DNA from: a virus
Lineage: Duplodnaviria > Heunggongvirae > Uroviricota > Caudoviricetes
Virus record (IMG/VR): IMGVR_UViG_3300038393_002131
DNA: 64,000 nt
Reading direction: 5' to 3' (one strand)
How positions within the stretch are numbered: position 1 is the stretch's first letter; every line of letters begins with the position of its first letter. The notes under the pieces were generated by a model. It did not search any database and was not told the origin of the DNA. It saw nothing but the letters and a program-made list of their open reading frames with translations. A program made the translations under genes and the position numbers. Positions 1-64,000 of the stretch are shown piece by piece.

Positions 1-74
1 TCCTGCGCGGTCTCGGCGGTGCGGGTGAGCGACTGTGCGGCTTCCAGAGCGGCGGTGGTGGTCGTGGTGGTCAT
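1..74 (-). CDS. hypothetical protein, N-terminal fragment (gene continues left of window)
   Basis: ATG at 74 preceded by GAGGAG RBS; reads MTTTTTTAALEAAQSLTRTAET to the window edge; lies downstream of the stop of gene 105..632. Confidence 0.4.
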   Translation of the reverse strand, partial: MTTTTTTAALEAAQSLTRTAETAQ

Positions 75-104
75 GGTGGGTGGCTCCTCGGGTGGTCGGG
101 GTGG

Positions 105-632
105 TCAGCGGGCCCACACGGGGGCGTGCTTGGTGCCGTCGGGGCAGGTCGTCGAGCCGTCGAGCGAGCCGACGAACCGGGGGTAGCCGTGGATCGGGAT
201 GCCGCACCCGGCGCACGCGTACGCGGCCTTGGCTTCCACGCTGGTCTGCGTCGAGGCGTAGACGCGGACCGGGATGACGACCGTGACGCCGTTGTGGGCC
301 ATGGCGCGCTCGTGGTGGAAGAACCACGCGGACCGCTCGGCCGTCTCGCCCGTGTCGGTCAGGGTGTCGCGCTTCACGCACGGGTCCAGCGACCCCGACA
401 TGTCGAGGTGGCCGGAGTGGTGCAGGTGGAAGGACCCCTCGATGCACGTCTGCAAGCCGAGCTCGCCGTGGTCGTGGGCGAAGCGGCGCGTCACGCCGTC
501 GGCGAAGCGGACGACGTCGCCGACGCGGGGGCCGGTCAGGCGGTCGCGGTTGGCGAGACGCTCGGCGAGGATCGCCTGGTCGCGGTCGTCGAGGTGCGCG
601 TTGGCGGTCGTGGTCGTGGCGGTGGCGTTCAT
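105..632 (-). CDS. hypothetical protein (175 aa)
   Basis: ORF-track protein without low-complexity runs; class-I leader hairpin (~655-685) and RBS upstream of the ATG at 632. Confidence 0.55.
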   Translation of the reverse strand: MNATATTTTANAHLDDRDQAILAERLANRDRLTGPRVGDVVRFADGVTRRFAHDHGELGLQTCIEGSFHLHHSGHLDMSGSLDPCVKRDTLTDTGETAERSAWFFHHERAMAHNGVTVVIPVRVYASTQTSVEAKAAYACAGCGIPIHGYPRFVGSLDGSTTCPDGTKHAPVWAR

Positions 633-696
633 GGGATGAGGCTCCTGTTCGTGTGTCGTCGGCCCCGACGCTCGGGGGCCATGGGTCGAGGATGGG

Positions 697-727
697 CCCG
701 GACCCTCGGACGTGTCGAGGGTCCGGG
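697..727 (-). terminator. hairpin terminator after gene 736..1038
   Basis: CCCGGACCCTC / GAGGGTCCGGG 11-bp stem. Confidence 0.45.
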
Positions 728-735
728 CCGGGTGG

Positions 736-1038
736 TCAGCCGCGGCCGTCGCGGAGAGCGATACGGGCGGCCTCGATGCCGTTCAGGCGGCGCTCGAACT
801 GCGACGCCTGCGCCTCCTCCTTCGCGCGGGCCTCCCCCACCAGCGTGCGGGCGTAGGCGCGGGACGCGGTCAGGGCCTCGCGGGTCGTCTGCGCGGCCCG
901 GTACAGCTCGTCCTCAGCCGAGCCGTAGGACGTGGTCGCGGACAGCCACAGGCTCATCGTGACCGGGCCGAGCACGCGCTCCGCCCGCTCCTGCATCGGG
1001 GTCTGCACGGGGGCCGGGGCCTCGGGTGCAAGGGTCAT
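736..1038 (-). CDS. hypothetical protein (100 aa)
   Basis: Protein-like ORF; RBS GGAGGA and leader hairpin ccccggacgcttgcgggg at ~1060-1080. Confidence 0.5.
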   Translation of the reverse strand: MTLAPEAPAPVQTPMQERAERVLGPVTMSLWLSATTSYGSAEDELYRAAQTTREALTASRAYARTLVGEARAKEEAQASQFERRLNGIEAARIALRDGRG

Positions 1039-1122
1039 GGTTCCTCCTGTGTGTCAGGCTCCCCGGACGCTTGCGGGGTGCTGTGCTCATCTTGCGTGAC
1101 TGTGCGCTATCGGGTCAAGGGT

Positions 1123-1323
1123 TCACGCCATGCGGCGGCTCCCGGGCTCCTCGGGGCAGGTGTGGTTGCGGGCCACGGGCCACAGGTCGAGCCGGACGCT
1201 CTGCTGCCCGTCGGGCGTCGTCTGGCGGACCGGGGTCGCGCCGACGGTGAAGCGGAGCATGGTGCCGCAGGACGGGCACGGGGCCTTGATCGTGGCGCGG
1301 ACGCGCGCGCCCTTCTCGGTCAC
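1123..1323 (-). CDS. small zinc-ribbon protein (~66 aa)
   Basis: GTG at 1323 overlaps the TGA of the upstream gene (GTGA); CPSC..CPEE cysteine pairs; the Arg-rich 5' part of track ORF 1123..1596 is rejected. Confidence 0.4.
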   Translation of the reverse strand: MTEKGARVRATIKAPCPSCGTMLRFTVGATPVRQTTPDGQQSVRLDLWPVARNHTCPEEPGSRRMA

Positions 1324-2003
1324 GCGCCGGCCTCCACGTCGCACACGTGCTCGGAGGCGATGCGGGCCAGGGTGCCGAGCGAGTCGGTGTGCTCGGCGTC
1401 GCAGAGGACGTGCCCGCACTTGATGCACGTGACCTCCAAGTCGCTCTTGAGGCCGTCGTCCGAGGCCACCAGCTCGACGCGGTCGAGTTCGAGGTAGAGG
1501 GGCTGGGCCTCGGGCTCGGGCTCGGGCCGCACACTGTTGAGCGGGATCACGAGGTAGTCGTCCACGTCGTCGAAGTCGGGCCGGTCCTCGATCCACGCCT
1601 TAGCCTCGTCCTCGGTGAAGAACGGGCCGTGCAGCGTGCGCGGGGTGTCGCCCTCGGTGGGCTCGGACCCGTCGTGCTCGGTCGTGTACGTGACCTCGAC
1701 GAGGTGCGTGTTGCCGTACGCGGCGTCCGTGCGGACGAGGCCGTACTCGTCGCGCGGCAGGGCGGGCGGCGTGGCGCTGGCGGGGACGGTCGTCCCGGCC
1801 AGGCGCTCGGCCTCGGCCAGCGCGCAGCGCAGCGCACGGACGATGGTCGCCGGGTCGCCGAACAGGATCGACCCGTCCGTCACGAGGGCGACCTCGCCGG
1901 GCCGCATGGGGTCCTCGGGGTCCAGTCGCGCGTTGACCTGCTCGGCGGACTCGACGCGAACGGCGGTGGTGCGGGCGTCAACCCACTCGACGTGGTTGGA
2001 CAT
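1320..2003 (-). CDS. hypothetical protein (227 aa)
   Basis: Coherent acidic protein; leader hairpin at ~2020-2047. Confidence 0.55.
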   Translation of the reverse strand: MSNHVEWVDARTTAVRVESAEQVNARLDPEDPMRPGEVALVTDGSILFGDPATIVRALRCALAEAERLAGTTVPASATPPALPRDEYGLVRTDAAYGNTHLVEVTYTTEHDGSEPTEGDTPRTLHGPFFTEDEAKAWIEDRPDFDDVDDYLVIPLNSVRPEPEPEAQPLYLELDRVELVASDDGLKSDLEVTCIKCGHVLCDAEHTDSLGTLARIASEHVCDVEAGA

Positions 2004-2104
2004 GGGGTGTCTCCTCGGGGTGTCGTGGCCCGCGACGCTCGGCGGGCCGTGGCTTCATGGTGGGCCCGGGCCCTCGGGCGTGTCGAGGGTCCGGGCGTTC
2101 CGGG

Positions 2105-2881
2105 TCAGGCGGGGACGATGTGCGGCAGCACGCCCGTCGTCGCGCCGTAGATCACCCAGCGGGCGTGCCCGGCGCGGACGAGGCCGTCGAGCGTCTTGCG
2201 CTCCCACGGCGTCTCATTGCCGCCCGACCACCGGCCGCGCCCGGCCGGCCACAGGTTGCCGCGTCGGCGCAGCGCGGCGAGGGCGTCGCGCTGGGTGCGG
2301 GTCAGGTCCTTCTCGGCGACGCGCTCGGCGGGCGGCTCCGGGTACCCGCACTCGCGCACGCGGGCGGCGTTGGCCTCGCGCTCGGCGGCGGCTGCCCGCT
2401 CGCGGCGGTCGGCGGTCGCCTTGGTGACGGACGCGTCGAACTCGGGGCCGAAGTGCTGCCCCAGGGCGAGCACGAGCGCCTCGAACGAGCCCTCGGCGTC
2501 GGCGATCAGGTGCGCGGCGGTCATCTCGTCGAGCTGGCACGCGCCGTCGATGTACGGGGCGCTGTGGAAGTTCTCAGCGTCGCGCTCCGGGTCGAACGTC
2601 ACGTACGAGCCGAGGTAGCCGTACGCGGACGACTCCGTGACGGTGAACGCGCGGAGCCGCGCGGCGGGCTCCTCGCGCATCCACGCCAGCAGCTCGGACG
2701 CGACCGTCTCGGCCTCGCCGCACGGGTGCTCCTCCACGGTGATCTGGATGTGGCTCTCGCCCTCGTGGTAGCGGTCCCAGCCGTCGAAGTCGAGGCGGGT
2801 CGTCAGCGCGTCGAGCGTCGCGTCGTCGAACGTGTGCTCGGCGTCCTCGAAGTCGACGGCGAAGTAGGTCCGGTCAGTCAT
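2105..2881 (-). CDS. hypothetical protein (258 aa)
   Basis: Protein-like ORF; leader hairpin ggtcccggcgacgcttggccggggg at ~2895-2920; terminator hairpin upstream at 2937-2972. Confidence 0.6.
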   Translation of the reverse strand: MTDRTYFAVDFEDAEHTFDDATLDALTTRLDFDGWDRYHEGESHIQITVEEHPCGEAETVASELLAWMREEPAARLRAFTVTESSAYGYLGSYVTFDPERDAENFHSAPYIDGACQLDEMTAAHLIADAEGSFEALVLALGQHFGPEFDASVTKATADRRERAAAAEREANAARVRECGYPEPPAERVAEKDLTRTQRDALAALRRRGNLWPAGRGRWSGGNETPWERKTLDGLVRAGHARWVIYGATTGVLPHIVPA

Positions 2882-2936
2882 GGGAAGTCTCCTCGTGTGT
2901 CGGTCCCGGCGACGCTTGGCCGGGGGTGGTGGGGTG

Positions 2937-2972
2937 AACCCTTGCCGGGCCCGGGCGGACCCGGCAAGGGTT
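2937..2972 (-). terminator. hairpin terminator after gene 2980..3966
   Basis: AACCCTTGCCGGG / CCCGGCAAGGGTT 13-bp stem. Confidence 0.5.
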
Positions 2973-2979
2973 CAGCGGT

Positions 2980-3966
2980 TCAGGCGTTGAGGTAGTCGCG
3001 GGCGGCGGCGTCGGGGTCGTCGGCGTTGTCGATGGTGACGTGGTCGGGGTCGTCGTCGGGGTCGTCGTCGCCCATGGCGTGACCGGCGAGGAAGGTCGCG
3101 GCCTCGTCGGGCTTCCCGAGGTCGATGAGCGCGTGGGCGATGTTCTCGGCCTCCGAGCAGGTGAAGTGCCCGCCGACGTGCTGGGCCGTCATCGCGTCGC
3201 CGAGCACGGCAGCGAGCAGACCGGCGGCGGCCTCGGCCGGGGTCGGGGCGGGCTTGCCGTCGCGGAGCGTGCCGTCGAACCCGGCAGCCTCGGCGGTGTC
3301 GAAGTCGACGAGGTCCTCCTCGGCGAAGATGTCACCCGGGTAGACCTGCGTGACCTCGACGCCGGAGAGGCGAGGACCGAAGTAGTGCGGCGACAGCGCA
3401 CCGTCAACAGCGGTCAGAGCGTCGGCCGTGACGCGCTCCGGGTCCTCGTCGCCGTCCTGCGACCCGTCGGGGAGGGTGAGCTCGACGAGGAGGTAGCGCA
3501 CGACATTGCTCGCCTGGTCGTCGTCGGCCCGCTTGAACGGCTGCACGGGGTCGTCGTGGTCCAACACCACGGGATAGCCGAGGTTCGTGAGGCGGGCCTC
3601 GCCGTCGAAGTGCTCGGCGTCACCGCAGACGATTCGGCCCCCGGGGCGGTCGAGGCACGGGCCCTCGTGGTCAACGTGGATGCCACAGGCGTCGGCGCAC
3701 ACGGCGTGCTCCGGGTGCTCCTCGTCGTCGGCGTGCTCGCCGTTCGGGTAGCGGGTCGGTCGGGCGTCGAACGCGGCCTCGTACGCGTCATCGTCAGCCG
3801 CGCGCTCGGGGACGGTCAGTGGCGGCGTCCACCCATCCTCGGCGACCTTGACCTTGAGGCCGTCGTCCCACGCGACGCGGACGGGCGCGCCGTGGGCGTC
3901 GGCCCGGGTCAGCAGCTCGGCGAGGGTGAGGACGTTGGACGCGGACATGGTGTGGATGGTGCTCAT
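2980..3966 (-). CDS. acidic hypothetical protein (328 aa)
   Basis: RBS GAGGAG 7 nt before the ATG; promoter-leader cassette at 3967-4058. Confidence 0.6.
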   Translation of the reverse strand: MSTIHTMSASNVLTLAELLTRADAHGAPVRVAWDDGLKVKVAEDGWTPPLTVPERAADDDAYEAAFDARPTRYPNGEHADDEEHPEHAVCADACGIHVDHEGPCLDRPGGRIVCGDAEHFDGEARLTNLGYPVVLDHDDPVQPFKRADDDQASNVVRYLLVELTLPDGSQDGDEDPERVTADALTAVDGALSPHYFGPRLSGVEVTQVYPGDIFAEEDLVDFDTAEAAGFDGTLRDGKPAPTPAEAAAGLLAAVLGDAMTAQHVGGHFTCSEAENIAHALIDLGKPDEAATFLAGHAMGDDDPDDDPDHVTIDNADDPDAAARDYLNA

Positions 3967-4058
3967 GGTGGCTCCTCAGTGTGTCTGGCCGGGACGCTCG
4001 TCCGGCTCTGCGAGTGACTTTAGCGGCTGTGCACGACAGTGGGGAAGGGTTCGACAGG
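3967..4058 (-). promoter_or_regulatory. promoter-leader cassette (TTCCCC-N18-TAAAGT; hairpin CCGGACGAGCGTCCCGG; GACACAC; GAGGAG)
   Basis: Read directly. Confidence 0.5.
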
Positions 4059-4955
4059 TCAGGCCGCGCCGAACAGGTCAAGGGCGTACTGCTTCGGGGT
4101 GCGCAGCGACGCCAGGACGTCCTCGCGCCACTGGACGGCGTACCGGAGGCAGTTGCGGCAGTCGCCACGGTGCGTGCATCCGGGCATCTTGATCTGCTCG
4201 CGGCGGGCCCCGTACGACCATGCGAGGGAGTCGGCCGAGACGAGGTTGTGGCCGTAGGAGGCGAGGCCCTGAGCCTTGACGCCGAACCCGTGGAGGCGCA
4301 GGCCGCGCGCGGCGAGCGTGCCGGTGATGAGGCCAATCTCGTCGGTGGACTGGCGGCGGCACACGGAGCCGAGGCCGACCAGCTGCTCGTCGGCGAGGTC
4401 GATGCCTGCGGCGGCGTACTGCTCGACGTGGGACAGGTAGTCGTCGAGGGTCCAGCCTTGGAGGACGGGCACCCACGGCGCGGCGGGGAAGTTCTCGCGC
4501 AGGTAGATCAGGTTCTCGATGGTCAGCTCTTGGTGGATCGCGACCGACAGGCCGGTGCCGGCGAACGTGTTGCCGTTCCACGTGCCGCCCGCGATGACGG
4601 CCGGCTCGCACATCCAGTCCTGCGGGGCGCACCACAGCGGGACCGCGCCGTCCTCCATGAACCGGTAGACCATGCCGCCGTACTCGTCCTCGCTCATCGT
4701 CCAGCGGCCGTGCTGCTGCAGCTCGGTGAAGCCACCGGAGTCGAGCGCCCACGCGCACCGGCCCTTGGGGAAGTCGTCGCCCTGGCGGCGGTACTTGGCG
4801 AGGGTGCGGGCCGACACGAACAGCGGCACCGGGCTCGTCTCCATCCAGCGCGGCATGTGGCAGCCGGTGAAGAACAGGAGGTGGCGGGCCGGGTCGTCGC
4901 TCGCACGGTCGGTCGTCCAAGCCGTCTCGACCTCGCGCCACAGCTGCTCGTACAT
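4059..4955 (-). CDS. DpdA/tRNA-guanine-transglycosylase-like protein (putative DNA 7-deazaguanine transglycosylase)
   Basis: Start re-assigned to M41 (MYEQLW) with RBS GAAGGAG; ALDSGGF resembles the TGT catalytic TDSGGFQ motif; C-terminal Cys/His cluster PGCTHRGDCRNC resembles the TGT Zn site. Confidence 0.55.
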   Translation of the reverse strand: MYEQLWREVETAWTTDRASDDPARHLLFFTGCHMPRWMETSPVPLFVSARTLAKYRRQGDDFPKGRCAWALDSGGFTELQQHGRWTMSEDEYGGMVYRFMEDGAVPLWCAPQDWMCEPAVIAGGTWNGNTFAGTGLSVAIHQELTIENLIYLRENFPAAPWVPVLQGWTLDDYLSHVEQYAAAGIDLADEQLVGLGSVCRRQSTDEIGLITGTLAARGLRLHGFGVKAQGLASYGHNLVSADSLAWSYGARREQIKMPGCTHRGDCRNCLRYAVQWREDVLASLRTPKQYALDLFGAA

Positions 4956-5043
4956 GGGGGGCTCCTTCGGTGGTGTCGGCCCCGCGACGCTCGGCGGGGC
5001 ATGGCCCAACCATGCCGGGCCGGGCCGACGGTGGCAACGGTTC

Positions 5044-5079
5044 CCGGCATGGTGCGACCCCCGCGCCGGAGCCATGGCG
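5044..5079 (-). terminator. terminator after the small Lys-rich gene
   Basis: GCGACCCCCGCGCC / GGCGCGGGGGTCGC 14-bp stem. Confidence 0.5.
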
Positions 5080-5105
5080 CGGGGGTCGCAGTCTGTGGGG
5101 GCGGG

Positions 5106-5276
5106 TCAGCCTCTCGCGGCCTTCTTCGCGAGCTTGGTCTGTTCCTTGAGCAACTTCGTTTGCTTCTTCGCGTGGCGCTTGGCCGTCCGCGCGTAGGCGG
5201 CGGCGCGCTCCTTGTCGGAACGGAAGTCGACCGCGCCGAGGGTAGAGACGCTGAGGATCTTGCGGGTGAGGCCCAT
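5106..5276 (-). CDS. small Lys-rich basic protein (56 aa), absent from the ORF track
   Basis: ATG at 5276 with RBS AGGAGCACCC; MGLTRKILSVSTLGAVDFRSDKERAAAYARTAKRHAKKQTKLLKEQTKLAKKAARG; followed by a 14-bp-stem terminator at 5044-5079. Confidence 0.35.
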   Translation of the reverse strand: MGLTRKILSVSTLGAVDFRSDKERAAAYARTAKRHAKKQTKLLKEQTKLAKKAARG

Positions 5277-5318
5277 CGCGGGTGCTCCTAGGTGAGTGTG
5301 GTTGGGATCGGTGTGCGG

Positions 5319-5597
5319 TCAGCGGGCTCGAGTCGCCTCGCGGGCGGTGACGCGGGCGGCGTAGTCCTCGACGCAGAGGGGCCACCCTGCGCGCTCCTTG
5401 GTCGCGGGCCGGGGGCATTCGTCGACGGAGCACGAGACGGCGGGGTCGTCGCCCTGGGGGTCCTCGACCGGTGCCGGGGCCGGCACGGTCGCGGCGCGGC
5501 GCTTGGCGCGCTCCTCCCACACGTAGTTCGCGAGGACGACGAGGGCCAGCAGGGCGAACGCGGCGTACTGCCAGGTCGGGGTGTCGGCGAGGTTCAT
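5319..5597 (-). CDS. small membrane protein (92 aa)
   Basis: One hydrophobic helix (AAFALLALVVLANYVW); 4-nt overlap with the upstream gene. Confidence 0.45.
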   Translation of the reverse strand: MNLADTPTWQYAAFALLALVVLANYVWEERAKRRAATVPAPAPVEDPQGDDPAVSCSVDECPRPATKERAGWPLCVEDYAARVTAREATRAR

Positions 5598-5836
5598 GCG
5601 GCCGACCCCGACACGGGCGAGTCGTTGACGTAGACGCGGAGGGCGGGGTCGTCCTCGGCGGTGTCAATGTCGACGACGAGGTACGGCGCGCCACCGTCGG
5701 ACGGGTGGTGCCAGTAGACAGCGACGCGGGCGGCGTCGTGCTCGACGGCGACAACGGCATCGCCGTGCGGGTGGTCGATGGTGTGCGTGACGCCGCCGTC
5801 CTGCGCGGTGTCACTGGTGACGGTGAGCTCGCTCAC
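5594..5836 (-). CDS. hypothetical protein (~81 aa)
   Basis: GTG start at 5836 with RBS GAGGAG and leader hairpin ccggcgacgctgtgccgg; the Pro/Arg-rich 5' part of the track ORF is rejected. Confidence 0.45.
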   Translation of the reverse strand: MSELTVTSDTAQDGGVTHTIDHPHGDAVVAVEHDAARVAVYWHHPSDGGAPYLVVDIDTAEDDPALRVYVNDSPVSGSAA

Positions 5837-6032
5837 GGGGGTGCTCCTCGGGGTGTCGGTCCGGCGACGCTGTGCCGGTGGGGGTGTGCGACCCGGCGCG
5901 GGTGGGTGGTGGTTGGGGTCACTTGCCCGCGCCGGGCCTGTCGTGGGGTGTTGCCCCGGGCCGGGGCCCTCGCGCTTGGCAGGGTGTGGGTCGTCACCTG
6001 CGTGCGCTCGGGCTCCCGGGGCCCCGGGGAGG

Positions 6033-6689
6033 TCAGGCGGTCTTGGCGAGCCGTGCGGCTCGGGCGGCGTGGTTCTCGGCGACCCACGCGAGCGGGTTGG
6101 TGTAGCCCTGCTCGATGCGGTCGGCGACGGCGTCGTAGAACAGGACGCGATCGGTCGGGCCTTCCTCGTCAAGAAGGGCGGCGGCGGCGGCGCGGTACGC
6201 GTCGAGCACGGGCTGTGCGTCCTCGATGGTCTGTAGGCGGTAGAGCGCGTCGCAGGTGCCGCAGGCGACGGTGATGACGAGCTTGCCCTCCCACTGGCGC
6301 TGCCCGACGAGGCGGAGCACGGGGCTGTTGGCGACCTCGGCGGCGTAGGGCTCGGCGGGGATGGTGCGGCCGTCGTTGGAGGCGGGGCACGGGAGACGCT
6401 TGGGCGTGCCCCACGTCTCGACGTCAGCGGCGGGCGCGCTGTAGTGGCGGGTGTCGGCGTCGGAGAGCCACAGGAGCGCGTCCAGCATGGGGACGTCGTC
6501 GCGGCGGTTCCAGTCCTCGGTCATGCCGGGCTTGTGGCCGTCCTCGTCGGGCCACGGGAACCGGTAGAGCCAGCCGGGCTCGGTGTAGGTGGGGGACACC
6601 TTCATGGCGTCCTCGGCGCGGAGGCCGTAGAGGGACTCGCAGGTGCCGACCTTGATCGACCGGCCGTTGTAGGTGGCGTACTCGCCCAT
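6033..6689 (-). CDS. hypothetical protein (218 aa)
   Basis: RBS GAGAAGGGG; best-formed cassette upstream (TTGACC-N17-TAAAGT plus hairpin) at 6690-6775. Confidence 0.6.
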   Translation of the reverse strand: MGEYATYNGRSIKVGTCESLYGLRAEDAMKVSPTYTEPGWLYRFPWPDEDGHKPGMTEDWNRRDDVPMLDALLWLSDADTRHYSAPAADVETWGTPKRLPCPASNDGRTIPAEPYAAEVANSPVLRLVGQRQWEGKLVITVACGTCDALYRLQTIEDAQPVLDAYRAAAAALLDEEGPTDRVLFYDAVADRIEQGYTNPLAWVAENHAARAARLAKTA

Positions 6690-6775
6690 GGGGATTCCCC
6701 TTCTCGGTGTGTCCTTGTCGGGGACGCTTGTCCCGACACCCCTGACTTTAGGGGCTGTGCACTACAGGGTCAATG
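6690..6775 (-). promoter_or_regulatory. promoter-leader cassette (TTGACC-N17-TAAAGT; hairpin GTCGGGACAAGCGTCCCCGAC; RBS GAGAAGGGG)
   Basis: Read directly; closest match to the sigma-70/SigA-type consensus. Confidence 0.6.
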
Positions 6776-6884
6776 GTTCGCGTGTCGGCGAGTCACGGCA
6801 CCGGCACGGGGCCGGCAGGTGAGGCGGTCAGCCACACCCACACGACCCCGGCCAGCACAGACAGGGCAACGGCCTGCCAGACCT

Positions 6885-8087
6885 TCACGCGACCAGTCCG
6901 GCGCGCTCCATGATGTTGCGTACCACGTCCTCCTCATACTCGTCCCAGCACGCGGCGAGCAGCTGGTCGAGGCGGTCCGGCTCGGCGTCCTCGACTGCCT
7001 GGGCGGCCGTCTCGGCGCGGGTCAGGTAGCGGCCCGTCTCGATCCAGCTCTGCCGCGACGCGCTCGACTCCGTGTCGAGGTCGCCCTCGACGTGCGTCCA
7101 CGTGACGCCGAACCGCTCGGCGAGCTTGCCGGCCACCTGCTCGGCCTCCTCGCTCGTGGGGAAGTCCGCGACGTGCATGGTCGGCCGGGCGGTGTAGGTG
7201 ACGTAGATGCCCCACACGTCGGGGGCCTCGCCGTCCTCGGCGGGCCGGGCCTCGTCCTCGGTGACGCGGACGGCGGTCACCTCGAAGGCGTTGAGGCCGA
7301 CGGCGCGGGCCGGGAGGTACTGGCCGTGACGCTGCCAGTGGTCGAGGGACTCGTGCGACCACAGGTCCGCGTCGACGCGCTCGACGTCGTTCTTCTCGCA
7401 GCGGTCGTCGGTGTCGTCGTCACCCTGCCCGGGGCACCGGTTGTCGTCGTTGCCTCGGTGGATGAACTCGCCGCGGGTGTTGTCGAACCACACGACCGCC
7501 GCCTCGTCGGCATAGTCGATGCAGCGGCCGCACACGGCGACGGTGCGCAGGGCGCGGTCGTGGTTGTAGGTGCCGCCGTCGCGCTTGTCGACGGAGCGCC
7601 AGTAGGCCAGGGCCTCGGCCTCGGCCTGCGGGTCGGGCGTGATGTGGTTCGGCGGGGTCGGGGCCGACTCGTCGGACGAGAAGGCGCGGTGCGGCTCGGC
7701 GTGGCCCCGGAGGGCGAACGAGGTGGCGTTGTCGATGTTGAGGCGGACGGACCGGCCCCGGGTGAGGAGGGCCCGCTCGCCGTCGATGATCGACTGCTCC
7801 AAGTAGCGGATCGCGGACGTCTTGGGCTTGAGCACGCCGCGGCCGATGACCTTCTCGGGGCGGATGCGGTTCGCGCGGACGTCGTCGAGCATCCGCCTGT
7901 CGCGGACGAGCTCGCGGAGGAAGTGCTCCTCGCCCCATCCGAGCAGCTCGCCGCGCCAGATGCCGTCGAGGTAGTCGTTGACGGTGGCCGGGCGGGCCGG
8001 GACCATGCGCACCTCCTCGCGGAGCATGTAGTCGCGCAGGGTGGTCGCGGTGAAGGTGACGGGGGCCTCGGTGGTCGTGGTGCTCAT
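6885..8087 (-). CDS. hypothetical protein (~400 aa)
   Basis: Start re-assigned to M65 (MSTTTTEAP) next to a leader hairpin at ~8105-8125; acidic protein with Cys-rich segment CGRC...C...C. Confidence 0.6.
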   Translation of the reverse strand: MSTTTTEAPVTFTATTLRDYMLREEVRMVPARPATVNDYLDGIWRGELLGWGEEHFLRELVRDRRMLDDVRANRIRPEKVIGRGVLKPKTSAIRYLEQSIIDGERALLTRGRSVRLNIDNATSFALRGHAEPHRAFSSDESAPTPPNHITPDPQAEAEALAYWRSVDKRDGGTYNHDRALRTVAVCGRCIDYADEAAVVWFDNTRGEFIHRGNDDNRCPGQGDDDTDDRCEKNDVERVDADLWSHESLDHWQRHGQYLPARAVGLNAFEVTAVRVTEDEARPAEDGEAPDVWGIYVTYTARPTMHVADFPTSEEAEQVAGKLAERFGVTWTHVEGDLDTESSASRQSWIETGRYLTRAETAAQAVEDAEPDRLDQLLAACWDEYEEDVVRNIMERAGLVA

Positions 8088-8145
8088 GGGATCGTGCTCG
8101 CTCTCTGTGTCGGCCGGGACGCTGTCCGGCGGGGTGTGGGGCCCA

Positions 8146-8175
8146 CCTTGCCCGGCCGGTGTCGACCGGGCAAGG
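8146..8175 (-). terminator. hairpin terminator after gene 8186..8719
   Basis: CCTTGCCCGG / CCGGGCAAGG 10-bp stem. Confidence 0.45.
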
Positions 8176-8185
8176 GTTGTGACGG

Positions 8186-8719
8186 TCAGAGGGACGCGGC
8201 GTCCTCGGCCTCGGCGCGGGCCCGGCCGACGGTCAGGCCACGGTCGTACTCGGCCTGCTGCCAAGGGTTCTCGTACCACGTCGGCTCGGTGCCGTAGTAG
8301 CCGACGGAGTACCCCTCGGCGAACGCGGACGTCTCCTCAACGTTGCAGAGGCAGCCCTCGCGCGCGCCCGGCACGCGCTCTGCCCGCAGACGGCGCACGG
8401 TGCCACCCTCGAGCCGGAGGTCGGCGACGTCGGAGTGCAGCTGGTCGCGCGTCTGGTGGTAGGTGACGAACGTGCCTGGGGTGCCCTTCCGCTCGCCGAC
8501 GAGCATGTAGTGGACGTGCTCGCGGCCAGCGGCCAGCGCCCACCCGACGTGGTTCTCGCCGGTGTCGGCGCACTCGATGATCGGGACGTACGTGCCAGCG
8601 TTCGGGGCGTTGGTCAGGGCCTCGACGACGCGCTTGACGACGGCGTACTCCTCGTCGGTCAGGTCGAGGGCGACACCGAGGGTGTCCTCGCCGGCGAGGT
8701 AGATGAGACGTTCGGACAT
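8186..8719 (-). CDS. hypothetical protein (~177 aa)
   Basis: Start at M71 (MSERLIY); leader hairpin ggccggggacgctggcccgggcc at ~8742-8765. Confidence 0.55.
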   Translation of the reverse strand: MSERLIYLAGEDTLGVALDLTDEEYAVVKRVVEALTNAPNAGTYVPIIECADTGENHVGWALAAGREHVHYMLVGERKGTPGTFVTYHQTRDQLHSDVADLRLEGGTVRRLRAERVPGAREGCLCNVEETSAFAEGYSVGYYGTEPTWYENPWQQAEYDRGLTVGRARAEAEDAASL

Positions 8720-8807
8720 GGGATGGCTCCTTGGGTGTCGTGGCCGGGGACGCTGGCCCGGGCCGGGTGTGTCGAGCATGGCGCCGGGCGCGCGGTCCGG
8801 CAAGGGT

Positions 8808-9020
8808 TCAGATCGGCGACCCGTCCCGCAGGACGACGCCGGGTGCGATGGGGACGACGTTGACGTCGTCCGGGTAGAACGGGAGGCCGAACACGCGGAC
8901 CTGCTCGCAGTGCCGCTCCCACGCCTCACGGAGCGCCGTGAGCGCGGCCTCCGGGGACTCGGCCAGGGCGGTGAAGTCGTAGTGCCTCGTCGAGTAGGTG
9001 GCGAGGAACAGGGCGCTCAC
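8808..9020 (-). CDS. hypothetical protein (70 aa)
   Basis: Compact ORF; 4-nt overlap with 9017..9373. Confidence 0.5.
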   Translation of the reverse strand: MSALFLATYSTRHYDFTALAESPEAALTALREAWERHCEQVRVFGLPFYPDDVNVVPIAPGVVLRDGSPI

Positions 9021-9373
9021 CGGTCGGCCTCGAACCCGGTCGCGGTGCGGGCGTGGAACCAGTCCCCCGTGGGCCCGTACGCGCCGTCGACGCGCAGCCA
9101 GACCTTCCAGTCGGGGCCGAGGACCGCGCGGTAGACGCGGCCGCGCAGGTGGGCGGTGCCGGGCTGGCCTGCGGGCTGGCCGCGGTGGTGGTCCGGGTTC
9201 GGGTAGAGGCCGTGCTCGAGGACCGTGCCGTCGGTGAGGACGACGACGGTGTCGGGCGTGTGCGGCTCATTCGCGGTCGCGGTCGGGCACTCGACGCGCG
9301 GGTGGCGCTGGGTGGCGACGTGGTCGCCCCGGTCGGCGCAGGTGGCGTGCTCGCGGGTGAGGTTGATGGTCAT
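9017..9373 (-). CDS. hypothetical protein (118 aa)
   Basis: Protein-like ORF with RBS upstream. Confidence 0.55.
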   Translation of the reverse strand: MTINLTREHATCADRGDHVATQRHPRVECPTATANEPHTPDTVVVLTDGTVLEHGLYPNPDHHRGQPAGQPGTAHLRGRVYRAVLGPDWKVWLRVDGAYGPTGDWFHARTATGFEADR

Positions 9374-9416
9374 GGGGATGCCCCGTTCTGCTCGATGGTG
9401 CGGGATGGGTGGGCCG

Positions 9417-9779
9417 TCAGGCGACGGCGGGAAGGTCGGCCAGCTCCTGCGCGATGAACCCGACCTCCCAACGGTTGAGGCCGTTAGCGGCGTGCGTCGG
9501 CTTGCCGTGCACGTCCTGCCACGCGGGCAGGTCGTAGCGGGCCACGTCGTAGCGGTCGATGCCGTAGCCGCGCACCACGAGGACGGTGTCGTCGGCCCGG
9601 TAGATCGTGACGGCGAGGTCGACGTCGCGCGGGTCGAGCTCGACGTCGTACTCGATGCGCTCGTGCCCGAGGTACTGGCCGAGGACGTCGAGGCCGGTCA
9701 GCGACAGCAGGCGGGTGCGGCGGCTGACGGTGCCGGTGTGGGCCGGGGTGACGACCGGGATGGTGGACGTGGCGTGCAT
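9417..9779 (-). CDS. hypothetical protein (~120 aa)
   Basis: Start at M22 (MHATSTI); cassette at 9780-9865 (TTCCCT-N17-TACGCT, hairpin with AGAGCGTC loop). Confidence 0.5.
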   Translation of the reverse strand: MHATSTIPVVTPAHTGTVSRRTRLLSLTGLDVLGQYLGHERIEYDVELDPRDVDLAVTIYRADDTVLVVRGYGIDRYDVARYDLPAWQDVHGKPTHAANGLNRWEVGFIAQELADLPAVA

Positions 9780-9865
9780 GGGATGCCTCCGTGGCGTGTC
9801 TCGGTCGGGACGCTCTCCGACCTGATGTGCAGTAGCGTACACCGGCGCAACGACAGAGGGAAGGG

Positions 9866-10033
9866 TCAGCGCAACGTCACGACGAGGCCGGCCAGCATCA
9901 CCACCACCGCGGCGACGACGCCGGCCAGGGCGGGCCCTCCCCCGTCCGTGCGCGGCACCGCCCGCCGCCGGGCATCCCGGGCGGCGAGCGGCACGAACAG
10001 CGCAGCGGCGGCGAGCAGGGCCAGCAGGGTCAC
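9866..10033 (-). CDS. small two-helix membrane protein (~55 aa)
   Basis: GTG at 10033 overlaps the TGA of the methyltransferase gene (GTGA); strongly hydrophobic. Confidence 0.3.
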   Translation of the reverse strand: MTLLALLAAAALFVPLAARDARRRAVPRTDGGGPALAGVVAAVVVMLAGLVVTLR

Positions 10034-11727
10034 GCGGCGTAGGCGTCGGCGACGACGCCCATGATGTCGCGGGAGCACGGCGGGCACACAGCGTTCCCGG
10101 CCATCTTCACGAGGTCACGCTTCGAGGGGGTCTTGCCCTTCTCGTCCTTGACGTCCCACCGGTAGTTGCGCGGGAACGCCATGCCCGCGGCGGCCTCGTG
10201 CGGTTGCAGCATCCGCAGGTAGCACTCTGACACGAGCTCCTCGGCGCGGCGCAGGTCGCCCGGGTCGACAGCCGGGCGGGGCTTGCGCGGGTCGGCGTGC
10301 ACGAGGGACTGGTGCGCGGCCGTGGTGATGGTCCGCAGGTACTCGGTGACGGGCGTGCTCATCTCGGACCCGCCGTGGTTGTTCCGCATGATGAGGGCGT
10401 GGCGGTCAACGGTCGTGACCGTGTCCATCGCGTCGCTGACCGGCTTCGCCGTCTTGCCGTTGCCGTAGTAGGACTGGATCAGGCTCATGTTGCCGCCCGA
10501 GCCGGTGATGGTCCGCAGGAACTCGTCGACGGGCGTGGAGTGGCGGGCCGGGTCGCCGCCCGGGACGCCGTAGTGGCGGGTGATGAGGGCGTGGTGGTTG
10601 CCGGACGCGGTGAACGTCGCCGCGGGCTCGGTCAGCGGCCGCGTCTCGGAGTGGCCGCCGCGCAGCTCGGCCATGAACGGGGCCGTGGCGAGAGCGGTCT
10701 CGGCGCGGGTCGTCTGCGTGCGCAGCGCCTCCCACATCGCCTGCGCGTCCTTGCCGGCGCGGCCCTCGACGGGCACGGCCAGGGCGTACGCCTCGCGGGT
10801 CGTCAGGGTGCGCAGGGCCTCCTCGACGGAGCGGGCGTCCTCGTTCCACGTCCCGCCCGACGGGACGACGGTCGGCGTCATCCAGTAGCGGGCGATCCCG
10901 GCCGCGATCCTCGCGCGGGTCTTGGCCGCGAGGCGGTCGCCGATCAGGTCGCCCTTGAGGGACCAGTCAATCGCGGTGTAGGCGGGCAGGTAGCCCGGCT
11001 CGACGACGGTGCCGCACGCGCCGTGCACGTAGACGTAGGACTGGCGGTAGCGGCCGACGGTCGCGCCGCCCTTCCACGACTGGTTCGCCTCGATCATCGC
11101 GTCGCACTTCGGGCAGTACGCCTTCGGCCGGAGGATCCGGTCGAGGTCGGGGACCGGGTTGCCCTTGATCCACGCCACGATGAAGATGCGGTCGCGGGAC
11201 TGCGGGGCGGGCATCCCGAACGTCTGAGCGTGCATCGCGTTGAGCGACACGACCCGGAACTCGTAGCCGAGCGCGGTCAGCTGGCGGCGCCACTCGTACC
11301 ACGCGAGCCGGTACTTCGCCTGGACGGCAATGTCGACGACGTTCTCCACGATCACGACGGAGTAGCGGTGGTGCTCGACGAACTTGAGCACGTCGAACAT
11401 CAGCAGCCGGGAGCGGTGCGTCGCCTCGTCCGAGAGCGGGTCGGCGAACAGGCCTTCCTCGATCTTCTCGCGGGCCTTGCCCGATGCCTGGGACCACTTC
11501 GTGCACTCCGGGGAGGCCCACAGGACGTCGGTGCGCTTGAAGAACGACGGGCGTTCCATGTGGAGGTCGACGGCGGCGTGGTCGGTGTCGGGGTGGTTCT
11601 GGTTGTGGACCTCGATCGCGAGCTTCCAGTGGTTCGCGGCCTGCGTCACCCGGACACCGGGGATCTGCACCATGCCGGTCGAGGACCCGCCTGCGCCTGC
11701 GAAGTGGTCAGTGACGGTGAGGGACAT
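10030..11727 (-). CDS. DNA (cytosine-5)-methyltransferase
   Basis: Motif I FAGAGG, motif IV-like SPECTKWS, motif VI VIVENV; 565 aa. Confidence 0.85.
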   Translation of the reverse strand: MSLTVTDHFAGAGGSSTGMVQIPGVRVTQAANHWKLAIEVHNQNHPDTDHAAVDLHMERPSFFKRTDVLWASPECTKWSQASGKAREKIEEGLFADPLSDEATHRSRLLMFDVLKFVEHHRYSVVIVENVVDIAVQAKYRLAWYEWRRQLTALGYEFRVVSLNAMHAQTFGMPAPQSRDRIFIVAWIKGNPVPDLDRILRPKAYCPKCDAMIEANQSWKGGATVGRYRQSYVYVHGACGTVVEPGYLPAYTAIDWSLKGDLIGDRLAAKTRARIAAGIARYWMTPTVVPSGGTWNEDARSVEEALRTLTTREAYALAVPVEGRAGKDAQAMWEALRTQTTRAETALATAPFMAELRGGHSETRPLTEPAATFTASGNHHALITRHYGVPGGDPARHSTPVDEFLRTITGSGGNMSLIQSYYGNGKTAKPVSDAMDTVTTVDRHALIMRNNHGGSEMSTPVTEYLRTITTAAHQSLVHADPRKPRPAVDPGDLRRAEELVSECYLRMLQPHEAAAGMAFPRNYRWDVKDEKGKTPSKRDLVKMAGNAVCPPCSRDIMGVVADAYAA

Positions 11728-11799
11728 GGGGTGGCTCCTTCGTTCGTGTCGGTGCCGGGGACGCTGTCCCGGCTGGTGATGCTGAGTTTGGAGCGGGTC

Positions 11800-11839
11800 G
11801 GCCCGGGGGTCAACGGTTTCGGCCGTCGGCCCCCGGGCC
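11800..11839 (-). terminator. hairpin terminator after gene 11845..12150
   Basis: GGCCCGGGGG / CCCCCGGGCC 10-bp stem with an 18-nt loop. Confidence 0.45.
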
Positions 11840-11844
11840 GGGGT

Positions 11845-12150
11845 TCACTGGTTGTAGTCGGTGAAGATGCGCCAGCTGGACCATGAGCCCTCGGGGTCGC
11901 CCTCGATGCTGAGCGCGTCGCGGACGACCTCGAACGGTGCGCCGACGGCGTCGAGGAACGCCTTCGCGAGCAGGACGGAGGCGTAGTTCTCGCCGAAGGA
12001 GTAGACGTGCTCCCACGACGTTGCCGGCGTGACGAGGTCGTTGCCCTCGTCACGGAACCGGCCGGCGGGGTCACGGGCGAGGAGACTCCCGGCCGGGGCC
12101 CATCCGTCGGCCAGCTGGTCGAACTCTCGCGGGGACATTCGGACGGTCAT
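11845..12150 (-). CDS. hypothetical protein (~101 aa)
   Basis: Start at M142 of the track ORF (MTVRMSP); the His/Arg-rich upstream frame is rejected; terminator at 11800-11839 downstream. Confidence 0.5.
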   Translation of the reverse strand: MTVRMSPREFDQLADGWAPAGSLLARDPAGRFRDEGNDLVTPATSWEHVYSFGENYASVLLAKAFLDAVGAPFEVVRDALSIEGDPEGSWSSWRIFTDYNQ

Positions 12151-12215
12151 GACGGCGCGGCTGTCGCGCGGCGGGTGCTGCACGGGTCGTTCTCCCTGTC
12201 GTGGGTGGGTGTGAG

Positions 12216-12809
12216 TCACTTCGTGGTGAAGACGGCGTCCTCGTGTTCGAGGGTCGGGCTGTACTCCATCACGAGGTCGGTGGTGGTGGTGACGCCGTAG
12301 CCGACCTTGAACTTGGCCGTGCGGCCCGGCCGGATGCTCGAGTTGGGGGTGCCCTCGAGGCCCTTGTCGGTGTCGAACACCGCGCTGGCCTCGGTCTCGC
12401 CCGACATGAGGTTCGGGGTGGCGAACAGGTCGAGCTTCTTCTTGGAGCCGTTCTTGATGGTGACGGTGAACATGACGAACTTCTTGAAGCCGTCGGTGCC
12501 CGCGGCGTACGTCGACGGGGTGAACTTCTTGGGCGTGGAGACGGTGACGCTGGTGCCGTCCTCCCACGTCCACGTCTGGCCGAACCGGATCTCGGACGGG
12601 GCCTCGGGCTCGTCCGGCGTGGTGGCGGCGTCCTCGGCCGTCGTGTCGGTGTCGGGGGTGGGGAAGTTGCCGGGGTCGCTCGTCGTCGACGAGGAGGCGG
12701 CAGCCGGGGCCTTGCCCGGCGTTGCGGCGTTGATGGTGCCGGTGCCGCAGCTGGCGAGGGCCAGGACGCTGAGGCTGGCGGCGGCGATGACGGTGGTGAG
12801 CTTCTTCAT
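12216..12809 (-). CDS. secreted lipoprotein (~197 aa)
   Basis: ATG at 12809; signal peptide MKKLTTVIAAASLSVLALASCG with a lipobox; Thr/Pro-rich linker then beta-rich domain; the track's 5' extension is rejected. Confidence 0.65.
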   Translation of the reverse strand: MKKLTTVIAAASLSVLALASCGTGTINAATPGKAPAAASSSTTSDPGNFPTPDTDTTAEDAATTPDEPEAPSEIRFGQTWTWEDGTSVTVSTPKKFTPSTYAAGTDGFKKFVMFTVTIKNGSKKKLDLFATPNLMSGETEASAVFDTDKGLEGTPNSSIRPGRTAKFKVGYGVTTTTDLVMEYSPTLEHEDAVFTTK

Positions 12810-12852
12810 GGGTTGGTGTTCCTGTTCGGTGTGAGTTCTGCTGCGCGGGTGG

Positions 12853-13389
12853 TCACTTGGAGTCGGTGATGGTGATGTTCGTGCCGTGGTCCGGGTGGAA
12901 GGTCCACCGTGCGGTGAACTGCTCCCACGAGTCGGTCTGCGTGCCGTCCATGGCGCGGGTCTGGCCGATGTGGTCCATGACGCGCGACGGGGCCTTGAGG
13001 AAGGCGAGGACGCACTCGGCGCTGCCCCACGCGTCGGGGCCAGGGTTCTCCTCGGCGGACGCGTTGCGGATCGTGAGGGTGTGGCCCTCGTCCTCGGGCT
13101 GGGCGTGCGTCTTGCACTTCGCGACCGCGTCCTCGATGGGCTGCGCCTTGGTGACGGAGGAGTAGATCCCGACGCCCGCGCCGGCGAGGAGGAGCGCGGC
13201 CACCGCGCCGCCGATGAGGACAGGCCTGCGGTGGTGCTTCTTCGGGGCCGGGGCGCGGGTCGCGCCGGGGGCGATGCCGTCGAGGTCTGCCCATCCGGCA
13301 GTCGGGGCGGCACTGTGAGGCGGCAGGTCGGATGCGGCGGGCTGGGCAGGCGGCGGGTAGGGACCGTACGGCGTGGGCTGATCGGACAT
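12853..13389 (-). CDS. membrane-anchored protein with Pro-rich N-terminus (178 aa)
   Basis: Single TM helix (VLIGGAVAALLLAGAGVGIY) followed by a Cys-containing ectodomain. Confidence 0.55.
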   Translation of the reverse strand: MSDQPTPYGPYPPPAQPAASDLPPHSAAPTAGWADLDGIAPGATRAPAPKKHHRRPVLIGGAVAALLLAGAGVGIYSSVTKAQPIEDAVAKCKTHAQPEDEGHTLTIRNASAEENPGPDAWGSAECVLAFLKAPSRVMDHIGQTRAMDGTQTDSWEQFTARWTFHPDHGTNITITDSK

Positions 13390-13458
13390 GGGTGGATCTC
13401 CCCTTCTCGGGTGTCGGTGATGAGGACGCTGACTCAGGTGGTGCTTGCGGGTCGTGCT

Positions 13459-13494
13459 CCCCTGTGCTCAGCCAGTCTCGACCGAGCACAGGGG
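13459..13494 (-). terminator. hairpin terminator after gene 13527..13919
   Basis: CCCCTGTGCTC / GAGCACAGGGG 11-bp stem. Confidence 0.45.
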
Positions 13495-13526
13495 GTTGTC
13501 ACAGGTTTGGACGAATCGGGCGACTG

Positions 13527-13919
13527 CTACGCGGGCGGGCCCGACATGTTGCGGATGAGGGCCTGCCAGTCGGTGTGCTCGAGCCACGTCTTTTCCATCA
13601 GGTGCGCTGTCACGTTGAGCAGCTTGCGGTGGGTGCGGATCCGCTCGACGGGGAAGGAGTAGTCGTTGTTGCCTGGGCGCGGGTCGCAGGCGTCGTGGTG
13701 GGCGCGCCAGTGCACCTCGTCGGGCATGGCGGCGAAGTCGGCCATGGAGTAGGAGACGAAGCCGTGCTCGTCGGTGTGCTCCTTCTCGAAGGCCCGATAC
13801 TCCTCCTCGCGGCGGTTCACCTCGGCGATGTCGATGTGCAGGTGCCCCTCGGTGTCGGCGATGGGCTCCTTGCACACGGCGCAGGGCCACGTCAGGTCGG
13901 TCGTCTCGATGTTCGTCAT
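13527..13919 (-). CDS. hypothetical Cys/His-containing protein (130 aa)
   Basis: CAVC...H..H cluster; terminator hairpin at 13459-13494 downstream. Confidence 0.55.
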   Translation of the reverse strand: MTNIETTDLTWPCAVCKEPIADTEGHLHIDIAEVNRREEEYRAFEKEHTDEHGFVSYSMADFAAMPDEVHWRAHHDACDPRPGNNDYSFPVERIRTHRKLLNVTAHLMEKTWLEHTDWQALIRNMSGPPA

Positions 13920-13932
13920 GGTCGCGATCCTG

Positions 13933-14490
13933 TCAGGCGGTGACAGCGGCGAGGAGGACCCGCGCTCGGGGCTCGCGGTCGCCGTAGATGTCCGGGTGTG
14001 AGGCCGCGTCGGCGAGGTACTTCTCGGCGACCTCGCGGACGTCGTCGAGCTCGTCAGCGGTGAGCCGGTCGAGGCTCGGGGCCTCAGCCTCCCCGTAGAT
14101 GAAGTCGGTCGCCACCTCCCAGCCGACGCGGCAGATGTTCATGAACGCGGAGCGGTCATAGAACGCGGCCTTGTAGAAGATGCTCACGCGGCGGATGCCG
14201 CGCTCGTCGACGATGTAGGACCACATGGCGTGGGAGGACCCCTCGCGCTTCCACCCGTCGGGCAGGGTCGCCGGGCGGAACATCGGGTCCTCGGGGTCCG
14301 GGTCGCCGAAGGTGAAACCGAGCGCGGCGAAGTCCTCTGGTTCGCCGTGGTTGAGGCGCGTCGGCAGGTACGTGCCACCGACGACCTCGGTCTGCCCGGC
14401 GCGCTCCTGCGCCTCGATGCCGCCCGGGGACGCGCTGATGGCGAGCTTGACGATGTTGTCGTCCTTGCTGGTGTTGCGGGGCTTGGTCAC
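13933..14490 (-). CDS. hypothetical protein (~186 aa)
   Basis: GTG at 14490 overlaps the TGA of gene 14487..14933; RBS GAAGGA; the Arg-rich 5' half of the track ORF is rejected. Confidence 0.5.
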   Translation of the reverse strand: MTKPRNTSKDDNIVKLAISASPGGIEAQERAGQTEVVGGTYLPTRLNHGEPEDFAALGFTFGDPDPEDPMFRPATLPDGWKREGSSHAMWSYIVDERGIRRVSIFYKAAFYDRSAFMNICRVGWEVATDFIYGEAEAPSLDRLTADELDDVREVAEKYLADAASHPDIYGDREPRARVLLAAVTA

Positions 14491-14933
14491 GGTCGGTCCT
14501 TCACGGTGGTCGATGGAACAGGGAGGTGCCGGTCGAGGATCGCGAGGACAGCCTCGTCCTCCATCCAGCCGTGCGTGTCGTCGTCGCCCTGGGCGGCGAG
14601 GAACACCTCCGGCTCGTCGGCCATGACGTCGTGCGGCCAGTCGGAGTAGTCCGTCGGCCAGCCGGGCTGCCCCAGCTCGAGCGTCCAGTGGCCGTGACGG
14701 GCCCGGAAGTAGAACGGGCGACCGTCGACGTTGCGGCCGGTTGCCTGCGTCGGGCACGCGCCGCCGAGCTCGGCGATCTCGTAGTCGCGGCCGGCGCGGA
14801 TGCGCTCCCAGCGTGCGGCCTCGCGGATCTTGCCGCAGTCGTCGCACGGGACGGTGTCGGCCCACAGGACGAGGGCGTCGAACGTGGTGCCGCAGTCCGG
14901 GCAGGTGCGGGCCTCGGTGTCGAAGAAGCCCAC
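14487..14933 (-). CDS. hypothetical zinc-ribbon protein (148 aa)
   Basis: CPDC...CDDC pairs at the N-terminus. Confidence 0.55.
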   Translation of the reverse strand: MGFFDTEARTCPDCGTTFDALVLWADTVPCDDCGKIREAARWERIRAGRDYEIAELGGACPTQATGRNVDGRPFYFRARHGHWTLELGQPGWPTDYSDWPHDVMADEPEVFLAAQGDDDTHGWMEDEAVLAILDRHLPVPSTTVKDRP

Positions 14934-14936
14934 GGG

Positions 14937-15449
14937 TCAGCCCTGCTTTCGGAGGTCGTTGGCGAGGGCGACGATCTTGGACTGTCGCTCGCGCGGGAGG
15001 GCGGCCAGCTGCTCGGCGAGAGCGCGCTCGGCGGCGGTGATCGGCTTGCGGAAGATGCGGTTCGACTCGGCGACCCTGGGGTTCACGGGTCGGGCCGGGG
15101 CGCGGTAGGTCTGGCGGATGCGCTCTGCCTGGGCGGCGTCCTCGGCGGCCCACGCCTCGTAGGCCGTCATGTCCGGGCCGTGGTTGTGGTCGGTCTGGCG
15201 GTCGATCACGTCGAGGTTGCCCTGCACCCACTGCTTCGCGTCGTTCACGGACCAGAACTCGGCCGTGCCGGTCAGGTCAGGGTCCACGACTGCCCGCCAC
15301 GCCCAGCCGTCCCGAATGCCATCCTCGGGGGCGAGCGGGGTCTTGACGAGGACGGGCGCGTCGCGGCCGGCGCGCTCGATCACGATGGGGTGGTCGAGGC
15401 ACATGTGGCTCCCATTCGGGAGGCGCTTCCAGCGGAGTCGCGTGGTCAT
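14937..15449 (-). CDS. hypothetical protein (170 aa)
   Basis: Protein-like ORF in the operon. Confidence 0.55.
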   Translation of the reverse strand: MTTRLRWKRLPNGSHMCLDHPIVIERAGRDAPVLVKTPLAPEDGIRDGWAWRAVVDPDLTGTAEFWSVNDAKQWVQGNLDVIDRQTDHNHGPDMTAYEAWAAEDAAQAERIRQTYRAPARPVNPRVAESNRIFRKPITAAERALAEQLAALPRERQSKIVALANDLRKQG

Positions 15450-15452
15450 GGC

Positions 15453-15692
15453 TCAGGCTCCGTAGGTGGGGAGGTCGAGGGACGGGGTGTCGTCGTGGCC
15501 ACCCCGGGCCCGACCGGCCTCGTCGTCGTCGGCGCGGGCGTCCTGCTCCCGCTCGATCGCGAGCCGCAGGTCGAGCGTGTCGTCGTCGTCGAGGTCCTCG
15601 AGGACGTCCGCGGCGGCGGCGAGCTCGTCGTCGGTGCGCCGGGCCGGTGCGCGGCCGATGGCGCGGGCCTCGTCGATGGTCATGCTGCTCAT
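15453..15692 (-). CDS. small acidic protein (79 aa)
   Basis: Type-example promoter-leader cassette immediately upstream at 15693-15782. Confidence 0.5.
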   Translation of the reverse strand: MSSMTIDEARAIGRAPARRTDDELAAAADVLEDLDDDDTLDLRLAIEREQDARADDDEAGRARGGHDDTPSLDLPTYGA

Positions 15693-15782
15693 GGGGATGC
15701 CCCTTCTGTGTGTCGCGGGCCGGGACGCTTCCGACCCCCTGTGAGGGACTTTAGCGGCTGTGCACTAGCAGGGCAAGGGTTG
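15693..15782 (-). promoter_or_regulatory. type example of the reiterated early promoter-leader cassette
   Basis: Minus sense: TGA-CAACCCTTGCCC(-35)-N17-TAAAGT(-10)-...GGTCGGAAGCGTCCCGGCC hairpin-CGCGACACACAGAAGGGGCATCCCC-ATG. Confidence 0.6.
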
Positions 15783-16829
15783 TCACGCCGACACGCTCGA
15801 CGCGGCCAAGGCGCGCTCGTCGATCACCGCGGCGAGCCGAGCCCCGACCCACTCCCCCAACTTCGCGTGGACACAGTTGCCGAGCATCGTGAACCGGGCC
15901 GACGGCGGCACCCCGGGCACATCGGTCCAGCCGTCGTCGAACCCGGACAGCCGCTCCCACTCCGTGAGGGTCAGAGTGCGGAGCCGGCCGTCGTCGACGA
16001 GCAAGTGCTTCTGCCGCAGCGGGCCGCCCGGGTCGTAGCAGGCGAGGGTGTTCGCGACCTCGGACCGGACCCACGTCTCCCAGCCGCCCTCCTCGATGGA
16101 GGCACGGGCGTTCGCGGACTTGCGCCACACGGTCACGGCGTCGCGGCGACGTCCTCCACTAGGGCGAGCAGCTCCGGGTCGACTCGCGCCATGCCCGGGG
16201 AGAGCAGCCGCGGCAGGAACTTCCGGGCCTGTGCCGGTGTCATCCAGCACTGACCAGGCGACGGTGGGATCTCCCGAACGATGTCCGACCAAGATGATTC
16301 GCGGACGGTCTTGGAGGGTGTCAAGGTGTCCCCCGTCCAGCAGGCGCCACGCGTACCCATACCCGAGGTCCCCCAAGGCACTTTGCGCGTGCCACCAATC
16401 GCGGCCGCCGTTAACGGTGAGAGACCCGTCGGGATTCTCGATGACGACCCACTCGGGTCGGGCCTCGTCGACGAGCCTGATCTGCTCGTAGAACAGGCTC
16501 GAGTCTTTGCCTCGGAGGCCGGTTCGTTTCGTGGCTCCCTTGCTGGTCTGCTTGCAGGGGAATCCCCCCACAAGGACAGTTGGGTCACCGAGGTCTGCTC
16601 CGTTGACATTGCGCACGTCCTCCAAGATCGGGATGCCTGGGAAGCGCGTGGCGAGCACGGAGCGGGCGTGGACGTCCTTCTCCACCATGACGGTGCAGCG
16701 CATGCGGGCGTGCATTCCGAGGTCGAGTCCTCCGATGCCGGAGAACAGGGACGCGAACGTCGTGGGTGTGTGCATGGGTTGGCGCTTCCTGTGTGTCGCG
16801 CGGGGTCGCTTTCCCGCGTCACAGCCCAT
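15783..16829 (-). CDS. DNA (cytosine-5)-methyltransferase, Dcm-like
   Basis: Motif I FASLFSGIGGLDLG, motif IV GFPCKQTS, motif VI-like VVIENP; 348 aa. Confidence 0.8.
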   Translation of the reverse strand: MGCDAGKRPRATHRKRQPMHTPTTFASLFSGIGGLDLGMHARMRCTVMVEKDVHARSVLATRFPGIPILEDVRNVNGADLGDPTVLVGGFPCKQTSKGATKRTGLRGKDSSLFYEQIRLVDEARPEWVVIENPDGSLTVNGGRDWWHAQSALGDLGYGYAWRLLDGGHLDTLQDRPRIILVGHRSGDPTVAWSVLDDTGTGPEVPAAAALPGHGASRPGAARPSGGRRRDAVTVWRKSANARASIEEGGWETWVRSEVANTLACYDPGGPLRQKHLLVDDGRLRTLTLTEWERLSGFDDGWTDVPGVPPSARFTMLGNCVHAKLGEWVGARLAAVIDERALAASSVSA

Positions 16830-16947
16830 TTAGCTGGTGTGCGCTATGGGGGGTCAATGGGGTGGAAGCTACGGTTCAGCTAAGACGTCGTGATCGGCAG
16901 GTTCTCGTGCCGCCATGTGCCGCCTGAGCTGCGGAAACGGGCATGCG

Positions 16948-16981
16948 AAAGGCCCGCCCCGGGCGTGCGGGGCGGGCCTTT
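16948..16981 (-). terminator. terminator after the LysM gene
   Basis: AAAGGCCCGCCCC-gggcgtg-CGGGGCGGGCCTTT then a T-rich run in minus sense. Confidence 0.55.
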
Positions 16982-16989
16982 CGTGAGGG

Positions 16990-17445
16990 TCAGCGCGCGT
17001 ACGGGTTGACCGCGACGCACTCCTTCGGGAGGGCCTTGATGATGAGCCACTGGCCCGGCTTGATCGCGGTGCCGTGGAGGCCGTTGAGCTTCTTGATCGT
17101 CTTGTAGGCCATGCCGTTGCCGTACGCCTTGACGGCGAGGTTCCAGAGCGTGTCGCCCTTGCGGACGACGCGGGCGTAGGGCCACTGGACGAACGTGTCG
17201 TCGGCGCACAGCTCGGCGACGATCGCACGAACCTTGCTGTACTTCGGGGAGGCCTTGATCTGGCCGACCGAGTAGTTCCACGGGAAGGTGTTCCCGTCGA
17301 TGGTGCAGGCCTTCTTCGTCCACGTGGACTGGAACTCGCACTCGATGGGGACGGTGTAGCCGGGGCCGGCGTTGGCGGCGGTCGCGGCCGCGCCGATGAG
17401 GATGCCGGTGGCGGCGAGGGTGGCGGCGATCTTGGTGCGGATCAT
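16990..17445 (-). CDS. secreted LysM-domain protein (151 aa)
   Basis: Signal peptide MIRTKIAATLAATGILIGAAATAANA; C-terminal LysM (VVRKGDTLWNLAVKAYGNGMAYKTIKKLNGL...IKPGQWLII); own promoter-leader at 17446-17506 and terminator at 16948-16981. Confidence 0.7.
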   Translation of the reverse strand: MIRTKIAATLAATGILIGAAATAANAGPGYTVPIECEFQSTWTKKACTIDGNTFPWNYSVGQIKASPKYSKVRAIVAELCADDTFVQWPYARVVRKGDTLWNLAVKAYGNGMAYKTIKKLNGLHGTAIKPGQWLIIKALPKECVAVNPYAR

Positions 17446-17506
17446 GGGGTGTCGGTCCTGCTTTCGTGTCGTGGCCGGGGACGCTTCCCGGCCGGTGAAA
17501 CGGACA
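17446..17506 (-). promoter_or_regulatory. promoter-leader cassette of the LysM gene (TTGTGT-N17-TAATGT; hairpin CCGGGAAGCGTCCCCGG)
   Basis: Read directly. Confidence 0.5.
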
Positions 17507-17947
17507 TTAGCGACCTAACGCTAGTGACACAAGGGAATCGTCGTCGGAGTAGACGACGCGCTCGATACCGGCGGCCGTGAGGAGCTTCTGGCAACCGGGG
17601 CATGGCGGGTCGGTGATGTACGCCGTCGCTCCTCGAGCGTCGGCCCGGTCGGCGTACAGGAGTGCGTTCGCCTCGGCGTGGACGGCGACGCAGTACCCGG
17701 GCGAGCCGGGCCGGTCGTAGTCGCCGAGGCCGGCCACCTGCTCGTAGGTGAGGAGGCCTCGCGGGCACTCCCCCGCCAGGCATGACGCTCCCCCGGACGG
17801 GCCGCCGTTGTAGCCGGTGCTGACGATCCGGTGGTCCTTGACGAGGACGCAGCCGACGGTGCGGCGGCGGCAGTCGGCTCGAGCGGCAACGGCCGTCGCG
17901 ATGCCGGCGAAGTAGTCGTCCCAGCCGGGTCGGGTCAGTTGTTCCAT
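17507..17947 (-). CDS. dCMP/cytidine deaminase-family protein
   Basis: Start at M72 (MEQLTRPG); zinc ligand motifs HAEANAL and PCPGCQ. Confidence 0.8.
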   Translation of the reverse strand: MEQLTRPGWDDYFAGIATAVAARADCRRRTVGCVLVKDHRIVSTGYNGGPSGGASCLAGECPRGLLTYEQVAGLGDYDRPGSPGYCVAVHAEANALLYADRADARGATAYITDPPCPGCQKLLTAAGIERVVYSDDDSLVSLALGR

Positions 17948-18423
17948 GCGTTCCTCGCGTCGTTGTCGGGTGGGGGCGGGCAGGGGGTGCGTGTGCCGTC
18001 GTTGGCGAACAGGGCCCAGCCGTGCGCGGTGCGCACCGGGACGCGCTCGGCGTCGACGAACTGGCCGTTGCGCGGGATCGCGTAGCCGTCGCGCTCGAAC
18101 GTCTCCCGGTCGTGGTCCTTGTCGCGGTGGCAGCCGTCGCCGGCGTTGCCGGACCCGCACAGGGTGAGCAGCCAGCCAGGGCCGTTGATCGTGGCGGCGA
18201 GTTCGCCGTGGGTGCCGCCCGCTCCGCGGCCGCGGCGGTGGTCGAGGTCCCGGGCGGGTTTGCCGCAGCGGACGCAGCGGCCGCCGTCGCGCGCGTGCAC
18301 GAGTGCGCGCGTGTCTGTGGTGGGGCCGGTGTCGCGGTGCGCGCGTGGTGCGCGCGTGGTGCGCGCGTGCGGTGCGCGCGCAGGCGCGGGGCTGGTGCGC
18401 GCGGCCGGGGCCGCGGCCTTCAT
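17935..18423 (-). CDS. HNH endonuclease-like protein (~162 aa)
   Basis: Start at M93 (MKAAAP); CVRCGKPARDLDHRRGRG...N...CHRDKDH pattern; the N-terminal region is encoded by GTGCGCGCG tandem repeats. Confidence 0.5.
   Translation of the reverse strand: MKAAAPAARTSPAPARAPHARTTRAPRAHRDTGPTTDTRALVHARDGGRCVRCGKPARDLDHRRGRGAGGTHGELAATINGPGWLLTLCGSGNAGDGCHRDKDHDRETFERDGYAIPRNGQFVDAERVPVRTAHGWALFANDGTRTPCPPPPDNDARNAWNN
18290..18420. repeat. tandem GTG(G/C)TGCGCGCG repeats inside the HNH gene 5' region
   Basis: gtggtgcgcgcgtggtgcgcgcgtgcggtgcgcgcgcagg..., encoding an HARTTRAPRAH-like reiterated peptide. Confidence 0.5.
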
Positions 18424-18509
18424 GGGTGCTGTCCTCCTGAGGGTGGACCCCGACGCTAGAGGGGTCCGGCGGGAGAGCGGCTTGTCGCCTCTCCCGAGCG
18501 GGGTCCGTT

Positions 18510-18749
18510 TCACCCGGTCGCCCCCGTCTTGTCGGCGGCCTTGCGGCGTTTGAACTCGGCGAAGGATGCCGAGCATCGCGGGCACAGCGTCTCGACGCCC
18601 TGGGTCCATCCGCGGCCGCGGAGGTCGACGTGTGCGGCCTCGCGGTCCTCCTCCTCGGAGATCTCCTCGTTGGCGCAGGCCCCGCAGGACGCCACCCATG
18701 CCGGGGTCAGGTCAAGCACGGGTCGGCTCCTTCGGGAGTGCGGCCTCAA
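18510..18749 (-). CDS. small Cys-containing protein (start uncertain)
   Basis: CGAC...CPRC pairs; likely starts at an internal GTG (VLDLTPAW). Confidence 0.4.
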   Translation of the reverse strand: MRPHSRRSRPVLDLTPAWVASCGACANEEISEEEDREAAHVDLRGRGWTQGVETLCPRCSASFAEFKRRKAADKTGATG

Positions 18750-18966
18750 CGACGGCCAGCGCGCCCATGATCGTCGCGTAGCGGGTCTTGAACGCGGCGT
18801 GGTCCTGCGCCCGGTAGGCCGCGCGCGACTTCGCGGTGTCGCAGCACTCGTCGTGCATGACGTCGCGCGCCGGCGCGGTCGATTGCAGGTTGCGCTCCGT
18901 CTCGAACTTCCGGTCGTAGAGGGCCGCGCGGATCTCGTGCAGTTCGTCGACGGTCAGGTCAGCCAC
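18712..18966 (-). CDS. hypothetical protein (84 aa)
   Basis: Protein-like ORF. Confidence 0.45.
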   Translation of the reverse strand: MADLTVDELHEIRAALYDRKFETERNLQSTAPARDVMHDECCDTAKSRAAYRAQDHAAFKTRYATIMGALAVVEAALPKEPTRA

Positions 18967-19576
18967 GGTCCCGTCCTTTCAGGGTTGGTCGCCAGCCAGG
19001 GGGCGGCGGTGAGGGACGCCCGCACGGTGTTCCGGGGGCGTGGAGGTCGTCGCACAGGCGGCAGGAGCCGTCAGGGCGGGCCGCAGCGCGGCCGCGGGGG
19101 CGCGAGGTCGTCATGGTGCGTCGCGGGGCCGGAGCGGGCCGCGCAGGCGCAGGAGGAGCGATCAGGGCGTCCAGCTCGTCGACGTCGTCGTCGAGGTCGT
19201 CCTCGTCGTCGGGGGGTGGGGTCGCGTCGTCGGGCGGCCACGACCCGTTCATCGAGTAGTCGTCCGGGTCGAGGTCCCACACCTCATCGGTGAGGGAGTC
19301 CCACACCTGATCGTGCTGGCAGTCCGGGCAGCGGAACGCGCGCAGCTGGTGGCCGCCGATCCGGTGCACGCCGGGCAGGGGTGTGACGATGCCCTTCGCG
19401 GTGACGCGCGACTCGAGCGAGCCGCAGTCCCGGCACGCGCCCATGTCCTTCGGCGGCGGGCACACGAACATCGGCGTCTCGGCCTGCCACGGCTCCCACT
19501 CGACGGGGGCACCGTCCCATCGCGGAGGCAGGTCGAACTCCCGCGCCAGGACGAGCAGGTCGGTCACGCCGGCCAC
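18959..19576 (-). CDS. hypothetical Cys-rich acidic protein (205 aa)
   Basis: CPPP..C.DC and CPDC motifs; the C-terminal Pro/Arg-rich tail is uncertain. Confidence 0.45.
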   Translation of the reverse strand: MAGVTDLLVLAREFDLPPRWDGAPVEWEPWQAETPMFVCPPPKDMGACRDCGSLESRVTAKGIVTPLPGVHRIGGHQLRAFRCPDCQHDQVWDSLTDEVWDLDPDDYSMNGSWPPDDATPPPDDEDDLDDDVDELDALIAPPAPARPAPAPRRTMTTSRPRGRAAARPDGSCRLCDDLHAPGTPCGRPSPPPPGWRPTLKGRDRG

Positions 19577-19776
19577 CGTCGGAGCGGGATCGCGATGTCG
19601 TGGTCGCAGTCGAGCACGATGACGCGCACGGGCCGTGCCTGCTCCTCGTAGCCCTCTTGGTCGTCGAACTGGTCGAACACGGGCACGCTCACCTTGCAGG
19701 TGTCGCAGTAGGCCCAGCCGTGCTCGTCGACGACGGGCTCGTCCGGCGCGGGCGGGCAGTCGAACCGGTCAGCCAC
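19564..19776 (-). CDS. hypothetical protein (~70 aa)
   Basis: GTG at 19776 overlaps the upstream stop; CDTC motif. Confidence 0.4.
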   Translation of the reverse strand: MADRFDCPPAPDEPVVDEHGWAYCDTCKVSVPVFDQFDDQEGYEEQARPVRVIVLDCDHDIAIPLRRWPA

Positions 19777-20047
19777 GGCGGGCCTCCCGGGCGTGGTGCG
19801 CGCGCAGCTGCGCCACGGCGGTGTTGCGCTCGATGAGGGCGGCGTCGCGCTCCCGCTCGGCCTTGCGGAGCCGGTCGTGCACGTCGCCAGCGAGGCCGCG
19901 GCGGCGAAGCTCGGCCTCGACCTGCCGGGCGACGTCGGCCCAGCCCCACGCGTCACGGACGCCGAGGAGGGCCTGCCAGATCGCGAACGCGACCGGCTCG
20001 TCACGCAGGTCCGGGTGCGGGCCGGGTCCGATGGTCTGCGCGCTCAT
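19769..20047 (-). CDS. hypothetical protein (~92 aa)
   Basis: ATG at 20047 overlaps the stop of the upstream gene. Confidence 0.45.
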   Translation of the reverse strand: MSAQTIGPGPHPDLRDEPVAFAIWQALLGVRDAWGWADVARQVEAELRRRGLAGDVHDRLRKAERERDAALIERNTAVAQLRAHHAREARRG

Positions 20048-20382
20048 CAGACCTCCCACCAGTAGACGCCGGGCCACACGCCTGACCCCTCGGCTGTCGC
20101 CGGCCAGAGGTGGCGGCTGTGGTCGCCGCACGTCTTGGGCGAGCACGGCGTCCACCGGAACAGTCGGCCCGGGTCGGGGGCTCGGTCGCGGAGTCGGCGC
20201 GCGTAGTAGAGCGCCGTCTCGAGGTAGTCGTCCGGGTGGTCCTGCGGGTAGGTCGGGTACAGGTCGACGAGCCAGTGCGCCATGAGGGAGCGAAGCGCCG
20301 TCGTGCGGGCCTTGGCCGGGTCGCTGGTGCCGCGCACGACGACACCGCCCTCCTCCATCCAGTGCGCGACGAGGTCAGCCAC
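20047..20382 (-). CDS. hypothetical protein (~111 aa)
   Basis: GTG at 20382 overlaps the upstream TGA; the Thr/Ser/Arg-rich 5' part is rejected. Confidence 0.45.
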   Translation of the reverse strand: MADLVAHWMEEGGVVVRGTSDPAKARTTALRSLMAHWLVDLYPTYPQDHPDDYLETALYYARRLRDRAPDPGRLFRWTPCSPKTCGDHSRHLWPATAEGSGVWPGVYWWEV

Positions 20383-20761
20383 CGAGCACCTCCTGCGCGG
20401 CCGAGCACAGCGGCTCGCGGCAGAACCGGAACGCGCCCGGGTGCAGCTGCGCGTCGTGCTCGCCCTCGACGATGCCGACGAGACGCTCGGCGGCCGAGCC
20501 GTCGACGTGCGGCTCGTTGCAGTAGTCGTCCGGGTCACAGTCGCCGTCGGCGCAGTGGGCACGGTCGCACTCGTCCTCGCCCGGGCCGGGGAACCGCATG
20601 GACAGGTGGCGCACGCCGTCACCCATGCGGGTCGGCAGGGTGTGGCCGGCGATGGTGATGGTGCCGTCGCCGATGGCGGTGATCTCGCCCTGGACGCCGA
20701 CGAGGCACACGGCGTCCTTGGCGCCGACCTTCCACTCGACGATCTTCTTCGTGTCGGTCAT
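20375..20761 (-). CDS. hypothetical Cys-rich protein (~128 aa)
   Basis: ATG at 20761 overlaps the MazG stop (ATGA); CDRAHCADGDCDPDDYC motif. Confidence 0.45.
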   Translation of the reverse strand: MTDTKKIVEWKVGAKDAVCLVGVQGEITAIGDGTITIAGHTLPTRMGDGVRHLSMRFPGPGEDECDRAHCADGDCDPDDYCNEPHVDGSAAERLVGIVEGEHDAQLHPGAFRFCREPLCSAAQEVLGG

Positions 20762-21396
20762 GAGCACGGCTCCATGGGGGCCTCGGCCGTGCGGAACCGG
20801 CGCTGGGACACCGTCCACCACTTCCGGCGCACGACGTCCTCGACGGACTCGATGCCGAGGGCGCGGGCAGCGCCGAGCGCGCTGATGATGACGTCGGCGA
20901 CCTCGAGGTGCGCCTTCTCGCGGTGCTCGGCCGCGTCCTGGCGGGGCTCGGTCGACTTGATGGTGTGCCCGAGCAGCTCGCCGGCCTCCTCGGCGACCTT
21001 GGCGACCTTGCCGATGAGGGTGCCCTCGCCGAGCTCGCGCAGGTGCCACTCCCACACGTCGTCGGTGAGGTCGTCGAGGGACAGTGCCTCCTCGGCCTTG
21101 ACCTCGGCGAGGACGGCGCGCTGGCGCTGCTCGTCGGCCTCGTCGGCGTAGACCTCCCACGCGTGACGCCCGTCGAACTTGCACCGCTCCCCGAGGGGGA
21201 ACGTCGTGTCGTGTGTCTCGCACCACGCGAAGTCCATGGGCGGCTGGTGGCGCATGTCGCACGGGGTTGGCGCGAGCAGGGCGAGCACGCGCTCGATCGC
21301 GTCCTTGTCGGCGCAGCCAGCCCACTCCTCGGTGGTGCCGTGCCACGCCTGATAGATCTGCTCGGCGGTGACGGGGATCGTGATGTTGTCAGCCAC
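20758..21396 (-). CDS. MazG-like nucleotide pyrophosphohydrolase
   Basis: C-terminal EEAGELLGH...EVADVIISALGAARALGIE resembles the MazG/NTP-PPase EExGE helix pair. Confidence 0.7.
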   Translation of the reverse strand: MADNITIPVTAEQIYQAWHGTTEEWAGCADKDAIERVLALLAPTPCDMRHQPPMDFAWCETHDTTFPLGERCKFDGRHAWEVYADEADEQRQRAVLAEVKAEEALSLDDLTDDVWEWHLRELGEGTLIGKVAKVAEEAGELLGHTIKSTEPRQDAAEHREKAHLEVADVIISALGAARALGIESVEDVVRRKWWTVSQRRFRTAEAPMEPCS

Positions 21397-21913
21397 GGGG
21401 GGCCTCCTCAGAGTTCGCGATGGAGAGCAGGACGTCCGCGTGACAGGGCTGGTCGAGCGGGCACCAGCAGGCGAGCGTCTTGCCCTCCAGTTCGGCGCGG
21501 ATCATGTGCTCAGTGACGGTGTGGTGCTCGCTCTCGAACCGCTTGCCGGTCCAGAACGTCGCGAGGTGGCCGCGGTTGGACGGGTAGGCGCCGAGCATCC
21601 CCCGGTCCGGCTCGAGGATCGTGCGCCGGTACAGCTCGACGATCTCCTCCCGGGTGGCGTAGCGGACCCGGTACTCGGTGACGGTGCCGTCGGGGTGGAA
21701 GTAGTCGTGGCGCATGCCGTCGGCGCTGACCCGGCCCTCGTACTCGTACGTCTCCGGCTTGCTCGGCTGGAAGCGGACGAGGCCGTAGGGCGTGCGGTAG
21801 GCGAAGGGGTTGCCCCACTTCGACCCGCGGCCGACGTAGACGGCCCCCTCGGGCATGCGCCAGCCCTTGACGCGGCGGCGCTGGATGCGCTGGGGCATGG
21901 TGCTCCCGTTCAT
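21389..21913 (-). CDS. DUF4326-family protein
   Basis: N-terminal RIQRRRVKGWRMPEGAVYVGRGSKWGNPF signature. Confidence 0.7.
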   Translation of the reverse strand: MNGSTMPQRIQRRRVKGWRMPEGAVYVGRGSKWGNPFAYRTPYGLVRFQPSKPETYEYEGRVSADGMRHDYFHPDGTVTEYRVRYATREEIVELYRRTILEPDRGMLGAYPSNRGHLATFWTGKRFESEHHTVTEHMIRAELEGKTLACWCPLDQPCHADVLLSIANSEEAPRG

Positions 21914-22161
21914 CCGTCCTCACCCCGCGCCGTGTCGTAGTCGTACAGGGCGATGGACAGGGCCTCGTCGGCGCGCTCCACGGTGCGGAATGCGCCGATC
22001 ACCGGGGCGATGTTCTGGCCCTGGGCGCGCTTCGTGCCGGCGCGGCGGGCCGCTGCCTTGGCCTCGTCGGAGAGCCGGTGCAGGGCGTTCTTGAGCTCCT
22101 CCGCGGCGGCCGCGACGCGCTCGGCCTGCTCGCGTGTCTCCTCGGCGACGCGGGCGCTCAC
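21910..22161 (-). CDS. hypothetical protein (83 aa)
   Basis: Helical, Ala/Glu-rich. Confidence 0.45.
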   Translation of the reverse strand: MSARVAEETREQAERVAAAAEELKNALHRLSDEAKAAARRAGTKRAQGQNIAPVIGAFRTVERADEALSIALYDYDTARGEDG

Positions 22162-22499
22162 GAGGTCACCGCCGCGGGGACGCGGCCCTGCGCGTTGATG
22201 CGCCGGGCGAGGTCGACGAGGAGGTCGGACGGGTACAGCTGGCGGGCGGCGTCAGCGAGTACGTCGGCGAGGGCGTCGGCGACGTCCGGGCCGAACGCGG
22301 CGATGAGCCTTGCCTCGTCGGCGGATGCGCACTCAGCGACGGTGTCCCACTGACCATCGAGCGACTCGACGTCGGCGCCGCTGGCGACCCACGGACCGGG
22401 GATGACGCCGTCGTGGACGTTGAGCGGGTTCGAGCCGACGACGCGCGCGTGGGCCTTGAGGCGGACGGCGGCCGCGGCGAGGTCGGCGTGCGCGCTCAT
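22158..22499 (-). CDS. hypothetical protein (~113 aa)
   Basis: ATG at 22499 overlaps the upstream stop. Confidence 0.45.
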   Translation of the reverse strand: MSAHADLAAAAVRLKAHARVVGSNPLNVHDGVIPGPWVASGADVESLDGQWDTVAECASADEARLIAAFGPDVADALADVLADAARQLYPSDLLVDLARRINAQGRVPAAVTS

Positions 22500-22807
22500 G
22501 CGAGCATCCAGCCGCGGGTGACCTCCGAGAGGCGGGGGTCGTCGTCGGACGGGCCGTTGACGACCTCGTCGATGAGGGTCGCGGCCCACTCGAGCGCGTC
22601 TTGCTCGTCGGTGACGCCGCGATAGTTCGAGGCGTGCTCGTTGATGCAGCCGTCGGTCGCGCACACGGGACGGAACGTGCCGTCGGCGGTGACCGTGACG
22701 GACGGCTCGTGGCCCTCGACCATGGCGAATCCCTTGAGCGGGATCCGCGGGAGGGCGTCGGCGCGGCCGGTGGCGAGCAGCGCGGGGGTGCGGGTTGCAC
22801 GGGTCAT
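22496..22807 (-). CDS. hypothetical protein (103 aa)
   Basis: Cassette at 22808-22899 (TTCCAC-N17-TAACGT, hairpin with AAAGCGTC loop, RBS AAGAGGGG). Confidence 0.5.
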   Translation of the reverse strand: MTRATRTPALLATGRADALPRIPLKGFAMVEGHEPSVTVTADGTFRPVCATDGCINEHASNYRGVTDEQDALEWAATLIDEVVNGPSDDDPRLSEVTRGWMLA

Positions 22808-22899
22808 GGGGATGCCCCTCTTGTGTGTCGTGGCCGGGGACGCTTTCCCAGCCGGTGACCCGACGTTAGCAGATGTGCACTACTGGTGGAAGGGTTGGG
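22808..22899 (-). promoter_or_regulatory. promoter-leader cassette (TTCCAC-N17-TAACGT; hairpin with AAAGCGTC loop)
   Basis: Read directly. Confidence 0.5.
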
Positions 22900-23316
22900 T
22901 CAGAAGTCGGGGTCGAAGTCCGGGTCGTCGCGCAGCGCAGCCAGGTTCGCGTCGACGAGCAGCTCGTCGGCCACGTCGTTCGCGACGTCGATCGCGTTGC
23001 GGTGCGAGACGGTCCACACCTCAGCCTCGTGGACGTCACGGAACGGGCCATCCGGGCACGGGCCGACGACGAGGACGTGCACGAAGTACGGGTACGCCGG
23101 GTCCGGTGGCGTCGCGTGGCGGCACACCAGCATCCGGGCCTCCCCGCGCGGGGACACCTCGTCGTCGGCGAGGCCGAGGTCGATCCGGGCGCGGACCGCC
23201 CACGCGTCGATCTCGTCCTGGGAGTACCACGTCGTCCGGTCGCGCCAGTAGAGGGCGGCGAGACCGGTCAGGATCGTCGAGATGGACAGGAGGACGGTGG
23301 CGATGCGGGTGCGCAT
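22900..23316 (-). CDS. membrane-anchored protein (~139 aa)
   Basis: Start at M22 (MRTRIATVLLSISTILTGLAALYW TM helix); class-II motif and a hairpin upstream. Confidence 0.5.
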   Translation of the reverse strand: MRTRIATVLLSISTILTGLAALYWRDRTTWYSQDEIDAWAVRARIDLGLADDEVSPRGEARMLVCRHATPPDPAYPYFVHVLVVGPCPDGPFRDVHEAEVWTVSHRNAIDVANDVADELLVDANLAALRDDPDFDPDF

Positions 23317-23366
23317 GGCCTGCACGGTGACCGGTCGGGGGGCTTGTGTCGCGTCCACGCATGGCG

Positions 23367-23400
23367 CAGCCCCCGGCACAGGGGATGGACCGGGGGCTGC
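23367..23400 (-). terminator. hairpin terminator after the DUF1643 gene
   Basis: GCAGCCCCCGG / CCGGGGGCTGC 11-bp stem. Confidence 0.45.
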
Positions 23401-23428
23401 GTGGCTCGAGGGTAACCGCTGAGGGGTG

Positions 23429-23950
23429 TCAGTCCCGAGAGGGCCACGGTGTGAGCGGCGACGCGGAGGGCATGTAGAGCGGGTGCCGGGGCGCGCCGCG
23501 GGCCGTCTCGCCGAGGGCGGTGAGGCGGTCCATGCCGGGGAAGGTCAGGACGTGCTCGACGCGGTCAGGGCGGGCGTTGACGCCCCACGCGGCGACGATC
23601 GGTGCGTCGCGGCGGGCGGCCTCCCGGACGGCGGTCTGGATGGCGAGGTCGTTGTCGGGGCCGACCGGGTCGTCCACGCGCCACAGCCCGTCCGGGTCGG
23701 TCGAGCGGTACGCGTAGAGGTTGACGACGGTGATGCCGTCGAGGCCCCACGCCTTCGCGAACCCGATGCATCGGGTGATCGTCGGGTCGTCGACGAGGGC
23801 GTCGGCGGTCGACGGGTTCAGCATCACGAACGTCGCCGGGCGCGGGTCGGGCGTGAACCGCCACTGCCGGGTCAGGGAGTAGCGGTACCGGCCGCAGTCG
23901 GACAGGAGCGCGTGGCTGGCCGGCACATCGAACGGCAGCGTGCCCGTCAT
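23429..23950 (-). CDS. DUF1643-family protein
   Basis: YRYSLTRQW...FVMLNPSTADA...NLYAYRSTDP pattern; terminator at 23367-23400 downstream. Confidence 0.65.
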   Translation of the reverse strand: MTGTLPFDVPASHALLSDCGRYRYSLTRQWRFTPDPRPATFVMLNPSTADALVDDPTITRCIGFAKAWGLDGITVVNLYAYRSTDPDGLWRVDDPVGPDNDLAIQTAVREAARRDAPIVAAWGVNARPDRVEHVLTFPGMDRLTALGETARGAPRHPLYMPSASPLTPWPSRD

Positions 23951-24375
23951 GACGCGGCCCGCAGTCGCCGGTGGCCGCCGGTGAGCTTCGGGTTCGCCTC
24001 ATTCGTGGCCTGTGCCAGGCGTCGGCGCGCCGCCGCGAGGGTGTTCTCCGCGAGGAGGTCCTCGGCGGCCTGCGCCCGGATCATGTCGTTGTCCCGCTCG
24101 GCGCGAGCCACCCGGATCTGCTCGTTGATGGCCTCGCGTTCGGCGTAGGCCGCCACGACTGCGCGGCGAGCCTCGACGGCCTCGGCCCGGATCGCGGCCA
24201 GTTCGCGCCGCTCCTCGACGATGGCGGCCGTGCGCGGGTCGGCGTTGAGGGCCCGGATCACGGCGTTGATGTTGTCGAGGAAGCGGCGTTGCGCCGCCCA
24301 CGGCATCGCCTTCCACGTCGCCTCGGTGACCGGCTGGATGAACTGCACGTCGCCCGAGGGGCGGCCGCCGCTCAT
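23947..24375 (-). CDS. hypothetical coiled-coil protein (~143 aa)
   Basis: Start at MSGGRPSGD; Ala/Glu/Arg-rich helical C-terminus. Confidence 0.45.
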   Translation of the reverse strand: MSGGRPSGDVQFIQPVTEATWKAMPWAAQRRFLDNINAVIRALNADPRTAAIVEERRELAAIRAEAVEARRAVVAAYAEREAINEQIRVARAERDNDMIRAQAAEDLLAENTLAAARRRLAQATNEANPKLTGGHRRLRAAS

Positions 24376-24683
24376 GACGCGCTCCGGCCGGGCATGGGCC
24401 GACGCAGCCGCGCGGCCAGGGCGTGCGAGCCCTTCGGGGTGCGGGTCCAGCGCGGCCGATCGCCGGAGCGGTCCATGACGACGAAGCCGTGGCGGCACAG
24501 CTGGCGAACCTTGAGGATGCGGCCGTCCTCGTCGAGGGGCACGCGGTGCCCGGTGAGGGCCTGCGCGGTGAGGTCGTCGTCGTCGATCCACACGCCGTCG
24601 GCGGGGATGAGGTGCAGGACGTGGAGCAGGTAGCCCGGGAGCGGCTGCATGCGGCGGCGCCGGTCCGGGCGGGTGTCGGTCAT
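24372..24683 (-). CDS. hypothetical protein (~103 aa)
   Basis: ATG at 24683 overlaps the upstream TGA. Confidence 0.45.
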   Translation of the reverse strand: MTDTRPDRRRRMQPLPGYLLHVLHLIPADGVWIDDDDLTAQALTGHRVPLDEDGRILKVRQLCRHGFVVMDRSGDRPRWTRTPKGSHALAARLRRPMPGRSAS

Positions 24684-25837
24684 GCGGCGGCCCTCGCGGG
24701 GGCGGCCGCCTTGGCGGCCTCGCGGGCGGCGGCGGACAGGGCGCGCTTGGCGGCGAGGCGATCCTCGCGCTGCTGGGCGCGCTCCTCGGCGACCGCCGGG
24801 TGGTCGTTCGGGATGACGGCCGCGGACGGGTCGAGCAGACCGAGGTCGATGCACACCTCGACCGGGTTGCCGTCACCGTTGCGGAACTTCCACAGCAACT
24901 CCGCGAGCTCGACGCGGCGGGCCGGGCCCTCGGCGTCGATCTGACGGATGCCGAGGCGCTTGAGCATGCGGGTGAAGTTGCGCTCCATGGTGTCCCACGC
25001 GGTGTGCTCGGGAGTGTCCTCCTGCGGCTGGGGGCCGAGGACCTGCGTGGTGAGCGCGCGGCCGCCGAGGGTCGGGTTGCGCAGCGCCAGGGCGAGCCGG
25101 TCGAGCTTGTCGTGGCACGCCTCCTCGATGATCGTCCACGGGTGCTCAGGCAGCGCCCGGTAGTCGAGGGTGCCGTCCTCGTCGTAGTAGGCGGGCGGGT
25201 AGTAGCCCGCGCGGCGGGCCATGTGCCGGGTCGTGGCGATGCTCATGGGCGTCAGGCCCGGGCCCGGTTCGGCGGGCTTGTCGCCGACCTTGCGGGCGAG
25301 GGCTGCGATGGCGTCGGCGACGCGGCGGTCGATGAGGTTCTGCTCGCCCCGGCCGACGATGGAGATCATCTGGTGCAGGCCAGCCACCGAGTGCTTCTCC
25401 TGCCACCTGAGCCCGTATCCGAGGGCCTGCATCTGCCGGACCATCAGGACGTACGGGGCCGGGTCCACGCGGTGCCGCCCGGCGAGGTCGGCGGGCTTGA
25501 CCGCCATGATGCGTGCCGCTGACCGGCCGCTGAGCCGGAGGGTCTGGCGGGCGCGGGCGATGGTGTTCTGCGACACGCCGGCGACCTTGGCGAGGTGGGC
25601 CTCGGTCACGCCGGGGATGGCGAGGCAGTTGTCGACGTGGGTGAGCACGGCGGCGACCTTCGGCTCGCCGATGGTCTTGGAGTTGATGCCGCGGTTCCGC
25701 AGGGACGTGAGCTGCTTGTTGCGGCGCTGCTTGGCGGCGCGGCAGTCGGTGCAGGCGCAGCCGCGGTGGCGGCCCTTCGGTGTGCCGTGCGGGAAGTCAG
25801 GGTGGTTGACGTCGCGGATGACGGGCGTGCGTGGCAT
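24680..25837 (-). CDS. helix-turn-helix DNA-binding protein (~385 aa)
   Basis: Start at M100 (MPRTPVIRD) with a leader hairpin at ~25855-25875; HTH-like VAGVSQNTIARARQTL; divergent from the sigma-factor operon. Confidence 0.55.
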   Translation of the reverse strand: MPRTPVIRDVNHPDFPHGTPKGRHRGCACTDCRAAKQRRNKQLTSLRNRGINSKTIGEPKVAAVLTHVDNCLAIPGVTEAHLAKVAGVSQNTIARARQTLRLSGRSAARIMAVKPADLAGRHRVDPAPYVLMVRQMQALGYGLRWQEKHSVAGLHQMISIVGRGEQNLIDRRVADAIAALARKVGDKPAEPGPGLTPMSIATTRHMARRAGYYPPAYYDEDGTLDYRALPEHPWTIIEEACHDKLDRLALALRNPTLGGRALTTQVLGPQPQEDTPEHTAWDTMERNFTRMLKRLGIRQIDAEGPARRVELAELLWKFRNGDGNPVEVCIDLGLLDPSAAVIPNDHPAVAEERAQQREDRLAAKRALSAAAREAAKAAAPARAAA

Positions 25838-26119
25838 GGGGATACCCCTCGGAGTGTCGGGGCCCGGGACGCTGTCCGGGCGGGTGGTTCGTGGGGCTGA
25901 CTGTAGTGCCGCACAGTCGCGCAACGCAAGGGTGCCGGGCCCCAGGCCCGTTTCCTGTATCGGGGCAAAATCCCCCAACCTACCCGGACAGGGTTCGCAT
26001 GTAACATTCAGGAAGGACCGGCCGATAGCGGTGCGACCCTCAAGCAGAGCGGGGTTGGTAAGGCGGGTCCTAGCAGTGGTTCCTTCACCCAAACCCCTGA
26101 CTCGGAGCAGTACCAACCC
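25838..26119. promoter_or_regulatory. 282-bp divergent control region between the HTH regulator (minus) and the sigma-factor operon (plus); lower GC and lacks the standard cassette
   Basis: No class-I hairpin before the sigma gene; the minus side has a hairpin at ~25855-25875. Confidence 0.45.
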
Positions 26120-26815
26120 ATGATCCTCGCCCAACGGCGCAAGGCCGGCATGCCCGAAGATGAGGCCCGCCGGGCCGACATCGAAGCCCTAGCACAACGA
26201 GCTGCAGCAGGCTCGGAGGACGCCCTGAGCGACCTGTTCGAGACGCTGCACGACGCGACGTACCGGTTCATCTACCGGCAGGTTCGCAACCCACATCTGG
26301 CCGAGGACCTCGACGGCAAGACGTGGATGAAAATCGTCCACAAGATCAGCACCTACACCACGTCGCCATCCGGGTTCGAGTCGTGGGTCTACACCATCGC
26401 CCGCAACACTGTGCGCGACGAGTTCCGCTCCATGCCCCGCTCCCGTGAGATCCCGACGGCCGACATGCTCTCGGTGGGCATGCCGACCAGCCTCGTCTCG
26501 CAGGACGCCACGCCGGAGGAGACCGCCCTGGACGCCGAGCGCGTCGGCGAGATGCGGGTGGCTATCGCGAAGGCGCTCGAGTCGCTCCCGCCGAACCAGC
26601 GGCGCGCGCTCGTGCTGCGGTTTTTCGACGGGCTCGACGTAGTGCAGGTGGCGTCCGTGATGCAAACGACGCCGTCGAACGTTCGTAATTTACAGAGCCG
26701 TGGTGCACGTCGGCTCGCGTCCCAACTACCCGACCTCCGACTGCTGTCCATGAGGACTGTCGGTGGGGAAAAGGTGATCGCTAATGCCCAAGGAGAACGC
26801 CATGCGACTCGATGA
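26120..26815 (+). CDS. ECF-type sigma-70 family RNA polymerase sigma factor
   Basis: Region-2-like YRFIYRQVRNPHLAEDLDGKTWMKI and region-4 HTH RRALVLRFFDGLDVVQVASVMQTTPSNVRNLQSRGARRL. Confidence 0.85.
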   Translation: MILAQRRKAGMPEDEARRADIEALAQRAAAGSEDALSDLFETLHDATYRFIYRQVRNPHLAEDLDGKTWMKIVHKISTYTTSPSGFESWVYTIARNTVRDEFRSMPRSREIPTADMLSVGMPTSLVSQDATPEETALDAERVGEMRVAIAKALESLPPNQRRALVLRFFDGLDVVQVASVMQTTPSNVRNLQSRGARRLASQLPDLRLLSMRTVGGEKVIANAQGERHATR

Positions 26816-27182
26816 TGAGACGGTTGCCGGCATCCTCGACGGGTCCATCTCCCCTGGCCGGTCCGGGCGGGGTCTGCGTGAGGTCGCCGAGGCCCTGACG
26901 CCTCGCATCGCTCCGCGGGAGGCCCACCGCGCCCAGCTCAAGCACGCCATGCTGCGCGAGTTCCGCCGCCAGAACGCGGCCGCCCTCGTCGACACCCTTG
27001 ACGTCGACGCGTCGGTCGAGACGCGCCCGCTGACGGGGCACGCCCCGGTCGCGTTCGTGTCCGAGGGTGTCCGCATCGACGTCGCTGACCTTGACCCGGT
27101 CGACGCCCGCGAGTCCCTCGACGACCTCGCACTGGTGATCTCGCTCGCTGGCGAGGCCGCGACCCACAAGCGCACCAGGTGA
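26802..27182 (+). CDS. hypothetical protein co-transcribed with the sigma factor (possible anti-sigma or adaptor, ~126 aa)
   Basis: ATG at 26802 with AAGGAG RBS 6 nt upstream; overlaps the sigma gene 3' end in another frame; high-GC3 coding. Confidence 0.45.
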   Translation: MRLDDETVAGILDGSISPGRSGRGLREVAEALTPRIAPREAHRAQLKHAMLREFRRQNAAALVDTLDVDASVETRPLTGHAPVAFVSEGVRIDVADLDPVDARESLDDLALVISLAGEAATHKRTR

Positions 27183-28327
27183 CCGTCCTCGGCCGCAAGT
27201 CGGCCCTCGATGACCTGACCGTCATCGTCAGCCCGGCGGTGAAGCGTGACGCGTACGTCGTGTCCCCGCAGGTCGGCGGCAAGACGCTGGTGCTGCGCAA
27301 GGACCAGACGTTCGAGAACGCCGTCGAGCGGCTGAGTGAGCTGTTCCCGAAGGAGCACGCGGACGACGTGCGCCGGTTCGTGCGCAAGCACATGCCGGAC
27401 GCTCCGACGTTCGACTCGATCCTTGAAGGGACCGCGCCTGCGCCCTCGTGGATGCAGAAGATGGGCGATGACGGCGAGGGCCGGCCCATGACGCGACGGG
27501 CGAAACTGACGACGGCCGCGCTGGTCACGGTGATCGCCGCGGCGTCGCTGGGTGGTGTGGCCGCGGTGCGGTCCATGACGGAGTCGATGTTCGACGACGC
27601 GGCGTTCACGTCCCTGACGAGGGCGGCGCACCTCGAGTGCCGCATCCTCGACTCTGACACCGCCGAGTGCCGCAACCCCGTCAAGGGCACGGTGTGGCGC
27701 GTCCTGGCCGACGAGGGCAACGATGACCTTCCGCCGTCGTACCGGTTCCTGTCCGGGCAGCAGATGGCGGTGATCTACATGTTCCCGTCGGCCGAGGCGC
27801 GGCTGAACTACCCGAACCGGGCCGCGTACGAGCGTGTGTGGGACTACATGACGGCGCGGGACAAGATCATGATCGGCGCGACGGACGCCCCCGTCCTGGC
27901 GGCGCTGGCTGGCGCGGTCGACGAGTCGTTCCTCGACGGTGTCCCGCAGACGCCGGCGACCACGTCGAGGGGGAAGCCGCCGACGATCACCAACCTGCTG
28001 CCAACCCCCACCAAGAGCATCCCCACCGAGAAGCCGTGGCCGACACCGACGGGCGGCTCGCCCACGATGCTGGGCCCGGCCTACGGCGGGTCCTCACCGT
28101 CGCCTGAGCCGTCGTCACCGGACACGGGCACCCCGCAGCCGCCCGGGGCCGTTGACGAGCCAGTGGGCAGCACGGACCCGGATCAGCCGGGCGCGGACCC
28201 GGCGACCCCGGCCCAGCCTGCGACACCTGCCAACCCGCAGCCGTCGGTCAGCGACACGCAGAAGCCGGGGATCGGCGTCCAGCTGCCCGGTGTGTCGATC
28301 ACGCTGCCGCTGTCGATCGGGCTCTGA
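27179..28327 (+). CDS. single-pass membrane protein with Pro/Thr-rich extracytoplasmic C-terminus (382 aa; candidate transmembrane anti-sigma factor)
   Basis: ATGA overlap with the upstream gene; TM helix LTTAALVTVIAAASLGGVAAV at ~118-140; Pro-rich tail. Confidence 0.6.
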   Translation: MTVLGRKSALDDLTVIVSPAVKRDAYVVSPQVGGKTLVLRKDQTFENAVERLSELFPKEHADDVRRFVRKHMPDAPTFDSILEGTAPAPSWMQKMGDDGEGRPMTRRAKLTTAALVTVIAAASLGGVAAVRSMTESMFDDAAFTSLTRAAHLECRILDSDTAECRNPVKGTVWRVLADEGNDDLPPSYRFLSGQQMAVIYMFPSAEARLNYPNRAAYERVWDYMTARDKIMIGATDAPVLAALAGAVDESFLDGVPQTPATTSRGKPPTITNLLPTPTKSIPTEKPWPTPTGGSPTMLGPAYGGSSPSPEPSSPDTGTPQPPGAVDEPVGSTDPDQPGADPATPAQPATPANPQPSVSDTQKPGIGVQLPGVSITLPLSIGL

Positions 28328-28333
28328 ACAGCC

Positions 28334-28365
28334 GAAGGGCCCCCACCGTCTGTGGTGGGGGCCCT
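28334..28365. terminator. bidirectional hairpin terminator between the convergent sigma operon and ssb
   Basis: GAAGGGCCCCCAC-cgtctg-GTGGGGGCCCTTC, perfect 13-bp stem. Confidence 0.6.
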
Positions 28366-28390
28366 TCGTCGTGCTACCCGGCCGGGACGA

Positions 28391-28966
28391 TCAGAACGGG
28401 GGCTCGTCGGAGTAGGCCGCGCCGCCCTGCGCCGGCTGACCCCAGCCGCCGCCCTGCTGGCCGCCCTGAGCCTGCTGGCCCCAGCCGCCGCCGTTGCCCT
28501 GCTGGCCGCCGCCCGTGGCCCACGGGTCGGCGCCGCCGCCGGACTGGCGGTAGCCGCCGGAGCCCTCGCCGTTGCCGAACCCGCCCTGGCCGGACTTGTC
28601 GCGCATGGTCCGGTTGACCTTGGCCGTGGCGCTGCGAAGCGACGGGCCGATCTCGTCCACGTCGAGCTCGACGACGGTGCGCTTCTCGCCTTCCTTCGTC
28701 TCGTACGACCGGGACTTGAGCCGGCCCTGCAGGATGACGCGCATGCCGCGCTGCAGGCTCTCGGCGACATTCTCGGCCGCCTCGCGCCAGACCGAGCAGC
28801 GCATGAACAGCGTCTCGCCGTCCTTCCACTCGTTCGCCTGCTTGTCGAACTGGCGGGGCGTCGAGGCCACCGTGAAGTTCGCGACCGCAGCACCGGAGGG
28901 AGTGAAGCGCAGCTCGGGGTCGGCAGTCAGGTTGCCGATGATCGTGATGACAGTCTCACCGCTCAT
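28391..28966 (-). CDS. ssb: single-stranded DNA-binding protein
   Basis: Start at [13 protein letters not shown]; OB-fold SSB N-terminus; Gly/Gln-rich tail ending DEPPF. Confidence 0.9.
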
Positions 28967-29053
28967 GATGGGTGTTTTCCTTCTCGTTGTGTCGTGCCCC
29001 GGGACGCTTGTCCGAGGCGGTGAGCACACCGTACCGGCGTGCTACGACAGTGG

Positions 29054-29311
29054 CTAGGGTTTCGGTTGCGTGGCGTTCATAGCGCGCTCCACGCGGCTGA
29101 GGATGCGCACGACGTCCCAGCCGAGGAGCGCGATCAAGGCCATGAACCCGGCGACGACGGCCATCGCTTCGGCCCGGTCATCGCGGCCCGCGATCATCGA
29201 CCACACCATCGCGATCAGGAACAGGCCCGTGATCGCCGTGGCTCCCCATGGAAGGAGCCTGCGGTAGAACACCAGCCGGGTCTCGCCGAGGACGCGCTGC
29301 AGTGGTGGCAT
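29054..29311 (-). CDS. small two-helix membrane protein (~86 aa)
   Basis: Start at M27 (MPPLQRV); hydrophobic segments ITGLFLIAMVWSMIAG and AVVAGFMALIALLGW. Confidence 0.45.
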   Translation of the reverse strand: MPPLQRVLGETRLVFYRRLLPWGATAITGLFLIAMVWSMIAGRDDRAEAMAVVAGFMALIALLGWDVVRILSRVERAMNATQPKP

Positions 29312-29454
29312 GGGTGGGTGAGGGTCCTTCCTGTCCGAGCCCGACGCTGCTGGGCTCCCCGAGTTGCACCCACCATCCGGCGGGGCCAACGGTATCCATG
29401 GTAGGTCGCCGCGGGCATTCGGGGTGCTGGTTCGGGCAGACTCGTGCAGCGTGG

Positions 29455-30096
29455 TTACTCGACGACCTCGGCGATGACCTCACCGATGTCGACGGTGTCT
29501 CGGTCTGCGTCAGAACCGATCTGAGCCGGCGTCGCCGCCGCGGCCAGGGCCTCGGCGAGGTTGCCGGTGATCTTGTCGGCCAGCTCGGGGACGTTGACGG
29601 TGACGTCGACCTGCCCGTTGACGTTCTGGTCGACCGTGACCTGCTTGCCGAAGTGGCTGCGCTCCTGCCGTTCGAGCCACCACGCGGCCGCGCGCCAGTC
29701 CGGGGGTGTGCGCTTCTCGGACTTCTCCTCGACGACGTTGCCCTCGGTGTCGCGGTACTTGCGGGTCGTGACCTCGGTGACCTGCCCGCCGACCGCGGAC
29801 TTGCGGATGAGCGCGGCCGAGGTGACGGTGGCGTGCGCGCGGGCCTTGAGGATCTTCTCGTACAGCTCGAGGTACTTCGTCTCGACGGGGTCGGGCTCCT
29901 CCCCCGCCGCTCGGGCGTTCTGCTCGTTGTGGCCGCGGCGCATCCAGTCCTCGAAGGTGCGCTTGGAGATCCCGACGTAGTCGGCGGCCAGGCCCATGGG
30001 AGTGCCGATCTTGGTGGCCTCGATCAGCTTCTCCTCGACGTCGCGGTCGAGGAGGGTGGGGCGGCCGGGTTCCCGGCGCGAACGGCGGCGAGACAT
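29455..30096 (-). CDS. HTH DNA-binding protein (possible terminase small-subunit-like)
   Basis: Basic N-terminus MSRRRSRREPGRP then HTH (LAADYVGISKRTFEDWMRRG); acidic C-terminus; function uncertain. Confidence 0.4.
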   Translation of the reverse strand: MSRRRSRREPGRPTLLDRDVEEKLIEATKIGTPMGLAADYVGISKRTFEDWMRRGHNEQNARAAGEEPDPVETKYLELYEKILKARAHATVTSAALIRKSAVGGQVTEVTTRKYRDTEGNVVEEKSEKRTPPDWRAAAWWLERQERSHFGKQVTVDQNVNGQVDVTVNVPELADKITGNLAEALAAAATPAQIGSDADRDTVDIGEVIAEVVE

Positions 30097-30099
30097 GGG

Positions 30100-30741
30100 T
30101 CAGTCGTCCTTTCCGGGGATGAACTCGTGGTAGCAGTTGGGGCACATGACGATCCGGTCCTTGGCCGGGGTCGGGGTGTCGTCCCCGAGGAGGTCGTCCT
30201 CGTCGTCGTCGACACGGGCTGGCTCGGTGTCGTCGTCGAGGCCGTCGCGGTCCGGGTCGTAGACGCGGAACAGGTCGTCGAGCTCGTCGGCGCCGAAGCC
30301 GATGCCGTCGAACAGGGCCGCGTCGGCGGCGTGCACGTCGTGCAGCATCTCGGCCAGGAGGCGGTCATCCCAGCCGCCGGCGACGACCAGCTGGTTGTGC
30401 AGGATGATGAACGCCTCGGCGTGGGCGTCGCTCTTGGACGACCATCCGCGCTGGATGGGGACGAGCCACTCGCCGTCCTCGTCGATCATGATGCCGTCGG
30501 GGATCTGCTCGCCGCGGGCCTTCATGTCGACGAGGGCCTTCGTGCGGCCGTGGCCGGCGACGAGCCGCTGCGTGCGCTCGTCGAGGATGGCCGCGTCGGC
30601 GAAGCCGTGCTCCTCGATCGAGGCGTTGATGTCCGGATCGGAGTGCTTCTTCGGGTTCCGGAAGGCTGGGGGCACGTCGCAGAGCCGCACGTAGTCGATG
30701 CGGCGCGGTGCCAGGGGAATGCGAGAGGGCTCGGTCACCAC
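30100..30741 (-). CDS. ParB-like nuclease-domain protein
   Basis: DYVRL...NPKKHSD...IEEHGF...LVAGHGRTKAL matches the ParB N-terminal fold; C-terminal CPNC zinc ribbon; start uncertain (GTG ~30741). Confidence 0.6.
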   Translation of the reverse strand: MVTEPSRIPLAPRRIDYVRLCDVPPAFRNPKKHSDPDINASIEEHGFADAAILDERTQRLVAGHGRTKALVDMKARGEQIPDGIMIDEDGEWLVPIQRGWSSKSDAHAEAFIILHNQLVVAGGWDDRLLAEMLHDVHAADAALFDGIGFGADELDDLFRVYDPDRDGLDDDTEPARVDDDEDDLLGDDTPTPAKDRIVMCPNCYHEFIPGKDD

Positions 30742-30936
30742 AGAAACGTGGACGACCGAGCCCTCTTGTGTCGCGTGCTCGTCAGCGGACCCGCAGCGCC
30801 TCACGGGCCGGGCCGGGGCGAGCCGTCTCGTTGCGGCGGAAGATCCACCGCTCCAAGCGGATCCACCACGGCGTCGGCAGCTCGCGCGCCGGACGTGTCG
30901 TGCCGTCGGGCAGTCGCTCGAAGTTCTGCGGCCCGG

Positions 30937-31236
30937 TCACTGCTGGGCGTCCTTGCAGGACGGGTCGGCGACCATGCTGATGGCGCGGGCCTCGCTCTGG
31001 CCGGAACCGACCGTCGAGGTGCTGTAGCGGATGCCATCGACGCAGACGGTGGCGATGTTGCCGTAGCCGTCAGGCATTTCGATGATCGTGACCGGCTTGT
31101 TGATGCGGGGCCCGATGGGGGCGTCCTTGAACGTCTCCTGCGCCTTGTCCATGAAGCCGGACGCCCCGCAGGCTCCGAGGAGCCCGACGGCGGCGGTCAC
31201 GGCGACGAGCGCGGCGGCCGCGCGGCGGCGGGTCAC
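30937..31236 (-). CDS. small lipoprotein (~99 aa)
   Basis: GTG at 31236 overlaps the TGA of the SPFH gene (GTGA); signal peptide with lipobox AAVGLLGACG. Confidence 0.5.
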   Translation of the reverse strand: MTRRRAAAALVAVTAAVGLLGACGASGFMDKAQETFKDAPIGPRINKPVTIIEMPDGYGNIATVCVDGIRYSTSTVGSGQSEARAISMVADPSCKDAQQ

Positions 31237-32138
31237 TTCGCCCCCACGAGGATGCTCGCCCCCGGACCGCCCATGCCGCAGTTGAAGGTGGCCGGGAGCG
31301 GGCCGTTCTTCTGGACGTCCCACGCGTTGACGACCTCGAGGCAGTAGCGGACCTGCGCGGCCGGGGTCAGTGCGCCCTCGCGCTCACGCAGCTTGGCCGT
31401 GTCGGCGTCGATCTTGGCGCGCTCCTGCTCGGCGAGAGCCGTCGCCACGTTGTTGTTCGCGATGACGGTCCGCTCGAGGCTCTTGGCCGTGGCGGCATCG
31501 AGCTGGACGCCCTTGATCGAGACGGAGTCGATGAGGATGCCGTCGTCGACGAGGCGGGCCCCCAGGCCCGTCTTGACCGCGTCGCTGATGGGCCTGATGT
31601 TGGCGCCGGCACGGGCAGCGTTCGGGGCGTACTGGCCGATGACCTCACGGAAGGCGTCCTGAGCCTCGGAGAGCACGAGCGAGTCGCGGACGGTGTCGAA
31701 GGTCTTGTACTTCTTCCAGAGGTCCTCGGCCTTGGCCGGGTTGATGCGCCAGCGGACGACGGCGTTGACGATGCCGTTGCCGCCCGAGCTGTTCTTGTCG
31801 GTGCCGGCGAACGCGACGCTGACGGCGTTGCCCTTGGAGTCGTCGAGGTCGGACAGGTCGAGCGGCTGCGCCAGGGTGGAGAACTCCTCGACCTCGGACC
31901 ATGGCGAGAGCATGTGGGCGCCGGACTGGATGGTGTCGCGGTACTGCCCGAAGGAGGTCTGGATCGCGACGGCGCGAGCATCGACCTTCGTGAAGGACGC
32001 GAAGCCGGTCACGAGGAGCAGGAGGACGAACGCGACGGCGGCGATGGCCGCGGCACCGCCGTTGCGGCCGACGATCGCGACGGCAGTGGTGATGAGCACC
32101 ACGAGCAGCGCGACGACAGCAAAGATCACGTAGAGCAT
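31233..32138 (-). CDS. SPFH/band-7 (stomatin/prohibitin-like) membrane protein
   Basis: Start at M124 (MLYVIFAVVALLVVL TM helix); SPFH-like core (TSFGQYRD...GAHMLSPW) and coiled-coil C-terminus; class-I leader hairpin at ~32165. Confidence 0.65.
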   Translation of the reverse strand: MLYVIFAVVALLVVLITTAVAIVGRNGGAAAIAAVAFVLLLLVTGFASFTKVDARAVAIQTSFGQYRDTIQSGAHMLSPWSEVEEFSTLAQPLDLSDLDDSKGNAVSVAFAGTDKNSSGGNGIVNAVVRWRINPAKAEDLWKKYKTFDTVRDSLVLSEAQDAFREVIGQYAPNAARAGANIRPISDAVKTGLGARLVDDGILIDSVSIKGVQLDAATAKSLERTVIANNNVATALAEQERAKIDADTAKLREREGALTPAAQVRYCLEVVNAWDVQKNGPLPATFNCGMGGPGASILVGAK

Positions 32139-32262
32139 GACGGGTTTGGGTTCCCTTCTCAGGTGTCGGGTGACCGGGACGCTTGTCCGGTCAGTCGCAG
32201 CATAGAGGAAGCCCGCGCGTTGGGGGGTTCCAACGCGCGGGCTCCGGTCGTGTGGGTGTCGT

Positions 32263-32499
32263 TCAGACGTAGGCGTTCTCGCGGCGCCAGTTGCGGGCGT
32301 GGTTCTTCGCGTGGGCCCGGGCCCGGGACACATGCCCGATGTGCCAGTGGTTGCCCCACAGGCACTTGTACGCCCGGAACTTCCCGCCGTACTGCGCGCG
32401 CATCGAGGGGATGCCAGCCGAGGCGTCAGCCTTCGTCTCGTGCTGCTGCTTGCCGAGGCACATCGACTCGAACGACTCGTCGTTGTGGTGGTGGGCCAT
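32263..32499 (-). CDS. small His/Cys-rich protein (78 aa; possible HNH-like metal-binding)
   Basis: MAHHHNDESFESMCLGKQQHE...KCLWGNHWHIGH; leader hairpin at ~32530. Confidence 0.4.
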   Translation of the reverse strand: MAHHHNDESFESMCLGKQQHETKADASAGIPSMRAQYGGKFRAYKCLWGNHWHIGHVSRARAHAKNHARNWRRENAYV

Positions 32500-32631
32500 G
32501 GGTACATCGCTCCTTCGGTGTCGAGCCCGGGACGCTTTCCGGGCTGTTGGGGATGACGGTAGAACGAGCGGGGGGCACCGTCAACGGTTCTCGTCGACGA
32601 CGCCCCCGGCTTGGTTGCGGCACAGGGCCGG

Positions 32632-33636
32632 TCAGGTGCGGGCCTTGATGTAGGCGACCATGTCGTTCCACCGCTGCACGTCGGCGGTGTTCGTCGACAG
32701 GATGCTGGAAAGGTCGTGGCCGCGGTCGGCGGCGACGACGGTCTTGTGCTCCTGGCCCGCCTTCGTCAGCCAGTAGTCGGTGGCGGTGAGCGCGGACACC
32801 GGTTCGACGCCGTCGTTCTCGCCCTTGATCGCGTAGATGGCGGGCTTGTTGGCGCCGTAGTACGTCTCGGGCTTGAAGCTCGTCCACTTGCCGCCGCACA
32901 TCGACCACGTCGGCTCGTAGGAGCAGCCGATGGTGGAGGTCATGTACCCGAAGGACTTGACCATGGTCGGCGTCGACGGGTCGCCGGTGTTGTAGCCGAG
33001 GACGATGTCGGCGGTGCGGTGCGGCTGCAGGACGGCGCCGACAGACGCGGCGACGGTGACGCTGTTGTAGAAGCCAGCGCCGAGGGTCACCAAGTGCCCG
33101 CCGGCCGAGTGGCCGAACGCTGCGACGCGGGTCGAGGATGACCCGAACTGTGCCGCGTTGGTCTTGAGCCACTGGATCGCGAGCTCGGTGTCGATGCGCT
33201 GCGCCGGCCAGCGGTCGCCGGGGTTGACAGTGCCGGAGCCGTCCGGGCGGTACTGGTCGGCGGCGAGGCGGTAGTCGATGTTGTAGACGACGAACCCGGC
33301 TGCGAAGAACTTCTGCGCGACCTGCGTGATGGTCGACTCGGTGCGGTAGGAGTTGTGCCACCAGCCGCCGTGCACGACGACGATCGCGGGGTGGGTGCCG
33401 GGTGCCCAATCGGCGTCGTAGTAGACGTCGCCGACTTGGTCCTCGGGGCTCGAGGTGCCGTACTGGTAGGTGGCGACGGTGGTGCCGTCGCTGAGGGCCT
33501 TGATGATCCGCTTCGGGGAGGTGGCTGTCGGGGTGGCCGCGCCGGTCGCGGGTGCCGTCAGCACGATCGCGGCGACGGTGGCGAGGATAGCGACGAGGGC
33601 CGCGAGGATGGACGTGCGGCGACTTCGAGAGCTCAT
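32632..33636 (-). CDS. secreted alpha/beta-hydrolase esterase/lipase (Tat-type signal)
   Basis: Start re-assigned to MSSRSRRTSILAALVAILATVAA (RR signal) with a leader hairpin at ~33660-33685; HGGG-type oxyanion motif VVHGGWW and nucleophile elbow GHSAGG. Confidence 0.7.
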   Translation of the reverse strand: MSSRSRRTSILAALVAILATVAAIVLTAPATGAATPTATSPKRIIKALSDGTTVATYQYGTSSPEDQVGDVYYDADWAPGTHPAIVVVHGGWWHNSYRTESTITQVAQKFFAAGFVVYNIDYRLAADQYRPDGSGTVNPGDRWPAQRIDTELAIQWLKTNAAQFGSSSTRVAAFGHSAGGHLVTLGAGFYNSVTVAASVGAVLQPHRTADIVLGYNTGDPSTPTMVKSFGYMTSTIGCSYEPTWSMCGGKWTSFKPETYYGANKPAIYAIKGENDGVEPVSALTATDYWLTKAGQEHKTVVAADRGHDLSSILSTNTADVQRWNDMVAYIKART

Positions 33637-33716
33637 GACGTGGGTGTTCTTTCTGCTGGGCGCCCGGGACGGTGAGTGTCCGATTCGGGCGTGGTGGATG
33701 GATTTGAGCATGAAAG

Positions 33717-33808
33717 GGCCCGCAGCTGTCCGCGACCCGCGGGATTTGAACCCGCGCGCCCCTTCGCGGAAAGAGGCATGCCTACCTGGCCGTCAGCTGC
33801 GGGCCCAA
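33717..33808 (-). other. tRNA-like structured element (T-arm-like GGTTCAAATCC hairpin inside a 13-bp stem); not a canonical tRNA
   Basis: Minus-sense CGCGGGTTCAAATCCCGCG hairpin, AGGCATGCCT palindrome and outer GGGCCCGCAGCTG/CAGCTGCGGGCCC stem; no acceptor, D or anticodon arms could be fitted. Confidence 0.3.
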
Positions 33809-33835
33809 TGACGGGGACCTTGGCCGGGTAGGAGT

Positions 33836-33853
33836 CGTTGTGTCGCGTCCTCA
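33836..33853 (+). repeat. class-II motif copy (overlaps the stop of 33851..34132)
   Basis: CGTTGTGTCGCGTCCTCA. Confidence 0.55.
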
Positions 33854-34132
33854 GCCGACGGGCTCCCACTCGCTGCGCACGACCCACGCCCGGAACTGGC
33901 CGTGCCACGCGTCCGGGCTCGGGCAGAGGTACGGGTTGCAGTGCATGAGCATCGGCGGGAATCCGAGGCTGCTCGTCTCGAGGTGGCCCCAGCCGCGGTC
34001 GAGGCGGACCTTGACGCCCGTGGCGGCGACGGCCCGCGCCCACTCGGGCGCGCCGAGCGCGGCGTGCACCTCGGCCATGGCGGCGTTGATCTCGGCCGGC
34101 GTCATGACGGTTGTGTCAGTGAGCGTCGCCAC
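33851..34132 (-). CDS. hypothetical protein (93 aa)
   Basis: Its stop is embedded in the class-II motif TGAGGACGCGACACAACG. Confidence 0.4.
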   Translation of the reverse strand: MATLTDTTVMTPAEINAAMAEVHAALGAPEWARAVAATGVKVRLDRGWGHLETSSLGFPPMLMHCNPYLCPSPDAWHGQFRAWVVRSEWEPVG

Positions 34133-34664
34133 GGGCGGCCTCCTCGTCCATGCAGGCGCCGCGCAGCGCGCCGGTGCCGTCGAGGCGCTCGGGGCAGGCG
34201 AGGCCGGGCCCGTCCTCGGGGCCGTGGTTGTGGACGGTCGGGCCCGTGACGGGCTCGTCGTAGCCGAGCGGGAACAGCTCGTGGATCTGCGCGGCGTCGA
34301 CGTCGAGGTTGTCCTGCTGGCGCTTCATCGCGAGGTCCATGAGGTCGATCGCGGCGAGGTCCTGGGCGTAGTCCTCGCCGTCGGCCGGCGCTAGGCGGCG
34401 GGCGAGGAACAGAGGCAGGGCGACCACATCGCTCGGGCGGGTGCCGTCGCGGAAGCCTCCCTCGAGGTCGAATGCGGGCAGGCCGCGATCGAGTTCGCCC
34501 TTGAGCTGGTGGCGCAGGGTGTTGGCCTGCTCGACGACGTCGCGCAGGTCGGTCAGGATCGAGCGGACCCTGTCGGCGCGGGCGCTGAGCTCGGCGGCGT
34601 GCTCGTCGAAGTCGGCGTGGATGTCGGCGTTCGTGCGGGCATCGGTGGGCATGGTGGCGGTCAT
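34116..34664 (-). CDS. hypothetical protein (~182 aa)
   Basis: Start at MTATMPTDART; cassette at 34665-34750 (TTGCCC-N17-TACGCT, hairpin with ACAAGCGTC loop, RBS GGAGGA). Confidence 0.45.
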   Translation of the reverse strand: MTATMPTDARTNADIHADFDEHAAELSARADRVRSILTDLRDVVEQANTLRHQLKGELDRGLPAFDLEGGFRDGTRPSDVVALPLFLARRLAPADGEDYAQDLAAIDLMDLAMKRQQDNLDVDAAQIHELFPLGYDEPVTGPTVHNHGPEDGPGLACPERLDGTGALRGACMDEEAARGDAH

Positions 34665-34799
34665 GGGTCCTCCGGTCGTGTCGGGGATCGGGACGCTTGT
34701 CCGATCACTCGGTAGCGTACAGGCGCTAAAGGTCCCGGGCAAGGGTCAGGGCCACCCGCGTCGCTACGACGGGTGACCCTGACCGGGATGCTCGGTGTG

Positions 34800-35696
34800 T
34801 CAGCCGGTGGCCGTGTCGCCCTTCCGCTCCTCGTCGGCCTGCGGGAGGTCGAGCTCGGGGCGGGTGGCGCCGGTCGAGGCGAGGTAGTCCTCGAACCACT
34901 CGCTCACCCAGCGGCGGGTCGTGGCCGGGTTCTTCGGCGACTCGATCGTGCGGTGGATCGCGGACGCGTCCGGCTTGGCCTGCGGGTCGGCGGCCAGCAT
35001 CCGGTCGAACTCCGCTCGGGCGGCCTCCTTGAGCGGGTCCACGAGCGGCCGCAGGTTGGCCGGAGACTCCGCGGCCGCCGGCGGCGTCGCCTGGGCGGCC
35101 TTGGCCGGAGCCGGAGCCGGAGCCGGGGCTTTCGGGGCGGCCTTGCGCGGCGCCGGCGCAGCGGCCGGGGCGTTCTCGTCGCCCAGCTGGCGAAGATCGA
35201 ACTGCACCTTGTCGGGGTCGTCGGCCAGGACGTGCGCCGAGACGCCGCCGTCGATGGCGCGGCCGAGGAGGTGGATGCCGTAGGCGACGATGATCGGGAT
35301 GGCCGACACGAACCCGATGACGAGCCAGATGGGCGGCTTGGCGCCGGTGATCGCGGACAGGGCGTGGACGATGTTGCCGGCCACCGACAGCCCGAGGGCG
35401 TAGCCGAGGCCGACCCACTCCGACGCGCGCTTGCGCAGAGGCTCGTTCATCGACTGCGACCGGACGATCCCGAACGCGCAGATGATGCCGAACCCGTCGA
35501 TGGCCAGCGGGAGCAGGAACGCGATCGGTCCCATGTTGATGTACTCGCCGACCCAGCGGAGGGCCACGAAGGAGATCGCGGCCGCGATGACGGCCACGGC
35601 GACGACGATGAGGAGGGTGACGCGCTCGAGGCGCTGGTTGCGCTTGTCAGCCAGGGTGAACCCCCGGCTGGTGGGGATCTTGAAGCGGGGGGCCAT
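34800..35696 (-). CDS. integral membrane protein (4 TM helices, Ala/Pro-rich linker; DUF2637-like)
   Basis: Four hydrophobic helices in the first ~150 aa, then an APAAAPAPRKAAPKAPAPAPAPAKAAQ linker. Confidence 0.55.
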   Translation of the reverse strand: MAPRFKIPTSRGFTLADKRNQRLERVTLLIVVAVAVIAAAISFVALRWVGEYINMGPIAFLLPLAIDGFGIICAFGIVRSQSMNEPLRKRASEWVGLGYALGLSVAGNIVHALSAITGAKPPIWLVIGFVSAIPIIVAYGIHLLGRAIDGGVSAHVLADDPDKVQFDLRQLGDENAPAAAPAPRKAAPKAPAPAPAPAKAAQATPPAAAESPANLRPLVDPLKEAARAEFDRMLAADPQAKPDASAIHRTIESPKNPATTRRWVSEWFEDYLASTGATRPELDLPQADEERKGDTATG

Positions 35697-35792
35697 GGGT
35701 TGACGCCCTTCCTGTGGAGTCTGGACACTCCACGGTATTGCGCGGCTGTGCGGTTTCGCTTGCGACGCGCCCGCACAGCCGCGCGGGCCGGG

Positions 35793-36752
35793 TCAGAAGT
35801 CGATCTGGTCGGCGAGGACGGTCCGCAGCGGCACCGGGACGGCCGACTCGGTGATCCGTCCGACGATGCGCGCGTCGAACATCGTGAGCAGCTGCTCCTT
35901 GTTGAGGTTCGTCGTGATGATGGTCGCCTTGCCGGCCTCGAGACGGGAGCCGACGAGGGCGAGGGTGTGGGTGTTGACGAACGACGTGACGGCCTTGGTG
36001 GGGTCGAGCGCGGCCCCGAAGTCGTCGACGATGAGGAGCTTGGCGTCGTTGAGGCGGCGCAGGTAGGCGTCCTGCTCGGCCTTCCGCTCCGGCTTGTTGG
36101 TGTAGTCCATCCGGTCGAGGAACTGCCGGTGGGTGACGAACATGGTGCGGATCGGCCGGTCGCGGCGGACCGCGTAGTGGCCCGCGGCGATGGCCGAGGA
36201 CGTCTTGCCGGTCCGGGTCGGGCCGACGAGCACGACGTTGAGCTTCACCGGGAACGGCTCGTCGAGCGCGTCGATGAACTGGCCGAGGACGCGCTTGGCG
36301 AACGGGTCCTGCACGTCGGCCAGCTGCCACGCGGCGAGGGCTGCCTTGTTCGCGGCCGTGACCGACTCGCGCCAGGCGCGCATGATGCCCTCGTTCTGAG
36401 CCTCGCGCGGGTCCTGCCACGACGCGGAGTGGTCGTCGCCGGGGAGTTTCTCCTTGGGCGTGAGGATGGCCGCGTTCTCCATGAGGTGCTTGGCCTTGGC
36501 GAGGAGGCTCGCGGCGCGGGCGTCGGCGCGGGCCTTCTCGTCGGCGATGCGCTCGGCCTCGATGCGCTCGGCCTCGGCGAGGGCCCGCTCGTACTGCTCG
36601 CGGGTCTGCGTGGTCGTGGGCAGGGCCGGGACCATCTGGCCCTCGGAGCCCTCGACGAGCGAGGTGGTGTCGGGGTGGGTCGTGTCCATCACGGGCGTGT
36701 CTGCCTTCCGGTCGCTTACGGAGGGGGTAATCGGGTCGGGCTGGGTGGTCAT
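35793..36752 (-). CDS. DnaC/IstB-like AAA+ helicase loader
   Basis: Start at MTTQPDP overlapping the upstream stop (ATGA); Walker A VGPTRTGKTS, Walker B LLIVDDFG; the Arg-rich 5' extension of the track ORF is rejected. Confidence 0.75.
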   Translation of the reverse strand: MTTQPDPITPSVSDRKADTPVMDTTHPDTTSLVEGSEGQMVPALPTTTQTREQYERALAEAERIEAERIADEKARADARAASLLAKAKHLMENAAILTPKEKLPGDDHSASWQDPREAQNEGIMRAWRESVTAANKAALAAWQLADVQDPFAKRVLGQFIDALDEPFPVKLNVVLVGPTRTGKTSSAIAAGHYAVRRDRPIRTMFVTHRQFLDRMDYTNKPERKAEQDAYLRRLNDAKLLIVDDFGAALDPTKAVTSFVNTHTLALVGSRLEAGKATIITTNLNKEQLLTMFDARIVGRITESAVPVPLRTVLADQIDF

Positions 36753-37855
36753 GAGGTGCGGCGCTGCTGCGGCTGGTCGAACCATGCTGCGGCGCGGGCC
36801 GCGGCCTCCTCCTCGGACTCTGAGGCTGCGGGGAGGGACGAGCCGTCCTTCCAGACCTCGTCGCTGTACGAACTGTGCCGGGGGCCGAAGCGGCTGTCCA
36901 CGGTCGCGAGGTTGGTGCCGCCCATCTCCTCGCGGAGCAGTCGGCGGAACTGCGGCATGGGTGGCTGCTCGGAGCCGCTCTTGCACAGGGCGAGCTTGAT
37001 CTGGTCCTCGGTTGCGCCGTCCGTCAGGGCGACGTCGACGTAGGACTTGCGCAGGGCCTCGACGATGCGGGCCTTGCCGACGATGGGTGCGCCGGTCTTC
37101 TTCTCGAACCAGTCGAGGTAGCCCCGGACGATCCGGTAGCCCTGCTCGCGCTGGGTCTCGACCTTCGCCTCGACGACGACGCCTTCGAGCGCGAGAGTGC
37201 CGTCCGCCTGTCCCTCGTCATTGCTGATGAGGGACGAGTCCCGGCCGCCCGACGCGTCAGCGGCGGGGGTAGTTGGTTCTTTGTTGGGTTCTATGGACGG
37301 TTTGGGTGACATGGGTGTCACCCCTAGTGCGTCACCGGTGTCACCCCTGGGCGTCACAGGTGTCACCCCTGAGGCCTCATCCGGCAGGGGTGACAGTTTG
37401 GCACCCCTGTTATCCACAGGGTCACCCGTACTGTCAAGCGGTGCCTCGGTCAGGGGTGTCAGATTGGCACCCCTGTTCGCTGCTGCCTTGGTCCCGCCAG
37501 CCTGTCCGTGACCGGCGAACTGGTCGCGGCGTCCCGGCTCCCGCTCGTCCTTCCACGCCTCCCGGTCCTCGTCCGTCAGGGCGATCTCGTAGGCGATCGG
37601 GCGGTACCGCTCGGGGATGCGCGGGTCGATGACCGACTGGTCACCCTCACGGATCCAGCCATCCTCGAGGAGGACCGCGATGTGCCGCTGCACGGTGCGC
37701 ACCGAGCAGTTGGCGTACTCGGCCAGGAGTTTGGCCCCGGCGTACGCGCAGGTGCCGTCCTTGTGGGCGTGGTTCGCCAGCCCGAGGAGCACCAGCTTGC
37801 GGGTGGAGTCGCCGACGTTCATCGAGAACACGGCCGACATGGCTTCGATGCTCAC
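36749..37855 (-). CDS. replication initiator-like protein with N-terminal winged-HTH; iteron cluster inside its coding sequence
   Basis: GTG at 37855 overlaps the upstream TGA; HTH KLLAEYANCSVRTVQRHIAVLLEDGWIRE; the central Pro/Val/Thr/Gly linker is encoded by GGTGTCACCCCT repeats. Confidence 0.6.
   Translation of the reverse strand: MSIEAMSAVFSMNVGDSTRKLVLLGLANHAHKDGTCAYAGAKLLAEYANCSVRTVQRHIAVLLEDGWIREGDQSVIDPRIPERYRPIAYEIALTDEDREAWKDEREPGRRDQFAGHGQAGGTKAAANRGANLTPLTEAPLDSTGDPVDNRGAKLSPLPDEASGVTPVTPRGDTGDALGVTPMSPKPSIEPNKEPTTPAADASGGRDSSLISNDEGQADGTLALEGVVVEAKVETQREQGYRIVRGYLDWFEKKTGAPIVGKARIVEALRKSYVDVALTDGATEDQIKLALCKSGSEQPPMPQFRRLLREEMGGTNLATVDSRFGPRHSSYSDEVWKDGSSLPAASESEEEAAARAAAWFDQPQQRRTS
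37305..37480. repeat. iteron-like cluster: direct and inverted copies of GGTGTCACCCCT (putative replication origin)
   Basis: Three direct copies of ~23-bp unit GCGTCAC(C/A)GGTGTCACCCCT, inverted AGGGGTGACA at ~37386, two copies of TTGGCACCCCTGTT, variants AGGGTCACCCG and CAGGGGTGTCAG. Confidence 0.6.
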
Positions 37856-38205
37856 GCGATCACCGCCAGCGCGTAGCGGTTGCGGGCCGTGGGCTGGCCG
37901 TTGCGGTACTCGAGGCGCTTCTGGCGGGTGATGACGCCAGCGCGGACCAGCTCGCCGAGGAACTGGCGGGCGCGGCCCTGGGTCATACCGGACGTTTCGG
38001 CGACCTCAATGAGGCCGAGCCAGCGGGCGCCATCCCGGGACAGGACGAGCATCGCGGCGGCGATCTTGAACGCCCCGTCGGTCAGCGGCCGCGCCACGAG
38101 AGCGGCGAGGGTGGCCGCTGCATCAACGGTCGGGGGGTTCTGGATGGGGAGGTGCGTGTCGGCTGCGAGTGCGTGTGCCGACGGGACCCTTGCGGGTACA
38201 GTCAT
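37852..38205 (-). CDS. winged-helix DNA-binding protein (~117 aa)
   Basis: Start at M96 (MTVPARV) with RBS GGTGAGGA; C-terminal wHTH-like GMTQGRARQFLGELVRAGVITRQ. Confidence 0.5.
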   Translation of the reverse strand: MTVPARVPSAHALAADTHLPIQNPPTVDAAATLAALVARPLTDGAFKIAAAMLVLSRDGARWLGLIEVAETSGMTQGRARQFLGELVRAGVITRQKRLEYRNGQPTARNRYALAVIA

Positions 38206-38414
38206 GAGTGTCCTCACCGGAGACGTGGTAGTTGCTTGGTGGGGCTGACGGCGGCGATCTGCTCGACACACCCGGGGCCAACCGGGGAGCGGAGAGGCCG
38301 CCGTCGTCTTTCCATGTGGAGTTCTGCCGCCGAACGTACGCCCGGGGCAGGCGGCAGCACGGGAGGCGCGCCGCGAGGTGGGGGGAAGCATGGGTGGGGT
38401 CCTTGCCTTGGTGC

Positions 38415-38777
38415 CTAGGCCGAACGCTGACGGCCAGTCCTCTTGAGGTGGTTGCGGGTCTCTGCCGACTTGAAGTCGTGACCAGCCCACACACCGTACC
38501 GCTCGTCACGCTCTAGCGCGCCCTGTAGACACGCCGCCGCCACCGAGCATCTTCCGCAGACCTGCCGGGCCTGCTCGAGCATCATCTCCGCCTCAGCCTG
38601 TTTGAGCGGGTAGCTGTGCTCGCCCTCGTCCGGGCTGGCGTAGGGGAAGAAGATCTCCGGGTCCTCGTCGCGGCACGGCTCGGGCGTCGGCGGCTCGGCC
38701 GGCATGGCGGCGAGGGTCATGACGCCCCGTTCCCGGCGGGCGGGCCGGTCGGAGCGGGCGTCGCGCTCGGCGCGCAT
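38415..38777 (-). CDS. WhiB-family transcriptional regulator
   Basis: Four Cys in WhiB spacing (C..DPEIFFP...C.RCSVAAAC); only the 3' ~100-120 codons of track ORF 38415..40262 are judged coding; start 38720 or 38777. Confidence 0.7.
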   Translation of the reverse strand: MRAERDARSDRPARRERGVMTLAAMPAEPPTPEPCRDEDPEIFFPYASPDEGEHSYPLKQAEAEMMLEQARQVCGRCSVAAACLQGALERDERYGVWAGHDFKSAETRNHLKRTGRQRSA

Positions 38778-38842
38778 CATCCGGTTGCCGCCGGCGAGGT
38801 TCGCGAGGACCTCGGACTCGGGGACGATGAACGGCGCGCGCC

Positions 38843-39499
38843 TCATGCCGCGGACTCCTCGCCCTGGTGCGCGACGACCGTGCCCTCGATAGTGGCGTGG
38901 GCCTCGAGCTGCCGGTCGGCGGCCGCGACGAGCGCGTCGATGTCGAAGTCGGCCGCGAGCTGGTCGAGGACCTCGTCGCGGGCGTCGCGCTTCTCCTGCG
39001 CGCCGGCGCCGGTGAACGGCGTGAACCGGGTGGTGGTCGCCGGGCCGGCCGCCTTGTAGGCCAGGCCGGGGATCGTCTCGCCGGTGTTCTTGTTGTAGAC
39101 CGTGCCGTCCTCGGCGACCGCGACGTTCTTCGGGTCGGTCATCGTCTTGAGGACGTTGCCGCGGACGGTGACCTTGACCTCGAGCGCGCCGGGGTTCGTC
39201 TCCTCGAGGTGCTCGATGAGGTCGCCCTCGTCGGCCACGTAGAACGAGCCCTTGGGCTCGACGACGGTGACGGTGCCGATGTGCACGCCGTCGTGCAGGA
39301 CCTCGATGGACTTCTGCCGGCCCTCGACGCCGGGGTTGTTGAAGCGGTCGAGCAGCTGCTCGTCGGCGGCGGCGCGCATCTTCGTCGTGAGGCCCTTGGC
39401 CTTGGACACGATGCGGTCGGCGACCATGTGCGCGAGGTACTGCTGCGCGGCCGTGGCGAAGCCGATGCCGCCGGTGCTGGGGTCGGTGACCTGAGTCAT
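38843..39499 (-). CDS. hypothetical protein (~219 aa)
   Basis: Start at M31 (MTQVTDPS); first minus-strand gene after the divergent switch region. Confidence 0.5.
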   Translation of the reverse strand: MTQVTDPSTGGIGFATAAQQYLAHMVADRIVSKAKGLTTKMRAAADEQLLDRFNNPGVEGRQKSIEVLHDGVHIGTVTVVEPKGSFYVADEGDLIEHLEETNPGALEVKVTVRGNVLKTMTDPKNVAVAEDGTVYNKNTGETIPGLAYKAAGPATTTRFTPFTGAGAQEKRDARDEVLDQLAADFDIDALVAAADRQLEAHATIEGTVVAHQGEESAA

Positions 39500-39764
39500 G
39501 GGGGTTCTCTCCCGTGTGTCGGCCGGGGACGCAATCCCGGCGTGTGGCTGCAGTTTCGCACACCCGCTCATCTCGGGCAAGGGTTGCAACTAGACACGCG
39601 GCGCGCCGACTGCACAAAGTGCACCGGCTGCAGTGCACTTTCGGCCGACACCCCTGACACCACCCCCAACGCGCAGGCGCGCGACAGGCGCGCACGCGCG
39701 CGTACGCGCGAGGAATGCATTCTGTCAACTCCGGCCCCACCCGCCCCTGCTCTACGATTGGCGC
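39500..39764. promoter_or_regulatory. divergent switch region with operator-like palindromes and GCGCGC repeats
   Basis: TGCACAAAGTGCA palindrome; inverted repeat AAAGTGCAC-N8-GTGCACTTT (~39608-39640); then CAGGCGCGCACGCGCGCGTACGCGCGA. Confidence 0.5.
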
Positions 39765-40241
39765 ATGGCGGACCGGGTTGTATCTCCACGGGCCCGAGCG
39801 GCGTTCGTCCTCGCGGCCCTCGCCGTCGACCTCGCCGACGCGTCCCGTGACCTCGTCGCCGACATCGCGACCCCGCACCGCCCGGGCGAGCTCACCTACC
39901 GGGTGCGGCAGCAGCTGCGTGTCGCGTCCGTCGCGGCCGTCGATCTCGCCCTCATGATCGAGGCCTACGACGGCGCGTCGTGGGATGTCCTGGCCGACCG
40001 GTCGCTGGTGCCGGCCGCCGAACTCGAGGCCCGGTACGAGCCGGTCCTCACCTCGTGGCGCGCGGGCGTGTGGGCCCTGCCGCCGAACGGTGTCGTCTAC
40101 GCGCAGTTCCTCCCGGCGTTCCAGCTCGAACCGGACCTTGACACTGCGGCCGCGCTCGACAGCTGGTGCGCGCGCGCACGGGACCCGCGCGACGAGATCA
40201 GCGGCGACGGGCCGGTGGTGCGCGCGCTCACCACGTTGTAG
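39765..40241 (+). CDS. hypothetical protein (~159 aa), plus strand
   Basis: High-GC3 coding signal with Ala/Val/Leu-rich sequence; preceded by the palindrome-rich region 39590-39764 and followed by a bidirectional terminator at 40291-40318; start uncertain. Confidence 0.45.
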   Translation: MADRVVSPRARAAFVLAALAVDLADASRDLVADIATPHRPGELTYRVRQQLRVASVAAVDLALMIEAYDGASWDVLADRSLVPAAELEARYEPVLTSWRAGVWALPPNGVVYAQFLPAFQLEPDLDTAAALDSWCARARDPRDEISGDGPVVRALTTL

Positions 40242-40290
40242 CGCGCGCGGGCGTGCGCGCACCGACGGGGAATCGCGCGCGCACGACGAA

Positions 40291-40318
40291 GGGCGGGCAG
40301 TCGAGTGACTGCCCGCCC
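40291..40318. terminator. bidirectional hairpin between the plus gene 39765..40241 and the minus ATPase gene
   Basis: GGGCGGGCAGTC-gagt-GACTGCCCGCCC, perfect 12-bp stem. Confidence 0.55.
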
Positions 40319-40353
40319 TCCCCTTGTCCGCTGCGTGCGCGTGCGCGTGCGCG

Positions 40354-41949
40354 TCAGGCGTTGACCGGCTCGCCCGCGCGGTCGGCCGCGTCGACGTCGT
40401 GCGCGCCGATCAGCTCGGCCCACATGCGGAACGTGCCCTTGCCGATGCCCGCGTACGCGTCGGCCTCAGCCGTGCGTCCCTGCGCCCGCAGGCCCTCGAT
40501 GACGCCCGGGCGCATCTTGAGGGCGTGGGCCTTGAGGACGAGCGTGTCGAGGCCCGTGACGTCCTCCGCGCCCGACTCGGCGACGATGGACGCGACGAAC
40601 TGCGCAGGGGTCGCGCCGAGCACCGACGCCTGCCCCTCCAACTCGGAGAGGATGAACGTGCGCTGCAGGTCGCGCGGCTGCTTGGCGCGCGCGGTCTGCT
40701 TCGCCTGGTACTCGTTGTTCGCGCGCTGGCCCTCCGGCTCGGTGCGCGTGTCCGGCTCGGTCGCGGGCGCGCTCTGCGCGTGCACGGGCTGGTCCTGCTG
40801 TGCGCGCGCCTCGCGCGCACCCTCACCCTGCGGCGCGCGCGCGGCCTCGTCCTGCTGCGCGGGCGCACCGGCGGTCTGCTGCGCGCGCTCCCGCTCGGCG
40901 CGCGCGGCCGCGATCTGCTGGTCGACCTGCGCGCGCCACCCGGCGACGAGCTGCACGCCGTTGACCGGGGTGCCGTCGGGAGCCTGCGTGTGGATGCCTG
41001 CGAGGGTCCGCTCGCCGTACTTGGTGTAGACGTCGCGAAGTGCCGGGAGCCGGGCCTCGACGTCGTCGAGGTTGACGGCGGCCTGCACGTCACCGAGGAA
41101 CTCGTCGACGAGGATCACGTCCTCATCCGCCCCCGGGCCGTCTGCCGTGGACATGATGTTGTGCGACCGCTGGCCGACCTCGGCCGCGTCGGCGAGACCC
41201 AGCACCCGCCAGAACGCATCCATGGAGAAGTCGGGGAATGCGGTGCTCCGGTCGTAGACGCCGGTCTTGACCGGCTCCCGCCGCACCGACCGGGTGCCGG
41301 TGACGTACCACTCCCGGTACTCCGGGGCCTCGACCACGGCACCGACGTCTGACGCAAGGCCCTTCTGAGCCTTGATCTTCCAGTGACGGTCCTTGGTCGG
41401 CTTCCCGGCCGCGTCCATGACCACCTGATTCTCGAGCAGGGCTGTCACGATGACGGGGCCGTCGTGGGCGCGGAGGACGTCGACGACGTCGTACCAGTCG
41501 TTCTTGGCCTTGTTCCACAGGTCGGGGTGGACGGTGACCTCGTCGTCAGGGCTGTAGGGCTTGTTGTACTTCTCGGCGGCCTTCTTGGCGCGACGGTGTG
41601 CGGCCTCGTTGGCCTTGTCCGAGAGGAGCTCCCACCAGCGGCCGGCGCCGTCGAGGATGAGCAGGTTCGGCTTGCTCGGGTCGACGCGCGGCTGGGTGGA
41701 GGCGTCCTTGAGGGCCTCGAGCATGCCGCGGTGGGTGCCGTCGTGCAGGGCGATGTCGAAGCGGGCGCCGGGGATCAGGCCGTACTCGTCCGGGTCGTCC
41801 TCACCGCAGGACACGACGAAGCCGTGACCGACGAGCGGCGAAGCGGTCGCCTCGATCGCGGTGTAGGTCTTGCCCTTCTTCTCGCCAGCGGCGAGGAGGG
41901 TGATGGGCCAGGACGGGAGGCCGGTGGGCTTGCGGAACGTGGTTGCCAC
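40354..41949 (-). CDS. P-loop NTPase (RecA-like/AAA-type ATPase, ~531 aa)
   Basis: GTG at 41949 with RBS GGAGAA and class-I leader hairpin; Walker A AAGEKKGKT near the N-terminus, Walker-B-like LLILDGAG; acidic/Gln-rich C-terminal half. Confidence 0.55.
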   Translation of the reverse strand: MATTFRKPTGLPSWPITLLAAGEKKGKTYTAIEATASPLVGHGFVVSCGEDDPDEYGLIPGARFDIALHDGTHRGMLEALKDASTQPRVDPSKPNLLILDGAGRWWELLSDKANEAAHRRAKKAAEKYNKPYSPDDEVTVHPDLWNKAKNDWYDVVDVLRAHDGPVIVTALLENQVVMDAAGKPTKDRHWKIKAQKGLASDVGAVVEAPEYREWYVTGTRSVRREPVKTGVYDRSTAFPDFSMDAFWRVLGLADAAEVGQRSHNIMSTADGPGADEDVILVDEFLGDVQAAVNLDDVEARLPALRDVYTKYGERTLAGIHTQAPDGTPVNGVQLVAGWRAQVDQQIAAARAERERAQQTAGAPAQQDEAARAPQGEGAREARAQQDQPVHAQSAPATEPDTRTEPEGQRANNEYQAKQTARAKQPRDLQRTFILSELEGQASVLGATPAQFVASIVAESGAEDVTGLDTLVLKAHALKMRPGVIEGLRAQGRTAEADAYAGIGKGTFRMWAELIGAHDVDAADRAGEPVNA

Positions 41950-42042
41950 GGGTGGTTCTCCATCTGCTGTCGGGCCCGGGGACGCTCTCCCGGGGTACGT
42001 CTTTAGTAACTGCACGCTATCGCACATCGGCGACAGCGCCAA

Positions 42043-42146
42043 GGGTTTGAGTATGCACGCGCCCTAAGACAGTGACGCGCGCACCCGAACCGGTCGGATG
42101 CGCGCGTCAGAGGACGTGCGATGCGCGTGCAGGACGCGCGCGGAGA
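42043..42146. repeat. GCGCGC-rich intergenic repeat block upstream of the ATPase gene
   Basis: ACGCGCGC, GACGCGCGCAC, GATGCGCGCG, GCGATGCGCGTG, GACGCGCGCGG, GTGCGCGCGCGG. Confidence 0.5.
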
Positions 42147-42740
42147 TCAGTACCGTGCGCGCGCGGCCGGCCGCGAACGGCCAGTGCTGCCACCGCCGCC
42201 TGCGCGCGCAGCGCGCGCCTGCTGCTTGCGCGCGCGCTTCTGCTCACGGACCTTCTCCTCCTCCTCGTCGAGGATCTGGCGCGCGCGCTCGGGCGTGATC
42301 GTCTCGCCGGCCAAGAGCAGCTGGTAGACGCGCTCCTTGGTGCGCGCGCGGGGGTTTGGTGAGGTGTCGAGGATGCCAGCGCGCGCCTTCTCGAGCTTGT
42401 TGATCTCCAAGAGGATCTGCCGCTCGTGGCCGACCATGTTGCGGAACATCTCAGTGTTCCTGCGCCGCTCCTTGGTCGAGATGTCCTCACCGCTGCGCGC
42501 GCGCACCTCGCTATTGGCGCTGTTCACGAGGAACGTCGCCGCGGCGACCGACCGGCGAATAAGGCGGGGGTCGCGGAACGCGGCCTGGCGTGAGGCGTCC
42601 TCGACAGTGCGCACCGGAAGCATGATGGAGTCAGCCAGGAGCTCGGCGTACTGCCGCTCATCGAGTACGTGCTCGAGCTGCGAGACGAGAATGTCGACGC
42701 GCGCCTTGTCGGGAATCGGACGGGGCGGATCGGTTGACAT
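42147..42740 (-). CDS. hypothetical protein (~197 aa) with basic Lys/Arg-rich C-terminus
   Basis: Start at M34 (MSTDPPRP); lies just downstream of the long non-coding region 42741-43251. Confidence 0.5.
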   Translation of the reverse strand: MSTDPPRPIPDKARVDILVSQLEHVLDERQYAELLADSIMLPVRTVEDASRQAAFRDPRLIRRSVAAATFLVNSANSEVRARSGEDISTKERRRNTEMFRNMVGHERQILLEINKLEKARAGILDTSPNPRARTKERVYQLLLAGETITPERARQILDEEEEKVREQKRARKQQARAARAGGGGSTGRSRPAARARY

Positions 42741-43251
42741 GTGGGGTTCTCCCGGTGGGGTGTCGGTGAGCGTGGACGCTGTTCCGCTGTAAGCGCATCG
42801 TAGCGACGACGCAAAGCGCGCGCTGCTAGACGCGCACACCCCTATTGCAATGCGCGCGCACTCACGCTTCGCGATATGAGAGATGGCCGCTCGGTCTACC
42901 GGAGGGTTCGTGTGCCGGATCGTAACCGTAGCGTTCGGCGTCCCCGTCGCTTAGTCGCGACACCACATGTCGTGGCGACCAGGCCCAACCCATGAAGGAC
43001 CTTTTGACTCGCGCGCTCAAATGGTGTTGATCCGCCGTACACGCGACAGTTTCCTGTCCCGTGGACACAACAGCGGCACCGCTTTTGAGCACCTGTGACG
43101 ATCGACCTCCGGCAGCCCGAGCGGCCACCTCTGCGGTCAGTGTAGCGAGCCGAACCTAAATATGCGTGGTGGGGCTAGCGCAAGGTTCGAGCAAGATGTA
43201 CCGCGCGCGTGCGCGCGAACCACTATGGGCGCGCACGCGCGCGGCGTGTCG

Positions 43252-43614
43252 TCAGGCCGCCTCGAGCTCGTCGAGGCCCGGGCCGTCATCCTTCGGCTTC
43301 GGCGTGGTAGCCGCCTCGATGACCTGCGCAAGGCCAGTCGCCTTGTAGAACCGCTGGTAGAAGGTCTCGCAGGAGGCGTAGATCGACAGGAGCACCGCGA
43401 CGAAGTCGCCGGGTCCCTCGATGTGGCTGTTCGACAGGGTCAGCACCGTGCCGATGACGGCGGCCGCGGCCACCGAGATCAGGGTGCGGGTGCGCGCCGA
43501 GAACGTCGGCCGCGACACGAGCGACACGATGACGGGCGTGACCGCGCCGACGACGGCGCCGATCGCGACGGCGTTCGTCGTCAGGTACGTGAGCAGGGTG
43601 TGCAGGAACTCCAT
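43252..43614 (-). CDS. holin-like membrane protein (~120 aa, 3 predicted TM helices)
   Basis: Start at MEFLHTLL with RBS GGGAGGG; three hydrophobic helices and a charged C-terminus. Confidence 0.45.
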   Translation of the reverse strand: MEFLHTLLTYLTTNAVAIGAVVGAVTPVIVSLVSRPTFSARTRTLISVAAAAVIGTVLTLSNSHIEGPGDFVAVLLSIYASCETFYQRFYKATGLAQVIEAATTPKPKDDGPGLDELEAA

Positions 43615-43684
43615 GGGCCCTCCCGGGGGATGCGGGCCCGCGGGTCGGGCCACAACGCGCCCGAGGGTGGCCGCGAGGGGGTGC

Positions 43685-44248
43685 TTACGTCGCGGCCTCG
43701 GCGGTCGCGGTGGTGACCTCGACCTTGACCTCGGCGGCCGGCGGCGTGCGGGGCGGGAACAGGGGTGGGATGGGCGGCAGGTCCTCGACGCCTACGGCCT
43801 TCATCCGAGCCAGGGCGAGGTGGTCCCACACGGAGTGCTCGACGAGCAGCATCCGCTGGGTGTGCTGGTCGGATTCGAGCTGCCCTACCCGGGAGATGAG
43901 CTCGAGGGTGCGGGTGTCCTGCTGACTGATGATCCCGGCCTGCCGGGACACCTCACGCTGCATCGGCTCGACGAGGGTGAGCGCGATCTGCGTGAGCTTC
44001 TCGGCGGCGTCCGCGTCGGTCTTGTCGGTCTCGGCCTTGACCTTGTCGGCCTCCGCGCTGAGCTTCTGCCGCTCGGCGCGGGCCTTGATGAGGGCGGAAA
44101 CACCCGCAAGGCCGCCGACCGCGCCGACAGGTCCACCGATCGCGACGGCGTAGGTCAGCCACGTTGGCAGCTCGGTCATGGGGTGGTGGCTTTCGTCTCG
44201 TCGGGGTGGTCGCGCGGGGTCGGACCCCCGGGAGGCTGACGAGCCCAT
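43685..44248 (-). CDS. membrane-anchored coiled-coil protein (187 aa; lysis-accessory or spanin-like candidate)
   Basis: RBS GGAGGA before the ATG at 44248; one TM helix then an extended helical region and a Pro-rich C-terminus. Confidence 0.45.
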   Translation of the reverse strand: MGSSASRGSDPARPPRRDESHHPMTELPTWLTYAVAIGGPVGAVGGLAGVSALIKARAERQKLSAEADKVKAETDKTDADAAEKLTQIALTLVEPMQREVSRQAGIISQQDTRTLELISRVGQLESDQHTQRMLLVEHSVWDHLALARMKAVGVEDLPPIPPLFPPRTPPAAEVKVEVTTATAEAAT

Positions 44249-44302
44249 CCCGGGGGTCCTCCGCGAACCCCACCGCGGGACGCACGATCCCTGACGGCCG
44301 AG

Positions 44303-44320
44303 GCTTGTGTCGCGTCCTCG
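44303..44320 (+). repeat. class-II motif copy between the Tal gene and the lysis-region gene
   Basis: GCTTGTGTCGCGTCCTCG. Confidence 0.55.
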
Positions 44321-44327
44321 CGCGGGG

Positions 44328-47300
44328 TCAGCGGGTGTACGTGATGCGCAGGAGCGGCTTGCCGCTGGCGGTGTGGTTGGCGAACCCGAGGTAGTTCGTG
44401 CGCGACCCGCTCACGCCGGGGCCGATGATGACGACGCGGTAGCCGTTCTTGATGACGTTCCACGACCCGACCGGCAGCGTGACCCACTTGCCCTGCCCCT
44501 CGGTGAACGAGATGTAGTTCCCGTACGAGGAGTCGGCCGAGGGTGAGACGGCCGTCGCGTTCGAGATGTTCGTGAGGTTCTGCATGCCGAACCGCTGCGA
44601 CCCGCCGCTCGAGGAGTAGGTGCTGACGCACTTCACGTAGACCTCGACCTTCTGGATGGTCGTCGAGGCGGTGATCGCGCTCGTGATCGTCTTGCCCGGC
44701 TCGGAGCCGCCCGTCGCGGGGTCGGTGAAGGCGATGTGCGCGAACTGGTTGCCGTTGGTCGACGAGTAGTAGCCGGAGAGGACCTTCCCGCTGTCGACGG
44801 CCGTGTTGATGGTGTTGTCGCCGTAGGGGCTGTTGCCGCGGCGGGTCTGGCTGCCCGATGCGGTCCAGTACGTGACGTAGGTCTTCTTCTGCGTCGTCGG
44901 GGTGACGCCACCGGTGGAGTCCGTGCCGCCGGTGTAGAGGGTGCCGCCGCCCTTGTTGCTCTGCCAGGTGTCGGGCACGTCGACCCCGAGGTCCTCGACG
45001 ATGCACTCGAGCGGGTGCGGCGCGGAGGAGCCGCCCCAGTTCTCGAGCTTGAGGTAGTCGGTGGCCCCGGCGAAGGTCGTGCCGACGGTCAGCATCATGC
45101 GGATGTTCCGGGGGGTAGACCCGGCCGCGACGAGGCTCTCCTGCATCGTGAGTGCCGGGATCGGGACGGGCACGCCGTTGGCGGGGAATGGCACGAACAC
45201 GGCCCGTGCGACCTGGCTGTTGCCGGGGATCGACGGCGTCGCGGCCGCGACGTCAGGGCCGCTCGAGATGGTGTAGCGCAGGCGGACGGTGCCGACCATT
45301 CCGGGCGCGCCGGTGTTGGCGGTGAGGGTGCCGCCGGTGAACACGAGGCGGTAGAGCCGGCCCGGCTGGTGCAGCCAGGACACCTCGTAGATGCCGTACT
45401 CGGTGCGGATCTTGTCGATGGTCAGCGCGTCGCGGCGGTAGACCTGCTGGATGGCGCCCTGCGGCAGGCGCGCCATGCGGTCGGCGTGGTCCTCACCGCC
45501 GGGCAGGATCAGCCCCGGGTAGTCGTCGAGGCCGTTCGCGGCGTCGACCGTGTTGACGACGGTCAGCCCGGTGAAGGAGCCGGCGCCCGTGTCGGACACG
45601 CCCGCGACCGCGGCCCCGTCACGGTTGACGGTGAAGTAGGCGGGCCGGTTGGACACCAGCGCGGTCGCCTCGTCGCCCTCGTTATTGAACAGGCGCAGTC
45701 CGGCCGACGTCAGCTCGGAGGCCCCGCCGGCGCCCGCCTCGACCACGGACACGTCATCGAGGTAGACGTAGGTGTCCGCGGCGACGTTGGAGACGGTGAA
45801 CCGCAGCGCGCAGAACAGGTCGGTGGCCGCCGGGTCGACGACGATGTCGCCGCTGTCGCCGCTGTAGGAGCTGCTCGTGATCGACGTGAACGCCGAGTAG
45901 GGCGGGTTCGTCACACCGTCGGACACCGCCACGGGCGCGGCCTCGTTCAGCGTCGACGAGCTCGAGCCGAAGATGGCCTCGACGGTGAGGTTGGCGACGC
46001 CGGCGCCGGACGCGCCAGCACCGTTCGACAGGGCGTACCAGTTGACCCGGTACGTCTTGCCCGCCTCCACTGCGAATGTCGACGTGTAGCCCCGGGCGAT
46101 GGTCGCCGTGCTGCCGGTGGTGTCGACGCCGATGACGAGCCGGCGCACGCCGGTGCGGGCCTTGCCGATGGACCGGTAGACGGTCGCGCCGGTGCCTGTG
46201 CGCGCCTGCCGCCACTGGTAGGTGAGGCCCTGTCCGGGGTCGGTGAAGTAGGTCAGGGCCGAGGTGTCCTCGAACCCTGGGTCGGCGACAAGGTTCGAGC
46301 GCAGCACGCCCATCTGCAGCTTGTCGAGGGTGACCGCGCCGGCCTCGATGGAGTCGGCCTTGATGCTGTTGGCCTTGATGTGCTGGGCCTCGATCGACCC
46401 GTCGACGAGGAGACGGCCAGTGCCGCGGCCGCGGACGCGGATCGCGATGGACTGCGCGGCGGTTTGCTCGGTGCCGTTGGCGTGGTTGAAGAAGATCTGC
46501 CCGACGCGCATGCGGGTGACGCCGGCGTTGGCGACCACCTTGGCGCTGTAGCGGGTCCACACCGTCGGCACGATGAGGTTCTCGACCGGGTAGAGGCCGC
46601 TGACGACACCAGTCGTCTCGGTCCCGATGGCCGTGCTGGTCGCGGCGTGGTTCCCGTCCTGATCGCGGAGCTCGACGTAGATGCGCGAGTTCGGCTTGTC
46701 GGCCTTCACCCACATCTCGAACAGGTACTCGCCACCAGATTCGGGAACGTCCCACCACAGCGACGGCGGCTGATGCGTCGACGCGCCAGCAGCGCTCTTG
46801 AACACGCCGCGGATCTCGGTCGGCCGGTCGACGGTGTCGAGGGTGAACGTGGACGTCGTCGGGAACAGGCCGCCGAGGGTGCCCCACTCCCCGGTGCCGT
46901 TCGGGACGAGGTTGGTGGCGCCGCCGATGATGAGCTGGTCGGCGCCGATGGTGTGGGCCCTGATGATGACGCCGTCGATGGTGTCGGCCTGGATCTGCCC
47001 GCCGTCGATCTTGGTCTGCCCGGAGAAGGTCCACGTGTCGACCCGGGCCTTGGTGTTGGAGGAGTCGGAGAGGGCCTGATCGATGTCGTCGAGGATCTGC
47101 TGCGGCAGGTCGCCCGTGACGAGCGGCTCGGTCGCGATCGACTGCACCGCGGACGGCATCGACCGGTTGCCGTTGACGTCGACGGCGACGAGCCGGAAGT
47201 ACCACGTCTCCCCGTACGGGAGCCCGGTCACGAGCGCGACCGCGTCGGCCTGGTAGAGCCGGTCAACGGTGATGACGCCGCCGGCGAACCCGGAGGACAG

Positions 47301-49001
47301 GCACCGCTCGACGACGACGTGGTCGAAGTCCTCGGGCATCGCCGCAGGCCCGGGCAGGCCCATGCCGTCCCAGCGGCACGACACGACCCCGGCCTTCTGC
47401 GTCAGGACCGGGTCGGTGGGCATGATCGGGGGCGTGGTGTCGACCGGCATGTAGACCGCTTCGGAGTACGTCCAGTCCGACCGGTTGCCGAAGATGTCCT
47501 TGGCGAGCACGCGCGCCCGGACGAGGTCCATGGGCTTGAGCCCGTCGACGAGCTCCTGGGTGTCCTTCGACGTCTTCGCCGCCGACCATGGCGACCCGTT
47601 GATCGCGACCTGCACCTCGTAGCCGTCGAGGTCCTCGAGGATCGTGCCGTCGGAGTCCTGATCGACGAACGGCCATGTGATCGTCGCTTTCGACCGCCAC
47701 ACCTTGCGGATGCCCTCGTCGTACAGGCTGCTGTCACCGGTGACGGTGCACGCCGCGGGCTGCACCGGCGGGATGGTGTCGCGCTGTGGTGCGCGGGGCG
47801 CGGGCAGCCGGACACCGGTGGAGCCGTTGGTGATCGCGGACACCTGTTGCGCGGTGCGCGTCGTCTGCTTGACGAACAGGTCGGCCAGCTCGATCGAGCA
47901 GGTGGGCGCCCGGAACGTGTCGCCCCAGTTCTTCGTGATCGAGCGCACGAGGAGCGGCTGGAACGTCTGCGAGTCGATCTTGGCCCGGTCGTAGTAGATC
48001 CGGTCGCCGACGAAGAAGTCGATGCCCGGCCGCGGCCAGTACTCGCCCGGCCCCGGAGGGTTCATCACCATCTCGAGGGTGAAGGCCTCCTTGAACTGCT
48101 GATGCTGCGACAGCTCACGGTTGCCGAGGTTCGTCAGCTGCGCCGTCTTGGTCAGGCGCCCGTCCGAGGCGAACCCTTCGCGCCGGCCGAACCGGGACGC
48201 GGTGCCGGTGTTGGCGACCTGCACGGTGGCCTTCTTGTCGGCGTCGCCGGCGGCGAGGACGTGGGAAAGGATGTTGCGCCGCGACCGCTTCCGCGGCGCC
48301 GACTGGACGTTCTGGCCGTACCGGAGCATGTCGCTCTTGGTGCCGAAGTACGTGTCGGGCACGAACAGGCGCAGCGTGCGGCCCTCGACGCGGGCGTCGA
48401 CCCAGCCGTCGTTAATCATGTCCGTCACCAGCGAGAGCAGGTTTGTGCCCGCGGGGTAGGTGATGTCGTACTTCTTGGGCCACGCCCGGCCGGCCGAGTC
48501 GGTCGCGGTCACGAAGTCGTACTGCAGCTCGTTGAGGCCGCCGCGGATCTTCGCCTCGTTGATGAGGACGGCCACGATGTTGCCCGGCGTCGCGTCGTCG
48601 AACTTGTACTCCGGCTTGAGGCCGTAGAGGTTCGACCCGGACGCGTTGGCGCCCTTCGGGTAGACGACAGCCTGCTCGAGCACCGACATGTAGCCGCGCG
48701 CGGAGCAGGTCACCCACCGCTTGCGGGTCAGGGCGCTGGCCGGGTCGTCCGTGTCGTCCTCGAGGATGAACAGGTCGCTCGACACGATGCCGTCCTCGTT
48801 GACCGCCAGGAACAGCTCGTCCCGGTCGAGGAAGGCGTTGTTCACCCCGTCGCGCAGGTACTTGAACGTCATCGTGCCCGGCTCGTTGTCGACCGTCTGG
48901 ATGGACAGGTCGGTGAAGTCGGGCATCAGCCCAAGAGCCGTGCCGTTTCGGTCGTACGCGCGCAGAAAGACACCCATAGTGGCCGGACAATGACCGGCCA
49001 C
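44328..49001 (-). CDS. tail-associated baseplate hub / receptor-binding minor tail protein (Tal-like, 1557 aa)
   Basis: Immediately downstream of Dit and TMP; the N-terminal ~350 aa resembles siphovirus Tal (gp27-like) domains, followed by a long beta-rich region; GTG start at 49001. Confidence 0.75.
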   Translation of the reverse strand: MAGHCPATMGVFLRAYDRNGTALGLMPDFTDLSIQTVDNEPGTMTFKYLRDGVNNAFLDRDELFLAVNEDGIVSSDLFILEDDTDDPASALTRKRWVTCSARGYMSVLEQAVVYPKGANASGSNLYGLKPEYKFDDATPGNIVAVLINEAKIRGGLNELQYDFVTATDSAGRAWPKKYDITYPAGTNLLSLVTDMINDGWVDARVEGRTLRLFVPDTYFGTKSDMLRYGQNVQSAPRKRSRRNILSHVLAAGDADKKATVQVANTGTASRFGRREGFASDGRLTKTAQLTNLGNRELSQHQQFKEAFTLEMVMNPPGPGEYWPRPGIDFFVGDRIYYDRAKIDSQTFQPLLVRSITKNWGDTFRAPTCSIELADLFVKQTTRTAQQVSAITNGSTGVRLPAPRAPQRDTIPPVQPAACTVTGDSSLYDEGIRKVWRSKATITWPFVDQDSDGTILEDLDGYEVQVAINGSPWSAAKTSKDTQELVDGLKPMDLVRARVLAKDIFGNRSDWTYSEAVYMPVDTTPPIMPTDPVLTQKAGVVSCRWDGMGLPGPAAMPEDFDHVVVERCLSSGFAGGVITVDRLYQADAVALVTGLPYGETWYFRLVAVDVNGNRSMPSAVQSIATEPLVTGDLPQQILDDIDQALSDSSNTKARVDTWTFSGQTKIDGGQIQADTIDGVIIRAHTIGADQLIIGGATNLVPNGTGEWGTLGGLFPTTSTFTLDTVDRPTEIRGVFKSAAGASTHQPPSLWWDVPESGGEYLFEMWVKADKPNSRIYVELRDQDGNHAATSTAIGTETTGVVSGLYPVENLIVPTVWTRYSAKVVANAGVTRMRVGQIFFNHANGTEQTAAQSIAIRVRGRGTGRLLVDGSIEAQHIKANSIKADSIEAGAVTLDKLQMGVLRSNLVADPGFEDTSALTYFTDPGQGLTYQWRQARTGTGATVYRSIGKARTGVRRLVIGVDTTGSTATIARGYTSTFAVEAGKTYRVNWYALSNGAGASGAGVANLTVEAIFGSSSSTLNEAAPVAVSDGVTNPPYSAFTSITSSSYSGDSGDIVVDPAATDLFCALRFTVSNVAADTYVYLDDVSVVEAGAGGASELTSAGLRLFNNEGDEATALVSNRPAYFTVNRDGAAVAGVSDTGAGSFTGLTVVNTVDAANGLDDYPGLILPGGEDHADRMARLPQGAIQQVYRRDALTIDKIRTEYGIYEVSWLHQPGRLYRLVFTGGTLTANTGAPGMVGTVRLRYTISSGPDVAAATPSIPGNSQVARAVFVPFPANGVPVPIPALTMQESLVAAGSTPRNIRMMLTVGTTFAGATDYLKLENWGGSSAPHPLECIVEDLGVDVPDTWQSNKGGGTLYTGGTDSTGGVTPTTQKKTYVTYWTASGSQTRRGNSPYGDNTINTAVDSGKVLSGYYSSTNGNQFAHIAFTDPATGGSEPGKTITSAITASTTIQKVEVYVKCVSTYSSSGGSQRFGMQNLTNISNATAVSPSADSSYGNYISFTEGQGKWVTLPVGSWNVIKNGYRVVIIGPGVSGSRTNYLGFANHTASGKPLLRITYTR

Positions 49002-49023
49002 GGGTGCTTAGGTCGCGCCCTCC

Positions 49024-49842
49024 TCAGCAGAGGTAGCAGCGTCGGCCGTACACGCCGATGTGCGTCTTGGCGTCGCTGTTGGTGCCCTGCAGCTGGACGC
49101 TGGGCCGGTCCCCCGGCCTGGCCGCGCTCAGCGTGAGGAACCGGCGCCCGGTCGGGTTGATGAGCGCCTGGTTCGCGGTCGTGCCAGAGGAGTCCACCGA
49201 CCACGACGCGGCCTTGAACCGGATCCATGCCCCCGACGGGATCGTGCCCATGTAGGTCAGCGAGTCGCCGTACCCGCCGTCGGTGTTGTCGATGAGCTTC
49301 GGGTTCGTGATCCGGCCGAAGATCGTGAACTCGAGCATCTCGAGCGGCGCCGTCGACGTGGCGAAGTCGTCGAGGTAGAGGGTGTGCGGCATCGTCGACG
49401 ACGGGATGGAGTCCATGCGGTAGGTCTGCACCGACTGCCACACCCCGATCGGCACCGTGAAGGTGATCGAGGCGCGGTACCCGTGCATGCCGAGGTGCGT
49501 CGGGGAGATCGTGCCGGACACCTCGACGTTGGCGTAGACGATCTCGCCACTGGACATCTGCCGCTTCACCTGCACGAGCCGGTGCGGCCGGTACACGGCC
49601 CGCAGCAGGGTCCGCCACGCGTCGTCGGCCTTCTGCCGGGTGTCGCCCATGAGCCACATCTGGATGGTGAACTTGCCCTCCCCGATCACCTTCGGGGTCC
49701 AGATCGAGCCCGACCGGTTCGCGACCGTCAGGTTGTCACCGACCATGGCTGCGACCTCGTCGAGGCCGTCGCGGATCTCCCAATCCCGCACCGTGCCGTC
49801 GGTGAGCTCCCACTCGTCGAACCAGATCCGCTCACGCGCCAT
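49024..49842 (-). CDS. distal tail protein (Dit-like minor tail protein)
   Basis: 272 aa directly after the TMP (ATGA overlap with the TMP stop), beta-rich; position-based call. Confidence 0.65.
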   Translation of the reverse strand: MARERIWFDEWELTDGTVRDWEIRDGLDEVAAMVGDNLTVANRSGSIWTPKVIGEGKFTIQMWLMGDTRQKADDAWRTLLRAVYRPHRLVQVKRQMSSGEIVYANVEVSGTISPTHLGMHGYRASITFTVPIGVWQSVQTYRMDSIPSSTMPHTLYLDDFATSTAPLEMLEFTIFGRITNPKLIDNTDGGYGDSLTYMGTIPSGAWIRFKAASWSVDSSGTTANQALINPTGRRFLTLSAARPGDRPSVQLQGTNSDAKTHIGVYGRRCYLC

Positions 49843-52800
49843 CAGTAGTCATCTCCTGCGAAAAGCCCGAACTGGCCGATGTCGCGAGTCACCTTCGTGA
49901 TCGTCGTGCTCGCCGTCTCCTGGGCGGGGTTGCTGATGAGGACCGAGCCGGGCTCGAACACGATCGAGGGGCCGCTGGCGACCGCGGGCGTAGCCGACGA
50001 CGCGCGGGGCGTGCTCGCCGTGGACGTCACCCGGCTCGCGCCGACCTGAGCCGCCTGCGGCATGAGTGCCGCACCGAACCGGTCCGCGACCTCCTCGAGG
50101 ATTGCCATGGACCGGGCCCGCTTCGCCGGGGACAGCGGAATGTAGGCCTCTCCCCCGGTTTCCGGCTCGGCCCACACTCGCCAGTCGCCGGCGTTGGCGA
50201 TCTCGGCGAGGTGGTTCTCGGTGCCGCGCGCGAACGCCTTGAGGCCCTCGCGGATGCCGCCGTTGCGGAAGAAGTCGACGATGCCGCCGTTCTTCTTGTC
50301 GAGGCCCCTGCGGTCGAGCTGCCGCTCGTTGTGGGCGACGAGGGCGCCCTGATGCCCGACGGTGCGGTAGATCGTCGTCAGCGAGACGGTCTTGTCGTGC
50401 ACCGAGTCGAGGAGACGCTTGGCGAGAGCGACCGCGGCCCGAATCGCCATCGTCTCGGCGGTGATCTGGACCTTCTTCTGCTTGGGGACATCACCGATCG
50501 CGTCAGACAGCCCGTCGACGGTCTCGGTGGTGTAGCCGTATTCCCGCGCCATGGCCTCGGCAGCGGCCTTGGAGCCGAGCATCTTCGTGGCAACGTTGAC
50601 GAACTCGCCCTTGGCCTTGTTCATCGCGGCGCGGGTGGCGTCGACGCCCTCGCCGTTCTTGAGCATGGCCTGCCAGTTGGCGATCGCGTCCGTGCGCAGC
50701 CCCTTGAGCACGCCCTGGTTCGACCGGCCGGCCTTGCTGCTCAGGTCGAGCTTGCCCGTCGCCTTGTCGACGGTCTTGACGTACTCCCCCATGTGGGACT
50801 TCGCCTCGGCGAGAGTGGCGTTGTAGGTCGCCTGCGCCGTGTCGGCGTCGACCTCCGCGTCGGAGATCCCGAGGAGGGTCGCCTTGAGCCGGACCTGCGC
50901 GTCGCGGGCGGCGTCGGTCGCCGTCGCGAGGGCATCCGCCGCGGCCTTGTAGCCGTTGACCTTCGGGGTGGCGCCGGCCGCCGCGTTGCCGTTCTCGTCG
51001 AACAGGACCTTGGCCCGCTGGGCGCCCTGCGAGGCGCGGTCCATCGAGGCGCCGAGGCCCTCCATGATGTCGGCGTCGTCCTTGACGAACAGCCAGTCGA
51101 TTCCGGCGATGTCGTCGAGCTTCTGCTTGGCGTTCTCGAGGTCGGGGCCGCCGTTGAGGGCGGCCTTGGCGAGGTCGTCGAAGTTGAAGCCGAGCTCCTG
51201 CACCCGCTTGATGTCCTCGGCCGACAGGTCACCGAGGAGGGCCTCCTTGACGGTGGCGACGCTCTGGCCGGTGAAGGCGCCGGTCTGCTTGTCGATCGTG
51301 CCGGTGAGGGCGTCGCCGATCTCCTTGGCCTTCGCCTCGTTCTCCATCCACACCGAGATCCCGGCGGCCGCGGCCGACAGCGCGATGCCCCACGGGCCGC
51401 CGAGCAGCCCCATGAGCCCGGACGCGGCCGACTTCGCCCCACTGAGGGCACCCTTGAGGCCCTTGCCCATCCCGGCGCCGCCGCCGTAGCCGAGGGCGCC
51501 GGTGAAGCCGGACATCTGGTCGCGGAACTTGCCGATGTTGCCGCCGGACTTCACCGCGGCCTCGCCGACCATCCTGATGCCGGTGGACAGGTTGCCCCAG
51601 CCGGTCGTCTTGGTGAACGCCTGCAGCTTGGGCCGCAGGAGCAGGAACGCGGACAGGGCGATGGTGGCCGCCTGGACGGGCTTGGGCCAGCCGGCGAGGA
51701 TGCCGGAGAACGACGCGAGCATGGCGAGCGTGGCACCCATGGACAGGGCGCCGCCGGCGCGGACGGTCGCGAAGAACTTGGCGACGATCGGGATGATGCC
51801 CGTGAAGAACCGCAGCGACCGGAACATCAGGAACGCGCCGAGCAGCACGCCGAGGTTCGACGCGAGCTGCGGGCTGGCCTCGAGCAGCGCCATGACGGCG
51901 GTCAGCCACTCGTTGAGGACGCCGAGGACGCTGGCGAGCGGAGACCCCGCGGCGGACAGCTCGGCGAGGATCGTCACGAGGTTGGACACGAACGTGATGA
52001 CCTGCGGGCCGAGGCTCTCGCCGAGCAGCCGCAGGCCCTTCTCGAGCGCCGGGATCAGCTTGGCGGCGATGAGGTCGAGCAGCGCGGCGGTGTGGCCGTC
52101 GGAGGACAGGCGCGCGAGGGCCTTGGCGAGCTCGACGATGACGCGGCCGGCGGCGCGCGCGACCGGCTCGACGGACTCGAACCAGTCGGCGATCTTCTGC
52201 TGGCCCTCGACGGAGGAGGTCCAGTCGTGGAAGGCCTGGATCTGCTCCTGCAGGGTGCGCAGCAGCGAGTCGCCCGTGGCGCGGCCGGCGCGGAACATGT
52301 CCGCCAGCGCGCCGCCGAGGTTCTTGGTCATGTCCCACAGCTGGGCGGCCTTCTGGTAGCCAGTCTCGAACCCGGCCGCGAGGCGGGCCTGCTCGTCGGC
52401 GGTGTCGCCGATGCCCTGGGCCCACTTGCCGAAGTCGCGCAGGACGTCGCCGAGTTTGCCCACGAGCGGCGCGGCCGCGGTCGCGAGGTTGACGGCGCCC
52501 TTGGCGGCGCCGAGGAGGGCGGAACCGAACCCGTCGACGAGGCCGCGCAGCGAGTAGAAGATCGTGTTCGCCTGCCCCTTGAACAGGGGCGTGCGCAGCC
52601 ACGCAGCGGTCTGCTTGGCCGTCTCCCCCATCTCGGTGGCGACACCCTTGAGGCCCTTGCGCAGGATCGGCATGAGGACCTTGCCGGTGGGCTCGATGTC
52701 GTCCTTGAGCGGCTTCCAGAACGCCCCCGAGACCTGCTTCTTGAGCTTGTCGAGCTCGGGTCGGAGCTTCTCGAACTCCTTGCGGATCGGGACGAGGTAC

Positions 52801-53567
52801 TCGGGGACCTTCTTCATCGGCCCGAACAGGTGACCGAACGCGATACGGGTGACACCCATCGCGGTGGCCCACCCCATGAATAGGGCGGGGGCGGCACCCA
52901 CGAGGTTGAAGATCGGCGCGAGGGAGGACCCCATGGCGACGAGGCCACCGAGGGAGCCGCCGATCGCGGCGATGGCAGGCTGGATCACCGACGCGATGCC
53001 GAGGTACACCGTCGGCATGAACGCCGACCGGGCGTTGCCCTCGGGCTTGAGCCAGCCGGGCAGCTTGAAGTCGGAGGACTTCTGCTTCTCGTCGGCCTTG
53101 ACCTTGACCTTGATCGGGTTGGCGTCGGCGATGGCCTGGCCCTTGACGCGGGCCGCGAAGATCGACCGGAGGAACCCCTCGCCGTCGGCGCGCAGCGGCA
53201 GCCGGAGCCACCCGCGGCGGCCCTTCTGCTGGGCCTCGACCTTGGCCTTCTCCTTCTCGACGGCCTCGCCGAGCCCGTCGACGACGACCTTGATCTTGGC
53301 TTCCGCGCCGGCGGCCTTGGCCGCGGCCGCCATCTTCGCCTTGAGGCCGTCGGTGTCGATCTCGACGGCGATCTTGGCGGTGACACCGGCCGCGGCCTCG
53401 TCCACGGCAGCCTTGAGCTTGTCCCGCAGCCCCGCCTTGTCGATCTCGACTTCGATCTTCGCGGCGAGGTTGCGCGTCTCCTTCTCGATCGCGGCCTTGA
53501 GCCGCTCGCCGAAGCCCTTGGTGTTGGACTCAACGGGGATCTCGAGGGTGCCTGCGACGTCACTCAC
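49842..53567 (-). CDS. tail tape measure protein
   Basis: 1241 aa, Ala/Gly/Lys-rich helical with central hydrophobic segments; GTG start with RBS GAGGGTGG; follows the frameshifted chaperone pair. Confidence 0.9.
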   Translation of the reverse strand: MSDVAGTLEIPVESNTKGFGERLKAAIEKETRNLAAKIEVEIDKAGLRDKLKAAVDEAAAGVTAKIAVEIDTDGLKAKMAAAAKAAGAEAKIKVVVDGLGEAVEKEKAKVEAQQKGRRGWLRLPLRADGEGFLRSIFAARVKGQAIADANPIKVKVKADEKQKSSDFKLPGWLKPEGNARSAFMPTVYLGIASVIQPAIAAIGGSLGGLVAMGSSLAPIFNLVGAAPALFMGWATAMGVTRIAFGHLFGPMKKVPEYLVPIRKEFEKLRPELDKLKKQVSGAFWKPLKDDIEPTGKVLMPILRKGLKGVATEMGETAKQTAAWLRTPLFKGQANTIFYSLRGLVDGFGSALLGAAKGAVNLATAAAPLVGKLGDVLRDFGKWAQGIGDTADEQARLAAGFETGYQKAAQLWDMTKNLGGALADMFRAGRATGDSLLRTLQEQIQAFHDWTSSVEGQQKIADWFESVEPVARAAGRVIVELAKALARLSSDGHTAALLDLIAAKLIPALEKGLRLLGESLGPQVITFVSNLVTILAELSAAGSPLASVLGVLNEWLTAVMALLEASPQLASNLGVLLGAFLMFRSLRFFTGIIPIVAKFFATVRAGGALSMGATLAMLASFSGILAGWPKPVQAATIALSAFLLLRPKLQAFTKTTGWGNLSTGIRMVGEAAVKSGGNIGKFRDQMSGFTGALGYGGGAGMGKGLKGALSGAKSAASGLMGLLGGPWGIALSAAAAGISVWMENEAKAKEIGDALTGTIDKQTGAFTGQSVATVKEALLGDLSAEDIKRVQELGFNFDDLAKAALNGGPDLENAKQKLDDIAGIDWLFVKDDADIMEGLGASMDRASQGAQRAKVLFDENGNAAAGATPKVNGYKAAADALATATDAARDAQVRLKATLLGISDAEVDADTAQATYNATLAEAKSHMGEYVKTVDKATGKLDLSSKAGRSNQGVLKGLRTDAIANWQAMLKNGEGVDATRAAMNKAKGEFVNVATKMLGSKAAAEAMAREYGYTTETVDGLSDAIGDVPKQKKVQITAETMAIRAAVALAKRLLDSVHDKTVSLTTIYRTVGHQGALVAHNERQLDRRGLDKKNGGIVDFFRNGGIREGLKAFARGTENHLAEIANAGDWRVWAEPETGGEAYIPLSPAKRARSMAILEEVADRFGAALMPQAAQVGASRVTSTASTPRASSATPAVASGPSIVFEPGSVLISNPAQETASTTITKVTRDIGQFGLFAGDDY

Positions 53568-54482
53568 TCACGCCACCACCCTCAGCGGCGACGGCGGCGT
53601 CGGCCGGCGGCGTCGGGACGTGACGGATCGCGCCCATGGCCTTCATGACGGCGACGGCACCGGTGGCCGTCACCCCACCACTGGCGTTCGTCACGGGCTC
53701 GTCCGAAGGCTCCGGCGGCGCAGCGGACCCGCCGGAACGGGCCCGCTGCAGGGCGGCGTTGATCGAGTCCCAAGGTCGCTCGATCAGCACGGGGATCTCG
53801 CGCACGCGGCGCGGCTCCGTGTTCATCAGCCCGACCTCCTCAATCAGCTGTGCCAGTAGCTCGTGTGTCATGTCCCAGCGGCCCTTGCCGGTGGGCGTGT
53901 GGATCAGGGCGTCTCCGGGGAGGCCCCGGAGGAGTGCCGTCAGGCGACGGACTCCGATGAACCCGCCTCGGGCGCCTGGGCGTCGCCAGACGGCTCGGGG
54001 GTCGAGTCCGGGGTAGCGGCCAGCGAGGTCGGCTTCGACGTCGGACCAGCGGTCGTGAACGAGCCGGCCGACGCGAAGGCTTCCCCCAGCGACGTCCCGT
54101 ACAGGCGGAACAGGCCGGACACGAGGCGGCCGAGGTCGGGCACCGACGGGCGCTTCGTCTTGAAGGTCGCCCACTGCTCCTCGCCGAACAGCAGCTCGAG
54201 GGAGGCGTAGAACGCCGCGATGACCTCGGCCGGCAGGGCCGGTCGCAGGACGAGCAGGTCGACGGCCCGCTCGCCGATGTCCTTGCCCTTGCCGTCCTCG
54301 TCCTTGAACAGGGCGACGATGAGGCCGGACAGGTCGAACTCGGGCGCGAGGAACGGGTCGAACGTGTCGGCCGGGAGCTCGGACGGGAGCGTGTACTCCG
54401 CGCCGCCGAGCTTGACGATGATGCCCTCGGGGAAGGCGGACTCTCGGCGCGCGGCGTCGAGGTCGAGAATGTTGCTGGTCAT
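53560..54482 (-). CDS. tail assembly chaperone -1 frameshift product (GT-like)
   Basis: A -1 frame is open across the G stop and continues to 53560, ending just before the TMP start; candidate slip site is the run ACCCCCGAG near the G 3' end. Confidence 0.4.
53940..54482 (-). CDS. tail assembly chaperone (G-like)
   Basis: Start re-assigned to MTSNILDLD (RBS GAAGGGA); between the major tail protein and the TMP; acidic. Confidence 0.6.
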   Translation of the reverse strand: MTSNILDLDAARRESAFPEGIIVKLGGAEYTLPSELPADTFDPFLAPEFDLSGLIVALFKDEDGKGKDIGERAVDLLVLRPALPAEVIAAFYASLELLFGEEQWATFKTKRPSVPDLGRLVSGLFRLYGTSLGEAFASAGSFTTAGPTSKPTSLAATPDSTPEPSGDAQAPEAGSSESVA

Positions 54483-54662
54483 GATGGTCGGGGTGTCCCT
54501 TCGGCTGGGAGTGGCGCGGGTGGGCCGCATGTCGTGGCCGAAGGTGCACGGGCGAGGGTGCTTGTGTCGCGCCCTCGGGGGTGGATGCGCGAACGGCCCG
54601 CCCCCGGGTGGGGAGCGGGCCGTCGCAGCGACCGGGTTTGGTGTCCTACCGGGTGGCGCCGA

Positions 54663-55241
54663 TCAGGCGGCCGGGTCGAACGCCGGGTCGTTGGTGAGGG
54701 TGTACCACGGGTCGGCGCTGTCGCTGCCGAGGACGGCGAGCTTGAGCGGCAGACGCGACTCGGCGCCCTTGTGCAGCTGCAGGGACACGCCCTCCATCTG
54801 GAACACGCGGGGCACGATCGTGCGGTAGATGAGGTCGCCCTTCTTGACCTGCACGATGGCCGCGACCTCGGTCCGCTCGCCGATCTTCGGCGGGACGAAC
54901 TTGAACTGCTTGGGCGTGGTCGCCGGCAGGATCTCGGTGATGCTGCCGCCGCCGTAGACGGCCTTGAAGTTGGCGCCGTTCCACTGCTGCAGGTCGACGG
55001 AGACGGTGGCCGACTCGCCGGTCTGGTAGCGCAGGGTCGGGAAGTTGGACTGCGCCGACTTGACCTCGCCGAAGGTGGGCTCGGTGGCGAAGGTCAGCGA
55101 GTCCTCCGGGGTGTAGCCGACGTTGAACCAACCCGTTCCGGGGTCGGCCGTGCAGTCGACGGGTGCGACGGTGCCCTTGGCAGCCAGCCACACGTCGGTC
55201 CGTGTGGGGACCTGGATTTCGTTCTCGTTGAACTCGGTCAT
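54663..55241 (-). CDS. major tail protein
   Basis: 192 aa beta-rich protein immediately upstream of the chaperones and TMP (canonical order). Confidence 0.6.
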   Translation of the reverse strand: MTEFNENEIQVPTRTDVWLAAKGTVAPVDCTADPGTGWFNVGYTPEDSLTFATEPTFGEVKSAQSNFPTLRYQTGESATVSVDLQQWNGANFKAVYGGGSITEILPATTPKQFKFVPPKIGERTEVAAIVQVKKGDLIYRTIVPRVFQMEGVSLQLHKGAESRLPLKLAVLGSDSADPWYTLTNDPAFDPAA

Positions 55242-55305
55242 GATGGTGGGCTCTCCACTCCCTCGGTAGGTGTCCGGTCAGTGGGAGAGGTTGACGAGTC
55301 GCACG

Positions 55306-55323
55306 GCTTGTGTCGCGTCCTCA
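55306..55323 (+). repeat. class-II motif GCTTGTGTCGCGTCCTCA (copy whose TCA is the TGA stop of gene 55321..55746)
   Basis: One of at least 10 same-orientation copies. Confidence 0.6.
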
Positions 55324-55746
55324 CTGCGGCGGCAGGATCGTCACGTTGAGAGTGGCGACGTAGCGCAGCTGCCCGGAGGTGAGGGGCTGGCGGGTGATGC
55401 CGCCCTGAATGTTGAGCCGGGACAGCACTGCTCGCCCCGACGGGTGTGCCCCGTCGGGGATGCGGTTGGCGAACCGGAGGACCTTGGCGAGCATGCGGAA
55501 CAGGGCCGCGGACCCGACCGAGCCGTCCATCGGGCCGTACAGCTCGAGGGTCACCTCGTGCACCATCCGGCCGCGCATCGTCGACATCTCGCCGGTCGAG
55601 CCGGGGATGACGCGCAGGTGCGGGAACGGTGCTTCGAGCAGCCCGGAGACACGGTCGGGGCCACCGAGGATCTCGGTGACCTCGGCCGCGTTGAGGAACC
55701 GCCAGATGACCTCCCCGACCGGATCGACGTCGGAGAGGTCACCCAT
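55321..55746 (-). CDS. head-tail joining / tail terminator-like protein (141 aa)
   Basis: Position directly before the major tail protein; ATGA overlap with the upstream gene. Confidence 0.45.
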   Translation of the reverse strand: MGDLSDVDPVGEVIWRFLNAAEVTEILGGPDRVSGLLEAPFPHLRVIPGSTGEMSTMRGRMVHEVTLELYGPMDGSVGSAALFRMLAKVLRFANRIPDGAHPSGRAVLSRLNIQGGITRQPLTSGQLRYVATLNVTILPPQ

Positions 55747-55991
55747 CAGTCAGCTCGCTTCGCGACGCCGGCGACGATCAGGTCGTGCGCGACCTGCGGG
55801 TGCACACTGGCCGTCTCGCCGGGGTTGTAGGCCTTGTCGCCGATGTAGCCGGCGGACAGGTGGCCGACGAACTCGACCTTGACGCCGGGGTCGGCGGCCT
55901 TGACCTCGGTCGTGTCGGTGAGGGCCTTGTTCTCGAGGCCCTCAGGCTGCGTGGACTTGTCCTGGGTGCGGGTTGCTGCGCTCATGGGCAC
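55746..55991 (-). CDS. small head-tail connector-region protein (81 aa)
   Basis: Position; GTG/ATG start after a class-II motif. Confidence 0.4.
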   Translation of the reverse strand: MPMSAATRTQDKSTQPEGLENKALTDTTEVKAADPGVKVEFVGHLSAGYIGDKAYNPGETASVHPQVAHDLIVAGVAKRAD

Positions 55992-56011
55992 GGACTGTGC
56001 GCCGCCGCCGT

Positions 56012-56029
56012 GCTTGTGTCGCGTCCTCA
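56012..56029 (+). repeat. class-II motif copy (overlaps the stop of 56027..56637)
   Basis: GCTTGTGTCGCGTCCTCA. Confidence 0.6.
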
Positions 56030-56637
56030 GATCCCGAGGCGAGCCTTCATCGTGCCGACGACGCCGTGCATCCAGTAGGTGCCCTCGGCGATGAACCCGC
56101 CCGGGTAGACGTCGCCGTACTCCGCGGGGATGACGTACTTGCCCTTGGCGTACACCTTCCCCGACACGGTCGTGCCGACGGCCTTGGCCGGGGTTGACCC
56201 GACGAACCGGGCCATCCCGTTGGGTGCCACCTCGAGTTTGCAGCGGCAGTGCACCACGTTGACGTAGTGCCCTGGCGTGGTGTCGCGCGGCGCGAGCATG
56301 TAGACCTTCGACCCGGCCAGCGGCGCGTCACGCAGGGAGTGCCCGCCACCGGCGCTGATCTTGGCGGGGATGGACCCGGGGTGCTCGACGTCCCACTGGT
56401 AGGCGTCGAGCTCGAACCGCAGGTTGGCCGGGATCTCCTCGCCGCTGATCGACCGGTGCGTCCTGCGGACGAACGCGTCGCCGACGTCGATCCACTTCTT
56501 CGTGTCCGGGGCGGTGATCTTCGCCTCGGCCTCGGTGGCCCGAACGACCTCCTGCACGTTGTTGACGATCATCCGCGCGACCAGCTGGTCGAGCCCCTTG
56601 ACGGGGGTGAACTTGCCGCCGCTCACAGCGTGTAGGG
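56027..56637 (-). CDS. head-tail connector-region structural protein (~203 aa)
   Basis: Start re-assigned to VSGGKFTPV (GTG ~56637); the Arg-rich 5' part of the track ORF is rejected. Confidence 0.45.
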
Positions 56638-56895
56638 CGGCGACGCGTCGCAGGTGACCTTGACGAAGTCGACGTAGTCGTAGCCGGGGACCTGCACGGG
56701 CTTGGCGCTGCGCACGACGAACTCGCGGTCGCGCGCGTCGACGAGTACGTCGCCGGGTTCGAGCGGCCAGAGCGCGATGTCTGCGCGCGCGGTCCATGGC
56801 ATCGTCGTCGACGACTGGCCCTCGGGCGGTTCGGTGATCGCGCCGGGGTAGGCGGCCGTGTCCGGCTCGAACCCGGCCGCGGCGACGGGCATCCC
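56623..56895 (-). CDS. hypothetical structural-module protein (~90 aa)
   Basis: Start at MPVAAAGFEPD; the upstream 56896-57055 is a GCGCGC-rich non-coding repeat. Confidence 0.4.
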   Translation of the reverse strand, partial: GMPVAAAGFEPDTAAYPGAITEPPEGQSSTTMPWTARADIALWPLEPGDVLVDARDREFVVRSAKPVQVPGYDYVDFVKVTCDASPPYTL

Positions 56896-57055
56896 GTGCG
56901 CGTCGCGGTCGAACTTCCGGGGCTTCTTGCGCGCGCGCAGTTGCGTGTTGGCGAGGAGGACGGCCACCGTCACCACCCCCCGCGTGCACGCGCACGGTGC
57001 ACGCGCGCGAGCTCGGGGCGGTGCGCGCGCATGCGCGCGGTGTCGAGCGCGCGCA
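56896..57055. repeat. GCGCGC-rich intergenic repeat block inside the structural module
   Basis: GCGTGCACGCGCACGGTGCACGCGCGCGAGC...GTGCGCGCGCATGCGCGCGG...GCGCGCGCATCAG. Confidence 0.5.
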
Positions 57056-57661
57056 TCAGTACCCCCGCACCCACGTCGTGCCGTAGTTCGGCCACAGCGG
57101 CCCGGGCCGCGACGGGCGCACGTACACCGCGCGGCGGCGGTACCGGTCGAGCGTCTTGAGCTTGGGCAGCGAACCGACCGCGCCATCCTCGGACGGGCGC
57201 GCGACCATCTGCAGCGACTGGCCCTCGGCCGAGATCGACGTGACGTCCGGGTGCTTGGGGAAGCCGTAGGACTCGTCCTCGCGCAGGGTGCGCATCGTGT
57301 GCGCGGTGACGTAGCGGACGATCGGCGCGGTGCCGGGCCCGTTGAGCCCGACGTAGAACGTGACGGTCCACGACTCGTCGTCGGCCTGCACGCGCGTCTT
57401 GACGGCGTAGTCGTCGTCGAACTGGTGACCGTCGGGCCACGCCCGCCACGAGTCGGGGTCGTAGCCGGGCATCGGGTAGATGCCCTCGAGGACCCGCTCC
57501 TCGGGGATGAGGGGCCGGTTGAGGAACCCTTCGACGTCGGCCTGGCAGTCGAAGATCGCGTCGCTGATCGAGTCGAGTTGCAGCTGCGAGGGGTTGACGA
57601 GTCGCATCCGCGAGGCGATCACCTGCGGAAGCACGACGAGGGTGTTCGGGTCAGCCGCCAC
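57056..57661 (-). CDS. hypothetical structural-module protein (201 aa)
   Basis: Protein-like ORF between the head and tail modules. Confidence 0.45.
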   Translation of the reverse strand: MAADPNTLVVLPQVIASRMRLVNPSQLQLDSISDAIFDCQADVEGFLNRPLIPEERVLEGIYPMPGYDPDSWRAWPDGHQFDDDYAVKTRVQADDESWTVTFYVGLNGPGTAPIVRYVTAHTMRTLREDESYGFPKHPDVTSISAEGQSLQMVARPSEDGAVGSLPKLKTLDRYRRRAVYVRPSRPGPLWPNYGTTWVRGY

Positions 57662-57722
57662 GGCTCCTCCTTCGCGTGGGTGTGGCGGCCCGCGCCCGCC
57701 GGTGCGGACGCGGGCCAGTGGG

Positions 57723-58310
57723 TCACTCCTGCTCGGCGTCCTGCTCGGTGGTCGACTCGGCGAGCGAGGCGTTCATGAACTGCGAGAGGCGGGCGACGGC
57801 GTCACGGCCGATGCGGGACCCGCGGGCCAGCACGAGACGCGACATCGGGTCACGCTGGCCGGGGAAGTACCGGTGCTCGATGAGGCGGGCCTTGACGACG
57901 TAGATCGACCCGTTGGGGAACTCGAGCTCGAAGGCGTCCTCGGGGCGGATCGGCTTGTTGGTGGCCTCGTCGACGATGACGGAGCGCGGGCCCTGGGGCT
58001 CGTTGCGCACCATCTCGGCCGCGAGGTTGCCCTCGGCGCCGTCGACACGACCGACCGTGCCGAGGCCGATGTTCGGCTCGGCCGGGATCGGCTTCTCGGT
58101 CGGGGGCTCGAGCTGGGCGGTGGCGGGGATCTTGACCTCGCCGCCCTCGACGGGCTCCGAGACGTCGCCAGAGCCCTCGCCCTGCTCGCCGGCGGCCGCG
58201 TCCGCGGCCTCCTGCTCGGCCTGCTCCTGGGCGGCCAGCTCGGCAGCCGCAGCCTCCGCGGCGGCCTTCTCCTCGGCGGCCTTCTGAGCCGCGGTCTTGC
58301 GTGTTGCCAT
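57723..58310 (-). CDS. Ala/Glu-rich hypothetical protein (195 aa)
   Basis: N-terminal low-complexity helical AAEEKAAAEAAAAELAAQEQAEQEAAD then a globular C-terminal part. Confidence 0.45.
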   Translation of the reverse strand: MATRKTAAQKAAEEKAAAEAAAAELAAQEQAEQEAADAAAGEQGEGSGDVSEPVEGGEVKIPATAQLEPPTEKPIPAEPNIGLGTVGRVDGAEGNLAAEMVRNEPQGPRSVIVDEATNKPIRPEDAFELEFPNGSIYVVKARLIEHRYFPGQRDPMSRLVLARGSRIGRDAVARLSQFMNASLAESTTEQDAEQE

Positions 58311-58432
58311 GTCCCCTCCAAGGGCGATGTCGGTGGTGTTCGTGCGATGAACACGCGGAGGGTGTCTGGCGTGGCGTGCTTGTGTCGCGCCGTGGGCGGC
58401 CCGTCAGGTCACGAGCCGCCCACCGCGATCGG

Positions 58433-58900
58433 TCACACGTAGGTGTAGGCCGCGACCTTCGTGACGGTGCCGCTGTCGTCGACGAGGGCGATGTCGGCCG
58501 GGCCCGCGGAACCGGCCGGGGTCGTCACCGTCAGCTGACGCTCGGACACGATGTTGAGCGTGTTGCCCGCGGCGCCGTCGAACGTCACCGACGTGACGCC
58601 GTCGAGGAACTCGCCCGTGATAGTGACGGTGGTGCCGCCCACGGCCGGACCCTGGGCCGGCTCGACGAGGGTGACCTTCGCCGGGTCGAACAGGTTGTTG
58701 ATCTGCTGCTGCGTCAGGACGGTCCCGGCCTTGAACCCGAGGGTGAGGATCGAGCCGTCGGGACGGGGGTCGTTCGCGCCGTAGGTCTGGCGGACCATCA
58801 GGTCCTCGGTGAGGACGAGCGGCTTCTGCGACGCGGGGACGTCGGCCGTGGGGACGGTGGACTTGGTGACGCGAGTGCCGTTGGTCTTGAACAGCCTCAT
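58433..58900 (-). CDS. Ig-like (IPT/TIG or BIG-type) domain protein, possible head or tail decoration
   Basis: Start at MRLFKTNGT; C-terminal VTITGEFLDGVTSVTFDGAAGNTLNIVSERQLTVTTPAG is Ig-fold-like. Confidence 0.5.
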   Translation of the reverse strand: MRLFKTNGTRVTKSTVPTADVPASQKPLVLTEDLMVRQTYGANDPRPDGSILTLGFKAGTVLTQQQINNLFDPAKVTLVEPAQGPAVGGTTVTITGEFLDGVTSVTFDGAAGNTLNIVSERQLTVTTPAGSAGPADIALVDDSGTVTKVAAYTYV

Positions 58901-58955
58901 GATGGGTCGTGCCTTCCTGTGTGGTGGATATCCGCCCGGGACGCTGCCCGACCGC

Positions 58956-59543
58956 TCACCCTTGCGTCGCCTCCTCGCGCGCCACCAGCGAGCCACCGAC
59001 CGCGAGGCAGACACGCGTGTGCAGCTGGTCGATGCTCCCGTCGTTGACGATCACGGCGTCGAAGTCGTAGCCGTCGAGGGCAACCTCGCTGATGTGCACC
59101 TCACCGTCGGGGCCGACCGCCGGCCCGACGCCTGGGCGTTCGATCCGCAGCACGATCCCGCCGCGGGACCGGATGGCCTCAGCCTCGTTCGGGAACCGGC
59201 AGTCGACGAACACCGCTCCCCCGTCGCCGAGCCGGTCGAACGCGGCCCGCACCCACACGTCCTCGTCGATGTCACGCATGGCCTTCCCGAGCCGCTGCTG
59301 GGTGCGGCGCACGCCCGGGAACAGGTCCTTGGCGCGCTCGATGCCGTACGCGTCGATGAGCGCGGCGTAGGAGTAGGTGATGCCGTTGTGCACGATCTGC
59401 GGGTCGAGGGCGTACGCGGCGTCCTTGAGCGGCTGGGAGAACTTCGCGATCTGGAAGGCGGCCCGGGCGAGGATCTTCGCGGCCTCGTCCTTGCCGACGC
59501 GGGCGTACCCCGACAGGCCAACGAACACAGGGCGGTTCACCAT
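58956..59543 (-). CDS. P-loop nucleotide kinase (dNMP kinase-like)
   Basis: Start at MVNRPVFVGLSGYARVGKDEAAKIL (Walker A with a GKD as in T4-type dNMP kinases). Confidence 0.5.
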   Translation of the reverse strand: MVNRPVFVGLSGYARVGKDEAAKILARAAFQIAKFSQPLKDAAYALDPQIVHNGITYSYAALIDAYGIERAKDLFPGVRRTQQRLGKAMRDIDEDVWVRAAFDRLGDGGAVFVDCRFPNEAEAIRSRGGIVLRIERPGVGPAVGPDGEVHISEVALDGYDFDAVIVNDGSIDQLHTRVCLAVGGSLVAREEATQG

Positions 59544-59821
59544 GGCGTGTCCTCGGCCTCGTCGTCGATGTGGGAGTCGACCCCGACCAGCGACTTCTCG
59601 AGGCAGTCGAGGCACAGCCCGTCGAACGGGCCTTCGTCGTTGCCGCACTCGTGGCAGAGCGGGATGGGCGCGTCGAGGGTGGGCGAGCAGTCGACGCACT
59701 GGCCGAACTCGTCGAGCTCGTCGACCTCGCGCTGGCAGCCGACGCACACGGCGGGGACCTCGGGGGCCTCGTCGTCGTCAGGGATGATCGCGGTCATGGC
59801 GGGAAGGGACCACGGCGACAC
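59537..59821 (-). CDS. Cys-rich zinc-finger protein (start 59821 or 59797)
   Basis: CVGC...CVDC...CHEC...CLDC four Cys pairs. Confidence 0.45.
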   Translation of the reverse strand: MSPWSLPAMTAIIPDDDEAPEVPAVCVGCQREVDELDEFGQCVDCSPTLDAPIPLCHECGNDEGPFDGLCLDCLEKSLVGVDSHIDDEAEDTPW

Positions 59822-59845
59822 GCCTACGGTCGCGTCCTCAACCCT

Positions 59846-59920
59846 TGCGTCCGTAGCGCACAGTCGCTAACGTCACGGGCAAGGGCGGAAGCGTCCCGCC
59901 CATGACACCAAGGAGAGCCA
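59846..59920 (+). promoter_or_regulatory. plus-orientation copy of the cassette driving the small gene 59921..60079
   Basis: CAACCCTTGCGT-N17-TAACGT then GGCGGAAGCGTCCCGCC hairpin, ATGACACC, AAGGAGAG; shows the element orientation follows the gene. Confidence 0.5.
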
Positions 59921-60079
59921 TGGAATCCTGGCAGGCCCCCACCCTCGTAGCGATCATCGTGCTGGTCATGGTCGTGGCGATGGTCGCGTTGGCCGTGCAC
60001 ATCACCCGGTTCCAGCGCCGAGTGCGCCGGAACCGCCGGACGGCCCGATGGGTCGAGCGTCGAGAGGGTGACGACTAGA
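59921..60079 (+). CDS. small membrane protein (52 aa), plus strand, absent from the ORF track
   Basis: ATG at 59921 preceded by RBS AAGGAGAG, a sense-orientation leader hairpin GGCGGAAGCGTCCCGCC and a promoter TTGCGT-N17-TAACGT; MESWQAPTLVAIIVLVMVVAMVALAVHITRFQRRVRRNRRTARWVERREGDD. Confidence 0.45.
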
Positions 60080-61427
60080 GCGCCTTGAGGGTCGACACCT
60101 CGGGGGCGTCCGGCCGCAGGATCCGCAGGTCGTCCCAGCCGTCCTCCGTCGTGGAGAACACGAGCAGCCCCGGCATCGACACCTCACCCGACAGGCGGGT
60201 GAACCAGTCGCTCCCGTTGTCCAGCGTCGGCGCCTGAACCCACAGTCGACCCTCGCCGCACTCCTTCGCAGCGAAGTGGTGCAGGTGCCCGGTCAGGAGG
60301 ATCTTGGCGTCGGTGACGGGCTGGTTGCCGAACACCTGCCCCTTCCACCACTCGACGGCCTTGCCGCCGGTGAACTGGTGGCCGTGGGCGAGGCCGACGG
60401 TGAGCCCGCCGAGGTCGAGCGCGAGGGTGTCGCGCCACGGGTCGGGGTAGGCGAACCGGACGTGGCCGTACGCGTCGGGGTTGCGCGAGTAGCCGTCCTG
60501 CACCTGTGACAGGACCTCGAGGCCCCAATCGTCCGACGGTGGCCCGACGGGGTCCTTGCCCTCGCGCTGCTGGGCGTGGTTGGAGCCGCAGGAGGCCGCC
60601 AGGACGCGCGGGAACGTCCGGGCAAGGTAGTCGAGCCCGTGGTACGTCAGGCGCCGGTGGACGCGGATCTGCTGCGTCATGAGCAGGTCGTTCGTGTACT
60701 TCTGGCTGGTGACGTTGTTGAAGCCCTCGACGCAGTCGCCGGCGTCGAGCCACGCGGCCTCTGTCGCGGGCCGGCCGAGGGCCTTGAGGTCGCGGACGTG
60801 GTCATCGAGCATGTCGAGGCACTCACGGAACCGGCCGACCAGCTGCTCGGTCCCGCCGAGCATGGCGACCTTGCCAGCTTGCGGGTCGGCGTAGGCCACG
60901 TTGAGGGAGCGGCGCTTGGCCTCGACCGGCTTGGGCCGCTGCCGCCGCTTGCGCATCACGTCGGCGAAGATCGCGGCGACGTCGTCGTCGTGGACGCGCT
61001 GCCGGTCCTTCTCGACGGCGAACCGGTACCGCCACACCGGCATCCGGGTGGCGGCGCTCTTGGTGTAGCGGGACTTGCCTGCGGCGGCACGCTCGTCGGC
61101 GTCGGGCCACTCGACGAACTGCTCGTCGCGGCCCCACGCGCCCGGGTCGTACTTCGCCTCGACGAGCCGCACCGTCCACCCGGGAGGCACTGTCATCCCG
61201 AGGGATTCGACGAGCCCCTTCCACGCACCCTCGTCATGCTGGACTGCAAGATCGGTGGCCGCGGTCGTCACCATCATCGACCCGTCGTCGGCGACCTTGA
61301 ACCCGGCCTCCCAGCCCTTCGGCGCGGCCGCGGGCCGGTACGTCACCGGCTGAGGCGGTTCGGTCGTGTCATGGCCGCCACCGACGGCCACGAGCGCGTC
61401 GAGGTCGTCGAGAATGCCGCCGTTCAT
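60075..61427 (-). CDS. calcineurin-like metallophosphoesterase (~450 aa)
   Basis: Start at MNGGILDD (ATGA overlap with the upstream gene); motifs GDCVEG, LAHGHQ and LTGHLHH. Confidence 0.65.
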   Translation of the reverse strand: MNGGILDDLDALVAVGGGHDTTEPPQPVTYRPAAAPKGWEAGFKVADDGSMMVTTAATDLAVQHDEGAWKGLVESLGMTVPPGWTVRLVEAKYDPGAWGRDEQFVEWPDADERAAAGKSRYTKSAATRMPVWRYRFAVEKDRQRVHDDDVAAIFADVMRKRRQRPKPVEAKRRSLNVAYADPQAGKVAMLGGTEQLVGRFRECLDMLDDHVRDLKALGRPATEAAWLDAGDCVEGFNNVTSQKYTNDLLMTQQIRVHRRLTYHGLDYLARTFPRVLAASCGSNHAQQREGKDPVGPPSDDWGLEVLSQVQDGYSRNPDAYGHVRFAYPDPWRDTLALDLGGLTVGLAHGHQFTGGKAVEWWKGQVFGNQPVTDAKILLTGHLHHFAAKECGEGRLWVQAPTLDNGSDWFTRLSGEVSMPGLLVFSTTEDGWDDLRILRPDAPEVSTLKAL

Positions 61428-61849
61428 CGCGGGCACCGGCAACCCGTGACGGTGCCCCGCTTGCGGTGCCGACGCAGCGTGTACGCCGCCACGACGGCGC
61501 CCGTGCGGTTCGTGAGCACGGTCGCGACCCCGGCCGCCGGGTAGGCGTCGTCGTCGACGCGCTTGCGCACCTCGGCCGCGACGGTCTCGTCGGTGGCCGC
61601 GATCCGGGCCAGGGCGACGGAGACGCTGCACACGGGCCCGGGCTTGGCTGGCGCGGAGACGAGCTCGGTCAGATCGTCGAGGATGCCGACGACGTCAGCG
61701 GGGGAGTCATGGGAGAGGTTGCGTGTCACGTCGCGCACGATGAGGGAGGCCCGGCCCTTGCGTCGCGCCCTCGCGTGGACGGTGGCTGTCAGGGCGGCCG
61801 CGTAGCGTCTGCTCTCGGTGGTCGACCGGCACCCATTCACATCAACCAT
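61424..61849 (-). CDS. hypothetical protein (~141 aa)
   Basis: Start at MVDVNGCRS; located after the capsid-gene terminator. Confidence 0.45.
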   Translation of the reverse strand: MVDVNGCRSTTESRRYAAALTATVHARARRKGRASLIVRDVTRNLSHDSPADVVGILDDLTELVSAPAKPGPVCSVSVALARIAATDETVAAEVRKRVDDDAYPAAGVATVLTNRTGAVVAAYTLRRHRKRGTVTGCRCPR

Positions 61850-61917
61850 GAATGCTCGTCGTGTCACGTTCACTTGCGTCACCGCCCCTGACGCACCGCG
61901 CCGGCCACCAAAGACGC

Positions 61918-61951
61918 GAGAGGCCCCCCACCCGAAGGTGGAGGGCCTCTC
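61918..61951 (-). terminator. intrinsic terminator after the major capsid gene
   Basis: 15-bp GC stem (one mismatch), loop CGAA, followed in minus sense by TCTTTGG. Confidence 0.6.
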
Positions 61952-61983
61952 GTCATGACAGGCCGTCAGGGACGACCCGTGGC

Positions 61984-63282
61984 TCACGCCGGGACGGTCC
62001 AGCTGCCCACGACGAAGCTCTCCGGGCGAGCGACCTCGAGCGCCAGGCGCTCGGTCGCGAGGAAGGTGCACGCGCCGTCCGTGAAGTTGGTCCCGTGCTC
62101 CGTGCTCGCGACGACCTTGACGCTCTCGCGGTCGTGCAGCTGGGCGCCGGTGCCGAACGCGCCGACGAGGAACTTCGCGTCGTCCATGGCGGTCGTCTCG
62201 ACGACCCGGAGGCGCCAGACGCGCTTCTCGGCGCCGATCGCGACGGAGACGGCGACACGGAACGCACCCGTGCTGTCCTCCTCGACCTCCACGGCCTCCC
62301 ACATCGTCGGCGAGAGAACGATGCCGTTCATCTCGTACTCCGCGAGGAGACCCTTGGTGATCGCGCGGCGGATCTGGACCGAGTAGCCGTCGGCGGCGAG
62401 ACCCGTGTAGGCCTGGACGCCGGGGCTGTTGAACAGACCCGTGATCTTCTCGCCCGACCCCGTGGAGTGCAGGAGGTCGTTGTCCTCGGCGTACTTGACG
62501 CCCTCGACGAGGCGGTTGTTGATGAACGACTTGAGTCGCCCGTCGTCCGCGAGGATGTTGACGTGCGCGTCGAGCGAGTGCTTGATCTCCGCGACGGGGA
62601 ACAGCACGGGCTCGAGGCGCAGCTTCGACTTCGGCGCGCGGCCGAACACGTCGTCGTCGGCGCCGGTGGCCGGGGACACGCCGTCGGCGGCGTAACGCTG
62701 CGCGACCTGCGCGGCGTTGTTCGTCCAGCCGAGCTCACGGAGCCCCGTCAGGACGGACGCCTTCGTGGTCGACTTCGGGAACAGGTCCCGAATGTGCATC
62801 TTGCGGTAGGCGCGCTCCGCGATGCCGAGGTCCTGGTTGGTGCCGAGGGCCTGGAACTCGTGGCTGCCGGCCGCGAAGTTGTAGAGGGACTTGCCCTCGA
62901 GCTGGACGGTGATGTTCGACACGTTGTCGAACCCGGCCTTCGCGGCGCGCTGGTAGGCCTCGGCGTCGGTGAACGCGTCACCGAGCGACTTGCCCTCGAG
63001 GCGGCCGGCGCCGGCGTCGAGCGCGGCCTCGGACGGACGCTCGGGGGCGTTGAGGTAGTCGTAGCCCTCGGCGACCTTCTCGACGGCGTCGATGAAGCTC
63101 TTGGCCTCGGCGGCCTCCATGACGGCGGTCTTGTACTTCGTGTACTCCTCGCGGGAGATCTCGAAGCGGCCCTTCTCGTCGGTCTTGAAACCGGAGGCGA
63201 TGCCCTCGATGTCGGCGTTCTTCTGCTCGAGGTCGGCCTTGGCCGCGGCGAGCATGCTCTTGTCGAGCGTGGCGGTGCTCAT
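61984..63282 (-). CDS. major capsid protein (HK97-like, with an N-terminal scaffold-like helical segment)
   Basis: 432 aa; N-terminal coiled-coil-like ~100 aa then a mixed alpha/beta domain; own promoter region and strong terminator. Confidence 0.75.
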   Translation of the reverse strand: MSTATLDKSMLAAAKADLEQKNADIEGIASGFKTDEKGRFEISREEYTKYKTAVMEAAEAKSFIDAVEKVAEGYDYLNAPERPSEAALDAGAGRLEGKSLGDAFTDAEAYQRAAKAGFDNVSNITVQLEGKSLYNFAAGSHEFQALGTNQDLGIAERAYRKMHIRDLFPKSTTKASVLTGLRELGWTNNAAQVAQRYAADGVSPATGADDDVFGRAPKSKLRLEPVLFPVAEIKHSLDAHVNILADDGRLKSFINNRLVEGVKYAEDNDLLHSTGSGEKITGLFNSPGVQAYTGLAADGYSVQIRRAITKGLLAEYEMNGIVLSPTMWEAVEVEEDSTGAFRVAVSVAIGAEKRVWRLRVVETTAMDDAKFLVGAFGTGAQLHDRESVKVVASTEHGTNFTDGACTFLATERLALEVARPESFVVGSWTVPA

Positions 63283-63501
63283 GATGTTTGGGGGTCCTTT
63301 CCCGTGTTCGCTGGCTGCGTGTGGCTGGTGTCAGCTCGTCCGCCCGGCCAGCGCCGGGACAGCCCGTCTAACGGAGCGGGAAGGTGTCAGGGGCGAAATG
63401 CTTGTGTCGCGTCCTCACGCGATAGCGTTGACTCGCTAAAGTCGTGCGGGTAGCGTTCGCAGGGCCGGGAAGCGTCCCCGGCAGACACACACGGAGGACC
63501 A
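63283..63501. promoter_or_regulatory. divergent promoter region between the capsid gene (minus) and a plus-strand operon
   Basis: Plus: class-II motif at 63400-63417, TTGACT-N17-TAGCGT, sense hairpin and RBS before 63502; minus: hairpin CCCGGCGCTGGCCGGG and RBS GAAAGGA before 63282. Confidence 0.5.
63400..63417 (+). repeat. class-II motif copy upstream of the capsid gene and of a plus-strand promoter
   Basis: GCTTGTGTCGCGTCCTCA. Confidence 0.6.
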
Positions 63502-63888
63502 ATGACCCTGTCGTTTGACGACTTGCTGACCGAGCCAGCACCGCCCGCCGCGCGGACCGAGAACAGGCCGCACGTGCTCGTGCTCACCTACGACGAGGAC
63601 GGCGACGCCGAGTTCGACATCGAGCACCACGACGACTGCCCGACTGTGGCCCGCTGGGACGGCGAGGTGCTCGACTACGACTGCGCCGTCGGCATGGAGG
63701 TCGCCAGCTCAGGCATCGAGTTCTCGTTCAGCGGCACCCCGGAGGAGGACCACTCCTACGCCGAGCCGCTGCGGGTGCCCGGCCGCTACCTCATCGAGTG
63801 GTGGACCGAGACCCACCGCGGGTTCGACTACACCGAGTACGACGCCGGGCTCCGGCTCGTCTACCCCGAGGAGGCCCACCGTGGCTGA
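63502..63888 (+). CDS. hypothetical acidic protein (128 aa), plus strand
   Basis: RBS GGAGGA, sense-orientation leader hairpin GCCGGGAAGCGTCCCCGGC and promoter TTGACT-N17-TAGCGT upstream. Confidence 0.5.
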   Translation: MTLSFDDLLTEPAPPAARTENRPHVLVLTYDEDGDAEFDIEHHDDCPTVARWDGEVLDYDCAVGMEVASSGIEFSFSGTPEEDHSYAEPLRVPGRYLIEWWTETHRGFDYTEYDAGLRLVYPEEAHRG

Positions 63889-64000
63889 TGACGTGGTTCG
63901 CCTCGAAACCAACATCGCACTGGATACCGCGGACGTGATCCGAGACGAGATGGCGCGCACGGACGCGAACATCACCGACACGGTCACGGCCGCCGTCGCC
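63881..64000 (+). CDS. hypothetical protein, N-terminal fragment (continues beyond window)
   Basis: GTG at 63881 overlapping the upstream stop by 8 nt; open to the window end. Confidence 0.35.
   Translation, partial: MADDVVRLETNIALDTADVIRDEMARTDANITDTVTAAVA

Follow-up and report, generated by a model that had tools for sequence, protein, structure and literature searches.

What can a predicted DNA base-exchange enzyme do in a stretch of phage DNA that carries no visible gene for making the base? The question is raised by a dpdA-family gene at positions 4059–4955 (minus strand) of a 64,000-nucleotide stretch of a Caudoviricetes genome (IMG/VR record IMGVR_UViG_3300038393_002131), hereafter the window. 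A puzzle of this kind was flagged in 2019, namely the conservation of DpdA in many phages, above all those of Actinobacteria, without apparent synthesis of its substrate by phage or host. A first-pass annotation of the window had proposed that the gene encodes a DpdA enzyme that inserts preQ0-type bases into DNA, that the synthesis genes lie elsewhere or the enzyme uses host precursors, and that it acts together with two C5 methyltransferases in layered anti-restriction modification.

The window has a G+C content of 68%–74% and carries almost all of its coding sequence on the minus strand; the presumed hosts of the phage are soil bacteria of high G+C content. The longest open reading frame at the dpdA locus (4059–5075, minus strand) would encode 338 aa. 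The start at 4955 was preferred over that at 5075 because a Shine–Dalgarno sequence, GAAGGAG (4962–4968, minus strand), can be read directly from the sequence six bases ahead of the ATG at 4955, and because the nearest homologues are 290–300 aa long; these homologues begin with MYEQLW, the same start residues as in the 298-aa product. The start chosen in the first-pass annotation is thus supported. A sigma-70-like promoter match (TTGACC-17-TAAAGT; 6745–6773, minus strand) lies upstream of a co-directional run from 6689 to 2980 that includes dpdA. One such site was found against 0.1 expected in shuffles, and it is a consensus match only. No terminator-like sites were found in 2800–7000.

The 298-aa product is a homologue of TGT-fold DNA-guanine transglycosylases and is of the Orion gp20/PF23859 type. 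It matched Pfam PF23859 (DpdA) across profile positions 5–251 of 291 with an E-value of 2.5e-70 and a score of 237.2 bits, the cut-off being 27, and PHROG 1279 (phrog_1279, ‘queuine tRNA-ribosyltransferase’) with an E-value of 1.9e-73. Database searches gave 6262 homologues at E ≤ 1e-5, with PF23859 present in all of the best 120 listed, and the best match in the protein collection reached 87%. The TGT family profile itself (PF01702) did not match the window DpdA at E ≤ 1, whereas E. coli TGT scored 560 bits in a like search; NCBIfam profiles and sequence searches of the PDB, made with the single sequence and with a 37-sequence profile, also gave no match. An AlphaFold2 model built on 47 homologues (pLDDT 93.1, pTM 0.90) had the TGT-type (beta/alpha)8 barrel. 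Solved structures were linked to the protein by the fold search only, with an archaeosine TGT of 577 aa as the top match, and the search of viral models returned a homologue from mycobacteriophage Bella96 as best, followed by remote TGT-like phage proteins. Alignment to E. coli TGT with hhalign covered the DSGGF segment only. We therefore regard the protein as a compact TIM-barrel and zinc-site member of the TGT/DpdA superfamily within the PF23859 clade, an assignment that is secure. The profile check suggested in the first-pass annotation has thereby borne out the family, although through PF23859 and not through PF01702.

The PF23859 clade is spread among phages, plasmids and integrative elements of Actinomycetota. 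Of the 408 GenBank phage records in which tblastn located it, 399 belong to Mycobacterium phages, and actinomycetes account for nearly all of the 80 genome loci that were kept. A DpdA of this clade usually stands alone, as in phage Chris, where it adjoins the integrase gene. In bacterial chromosomes, it occurs in integrative elements with the order of a ca. 740-aa protein without assigned function, DpdA, Prim-Pol, DUF3631 and a tyrosine integrase. A megablast search with positions 3000–9000 of the window gave no match among GenBank phages, so that collection contains no close relative of this phage.

In TGT, the catalytic nucleophile is Asp280, and the base is recognised by Asp156. In the DpdA of Salmonella Montevideo, Asp95 is the general acid/base, Asp130 and His181 recognise the base and Asp256 is the nucleophile; alanine at Asp95 or Asp256 abolishes guanine exchange, and a structural zinc site is present in TGT as well as in bacterial DpdA (PMC10164549). 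The corresponding elements can be traced along the window protein. The ALDSGGF motif (4728–4748, minus strand; residues 70–76) contains Asp72 and Phe76, which are predicted to act as the general acid/base and to stack on the base, respectively. Asp72 was aligned by hhalign with Asp89 of E. coli TGT within the motif TDSGGFQ, and the two residues have the same +4 spacing as Asp95 and Phe99 of bacterial DpdA. In QDWMCEP (4602–4622, minus strand), Asp113 is predicted to recognise the guanine-like face of the base; judged from motif order and spacing alone, it is probably the equivalent of TGT Asp156 and bacterial DpdA Asp130, and Gln166 can be assigned on the same grounds to the position of TGT Gln203. 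The Gly-rich loop GLGSVCRR (4353–4376, minus strand), which aligns with VGLGG of Rosebush gp2, is predicted by analogy with TGT and bacterial DpdA to line the pocket for the 7-substituent. The predicted nucleophile, Asp242, lies in ADSLAWS (4215–4235, minus strand), which aligns with SVDSSGW of Rosebush gp2 so that Asp242 falls against its Asp; this residue is probably equivalent to Asp256 of bacterial DpdA. Finally, CTHRGDCRNC (4149–4178, minus strand; residues 260–269) provides a predicted structural zinc site formed by Cys260, His262, Cys266 and Cys269. The ALDSGGF motif and the C-terminal Cys/His cluster singled out in the first-pass annotation are thus both present in a protein of the DpdA family.

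Conservation was assessed among 47 homologues with identities to the window DpdA down to 49%. Invariant positions were D72, S73, D113, E117, H141, Q166, G167, G196, S197, C199, R200, H222, F224, G225, K227, D242, S243, W246, S247, C266 and C269. Within the Cys/His pattern C260-x-H262-x3-C266-x2-C269, the first two positions were conserved in at least 90% of the homologues. For the invariant C199–R200 pair in the pocket loop, no equivalent has been described in TGT or bacterial DpdA.

The label ‘queuine tRNA-ribosyltransferase’, which is attached to PHROG 1279 and to most GenBank phage records, would make the protein a tRNA-guanine transglycosylase by which the tRNA of host or phage is remodelled. 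This reading is highly improbable. In contrast to the bacterial and archaeosine tRNA-guanine transglycosylases, the window protein has neither a PF01702 match nor tRNA-binding extensions, its 298 residues comprising the barrel and the zinc site only against the 577 aa of the archaeosine enzyme. Moreover, the window contains no tRNA genes, the tRNAs of streptomycetes have been reported to lack Q (PMC9262613) and the gene is found in mobile elements among DNA methyltransferase and DNA replication genes. This context of mobile elements and DNA modification likewise sets the window dpdA apart from the tRNA-guanine transglycosylases.

Among the DpdAs of phages with 7-deazaguanine in their DNA, Rosebush gp2 is a remote homologue (hhalign E-value of 1e-4 against the family profile) without a PF23859 match, from a phage whose DNA carries dPreQ0. 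The two proteins align at DSG(G/A)F, VGLG, HG(F/W)G and (A/V)DS, whereas gp2 is longer (385 aa) and has no Cys/His cluster at the corresponding place in the alignment. The DpdAs of the Rosebush and CAjan phages and that of the window belong to the same superfamily, and the same base-exchange chemistry on DNA is expected of them. They differ in that the Rosebush and CAjan phages carry queC, queD, queE and folE beside dpdA, and the window carries none of these. The requirement of the CAjan DpdA for DNA modification has reportedly been shown genetically. The folE and queC deletion mutants of CAjan retain a ca. 12-fold lower level of modification with preQ0 taken from host metabolism (PMC7544227), indicating that a phage DpdA can use a precursor that the phage does not make. 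The DpdA of Salmonella Montevideo (PDB 7UI4), with 413 aa and extra insertions, is only 13% identical to the window protein. Bacterial DpdA needs the DpdB ATPase and works with DpdC–K, whereas neither dpdB, dpdC nor any other dpd gene adjoins the window dpdA, and none of ten neighbouring genes scanned had a function assigned by Pfam or PHROG; the locus therefore does not have the composition of a bacterial Dpd restriction–modification island (dpdA with dpdB, dpdC and dpdD–K). A ParB-like protein (30100–30804) was considered as a DpdB-like partner and rejected, since it lies 25 kb away and pairs with a terminase-small-subunit homologue, as in phage Gilgamesh.

Genes for the synthesis of 7-deazaguanines were searched for throughout the window. 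None of QueC, PTPS/QueD, radical-SAM/QueE, GTP cyclohydrolase I, QueF and Vut_1 was found by Pfam in 226 open reading frames, which comprised 69 called genes, 10 frames in the gaps between them and 147 further frames from all six reading frames. Gene calling based on GC3 misses genes of lower GC3, and these are covered by the gap and all-frame scans. Rosebush QueC, QueD, QueE and FolE used as probes against the window, with six-frame tblastn and phmmer, gave nothing below an E-value of 0.04. In a control limited to the QueC probe, QueC was recovered from 337 phage records as diverse as those of Vibrio and Bacillus. The Rosebush probes are not the sole basis for the absence of que genes, because single-sequence probes can miss divergent members; for example, the first C5 methyltransferase of the window did not detect the second when used as a probe. 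A 464-aa neighbour (6885–8279) was tried as a QueC candidate on the strength of a phmmer E-value of 0.042 and discarded as noise, having neither a Pfam or PHROG family nor a PP-loop motif. The window thus lacks queC, queD, queE and folE, as the first-pass annotation had stated, and with them the set that marks a self-sufficient system (DpdA with FolE, QueD, QueE and QueC, and with or without ArcS, Gat-QueC or QueF), as in groups 1 and 2 of Hutinet et al. 2019.

The window does not cover the whole phage genome, and the terminase–portal region lies outside it. The major capsid gene is located at 61984–63282, and no terminase or portal gene was found in the window by Pfam searches of called genes and further open reading frames or by homologue searches. 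Tens of kilobases may be missing, since related contigs measure 79–135 kb. The nearest isolated phage, Streptomyces phage Gilgamesh (MN234216; 129,136 bp; host S. lividans), has a capsid protein with 60% identity, and the window from 63.3 to 26 kb is collinear with 49 to 87 kb of Gilgamesh, with synteny between the capsid and sigma-factor genes. In Gilgamesh, the terminase, the portal and ca. 49 kb of other genes are found upstream of the capsid gene. Gilgamesh gp114 belongs to PF23859 (264 bits) and is 40% identical to the window DpdA; its gene and the structural genes are on opposite strands, and two genes away lies a PAPS-reductase-like gene without a counterpart in the window. The closest DpdA on a long contig (78% identity) was on a 96.5-kb Logan contig, the capsid gene of which was absent from the best 120 capsid homologues listed.

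The missing part of the genome bears on one rival explanation, in which folE, queD, queE and queC lie beyond the window and the phage is self-sufficient for preQ0, with a standard system for dPreQ0 or a derivative. The lack of a terminase or portal gene in the window, the length of the related contigs and the position of the terminase–portal region beyond the window leave space for such genes; the alignment covers only 49–87 kb and the DpdA of the 129-kb Gilgamesh genome, and the que genes of Rosebush are located at the end of its genome, adjoining the terminase. However, the complete Gilgamesh genome, like the window, encodes a DpdA and a DNA methylase, and no que gene was found in it by annotation or by a six-frame search. 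No que gene occurred within 10 kb of DpdA in ca. 95 related loci, consisting of the two closest metagenomic phage loci (L002 and L003, with DpdAs 77%–78% identical to that of the window), the 80 genome loci, 12 IMG/VR loci and a 135-kb Actinopolymorpha element, or in the 10-kb stretch upstream of the capsid gene of each of three relatives. In phages that do carry que genes, these normally adjoin dpdA, and that DpdA, including the one of Rosebush, is of a different clade. Hence, hidden que genes appear quite improbable. Of the two sources of precursor offered by the first-pass annotation, a location elsewhere retains the argument that the terminase–portal part lies beyond the window, and it is countered by their absence from the complete genome of the relative. 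The description ‘lone DpdA’ is true of the window and likely for the whole genome. The DpdA-only group (group 3 of Hutinet et al. 2019) is defined by a DpdA with no G+ or preQ0 synthesis homologue anywhere in the genome; the complete Gilgamesh genome falls under this definition, and the 64-kb window agrees with it over its own length.

Both C5 cytosine DNA methyltransferases named in the first-pass annotation were recovered as orphan enzymes with PF00145. The first (10030–11727, minus strand; 566 aa; E-value of 1.9e-25) has the motifs FAGAGG, PEC and ENV. The second (15786–16829, minus strand; E-value of 4.9e-38) has FSGIGG, FPCKQ, IENP and GNCV and measures ca. 330–348 aa, depending on a start at 16829 or 16775. 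Homologues of the first methyltransferase lie near DpdA in L002 and L003, a DNA methyltransferase is also found near DpdA in phages StevieRay, phiLM21 and Gilgamesh and an Embleya plasmid carries two cytosine methyltransferases near DpdA. The recurrence of DNA methyltransferase genes beside DpdA favours DNA over tRNA as the target. Of the proposed layered modification, the two C5 methyltransferases near dpdA are supported, as is the pairing of DpdA with a DNA methyltransferase, which recurs in related elements; the 7-deazaguanine mark is not established.

A link to the substrate is suggested by relatives of the window DpdA that are paired with a transporter gene. In plasmids of Embleya and Nocardia, DpdA (47% and 44% identity, respectively) directly follows a gene for a ‘VUT family protein’, and an abutting same-strand VUT–DpdA pair was found in 10 of the 80 genome loci (six from Streptomyces, two from Nocardia and one each from Pseudonocardiaceae and Sorangium), with the paired transporters exceeding the threshold of Pfam PF02592. 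Sinorhizobium phage phiLM21 (DpdA 42% identical to that of the window) also carries this pair, and a methyltransferase gene comes next. In cluster-P mycobacteriophages, a VUT gene is accompanied by DNA methylases and by a DpdA-like protein of a different kind. In a neighbour-joining tree, VUT-linked DpdAs were distributed over at least five separate branches. None of them fell in the sub-clade of the window, which contains the window, L002, L003 and the Actinopolymorpha element, and four VUT proteins used as probes revealed no homologue in any frame of the window, which also gave no PF02592 match. The founding member of the VUT family, YhhQ, transports preQ0 in E. coli (cited in PMC6884629 and PMC7544227) and lies beside dpd genes in the CAjan cluster and in ca. 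9% of bacterial dpd islands (PMC11888242). The VUT pairing fits existing ideas and is not new in kind, but it links the PF23859 clade to a 7-deazaguanine substrate.

A previous study described 76 phages with a DpdA and no G+ or preQ0 synthesis protein as its third and largest group and suggested that they might use preQ0 of the host or take it up (Hutinet et al. 2019; PMC6884629). In the same study, the DNA of mycobacteriophage Orion, the sole member of the PF23859 clade analysed by LC-MS, was found by LC-MS/MS to contain no dPreQ0, dADG, dG+, dPreQ1 or dQ, which the authors explained by the absence of the pathway from M. smegmatis (PMC6884629). Orion gp20 had the best PF23859 score among the proteins tested (467 bits); it shares 44% identity with the window DpdA over 264 residues, as well as every catalytic motif and the Cys/His cluster. 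Like the window, Orion has no preQ0 or G+ synthesis genes, and the queuosine pathway is probably absent from its actinobacterial host as it is from the presumed actinobacterial host of the window phage. The two differ in that Orion belongs to cluster B1 and the window phage is a Gilgamesh-like large siphovirus or phage-plasmid, in the ca. 40 extra N-terminal residues of the window protein and in the two C5 methyltransferases that accompany the window DpdA. The first-pass view that the enzyme inserts preQ0-type bases accordingly holds for its membership in the TGT-fold DpdA family; insertion into the DNA of this phage is not established, given that Orion DNA was unmodified.

This result gives weight to a second rival, according to which no known 7-deazaguanine is put into phage DNA in real infections, the enzyme being silent or serving another base or task, such as exchange of a different purine analogue or removal of modified bases as a counter-defence. 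Besides the unmodified Orion DNA, the concentration of the clade in Actinomycetota, including the 399 of 408 phage records from Mycobacterium phages, the reported lack of a preQ0 pathway in M. smegmatis and streptomycetes and the invariant C199–R200 pair without a described counterpart are all in agreement with it. However, the strict conservation of TGT-type catalytic and base-recognition residues argues for exchange of a guanine-like base, and the fact that DpdA has been paired repeatedly and polyphyletically with members of the preQ0-transporter family indicates a 7-deazaguanine substrate. In addition, Orion was grown without a source of precursor, and a negative result is therefore what dependence on salvage would predict as well. 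We consider this rival possible, though unlikely. A narrower form, in which the lone DpdAs of PF23859 as a clade write no known 7-deazaguanine and handle another purine-like base or excise or exchange bases in counter-defence, is distinctly unlikely. If true, it would explain the success of the clade in hosts without a preQ0 pathway, the lack of known marks in Orion and the invariant Cys–Arg pair.

The best model, to which we give about an even chance, is a DNA base-exchange enzyme that depends on salvage or on a host precursor. By homology, Asp242 would attack C1′ of deoxyguanosine in double-stranded DNA while Asp72 protonates the leaving guanine, and a free guanine-like 7-deazapurine, bound by Asp113, Gln166 and the GLGSV loop, would then resolve the covalent intermediate. 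As the window has no gene to make or import the base, the precursor would have to come from the host cell or from environmental uptake. When the substrate is present, the enzyme could add a 7-deazaguanine mark on top of the 5-methylcytosine of the two orphan C5 methyltransferases, resulting in a layered anti-restriction coat; when it is absent, as for Orion on M. smegmatis in the laboratory, nothing would be written. The salvage- or host-precursor model is favoured by the conserved catalytic set that aligns with Rosebush DpdA and with Asp89 of E. coli TGT, the absence of que genes from the window and from the surroundings of its relatives, the VUT pairing, the use of host preQ0 by CAjan and the DNA methyltransferases beside DpdA. 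Against it count the unmodified DNA of Orion as the sole clade member tested, the lack of a VUT gene in the window and in its DpdA sub-clade and the lack of a DpdB-like ATPase partner next to the window dpdA. A host pool of the precursor may also not exist, since a 2022 paper reports that streptomycetes lack tgt as well as homologues of key enzymes of the queuosine pathway (PMC9262613). In some actinomycetes, preQ0 or CDG does arise on the way to toyocamycin, tubercidin and related antibiotics (PMC6112128). The use of host precursors suggested by the first-pass annotation has a precedent in CAjan and is not a given. The layered anti-restriction reading with a 7-deazaguanine is the best available model, conditional on precursor supply.

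No activity of any PF23859 protein was reported in the literature searched, and the labels ‘DpdA’ in Pfam and ‘queuine tRNA-ribosyltransferase’ in GenBank are, for this clade, inferences and not demonstrated activities. The window probably represents an ordinary further member of the DpdA-only group described in 2019, and the same combination is found in hundreds of related phages. As a test system, it offers no advantage over the cultured phages with this gene, which comprise hundreds of mycobacteriophages and Gilgamesh-like Streptomyces phages. A testable idea for the clade as a whole is that these proteins may be salvage-dependent enzymes, placing 7-deazaguanine in the DNA of mobile elements only when the base has been scavenged. 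If this holds true, the DNA mark would be conditional on the environment.

The Pfam family name "DpdA" is inferential for the Orion gp20 clade, to which the 298-aa protein of the window belongs, because the profile of this family (PF23859) matches a protein from a phage with unmodified DNA and does not match one from a phage with modified DNA. Orion gp20 (locus L103, 2867-3643) scored 467 bits against PF23859, and the DNA of this Mycobacterium phage showed no modification, whereas for gp2 of Rosebush (L004, 789-1946), a phage with dPreQ0 in its DNA, PF23859 gave no match at E ≤ 1.

In actinomycete chromosomes, the PF23859 gene was found to be a conserved component of an integrative element with the order ~740-aa protein, DpdA, Prim-Pol (PF09250), DUF3631 and tyrosine integrase. 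The four neighbours of DpdA in this order were counted at 38, 15, 16 and 21 loci, respectively, and the Prim-Pol was in some cases fused to a SLOG/YAcAr domain; examples are L025 (6355-13453), L039 (10801-11751), L042 (1892-3094) and L084 (13808-15073). In 10 of 80 genome loci, the PF23859 gene has as its immediate same-strand neighbour a gene for a transporter of the VUT/YhhQ family (PF02592), the family of the preQ0 transporter YhhQ. This transporter gene abuts DpdA at approximately 9150-10000 in most of L021, L022, L027, L043, L051, L053, L054 and L072, at approximately 280-910 in L016 and at 4750-5670 in L058. The same-strand pair was also present in two actinomycete plasmids (transporter gene at L104 6282-7004 and L105 6414-7013) and in Sinorhizobium phage phiLM21 (L107 3447-3974). 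In the DpdA tree, the transporter-paired proteins fell on five or more branches, and no such pair was found in the window or in its sub-clade of that tree.

The window is a member of a lineage of phages resembling Streptomyces phage Gilgamesh (window 26000-63300; Gilgamesh loci L099-L101; proteins P0142-P0240). Capsid homologues with 58%-62% identity were located on ~125-135-kb contigs or named plasmids in dozens of Streptomyces assemblies, and ParA/ParB, FtsK-like and AAA_10 genes were present in relatives; these look like phage-plasmids. In the window itself, a ParB-like gene (30100-30804, minus strand; phrog_620, E = 6e-25) lies beside a gene (29455-30096, minus strand) homologous to that for the small terminase subunit of Gilgamesh, and this pair is kept in Gilgamesh as gp84 and gp85. 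Rosebush also carries a ParB-like gene, located immediately upstream of its dpdA. In Gilgamesh, a PAPS-reductase-like gene (gp116; L101 3185-4276; PF01507) is two genes away from DpdA, and the window lacks a homologue of this gene.

The window capsid (61984-63282, minus strand) was 100% identical to a protein (P0121) encoded by JGI metagenome contigs no longer than 3 kb. The exact DpdA sequence was absent from the protein collection, in which the best match reached 87%. The window phage or a very close relative is present in an environmental data set.

A ~400-464-aa protein (6885-8279, minus strand) had no Pfam or PHROG family, and part of it resembles ORFs of L002 and L003, the two closest metagenomic phage loci, at distances of no more than 8 kb from DpdA. 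A long ORF (31236-32765, minus strand) encodes an SPFH/Band 7 domain (PF01145, E = 9.6e-16). The second C5 methyltransferase (15786-16829, minus strand) showed no detectable similarity to the first (10030-11727, minus strand) by phmmer (E = 0.53). Its third-position G+C was 0.81, compared with 0.86-0.96 in most neighbouring genes, and this lower value may reflect recent acquisition. The window also contains a dCMP deaminase gene (approximately 17510-17940, minus strand) with an HAE...PCxxC motif, and ORFs in gene-call gaps matched Pfam families of deoxynucleotide monophosphate kinase (PF21448), NUDIX hydrolase and WhiB regulator. A set of nucleotide-metabolism genes could be relevant to other DNA modifications.

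Follow-up and report, generated by a model that had tools for sequence, protein, structure and literature searches.

The window (the whole 64-kb stretch of DNA analysed) has a G+C content of 70% and carries nearly all of its genes on the minus strand, with 13.4% of its bases intergenic. Recognisable genes include those for structural proteins, DpdA, a C5 DNA methylase, a single-stranded DNA-binding protein (SSB) and a RecA-like ATPase (Table 1), as well as a dCMP deaminase, a WhiB-like protein and a DnaC-like loader. Strong U-less hairpins follow most genes, placed after their stop codons (as seen upstream of 632 and 2003), and small, very basic ORFs are present (for example 5106-5276). No nucleotide relatives were found in GenBank phages (near and distant) or plasmids. 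The cultured phage closest to it by protein similarity is Gilgamesh, a Streptomyces phage of 129 kb. The capsid proteins of the two are 60% identical, and the structural genes, a ParB-TerS-SSB block and the ATPase are syntenic. Few early genes are common to the window and Gilgamesh, though the leader cassette described below is of a shared type. An identical capsid protein is encoded on a 68.9-kb Logan contig that extends ~65 kb past the right end of the window, which implies a complete genome of ~126-130 kb, of which the window is about half. DpdA relatives in IMG/VR were considered as possible kin and rejected, as they belong to unrelated phages. Early cassettes are absent from the loci around two further capsid relatives (L001 and L002), and the cassette architecture is also absent from Gordonia phage ChisanaKitsune (capsid 37% identical), which has tightly packed genes.

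Many of the minus-strand genes are preceded by a leader of a single design. On the minus strand, the sequence at 6706-6745 is TAAAGT-cagggg-TGTCGGG-acaAGCGTC-CCCGACA-ag-GACAC-accgagaaGGGGaatcccc-ATG. The order of elements in this cassette is promoter, G/C hairpin, GACAC box, C/A-rich spacer, Shine-Dalgarno (SD) sequence, short C run and start codon, with a stereotyped layout all the way from the -35 element to the ATG. Stems span 5-7 bp, or 4 bp in two weak copies, and enclose a loop of 7-9 nt that begins with 1-3 variable, mostly A or C, bases and ends with AGCGTC, which adjoins the 3' arm; after that arm, 2-4 nt separate the stem from the box. The six loop bases are unchanged in 28 of 30 copies. 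The box is GACAC, or GACAG in two copies, and is missing from three. The hairpin at 6706-6745 and all seven examples cited in a preliminary description of this DNA were recovered at their positions.

Table 1. Leader modules and landmark genes of the window. R1 is the covariance model described in the text.
Feature	Position	Strand	Gene and remarks	R1 (bits)
Module, loop cgAGCGTC	651..681	-	gene 105-632	40.2
Module, loop caAGCGTC	1049..1080	-	gene 736-1038	35.9
Module, loop cgAGCGTC	2018..2048	-	gene 1320-2003	45.0
Module, loop caAGCGTC	2895..2925	-	gene 2105-2881	42.7
Module, loop acgAGCGTC	3979..4007	-	gene 2980-3966	28.7
DpdA gene	4059-4955	-	Pfam DpdA	
Module, loop cgAGCGTC	4971..5000	-	DpdA gene	40.3
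Module, loop acAGCGTC	5851..5880	-	gene 5594-5836; without clear promoter upstream	41.0
Module, stem TGTCGGG/CCCGACA, loop acaAGCGTC, GACAC	6707..6738	-	gene 6033-6689	26.0
Promoter-like site TTGACC-17-TAAAGT	6745..6773	-	ends 6 nt before stem	
Module, loop acAGCGTC	8105..8132	-	gene start ~8079	36.2
Module, loop ccAGCGTC	8733..8763	-	gene 8186-8719	41.1
Module, loop agAGCGTC	9794..9823	-	gene 9417-9779	36.4
C5 DNA methylase gene	10030-11727	-		
Module, loop acAGCGTC	11744..11774	-	C5 DNA methylase gene	42.8
Weak-stem module TGAG/CTCA, loop tcAGCGTC	13409..13439	-	gene 12853-13389	20.9
Module, loop aAGCGTC, U.G pair in stem	15708..15737	-	gene 15453-15692	29.0
Single-mismatch variant, loop aaAGCGAC, GACAC	16791..16819	-		30.2
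Module, loop aAGCGTC	17464..17493	-	gene 16990-17445	34.3
Hairpin GGACCCC-tctAGCGTC-GGGGTCC, without GACAC	18441..18466	-	gene 17935-18423	10.2
Module, loop aaAGCGTC	22823..22853	-	gene 22496-22807	42.7
Module, loop acAGCGTC	25852..25882	-	gene 24680-25837	46.1
SSB gene	28391-28966	-		
Module, loop acaAGCGTC	28987..29018	-	SSB gene	31.6
Hairpin GAGCCC-agcAGCGTC-GGGCTC, then GACAG	29329..29356	-	gene 29054-29311	12.0
Module, loop acaAGCGTC	32161..32193	-	gene start ~32140	24.8
Module, loop aaAGCGTC	32516..32545	-		41.4
Module, loop acaAGCGTC	34676..34707	-	gene 34116-34664	26.7
Single-mismatch variant, loop atTGCGTC, GACAC	39514..39542	-	gene 38843-39499	31.2
RecA-like ATPase gene	40354-41949	-		
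Module, loop agAGCGTC, box GACAG	41965..41995	-	RecA-like ATPase gene	40.2
Atypical AGCGTC + GACAC, poor pairing	42758..42789	-	gene 42147-42740	21.2
Tape measure gene	49842-53567		structural	
Tail tube and 1,532-aa tail protein	window		structural genes	
Atypical TCGG-gcAGCGTC-CCGG, without GACAC	58936..58951	-	gene 58433-58900	9.9
Module, loop aAGCGTC	59883..59910	+	gene 59920-60078	24.5
Capsid gene	61984-63282		structural	
Module, loop aAGCGTC	63463..63490	+	gene 63502-63888; heads an operon extending past the window	27.9

The spacing of the elements is uneven. The gap between AGCGTC and GACAC is tight (6-10 nt, mode 9) and the distance from GACAC to the start codon is looser (15-29 nt), suggesting that the box belongs with the hairpin and not with the ribosome binding site. 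The hairpin had previously been placed 15-25 nt upstream of the start codons; this range needs revision, as AGCGTC ends 23-39 nt upstream (median 30) and the stem ends ~17-33 nt upstream. The SD sequence is separate from the hairpin. The C run is a further feature of these leaders: CCC occurs within 6 nt before the start in 22/27 module genes versus 17/65 other genes.

The bare word AGCGTC occurs at chance frequency in the window (66 copies versus 70.8 +/- 8.5 in shuffles). When structure is required (1-3 unpaired nt, AGCGTC and an immediate 3' arm, with a stem of at least 5 bp), 27 matches are found, whereas 200 dinucleotide shuffles contain 2.27 on average and never more than 7. Under this rule AGCGTC ranks first of all 4096 hexamers (the runner-up has 17 matches). 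The preliminary description raised the question of whether such hairpins are equally frequent in coding DNA or in random orientation. They are not: 24 of the 27 (25 after correction of one gene call) lie between genes, and every one of these reads in the sense of the gene that follows, the plus-sense copies noted earlier for two plus-strand genes among them. Two matches lie antisense within coding DNA, which equals the chance expectation. Two one-mismatch copies have the full architecture (TGCGTC at 39533 and AGCGAC at 16810). Counting these and three weaker copies, the total is ~30, which corrects the earlier figure of 24. AGCGTC was also considered as a restriction or methylation word and rejected, as it is neither enriched nor avoided. 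Likewise, tRNA-like or CRISPR-like repeats were dismissed, as no tRNAs were found in the window and every copy precedes an ORF.

A covariance model (R1) was built from 14 copies (alignment A2) and searched with filters off. In the window it returns 27 matches of at least 20.9 bits, every one in a leader and in the sense orientation; 13 of its matches are copies outside the training set. The next match scores 17.8 bits (one degenerate copy) and matches at or below 14.6 bits are noise, with no strong matches in the coding or antisense DNA of the window. Only 3 matches, at ~21 bits, were returned from 1.55 Mb of other actinophage and prophage DNA.

The arms of the hairpin vary in a compensatory manner. 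There are 25 distinct stems among 28 copies, and both G-C and C-G are found at every stem pair position. In A2 (14 in-register copies), 90.6% of cells are paired versus 59.7% in shuffles, a level reached by 0/500 shuffles. All 7 stem pairs have changed on both sides, and when partners are slid by 1-3 columns pairing is at most 58%. These counts and the R1 search agree with the original description of mRNA-sense leaders in which the loop is invariant and the G/C stem co-varies. The stem flanks are selected for complementarity, not for sequence, and because they surround a fixed asymmetric centre, the selected form is expected to be a folded single strand. This folded species is likely to be RNA, as a loop of 7-9 nt on a stem of 5-7 bp is not expected to be extruded from double-stranded DNA. 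As a test of strand, G.U mismatches were compared with A.C mismatches (15 versus 7, p = 0.13; in the window alone, 3 versus 3). The hairpin is the predicted fold in 7/8 full-length leaders, with folding energies that are ordinary for the base composition (z -0.4 to -2.8). The only other predicted fold, seen in some leaders, is a 4-bp helix between the SD sequence and the C run. Several other roles for the structure were rejected. The stems are too short for an RNase III site, the loop can pair with the late motif GGACGC in the window phage only and not in Gilgamesh, and the loop is on the wrong strand to be a complement of boxA. For a pseudoknot between loop and downstream sequence, the loop-complementary CGCTC is present only in two gene leaders of the IMG/VR relatives L331 and L299.

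A function at the DNA level is highly improbable, whether as an N4-like promoter, in hairpin or cruciform shape, from which a phage RNA polymerase would start at GACAC or as a double-stranded operator. The virion RNA polymerase of phage N4 uses hairpin promoters with a 5-7 bp stem and a 3-nt loop. The stems of the window, together with a loop-to-GACAC distance of ~12-15 nt, recall this geometry by analogy, and the loops are lineage-specific (see below), as are the promoters of phage RNA polymerases. In addition, Gilgamesh gp48 is an unexplained 4,624-aa ORF between the portal and capsid genes, and in a radical variant of the 'own-message tag' proposed below the hairpins are possibly promoters for a virion-delivered polymerase, which may be this ORF. 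However, the window loops are 7-9 nt instead of 3 nt and, on such short stems, unsuited to extrusion as noted above; the ~30 copies are spread over 63 kb and are not a few at a genome end; and a host-type promoter stands in front of 19/28 modules. Gp48 has no Pfam, PHROG or PDB match, and no ORF of RNA polymerase size was found within the window. A double-stranded operator would be expected to conserve its arms and not its centre, and the AGCGTC word is not enriched. Unlike Cluster A stoperators and other double-stranded DNA operators, which are conserved asymmetric sites of at least 13 nt that need no pairing, the window modules fix only 6 + 5 bases. The suggestion in the preliminary description of a DNA-level site reading GGACGC/GCGTCC is unlikely for related reasons: besides the lack of enrichment, the base following AGCGTC is G, not C, in seven copies, and the flanks are chosen for complementarity.

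The promoters in front of the hairpin are of a sigma-70 type, aaCCCTTGcc-N17-TAnnnT, with aaCCCTTGcc and TAAAGT, TAACGT or TACGCT as typical elements. A scan with the E. coli consensus finds only the cassette at 6745-6773, so a looser pattern matched to the copies was required (CCnT(T/C)(G/C)-N-(N)AnnnT, spacer 15-18 nt). A match to this pattern precedes 19/28 modules, with 6-19 nt (median 10) between the end of the -10 element and the stem, versus only 1% of random positions. All 16 sense-oriented intergenic matches to a stricter promoter pattern are followed by the hairpin. A strict promoter match is missing from nine modules, and some hairpins may therefore be internal to transcripts. Transcription usually starts ~7 nt past the -10 element; with this offset the stem would begin at ~+1 to +8 of the transcript. 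Judging from promoter geometry, the hairpin would thus sit at the extreme 5' end of its own transcript. Neither this predicted position nor the coupling to a promoter was recognised in the preliminary description, nor were the modules with other loops in related phages. As the position of the hairpin is constrained relative to the promoter and the box but varies more freely relative to the start codon, it is expected to act at the transcript 5' end or on the polymerase, and the geometry argues against direct control or masking of ribosome binding. A terminator scan of positions 1-20000 identified no intrinsic terminator at the modules; a T run after the stem is absent and the following sequence is C/A-rich.

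A promoter-proximal hairpin followed by a linear box at a fixed spacing is reminiscent of the lambda nut and HK022 put sites, which also combine a small hairpin of specific loop sequence with a linear box. In an antitermination system of this type, the nascent hairpin and box would load an N-like protein or act directly on RNA polymerase, allowing read-through of the U-less hairpins. The strong hairpins after stop codons are consistent with this, as are loops that differ among related phages in the manner of boxB among lambdoid phages. Small, very basic ORFs are also consistent, although they are not counted as evidence for an N-like protein. Nevertheless, this explanation is improbable. A lambda-type nut site has boxA upstream of a boxB hairpin with a GNRA-like pentaloop, and lambdoid phages have two copies. 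In the window there are ~30 copies, the loop is 7-9 nt and ends in AGCGUC, and the only linear box is GACAC, which is downstream (3') of the hairpin; nothing resembling boxA (CGCUCUUA) is present. Nearly every gene has its own promoter, such that the need for read-through is not obvious, and no N-like protein was recognised in the window; arginine-rich proteins of this kind carry no family signature by which they could be detected.

Leaders of the same design, with other loops, are found in relatives. Gilgamesh has ~15, in gene orientation on both strands, consisting of the promoter TTCCnTTGGTGTACTAT, ~10 nt, a stem with the loop AGAGCA(A), the box ACCACGAAG and an SD sequence; part of these copies have exact AGAGCA hexaloops. 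Among IMG/VR contigs, that behind L301 has the hairpin GTTGGG-AGAGCGA-CCCAAC, and those behind L331 and L299 have (N)GAGCGA loops on varying stems. A search with an alignment of the RecA-like ATPase led to 32 loci; every one belongs to a Streptomyces genome, and many are on separate contigs of 121-135 kb. The orthologous ATPase leader has the form ...CGGG-AGAGCA(A)-CCCG... in 32/32 (with AGAGCGA in one), followed by a CCCGAAG..GAAAGG box, and the outer stem pairs of this hairpin differ between lineages. The window's orthologous leader reads CCCGGG-agAGCGTC-CCCGGG. AGAGCA-type leader hairpins number 54 per 1.0 Mb of loci from this family; in high-G+C loci of other phages the figure is 7 per 1.8 Mb. 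AGCGTC with GACAC was found in none of the relatives. The occurrence of the same module with other loops suggests that the architecture is a property of the lineage, within which the window phage has its own loop/box pair.

The three loop variants AGCGUC, AGAGCA and AGAGCG all have A at the first and G at the fourth position, which recalls the RNA targets of ANTAR-type regulators. A regulator of this or another host type could read the hairpin as an attenuator or operator through A1 and G4, contacting only the backbone of the stem. A single A1/G4 hexaloop suffices as a minimal ANTAR site, whatever the sequence of its stem (PMC8934654), and the 5' UTRs of actinobacteria often contain ANTAR targets (PMC8164766). 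As characterised, however, these targets are dual hairpins with a 2-25 nt linker, exact hexaloops and two conserved loop positions, and they overlap a terminator or ribosome site. In the window the A1/G4 core is accompanied by 1-3 extra unpaired bases, giving loops of 7-9 nt and not 6; there is a single hairpin, followed by a box, and it overlaps neither a terminator nor a ribosome site; and six loop bases are fixed, far beyond what an ANTAR site needs. The motif is confined to the Gilgamesh-like phage family, and Pfam scans of all window proteins recognised no ANTAR domain (no match to PF03861), no KH, S1 or CsrA domain and no RNA-binding protein. An ANTAR-type reader is therefore very unlikely.

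Searches for known RNA families were also negative. No Rfam match was found in the window at the gathering threshold, matches at E<=1 in positions 1-12000 were at chance level with none on a module, and on relatives only tRNAs were matched. A literature search by literal sequence returned no publication describing the motif. The AGCGUC hairpin is accordingly classified here as a putative protein-read leader hairpin in a phage regulatory cassette, outside every named family, because it lacks at least one defining feature of each of the closest systems. Stem-loops that stabilise 5' termini, such as that of the ompA leader, need no particular loop sequence and are not genome-wide repeat families, unlike the window hairpin, which is a repeated family with a fixed loop. 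A second comparison is with the start-associated sequences (SAS) and extended SAS (ESAS) of Cluster K mycobacteriophages, which stand in front of numerous non-structural genes (Pope et al. 2011; PMC3203893). Like the window module, the SAS is an orientation-specific, repeated actinophage motif with no assigned function and with subcluster-specific variants (PMC3203893). However, it is a 13-nt asymmetric linear motif that overlaps the SD sequence 3-7 nt from the start (PMC3203893), whereas AGCGTC lies well upstream of a separate SD. The ESAS has conserved 17-nt inverted-repeat arms around a variable spacer, and its pairing as RNA is unsupported (PMC3203893); in the window it is the arms that vary and compensate and the centre that is invariant.

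The system most like the cassette as a whole is the PeSL (promoter-early stem-loop) of the T4-type phages RB49 and phi1, a composite of a sigma-70-type early promoter, a stem-loop and an SD sequence (Arbiol et al. 2010; PMC2839356). Many such intergenic units, with G/C stem-loops, precede genes that are mostly small and lack a known function, in a region where genomes vary, and the cassettes mediate gene shuffling, with mini-circles and with indels that they flank (PMC2839356). The defining unit is present in the window, given the promoter at 19/28 modules and the hairpin after 16/16 promoter matches. The PeSL stem-loop, in contrast, can lie anywhere around the promoter, terminates upstream transcription and has an unconserved loop (PMC2839356), whereas the window hairpin is always 6-19 nt past the -10 element, is predicted to lie in its own transcript, is followed by no T run, and has both an invariant loop and a second invariant box. 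This likeness raises the possibility that the module is a passive, standardised PeSL-like cassette that spreads by recombination together with ORFan genes. The hairpin would in that case do no more than stabilise or insulate the 5' end, and there would be no dedicated reader. Loop and box would then be kept by constraints of folding, promoter escape or translation efficiency, or by descent of the cassette. This explanation is unlikely on balance, but several observations favour it: the unit is stereotyped from end to end, most genes behind it have no Pfam family, the cassette type is common to Gilgamesh while few early genes are, and the PeSL, flanking ORFans, provides a precedent (PMC2839356). 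Against it, only short blocks are invariant, and the stems, the 5' bases of the loop and the spacers vary freely, which indicates selection on the blocks and not recent copying. Stability requires neither six fixed loop bases nor a box at a fixed distance, and the concerted replacement of loop and box between relatives would be left unexplained. If it is correct, the module would be the actinophage counterpart of the PeSL 'mobile regulatory cassette'.

The AGCGUC leader hairpin most likely serves as a mark by which a specific protein recognises a single class of phage messages. A more detailed version of this reading, in which the hairpin is a 5'-terminal tag of early transcripts whose stem protects the end while a specific factor reads loop and box and sets the fate of the message, is plausible but is put forward tentatively. 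Host RNA polymerase would start at the sigma-70-type promoter and, after 0-7 nt, transcribe the G/C stem. Hairpins at the 5' end of an RNA block attack by the 5'-end-dependent RNases E and J, and so the 5-7 bp stem would give early messages a protected 5' end. At the invariant loop and the box at a fixed distance, a sequence-specific RNA-binding factor would dock and treat the whole class of early transcripts alike. This factor may stabilise or license the transcripts or may shut them off at a set time; either is favoured over masking of the ribosome site. Sequence comparison points to the phage lineage as the most probable source of the reader, since loop and box change in concert among relatives and are confined to the family, which fits a phage-encoded protein better than a general host factor. 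Conservation could partly reflect a standardised cassette and not a dedicated reader, as every block of the cassette is conserved, including the CCC run before the ATG.

A broader proposal is that the hairpin is a family-wide 'own-message tag' of Gilgamesh-like Streptomyces phages and phage-plasmids, co-evolving with a phage-encoded reader that licenses early transcripts. The tag would be AGAGCAA in most members, GAGCGA in some and AGCGUC with GACAC in the window phage. This extension is speculative and rather improbable as it stands. If true, early transcripts would survive or be translated while host messages are shut down, a parallel in bacterial viruses to leader-dependent escape from host shut-off.

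A leader motif present ~30 times in half a genome defines a regulon of otherwise unannotated phage genes and predicts a dedicated reader protein. With relatives in Gilgamesh (which grows on S. lividans) and in dozens of 120-135 kb Streptomyces prophage-like elements, these predictions are directly testable in a genetically tractable and industrially important host. The loop/box variants on one architecture amount to a natural specificity experiment and, if a reader exists, loop/box pairs could be used as orthogonal expression parts for Streptomyces. IMG/VR was also scanned directly. An exact scan for AGCGTCCCGG..GACAC gave chance single matches among the matches listed. A scan with a 14-mer of the late motif gave mostly noise among the matches listed, together with a few loci that are relatives carrying the late motif.

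Besides the AGCGTC module, the phage DNA carries a second repeated motif. This motif, (t)GA-GGACGCGACACAAGC, lies on the minus strand of the window, where it directly follows stop codons and precedes structural genes by 35-90 nt. Its core (GCGACACAAGC / GCGACGTTAAC) is also found upstream of the late genes of Streptomyces phage Gilgamesh, the nearest cultured relative by protein, and in five IMG/VR relatives (L235, L219, L177, L189 and L156; 4-7 copies each). The motif resembles a conserved element of the late-promoter type. Among the Gilgamesh proteins, gp92 carries a sigma-factor annotation; no homologue is encoded within the 64-kb window.

Strong hairpins of 12-13 bp occur immediately 3' of stop codons on the minus strand (arms, for example, CCCGGACCCTCG...CGAGGGTCCGGG and GAACCCTTGCCGGG...CCCGGCAAGGGTTC). 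These hairpins overlap the promoter of the next cassette, sharing bases with its -35 element and spacer, and may be U-less terminators with sequence in common with the promoter. Directly before the ATG, within the final 6 nt, 22 of the 27 module genes of the window have a C run (CCC or CCCC), compared with 17 of 65 other genes. Where the SD is of the GGGG type, it can pair with this C run in a 4-bp mini-hairpin (GGGG-nnn-CCCC), and the SD would then be covered. In L331 and L299, two IMG/VR relatives with the same leader architecture, CGCTC is located 12-20 nt 3' of the module hairpin in the leaders of two orthologous genes. Because it is complementary to the loop sequence GAGCG, a pseudoknot is possible in these leaders. 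No such loop complement is present in the other modules or in the other phages examined.

Coordinates of features near the modules and in related phages
Feature	Location	Strand	Remark
Late-gene motif, 15-mers	ends at 23356, 44317, 55320, 56026, 63414	minus	window
Late-gene motif, near copies	54574, 58392, 30778, 33850	minus	window
Post-stop hairpins	632-735, 2003-2104, 2881-2979	minus	window
C run, examples	6690-6695, 15693-15698, 22808-22813		last 6 nt before start codons of module genes
Genes with CGCTC in leader	L331 842-2221, 2853-3977; L299 3-1127, 2004-3236
DpdA-family transglycosylase gene	4059-4955	minus	window; 7-deazaguanine DNA modification
C5 cytosine methylase gene	10030-11727	minus	window
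Gilgamesh gp48, 4,624-aa ORF	L254 (Gilgamesh locus) 21978-35852		between portal and capsid genes

AGCGTC modules precede the genes for the DpdA-family protein and the C5 cytosine methylase. The module at 63463-63490 heads a plus-strand operon that runs past position 64000, as seen in Logan contig SRR35145397_71079 (L368, 1-10000). The continuing genes encode a DUF5131 protein, a metallophosphatase, an 891-aa AAA_10 (conjugation-type) ATPase and an M23 peptidase. The AAA_10 gene is preceded, at a distance of ~113 nt, by a partial AGCGTC hairpin. These four genes are unusual neighbours for a capsid gene.

Many of the Gilgamesh-like elements in Streptomyces assemblies (L336-L367, retrieved by RecA-like ATPase alignment) are separate 121-135 kb contigs, and Gilgamesh encodes ParA, ParB and an integrase. 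Together these features suggest that the lineage has an extrachromosomal prophage (phage-plasmid) lifestyle. The giant protein gp48 of Gilgamesh has no sequence match in Pfam, PHROG or PDB; in the phage studied here, the corresponding genome region falls beyond the 64-kb window. No tRNA genes are found in the 64-kb window; seven are clustered at 17950-20038 of the 127-kb relative L301.

Follow-up and report, generated by a model that had tools for sequence, protein, structure and literature searches.

Start-Associated Sequences (SAS) and Extended SAS (ESAS), known in actinobacteriophages since 2011, were described by Pope et al. 2011 (PMC3203893) for mycobacteriophages of Cluster K, and they are also described for Microbacterium phages of Cluster EF (PMC7302621). 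The SAS is a 13-bp asymmetric sequence, GGGATAGGAGCCC or GGGAAAGGACCCC, situated 3-7 bp before the start codon. The ESAS are 17-bp sequence-conserved inverted repeats, and their departures from consensus do not support RNA pairing, for which reason the authors favoured a DNA-binding protein (PMC3203893). The cassette considered here, found in a 64-kb stretch of a large Streptomyces-type phage (hereafter the window), is a module of ~85 bases ahead of ~28 non-structural genes, composed in this order of a host-type promoter, a short hairpin with a fixed loop and a ribosome site. Its architecture had been recognised at 15693-15782 in a preliminary description, and the minus-strand letters at 15690-15782 do read TGA-CAACCC-TTGCCC-N17-TAAAGT-N9-hairpin-GC-GACACAC-AGAAGGGG-CATCCCC-ATG, the hairpin being GGGTCGG AAGCGTC CCGGCCC. 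The leader proceeds from a G+C stem through a loop ending in AGCGUC to GACAC, a Shine-Dalgarno sequence (SD) and CCC-ATG. The copies are the following:

630..682, minus strand: leader only, loop CGAGCGUC, GACAC, SD, ATG 632; a 12-bp stem-loop before it and no -10
1036..1118, minus strand: TTGACC-N18-CAAGAT, degenerate block, loop CAAGCGUC, ATG 1038
2001..2049, minus strand: leader only, loop CGAGCGUC, ATG 2003; a 12-bp stem-loop before it
2879..2967, minus strand: leader, loop CAAGCGUC, ATG 2881; before it a 14-bp perfect stem, GAACCCTTGCCGGG/CCCGGCAAGGGTTC, from whose arms TTGCCG-N18-AAGGGT comes
3964..4046, minus strand: full cassette, TTCCCC-N18-TAAAGT, block TCGTGCACAGCCGCTAA, loop ACGAGCGUC, ATG 3966
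4953..5037, minus strand: before DpdA, TTGCCA-N17-CATGGT, loop CGAGCGUC, ATG 4955
5834..5881, minus strand: leader only, loop ACAGCGUC, GTG 5836
6687..6773, minus strand: full cassette, TTGACC-N17-TAAAGT (also picked up by a generic sigma-70 scan), block TAGTGCACAGCCCCTAA, loop ACAAGCGUC, ATG 6689
8085..8173, minus strand: TTGCCC-N17-CAAGGT made by stem-loop arms, loop ACAGCGUC, ATG 8087
8717..8803, minus strand: TTGCCG-N17-CATGCT, loop CCAGCGUC, ATG 8719
9777..9862, minus strand: TTCCCT-N17-TACGCT, loop AGAGCGUC, ATG 9779
11725..11813, minus strand: before a C5 methylase, TTGACC-N17-CAAACT, loop ACAGCGUC, ATG 11727
13387..13440, minus strand: leader only, weak 4-bp stem, loop UCAGCGUC, ATG 13389; an 11-bp stem-loop before it
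15690..15782, minus strand: TTGCCC-N17-TAAAGT, block TAGTGCACAGCCGCTAA, GGGUCGG[AAGCGUC]CCGGCCC, GACACAC, GAAGGGG, CAUCCCC, ATG 15692
16773..16857, minus strand: before the second C5 methylase, whose start it relocates to ATG 16775; TTGACC-N19-TAAATG (poor), block TAGCGCACACCAGCTAA, loop AAAGCGAC
17443..17532, minus strand: full cassette, TTGTGT-N17-TAATGT, perfect palindrome TAGCG-TTAGGT-CGCTA, loop AAGCGUC, ATG 17445
22805..22891, minus strand: full cassette heading a ~5-kb operon, TTCCAC-N17-TAACGT, block TAGTGCACATCTGCTAA, loop AAAGCGUC, ATG 22807
25835..25929, minus strand: divergent from the sigma operon, TTGCGT-N18-TACAGT, loop ACAGCGUC, ATG 25837
28964..29056, minus strand: before SSB, TAGCCA-N17-TACGGT, loop ACAAGCGUC, ATG 28966
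29309..29359, minus strand: weak leader (11.6 bits), loop AGCAGCGUC, GACAG, ATG 29311
32136..32204, minus strand: leader preceded by a terminator-like stem, loop ACAAGCGUC, ATG 32138; TATGCT 4 nt upstream, no -35
32497..32584, minus strand: TTGACG-N17-TACCGT, loop AAAGCGUC, ATG 32499
34662..34742, minus strand: TTGCCC-N17-TACGCT, palindrome TAGCG-CCTGTA-CGCTA, loop ACAAGCGUC, ATG 34664
39497..39580, minus strand: TTGCCC-N17-GAAACT, loop AUUGCGUC, ATG 39499
41947..42042, minus strand: before the AAA-ATPase, TTGGCG-N17-TAGCGT, block TAGCGTGCAGTTACTAA, loop AGAGCGUC, GACAG, GTG 41949
42738..42802, minus strand: weak, mini-hairpin of the type GGA[ACAGCG]UCC, GACAC, ATG 42740; TACGAT 6 nt upstream
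59845..59922, plus strand: full cassette, TTGCGT-N17-TAACGT, perfect palindrome TAGCG-CACAGT-CGCTA, loop AAGCGUC; it fronts a lone ORF for a membrane protein of 52 aa (59920-60078), which runs antisense to the structural operon
63428..63504, plus strand: full cassette heading a rightward operon, block TAGCGTTGACTCGCTAAAGT, TTGACT-N17-TAGCGT, loop AAGCGUC, ATG 63502

The cassette does recur, much more often than chance would allow. A covariance model of the hairpin and GACAC gave 27 matches at E<=0.1 in the window, all in the orientation of the gene, and one marginal match in 1.5 Mb of other actinophage loci, a control returned by an SSB probe that consists mostly of unrelated prophages and contains ~15 true relatives; the 28th copy (29309..29359) was added by regular expression. 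Exact matches to AGCGTCCC number 18 where 5.7 are expected, and GCGTC-N4-16-GACA[CG] has 28 minus-strand matches compared with 12 +/- 3.4 expected, 25 of them lying 13-25 nt upstream of a predicted start. The non-structural arm holds 26/28 copies, and the leader fills 26/32 of the intergenic gaps of at least 60 nt there. The claim that the cassette precedes most early genes was too strong, given that ~26 of the ~63 genes of this arm have a leader, the leaderless ones being translationally coupled operon members. All 12 copies first listed as clear were recovered, the entries at 16830-16890 and 29030-29053 being the promoter halves of the hairpins at 16793-16820 and 28989, respectively. Among the 15 partial ones 13 held, while there is no copy at ~33665, and ~58935 (CAGCGT) belongs to another promoter class as its -10. 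The copies at 13411, 29331, 39516 and 42760 are additional.

The invariant and ubiquitous core of the cassette is the leader hairpin, not the promoter. The stems, of 4-7 bp, vary in sequence but covary, and the loops measure 7-9 nt. AGCGUC is unchanged in 26/28 loops although the stems differ, and GACAC lies 3' of the stem, with GACAG in its place in the copies at 29309..29359 and 41947..42042. Stem positions are paired in 88.7% of the cells of the aligned copies, compared with 59.7% after shuffling and 28-55% with the partners slid. Double changes occur at 7/7 stem pairs, and the covariation score is 0.632, compared with 0.173 in shuffles (0/500), these numbers being somewhat inflated, as they are based on paralogous copies of one genome in a model-fitted alignment. 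As defined, the stems contain four G.U pairs and no A.C, which indicates the sense strand. The two marks by which a structured cis-regulatory RNA is generically recognised, compensatory change and strand-specific G.U bias, are thus both present. The predicted ensembles of the leaders are dominated by the hairpin (unpaired probability of the 5' arm 0.16), with the SD about half open. A conserved loop on covarying stems is the mark of a specific sense-strand RNA (or single-stranded DNA) signal that the promoter model does not explain, and it clearly indicates an RNA structure on the sense strand whose loop is sequence-specific. The GC stem-loop of the preliminary description is therefore present but was undervalued. 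In JGI and Logan metagenomes the phage was found again, at 99.9-100% identity, and of the 28 SNPs among these recurrences nearly all fall on third codon positions and none in a leader hairpin. Rfam 15 gave no match for the window as a whole at gathering thresholds, nor any at E<=1 for positions 1-18000. Probably, the hairpin represents a regulatory RNA signal not described so far, which has diverged across a ~126-kb phage family. Among the candidates examined and rejected, pairing of the loop GCGUC with GACAC in a pseudoknot reaches at most 3-4 pairs and is not kept in Streptomyces phage Gilgamesh. AGCGTC and GACAC as a -35/-10 pair would be separated by a gap of 6-11 nt, which is too variable. 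The defining sequence features of integron attC sites, REP/RAYT, CRISPR repeats, tRNA arms and PyrR/CsrA sites are missing.

It might be supposed that AGCGTC(C) is an asymmetric site of duplex DNA, similar to a stoperator or operator, through which a DNA-binding phage protein modulates or blocks RNA polymerase, the repeats being incidental or aiding extrusion. The motif is short, asymmetric, intergenic and in a single orientation relative to transcription, as are the stoperators of L5 and R4; it would occupy roughly +12 to +18 in the predicted transcript, and the apical GGAC..GTCC is itself palindromic in many copies. Duplex binding, however, needs no complementarity between arms, whereas here the arms vary yet remain complementary; the mismatches are solely G.U on the sense strand, the loop varies in length and the SD and ATG follow at a narrowly limited distance, which makes this explanation quite unlikely.

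The register to the gene is strict: the start codon lies 11-24 nt beyond GACAC and the orientation is that of the gene in 28/28 copies, with ATG starts in 26/28 and a CCC-ATG context in 20/28 compared with 12/65; sub-motifs of the form GGGG-N3-CCCC-ATG are present among these starts. The positions of the sub-variants suggest local copying, since copies whose 3' arm starts in G are grouped at 653-5853 and one 20-mer is common to the copies at 8753, 17484 and 22843. They might be taken to reveal a selfish or neutral intergenic repeat, spread in the manner of REP/MITE elements or by gene conversion and devoid of any regulatory role. Such a repeat is extremely improbable in view of the strict orientation and register, the alternation of conserved loop, GACAC and hexamers with free but complementary stems, the lack of an evident transposase-type gene, and an architecture kept across lineages despite different sequences.

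This last aspect was revealed by searching relatives for the same cassette: the architecture was found, with differing sequences. Gilgamesh has ~15 copies with another promoter block and the loop AGAGCA, its -10-to-stem distance being 9-10 nt as in the window phage, and the IMG/VR relatives have the loops AAGAGCGA (three times), ACGAGCGA and ACGAGCAC. The DpdA and AAA-ATPase orthologues each have their own genome's version in front, and the AGC core of the loop is common to all lineages. Judged from these sequences, the variation across lineages is concerted evolution, which fits co-evolution with a trans factor. Among deposited phages no close DNA relative was found, just 60-bp matches to Gordonia; an exact-motif scan of IMG/VR for the promoter block and an AAA-ATPase probe of IMG/VR returned no matches, and the thrice-present 20-mer has single, chance-like matches in genome and metagenome collections, with no multi-copy locus. 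A literature search found no paper on phage Gilgamesh.

At the promoter level, TT[GC]NNN-N16-18-NANNNT is present upstream in 19/28 copies, compared with 1.6 +/- 1.2 in dinucleotide shuffles (maximum 6), and the strict TTGNNN..TANNNT in 9 copies, compared with 0.2. The spacing, initially aligned by eye for a few copies, is conserved beyond them, at 17 nt in 15 copies and 18 nt in 4. The -35 hexamer begins with TTG or TTC in 19/28 copies and has the TTGACA-like consensus TTGNCC, and the TAnnnT at 17 +/- 1 nt from it corresponds to sigma-A/HrdB promoters. Hexamers and spacing are kept even in copies with unrelated spacers, but 9/28 copies fail the relaxed test, five of them having no recognisable -10. 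The sigma-70/SigA geometry first proposed is hence supported as a host reading of the promoter part only, and does not explain the leader. In 17 of the 19 promoter-bearing copies 5-11 nt separate the end of the -10 from the stem, so that transcripts are predicted to begin at the hairpin base. An AACC extension is conserved 5' of the -35, making it effectively the 10-mer AACCCTTGCC; 10-11 copies also share 22 nt of conserved spacer sequence. The palindrome TAGYG-N6-YGCTAA spans the spacer and the -10 at 10-11 sites, all of them cassette promoters; it looks like a putative operator, and its position would imply a DNA-binding regulator besides sigma. Two isolated plus-strand genes amid minus-strand operons both have a full cassette, as stand-alone transcription units would need.

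The structural genes are preceded by a different motif, GAGGRCGCGACACAAGC-N12/13-CAnnnT (also written as GCGACACAAGC promoters), which is conserved across the family. A complementarity of the loop to GGACGC of this second motif is missing in Gilgamesh and was taken as coincidence. Features of the phage group are DpdA-type DNA modification, a sigma factor of its own and WhiB: in the window, an ECF-like sigma with regions 2 and 4 is encoded at 26120-26815, syntenic in all relatives, and a WhiB-like protein at 38415-38846. No autoregulatory promoter is recognisable upstream of the sigma gene in the window phage or in Gilgamesh. The separate structural-gene motif and the ECF-like sigma together make an early/non-structural promoter class read by host RNA polymerase plausible. 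It is conceivable, in place of this, that the promoter block is read by the phage ECF-like sigma itself, or needs an activator (e.g. WhiB-like) at the AACC extension. Wbl proteins bind region 4 of sigma-A, and a WhiB-family protein is encoded; the 10-mer -35 and the 22-nt spacer conservation would also suit this proposition, as would the fact that the promoter block differs between the window and Gilgamesh, whose syntenic sigmas are 35% identical. We nevertheless consider it unlikely, because TTGNCC, 17-18 nt and TAnnnT are a group-1 signature and not the AAC/CGT of ECF promoters, the copies with unrelated spacers retain hexamers and spacing alone, and the family-conserved structural-gene motif is a better candidate target for the phage sigma. 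ECF (group 4) promoters have a -35 with AAC and a -10 with CGT/GTC ~16-17 nt apart. An ECF reading was rejected on this basis: AAC lies 5' of TTG, but CGT is ~13 nt off and unconserved (AGTGCAC/AGCGCAC).

The gene-by-gene transcription first put forward would need terminators, and the leader hairpin, with no U-tract, is unlike the evident terminators of this genome; nested read-through transcripts are therefore more likely. In the phiC31 early region, terminators without poly-U tails have been described, and a G+C-rich hairpin between genes could still be an intrinsic terminator or attenuator that lacks a U-tract and ends the upstream transcript, which would yield transcription gene by gene. 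Promoter-terminator coupling is moreover reported to be widespread (bioRxiv 10.64898/2026.08.19.745784). Such a terminator is very unlikely, given that the T-run after the stem is absent in all copies and a GACAC-type motif follows, that the hairpin sits downstream of its own promoter, and that the conserved loop would be left unexplained. The terminators at convergent junctions are perfect stems of 13-15 bp with loops of 4-6 nt, as opposed to the 5-7 bp and 7-9 nt of the leader hairpins; distinct terminator-like stems already stand upstream of several leaders, and a generic terminator scan found none at the cassettes.

We tentatively propose, with somewhat less than even confidence, that the cassette is a two-layer expression device for non-structural genes, with a promoter layer and a leader-RNA layer. 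The first, in DNA, would be a housekeeping-sigma-type promoter, TTGNCC-N17/18-TAnnnT with the AACC extension, read most likely by host RNA polymerase with its principal sigma; the palindrome of 10-11 copies would most simply be the operator of a phage regulator or repressor that binds as a dimer. The AACC extension and the 22-nt block exceed what plain sigma-A needs, so a phage factor could determine specificity. The second layer, in RNA, would be the universal part: transcription may begin ~0-4 nt from the hairpin base, and the leader would act after initiation. One hypothesis is that the hairpin labels and shields the 5' end of every message, whether this end is primary or derives from read-through RNA cleaved between GA and CAC in the single-stranded GACAC. 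The loop would be the docking site of a lineage-specific trans-acting factor, probably phage-encoded, which would set the translation and/or stability of the message. Since the AGC core is shared by all lineages, a host factor would fit too. No candidate for a loop-binding protein was found in the window, which is a part of the genome and in which most proteins have no Pfam match. In mycobacteria, 5' secondary structure is uncorrelated with RNase E sensitivity (PMC10641625), which weakens a role in 5' protection pure and simple in an actinobacterial host.

A more specific proposition, which we regard as possible but less probable, is that the hairpin is the cis half of an RNA-protein control system of Gilgamesh-like phages, coupled to two promoter classes and a phage sigma. 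A phage-encoded RNA-binding regulator would co-evolve with the loop (AGCGUC, AGAGCA, AAGAGCGA) and dock on at least ~30 messages, switching the non-structural set on or off. This regulator could work as a multi-copy antiterminator, as an activator or repressor of translation, or by guiding processing, while the phage ECF-like sigma would read the structural-gene promoters.

The natural loop variants are ready-made specificity swaps, which makes the question testable with a hairpin bait and loop swaps, and Gilgamesh, one of the ~126-kb family, is a cultured isolate on Streptomyces lividans. The cassette also constitutes a compact (~85 nt), modular promoter/leader/RBS part for high-G+C hosts. 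It has corrected the methylase start (16775) and supported that of the 52-aa ORF at 59920, and telling two promoter classes apart yields a first regulatory map for this unstudied group of phages.

Comparison with the lambda nut site leads to a further reading, which we hold to be doubtful: the hairpin (compare boxB) and GACAC (compare boxA) would load a phage antiterminator on RNA polymerase, which would then read through G+C-rich intergenic stem-loops. As in nut, a promoter-proximal hairpin with a free stem and loop-borne specificity directly follows the promoter and is accompanied by a conserved linear motif. The loop differs between relatives, as boxB drifts between lambdoid phages. Many long terminator-like stems follow stop codons, some just upstream of promoter-poor leaders, so read-through must occur. 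The order of boxA and boxB is nevertheless reversed, and the 7-9 nt loop is not the GNRA-like pentaloop of boxB. The 64 kb contain at least 28 copies as opposed to two per lambdoid genome, in a fixed register to SD and start codon that nut would not need; in several gaps the terminator-like stem is upstream of the hairpin and not downstream, and no N/Q-like protein is among the identified proteins of the window, most of which have no Pfam match.

As regards message stabilisers, the hairpin is predicted 0-4 nt from the 5' end of the message, as in the ompA (E. coli) and aprE/SP82 (B. subtilis) leaders, but these need no conserved loop. It recurs between the cistrons of a phage operon like the RNase III sites of T7, which require ~20 bp or more of double-stranded RNA; the stems here have 4-7 bp. 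The single-stranded, C-containing stretch just 3' of the hairpin would suit actinobacterial RNase E (PMC10641625).

Many short sites in non-structural gaps, near lytic promoters, are a feature shared with the actinophage operators and stoperators of L5, R4 and phiC31. Among temperate actinophages, L5 and Cluster A as well as Streptomyces phage R4 and its relatives have repressor sites reiterated between genes, and in phiC31 a family of early promoters is accompanied by conserved inverted repeats. The putative operator over the -10 of 10-11 cassettes fits this picture; stoperators, however, are asymmetric 13-mers without an adjoining structured leader, the operator-like block covers the promoter half of 10-11 copies whereas the hairpin leader is in all 28, and no repressor was identified among the window proteins.

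The comparison with SAS made at the outset was apt. Like them, the cassette is reiterated and cluster-specific, keeps one orientation, is confined to the non-structural arm (26/28) and overlaps the ribosome site, a few bases ahead of a start that is nearly always ATG (26/28); its consensus differs between sub-lineages, a host or phage binding factor is suspected, its CCC-ATG context is mirrored in SAS, and its GGGG-N3-CCCC-ATG sub-motifs resemble the GGG...CCC frame of SAS. As with ESAS, about half of the sites have a second element directly upstream. The SAS consensus GGGATAGGAGCCC is not enriched, having, at up to two mismatches, two matches in the window compared with 1.6 expected, neither at a cassette. 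Unlike SAS, the cassette includes a recognisable -35/-10 promoter, and unlike ESAS, whose arms are conserved in sequence, its arms are free in sequence but complementary and its loop is conserved.

The reiterated cassette, a module of ~85 nt comprising promoter, leader hairpin, Shine-Dalgarno (SD) site and start codon, is real and is present in 28 copies; the sequence re-read at 15690-15782 (-) agrees exactly with the preliminary description. There are 18 instances of AGCGTCCC where 5.7 would be expected; for GCGTC-N4-16-GACA[CG] the minus strand has 28 matches, compared with 12 +/- 3.4 by chance, and 25 of the 28 sit 13-25 nt 5' of a predicted start. A covariance model of the leader, built from 16 copies, recovers 27 sites in the window at a threshold of E<=0.1, of which 25 are minus-strand and 2 plus-strand and all share the orientation of their downstream gene; the 28th copy, with its hairpin at 29331, is weaker. 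Two more copies lie outside the window, just past its left edge. Across other actinophage loci totalling 1.5 Mb the model finds a single marginal match (E 0.21), and in the loci fetched from genomes and metagenomes with a cassette 20-mer it matches only at three of the seed positions themselves.

The universal part of the cassette is the leader. Its stem of 4-7 bp, mostly 5-7, varies in sequence from copy to copy (GGCCCC/GGGGCC, GGTCGG/CCGACC, GATCGG/CCGATC, GAGCCC/GGGCTC, GGGCGG/CCGCCC), and its loop of 7-9 nt terminates in AGCGUC, with two deviant copies (UUGCGUC, AGCGAC). The stem is followed by 1-5 unpaired bases, GACAC (GACAG in two copies), the SD site and, 11-24 nt beyond GACAC, a start codon, which is ATG in 26/28 copies; CCC directly precedes the start of 20/28 cassette genes, compared with 12/65 other genes. 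In the model-fitted alignment, 7/7 stem pairs display both-sided changes, and paired cells reach 88.7%. Shuffles give 59.7% (0/500), and sliding the partners by 1-3 columns gives 28-55%. As the copies are paralogous and were aligned by the model, these figures are generous, but the complementarity is also plain in the raw sequences. The non-Watson-Crick pairs are four G.U and zero A.C, which indicates the sense strand. Ensemble predictions for the leader show the hairpin formed, its 5' arm having a mean unpaired probability of 0.16, and the SD approximately half accessible. A search of Rfam gave no family match, either at gathering thresholds over the whole window or at E<=1 over 1-18000.

The -35/-10 geometry, previously aligned by eye in a few copies, extends well beyond them: TT[G/C]NNN-N16-18-nAnnnT lies 5' of 19/28 hairpins, against 1.6 +/- 1.2 (max 6) in dinucleotide shuffles and 0.9 at random genomic positions, and the strict form TTGNNN...TAnnnT is found in 9 copies against 0.2. 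Fifteen copies have a spacing of 17 nt and four one of 18 nt. Where the spacers are unrelated (32518, TTGACG-17-TACCGT; 25854, TTGCGT-18-TACAGT; 9796, TTCCCT-17-TACGCT), only the hexamers and the spacing are retained, as selection for promoter function would predict, and recent copying would not. In 17/19 copies 5-11 nt separate the end of the -10 from the first paired base, so that a start at the usual 6-8 nt after the -10 would leave 0-4 unpaired bases before the hairpin. The strongest internal support for transcription initiation by the cassette comes from the isolated plus-strand genes, which need a promoter of their own; the cassette is complete in 2/2, and both genes are also found by independent gene calls:

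59920-60078 (+): 52-aa membrane-protein ORF, antisense within the structural operon, with a complete cassette
63502 (+): start of the first gene of an operon, with a complete cassette

The 52-aa ORF, also called independently in two assemblies, has one transmembrane helix and an Arg-rich tail and is convergent with the gene at 60075-61436, a moron-like arrangement. The rightward operon headed by the cassette at 63428-63504 (+) is tightly packed and extends for at least 10 kb (4312-14698 of L131, the continuation of the window past 64000), with essentially no further hairpin cassettes inside it; its products are a DUF5131 protein, a metallophosphatase, an AAA_10 (VirB4/TraG-like) ATPase of 891 aa and an M23 peptidase. 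ParA/ParB and FtsK-like genes are also found in Streptomyces phage Gilgamesh (129 kb), the closest deposited phage (capsid identity 60%), and the element may be a phage-plasmid.

In two features the cassette exceeds an ordinary housekeeping promoter. Its -35 is extended to AACC(C/G)TTGNC in 14/19 copies, and a block of 17-22 nt, common to 10-11 copies, forms a palindrome, TAGYG-N6-YGCTAA, which overlaps the -10, is perfect at 17507, 34712, 59854 and 63423, and looks like an operator. The window encodes a WhiB-family protein of 143 aa (38415-38846, minus strand; PF02467 in database gene calls); since Wbl proteins bind the principal sigma at its region 4, it could act at the AACC extension. Nine copies fail the relaxed geometry, five of them (653, 2020, 5853, 13411, 29331) without a recognisable -10. 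Long perfect stem-loops precede some of these, and at 2897, 4973, 8107 and 8735 the stem arms (CCCTTGCC.../...GGCAAGG) themselves provide TTGCCN-N17-CAnGnT; this building of -35 and -10 from stem-loop arms is akin to the coupling of promoters and terminators that was recently reported from other bacteria (bioRxiv 10.64898/2026.08.19.745784).

We tentatively propose that the cassette has two layers, a host-sigma promoter and an RNA leader with a factor-docking loop. The first would be a HrdB-type promoter, often controlled by the palindromic operator; the second would place the hairpin at the 5' end of the message, its loop serving as the docking site of a lineage-specific factor that governs stability, processing and/or translation. 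A multi-copy nut-like antitermination site, the main rival, would account for the many terminator-like stems and for a promoter-proximal hairpin with a conserved loop, but leaves the fixed register to the ribosome site and the order of the elements unexplained, and we consider it unlikely. Within the two-layer proposal, processing may involve RNase E, which in actinobacteria prefers RN|CNU, with its sites over-represented in 5' UTRs and intergenic stretches (PMC10641625): the single-stranded GA|CAC directly 3' of the stem is a partial fit, so that read-through RNA could be cut there, giving the upstream message a 3' hairpin. Simple 5' protection is disfavoured, since the study, made in mycobacteria, saw no correlation of RNase E sensitivity with 5' structure (PMC10641625).

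The leader hairpin was also considered as a terminator. A T-run 3' of the hairpin is absent in all copies. Clear bidirectional terminators stand at two convergent junctions (28328-28390, 40242-40353) and were taken as the internal reference for this genome; they have perfect stems of 13-15 bp and loops of 4-6 nt, whereas the leader hairpins have stems of 5-7 bp, conserved loops of 7-9 nt and -9 to -16 kcal/mol. The absent T-run and this dissimilarity make a terminator very unlikely. The gene-by-gene transcription initially proposed is thus unsupported; more probably, many internal promoters give rise to nested transcripts.

A second putative promoter class, GAGGRC-GCGACA-CAAGC with CAnnnT, occurs 14 times in the window (<=3 mismatches) against 1.0 expected, always on the minus strand; CAnnnT stands 17-18 nt from GCGACA (N12/13 after CAAGC) in 13/14 sites, with a chance of 6% per site. 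The second-class sites are:

23342-23358 (-)
30764-30780 (-)
33836-33852 (-)
35758-35774 (-)
43683-43699 (-)
44303-44319 (-)
49006-49022 (-)
54560-54576 (-)
55306-55322 (-)
56012-56028 (-)
58378-58394 (-)
58960-58976 (-)
61756-61772 (-)
63400-63416 (-)

The motif precedes structural genes and terS/parB, and it fills four non-structural gaps that have no hairpin cassette (23358, 30780, 33852, 35774), so that nearly every sizeable gap has one promoter class or the other. What had been listed as a partial cassette at ~58935 is the -10 (CAGCGT) of a second-class promoter. Unlike the hairpin cassette, this motif is conserved in sequence in Gilgamesh (L001-L003; 11 sites, 10 of them with this geometry) and in IMG/VR relatives, with similar sequences in L016, L017 and others. 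A candidate reader is encoded in the sole plus-strand operon of the window body:

26120-28327 (+): operon of an ECF-like sigma (231 aa, Sigma70_r2 and r4_2), then 132-aa and 382-aa proteins

Neither promoter class is present upstream of this operon, and its 132-aa and 382-aa proteins have no Pfam match. Gilgamesh genes 92-90 form a syntenic sigma module adjoining SSB (sigma identity to the window 35%), and the sigma itself is syntenic in ~12 IMG/VR relatives. As motif and sigma are both family-conserved, the phage sigma is a natural candidate for reading the second class, which indirectly supports placing the hairpin cassettes in a host-polymerase (early or middle) class.

The window has a G+C of ~70%, and nearly all its genes lie on the minus strand. 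It encodes SSB, TerS-like and ParB-like proteins, a DnaC/IstB-like ATPase, a 1241-aa homologue of the Gilgamesh tape-measure protein, a tail-region protein of 1549 aa and, besides the WhiB-like protein, DpdA (7-deazaguanine insertion), two C5 cytosine methylases and a dCMP deaminase, which make up a DNA-modification set, each behind its own cassette or operon:

61984-63282: phage major capsid protein
4059-4955 (-): DNA-modification set
10030-11727 (-): DNA-modification set
15783-16775 (-): DNA-modification set, C5 methylase locus
17507-17947 (-): DNA-modification set

The longest ORF of the C5 methylase at 15783-16775 begins at ATG 16829; the cassette (hairpin 16793-16820, GACACAC, SD) moves the start to ATG 16775 (330 aa), with which the database gene call concurs. 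Gilgamesh has DpdA (as 'queuine tRNA-ribosyltransferase') and a PAPS-reductase-like gene. Its gene 48 (L001 31978-45852), between portal and capsid, encodes a hypothetical protein of 4624 aa, whose counterpart would fall outside the window. The AAA-ATPase/DnaC/ParB/TerS/SSB/sigma synteny is common to ~15 IMG/VR contigs, several of 125-128 kb, and several metagenome assemblies (JGI, Logan) contain the window phage at 99.9-100% identity, with low strain variation. Repeats of the GCGCGCAC type, rich in G+C, cluster in long intergenic regions at 18300-18405 (six copies ~11 nt apart at 18303-18402), 39680-39700, 40160-40290, 42070-42170, 42850-43240 and 56980-57050; overall there are 30 matches against 20 expected, strongly clustered, and the clusters could be iterons, an origin or binding sites.

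Regarding the cassette in related phages, its architecture is kept in Gilgamesh, although the sequences differ. There, in ~15 copies, a promoter-like block, (C/G)ATTTCCnnTGGTGTACTATTC, is followed 9-10 bases later by a hairpin whose stem varies and whose loop is AGAGCA(A), then by (G)ACCACGAAG, GAGGAACAC and ATG. The DpdA and AAA-ATPase orthologues carry the cassette in both phages, each in the version of its own genome. Loops in other relatives are AGAGCA (L078), AAGAGCGA in three copies (L103), ACGAGCGA (L071) and ACGAGCAC (L084), with AGC(G/A) as the common core. Co-evolution with a trans-acting factor would be expected to yield such a pattern, a conserved architecture whose sequence is lineage-specific and homogenised per genome; recognition of the AGC core by a host factor is a conceivable alternative.

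The closest described phenomena are the start-associated sequences and their extended forms (SAS/ESAS) of Cluster K mycobacteriophages (PMC3203893) and Cluster EF Microbacterium phages (PMC7302621). The likeness to mycobacteriophage start-associated sequences drawn at the outset is borne out in distribution, orientation, ATG association and subcluster-specific consensus, as is the difference in sequence, the SAS consensus being absent at the cassettes in a scan of the window. ESAS repeats are conserved in sequence, with RNA pairing unsupported, the opposite of the cassette stems. The Cluster EF Microbacterium SAS consensus, GGGAAAGGACCCC, occurs at 63291-63303 (-), 9 nt 5' of the capsid start, as a single copy within chance expectation. 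The palindromic block, for its part, resembles the reiterated operators/stoperators of temperate actinophages such as L5 and phiC31.
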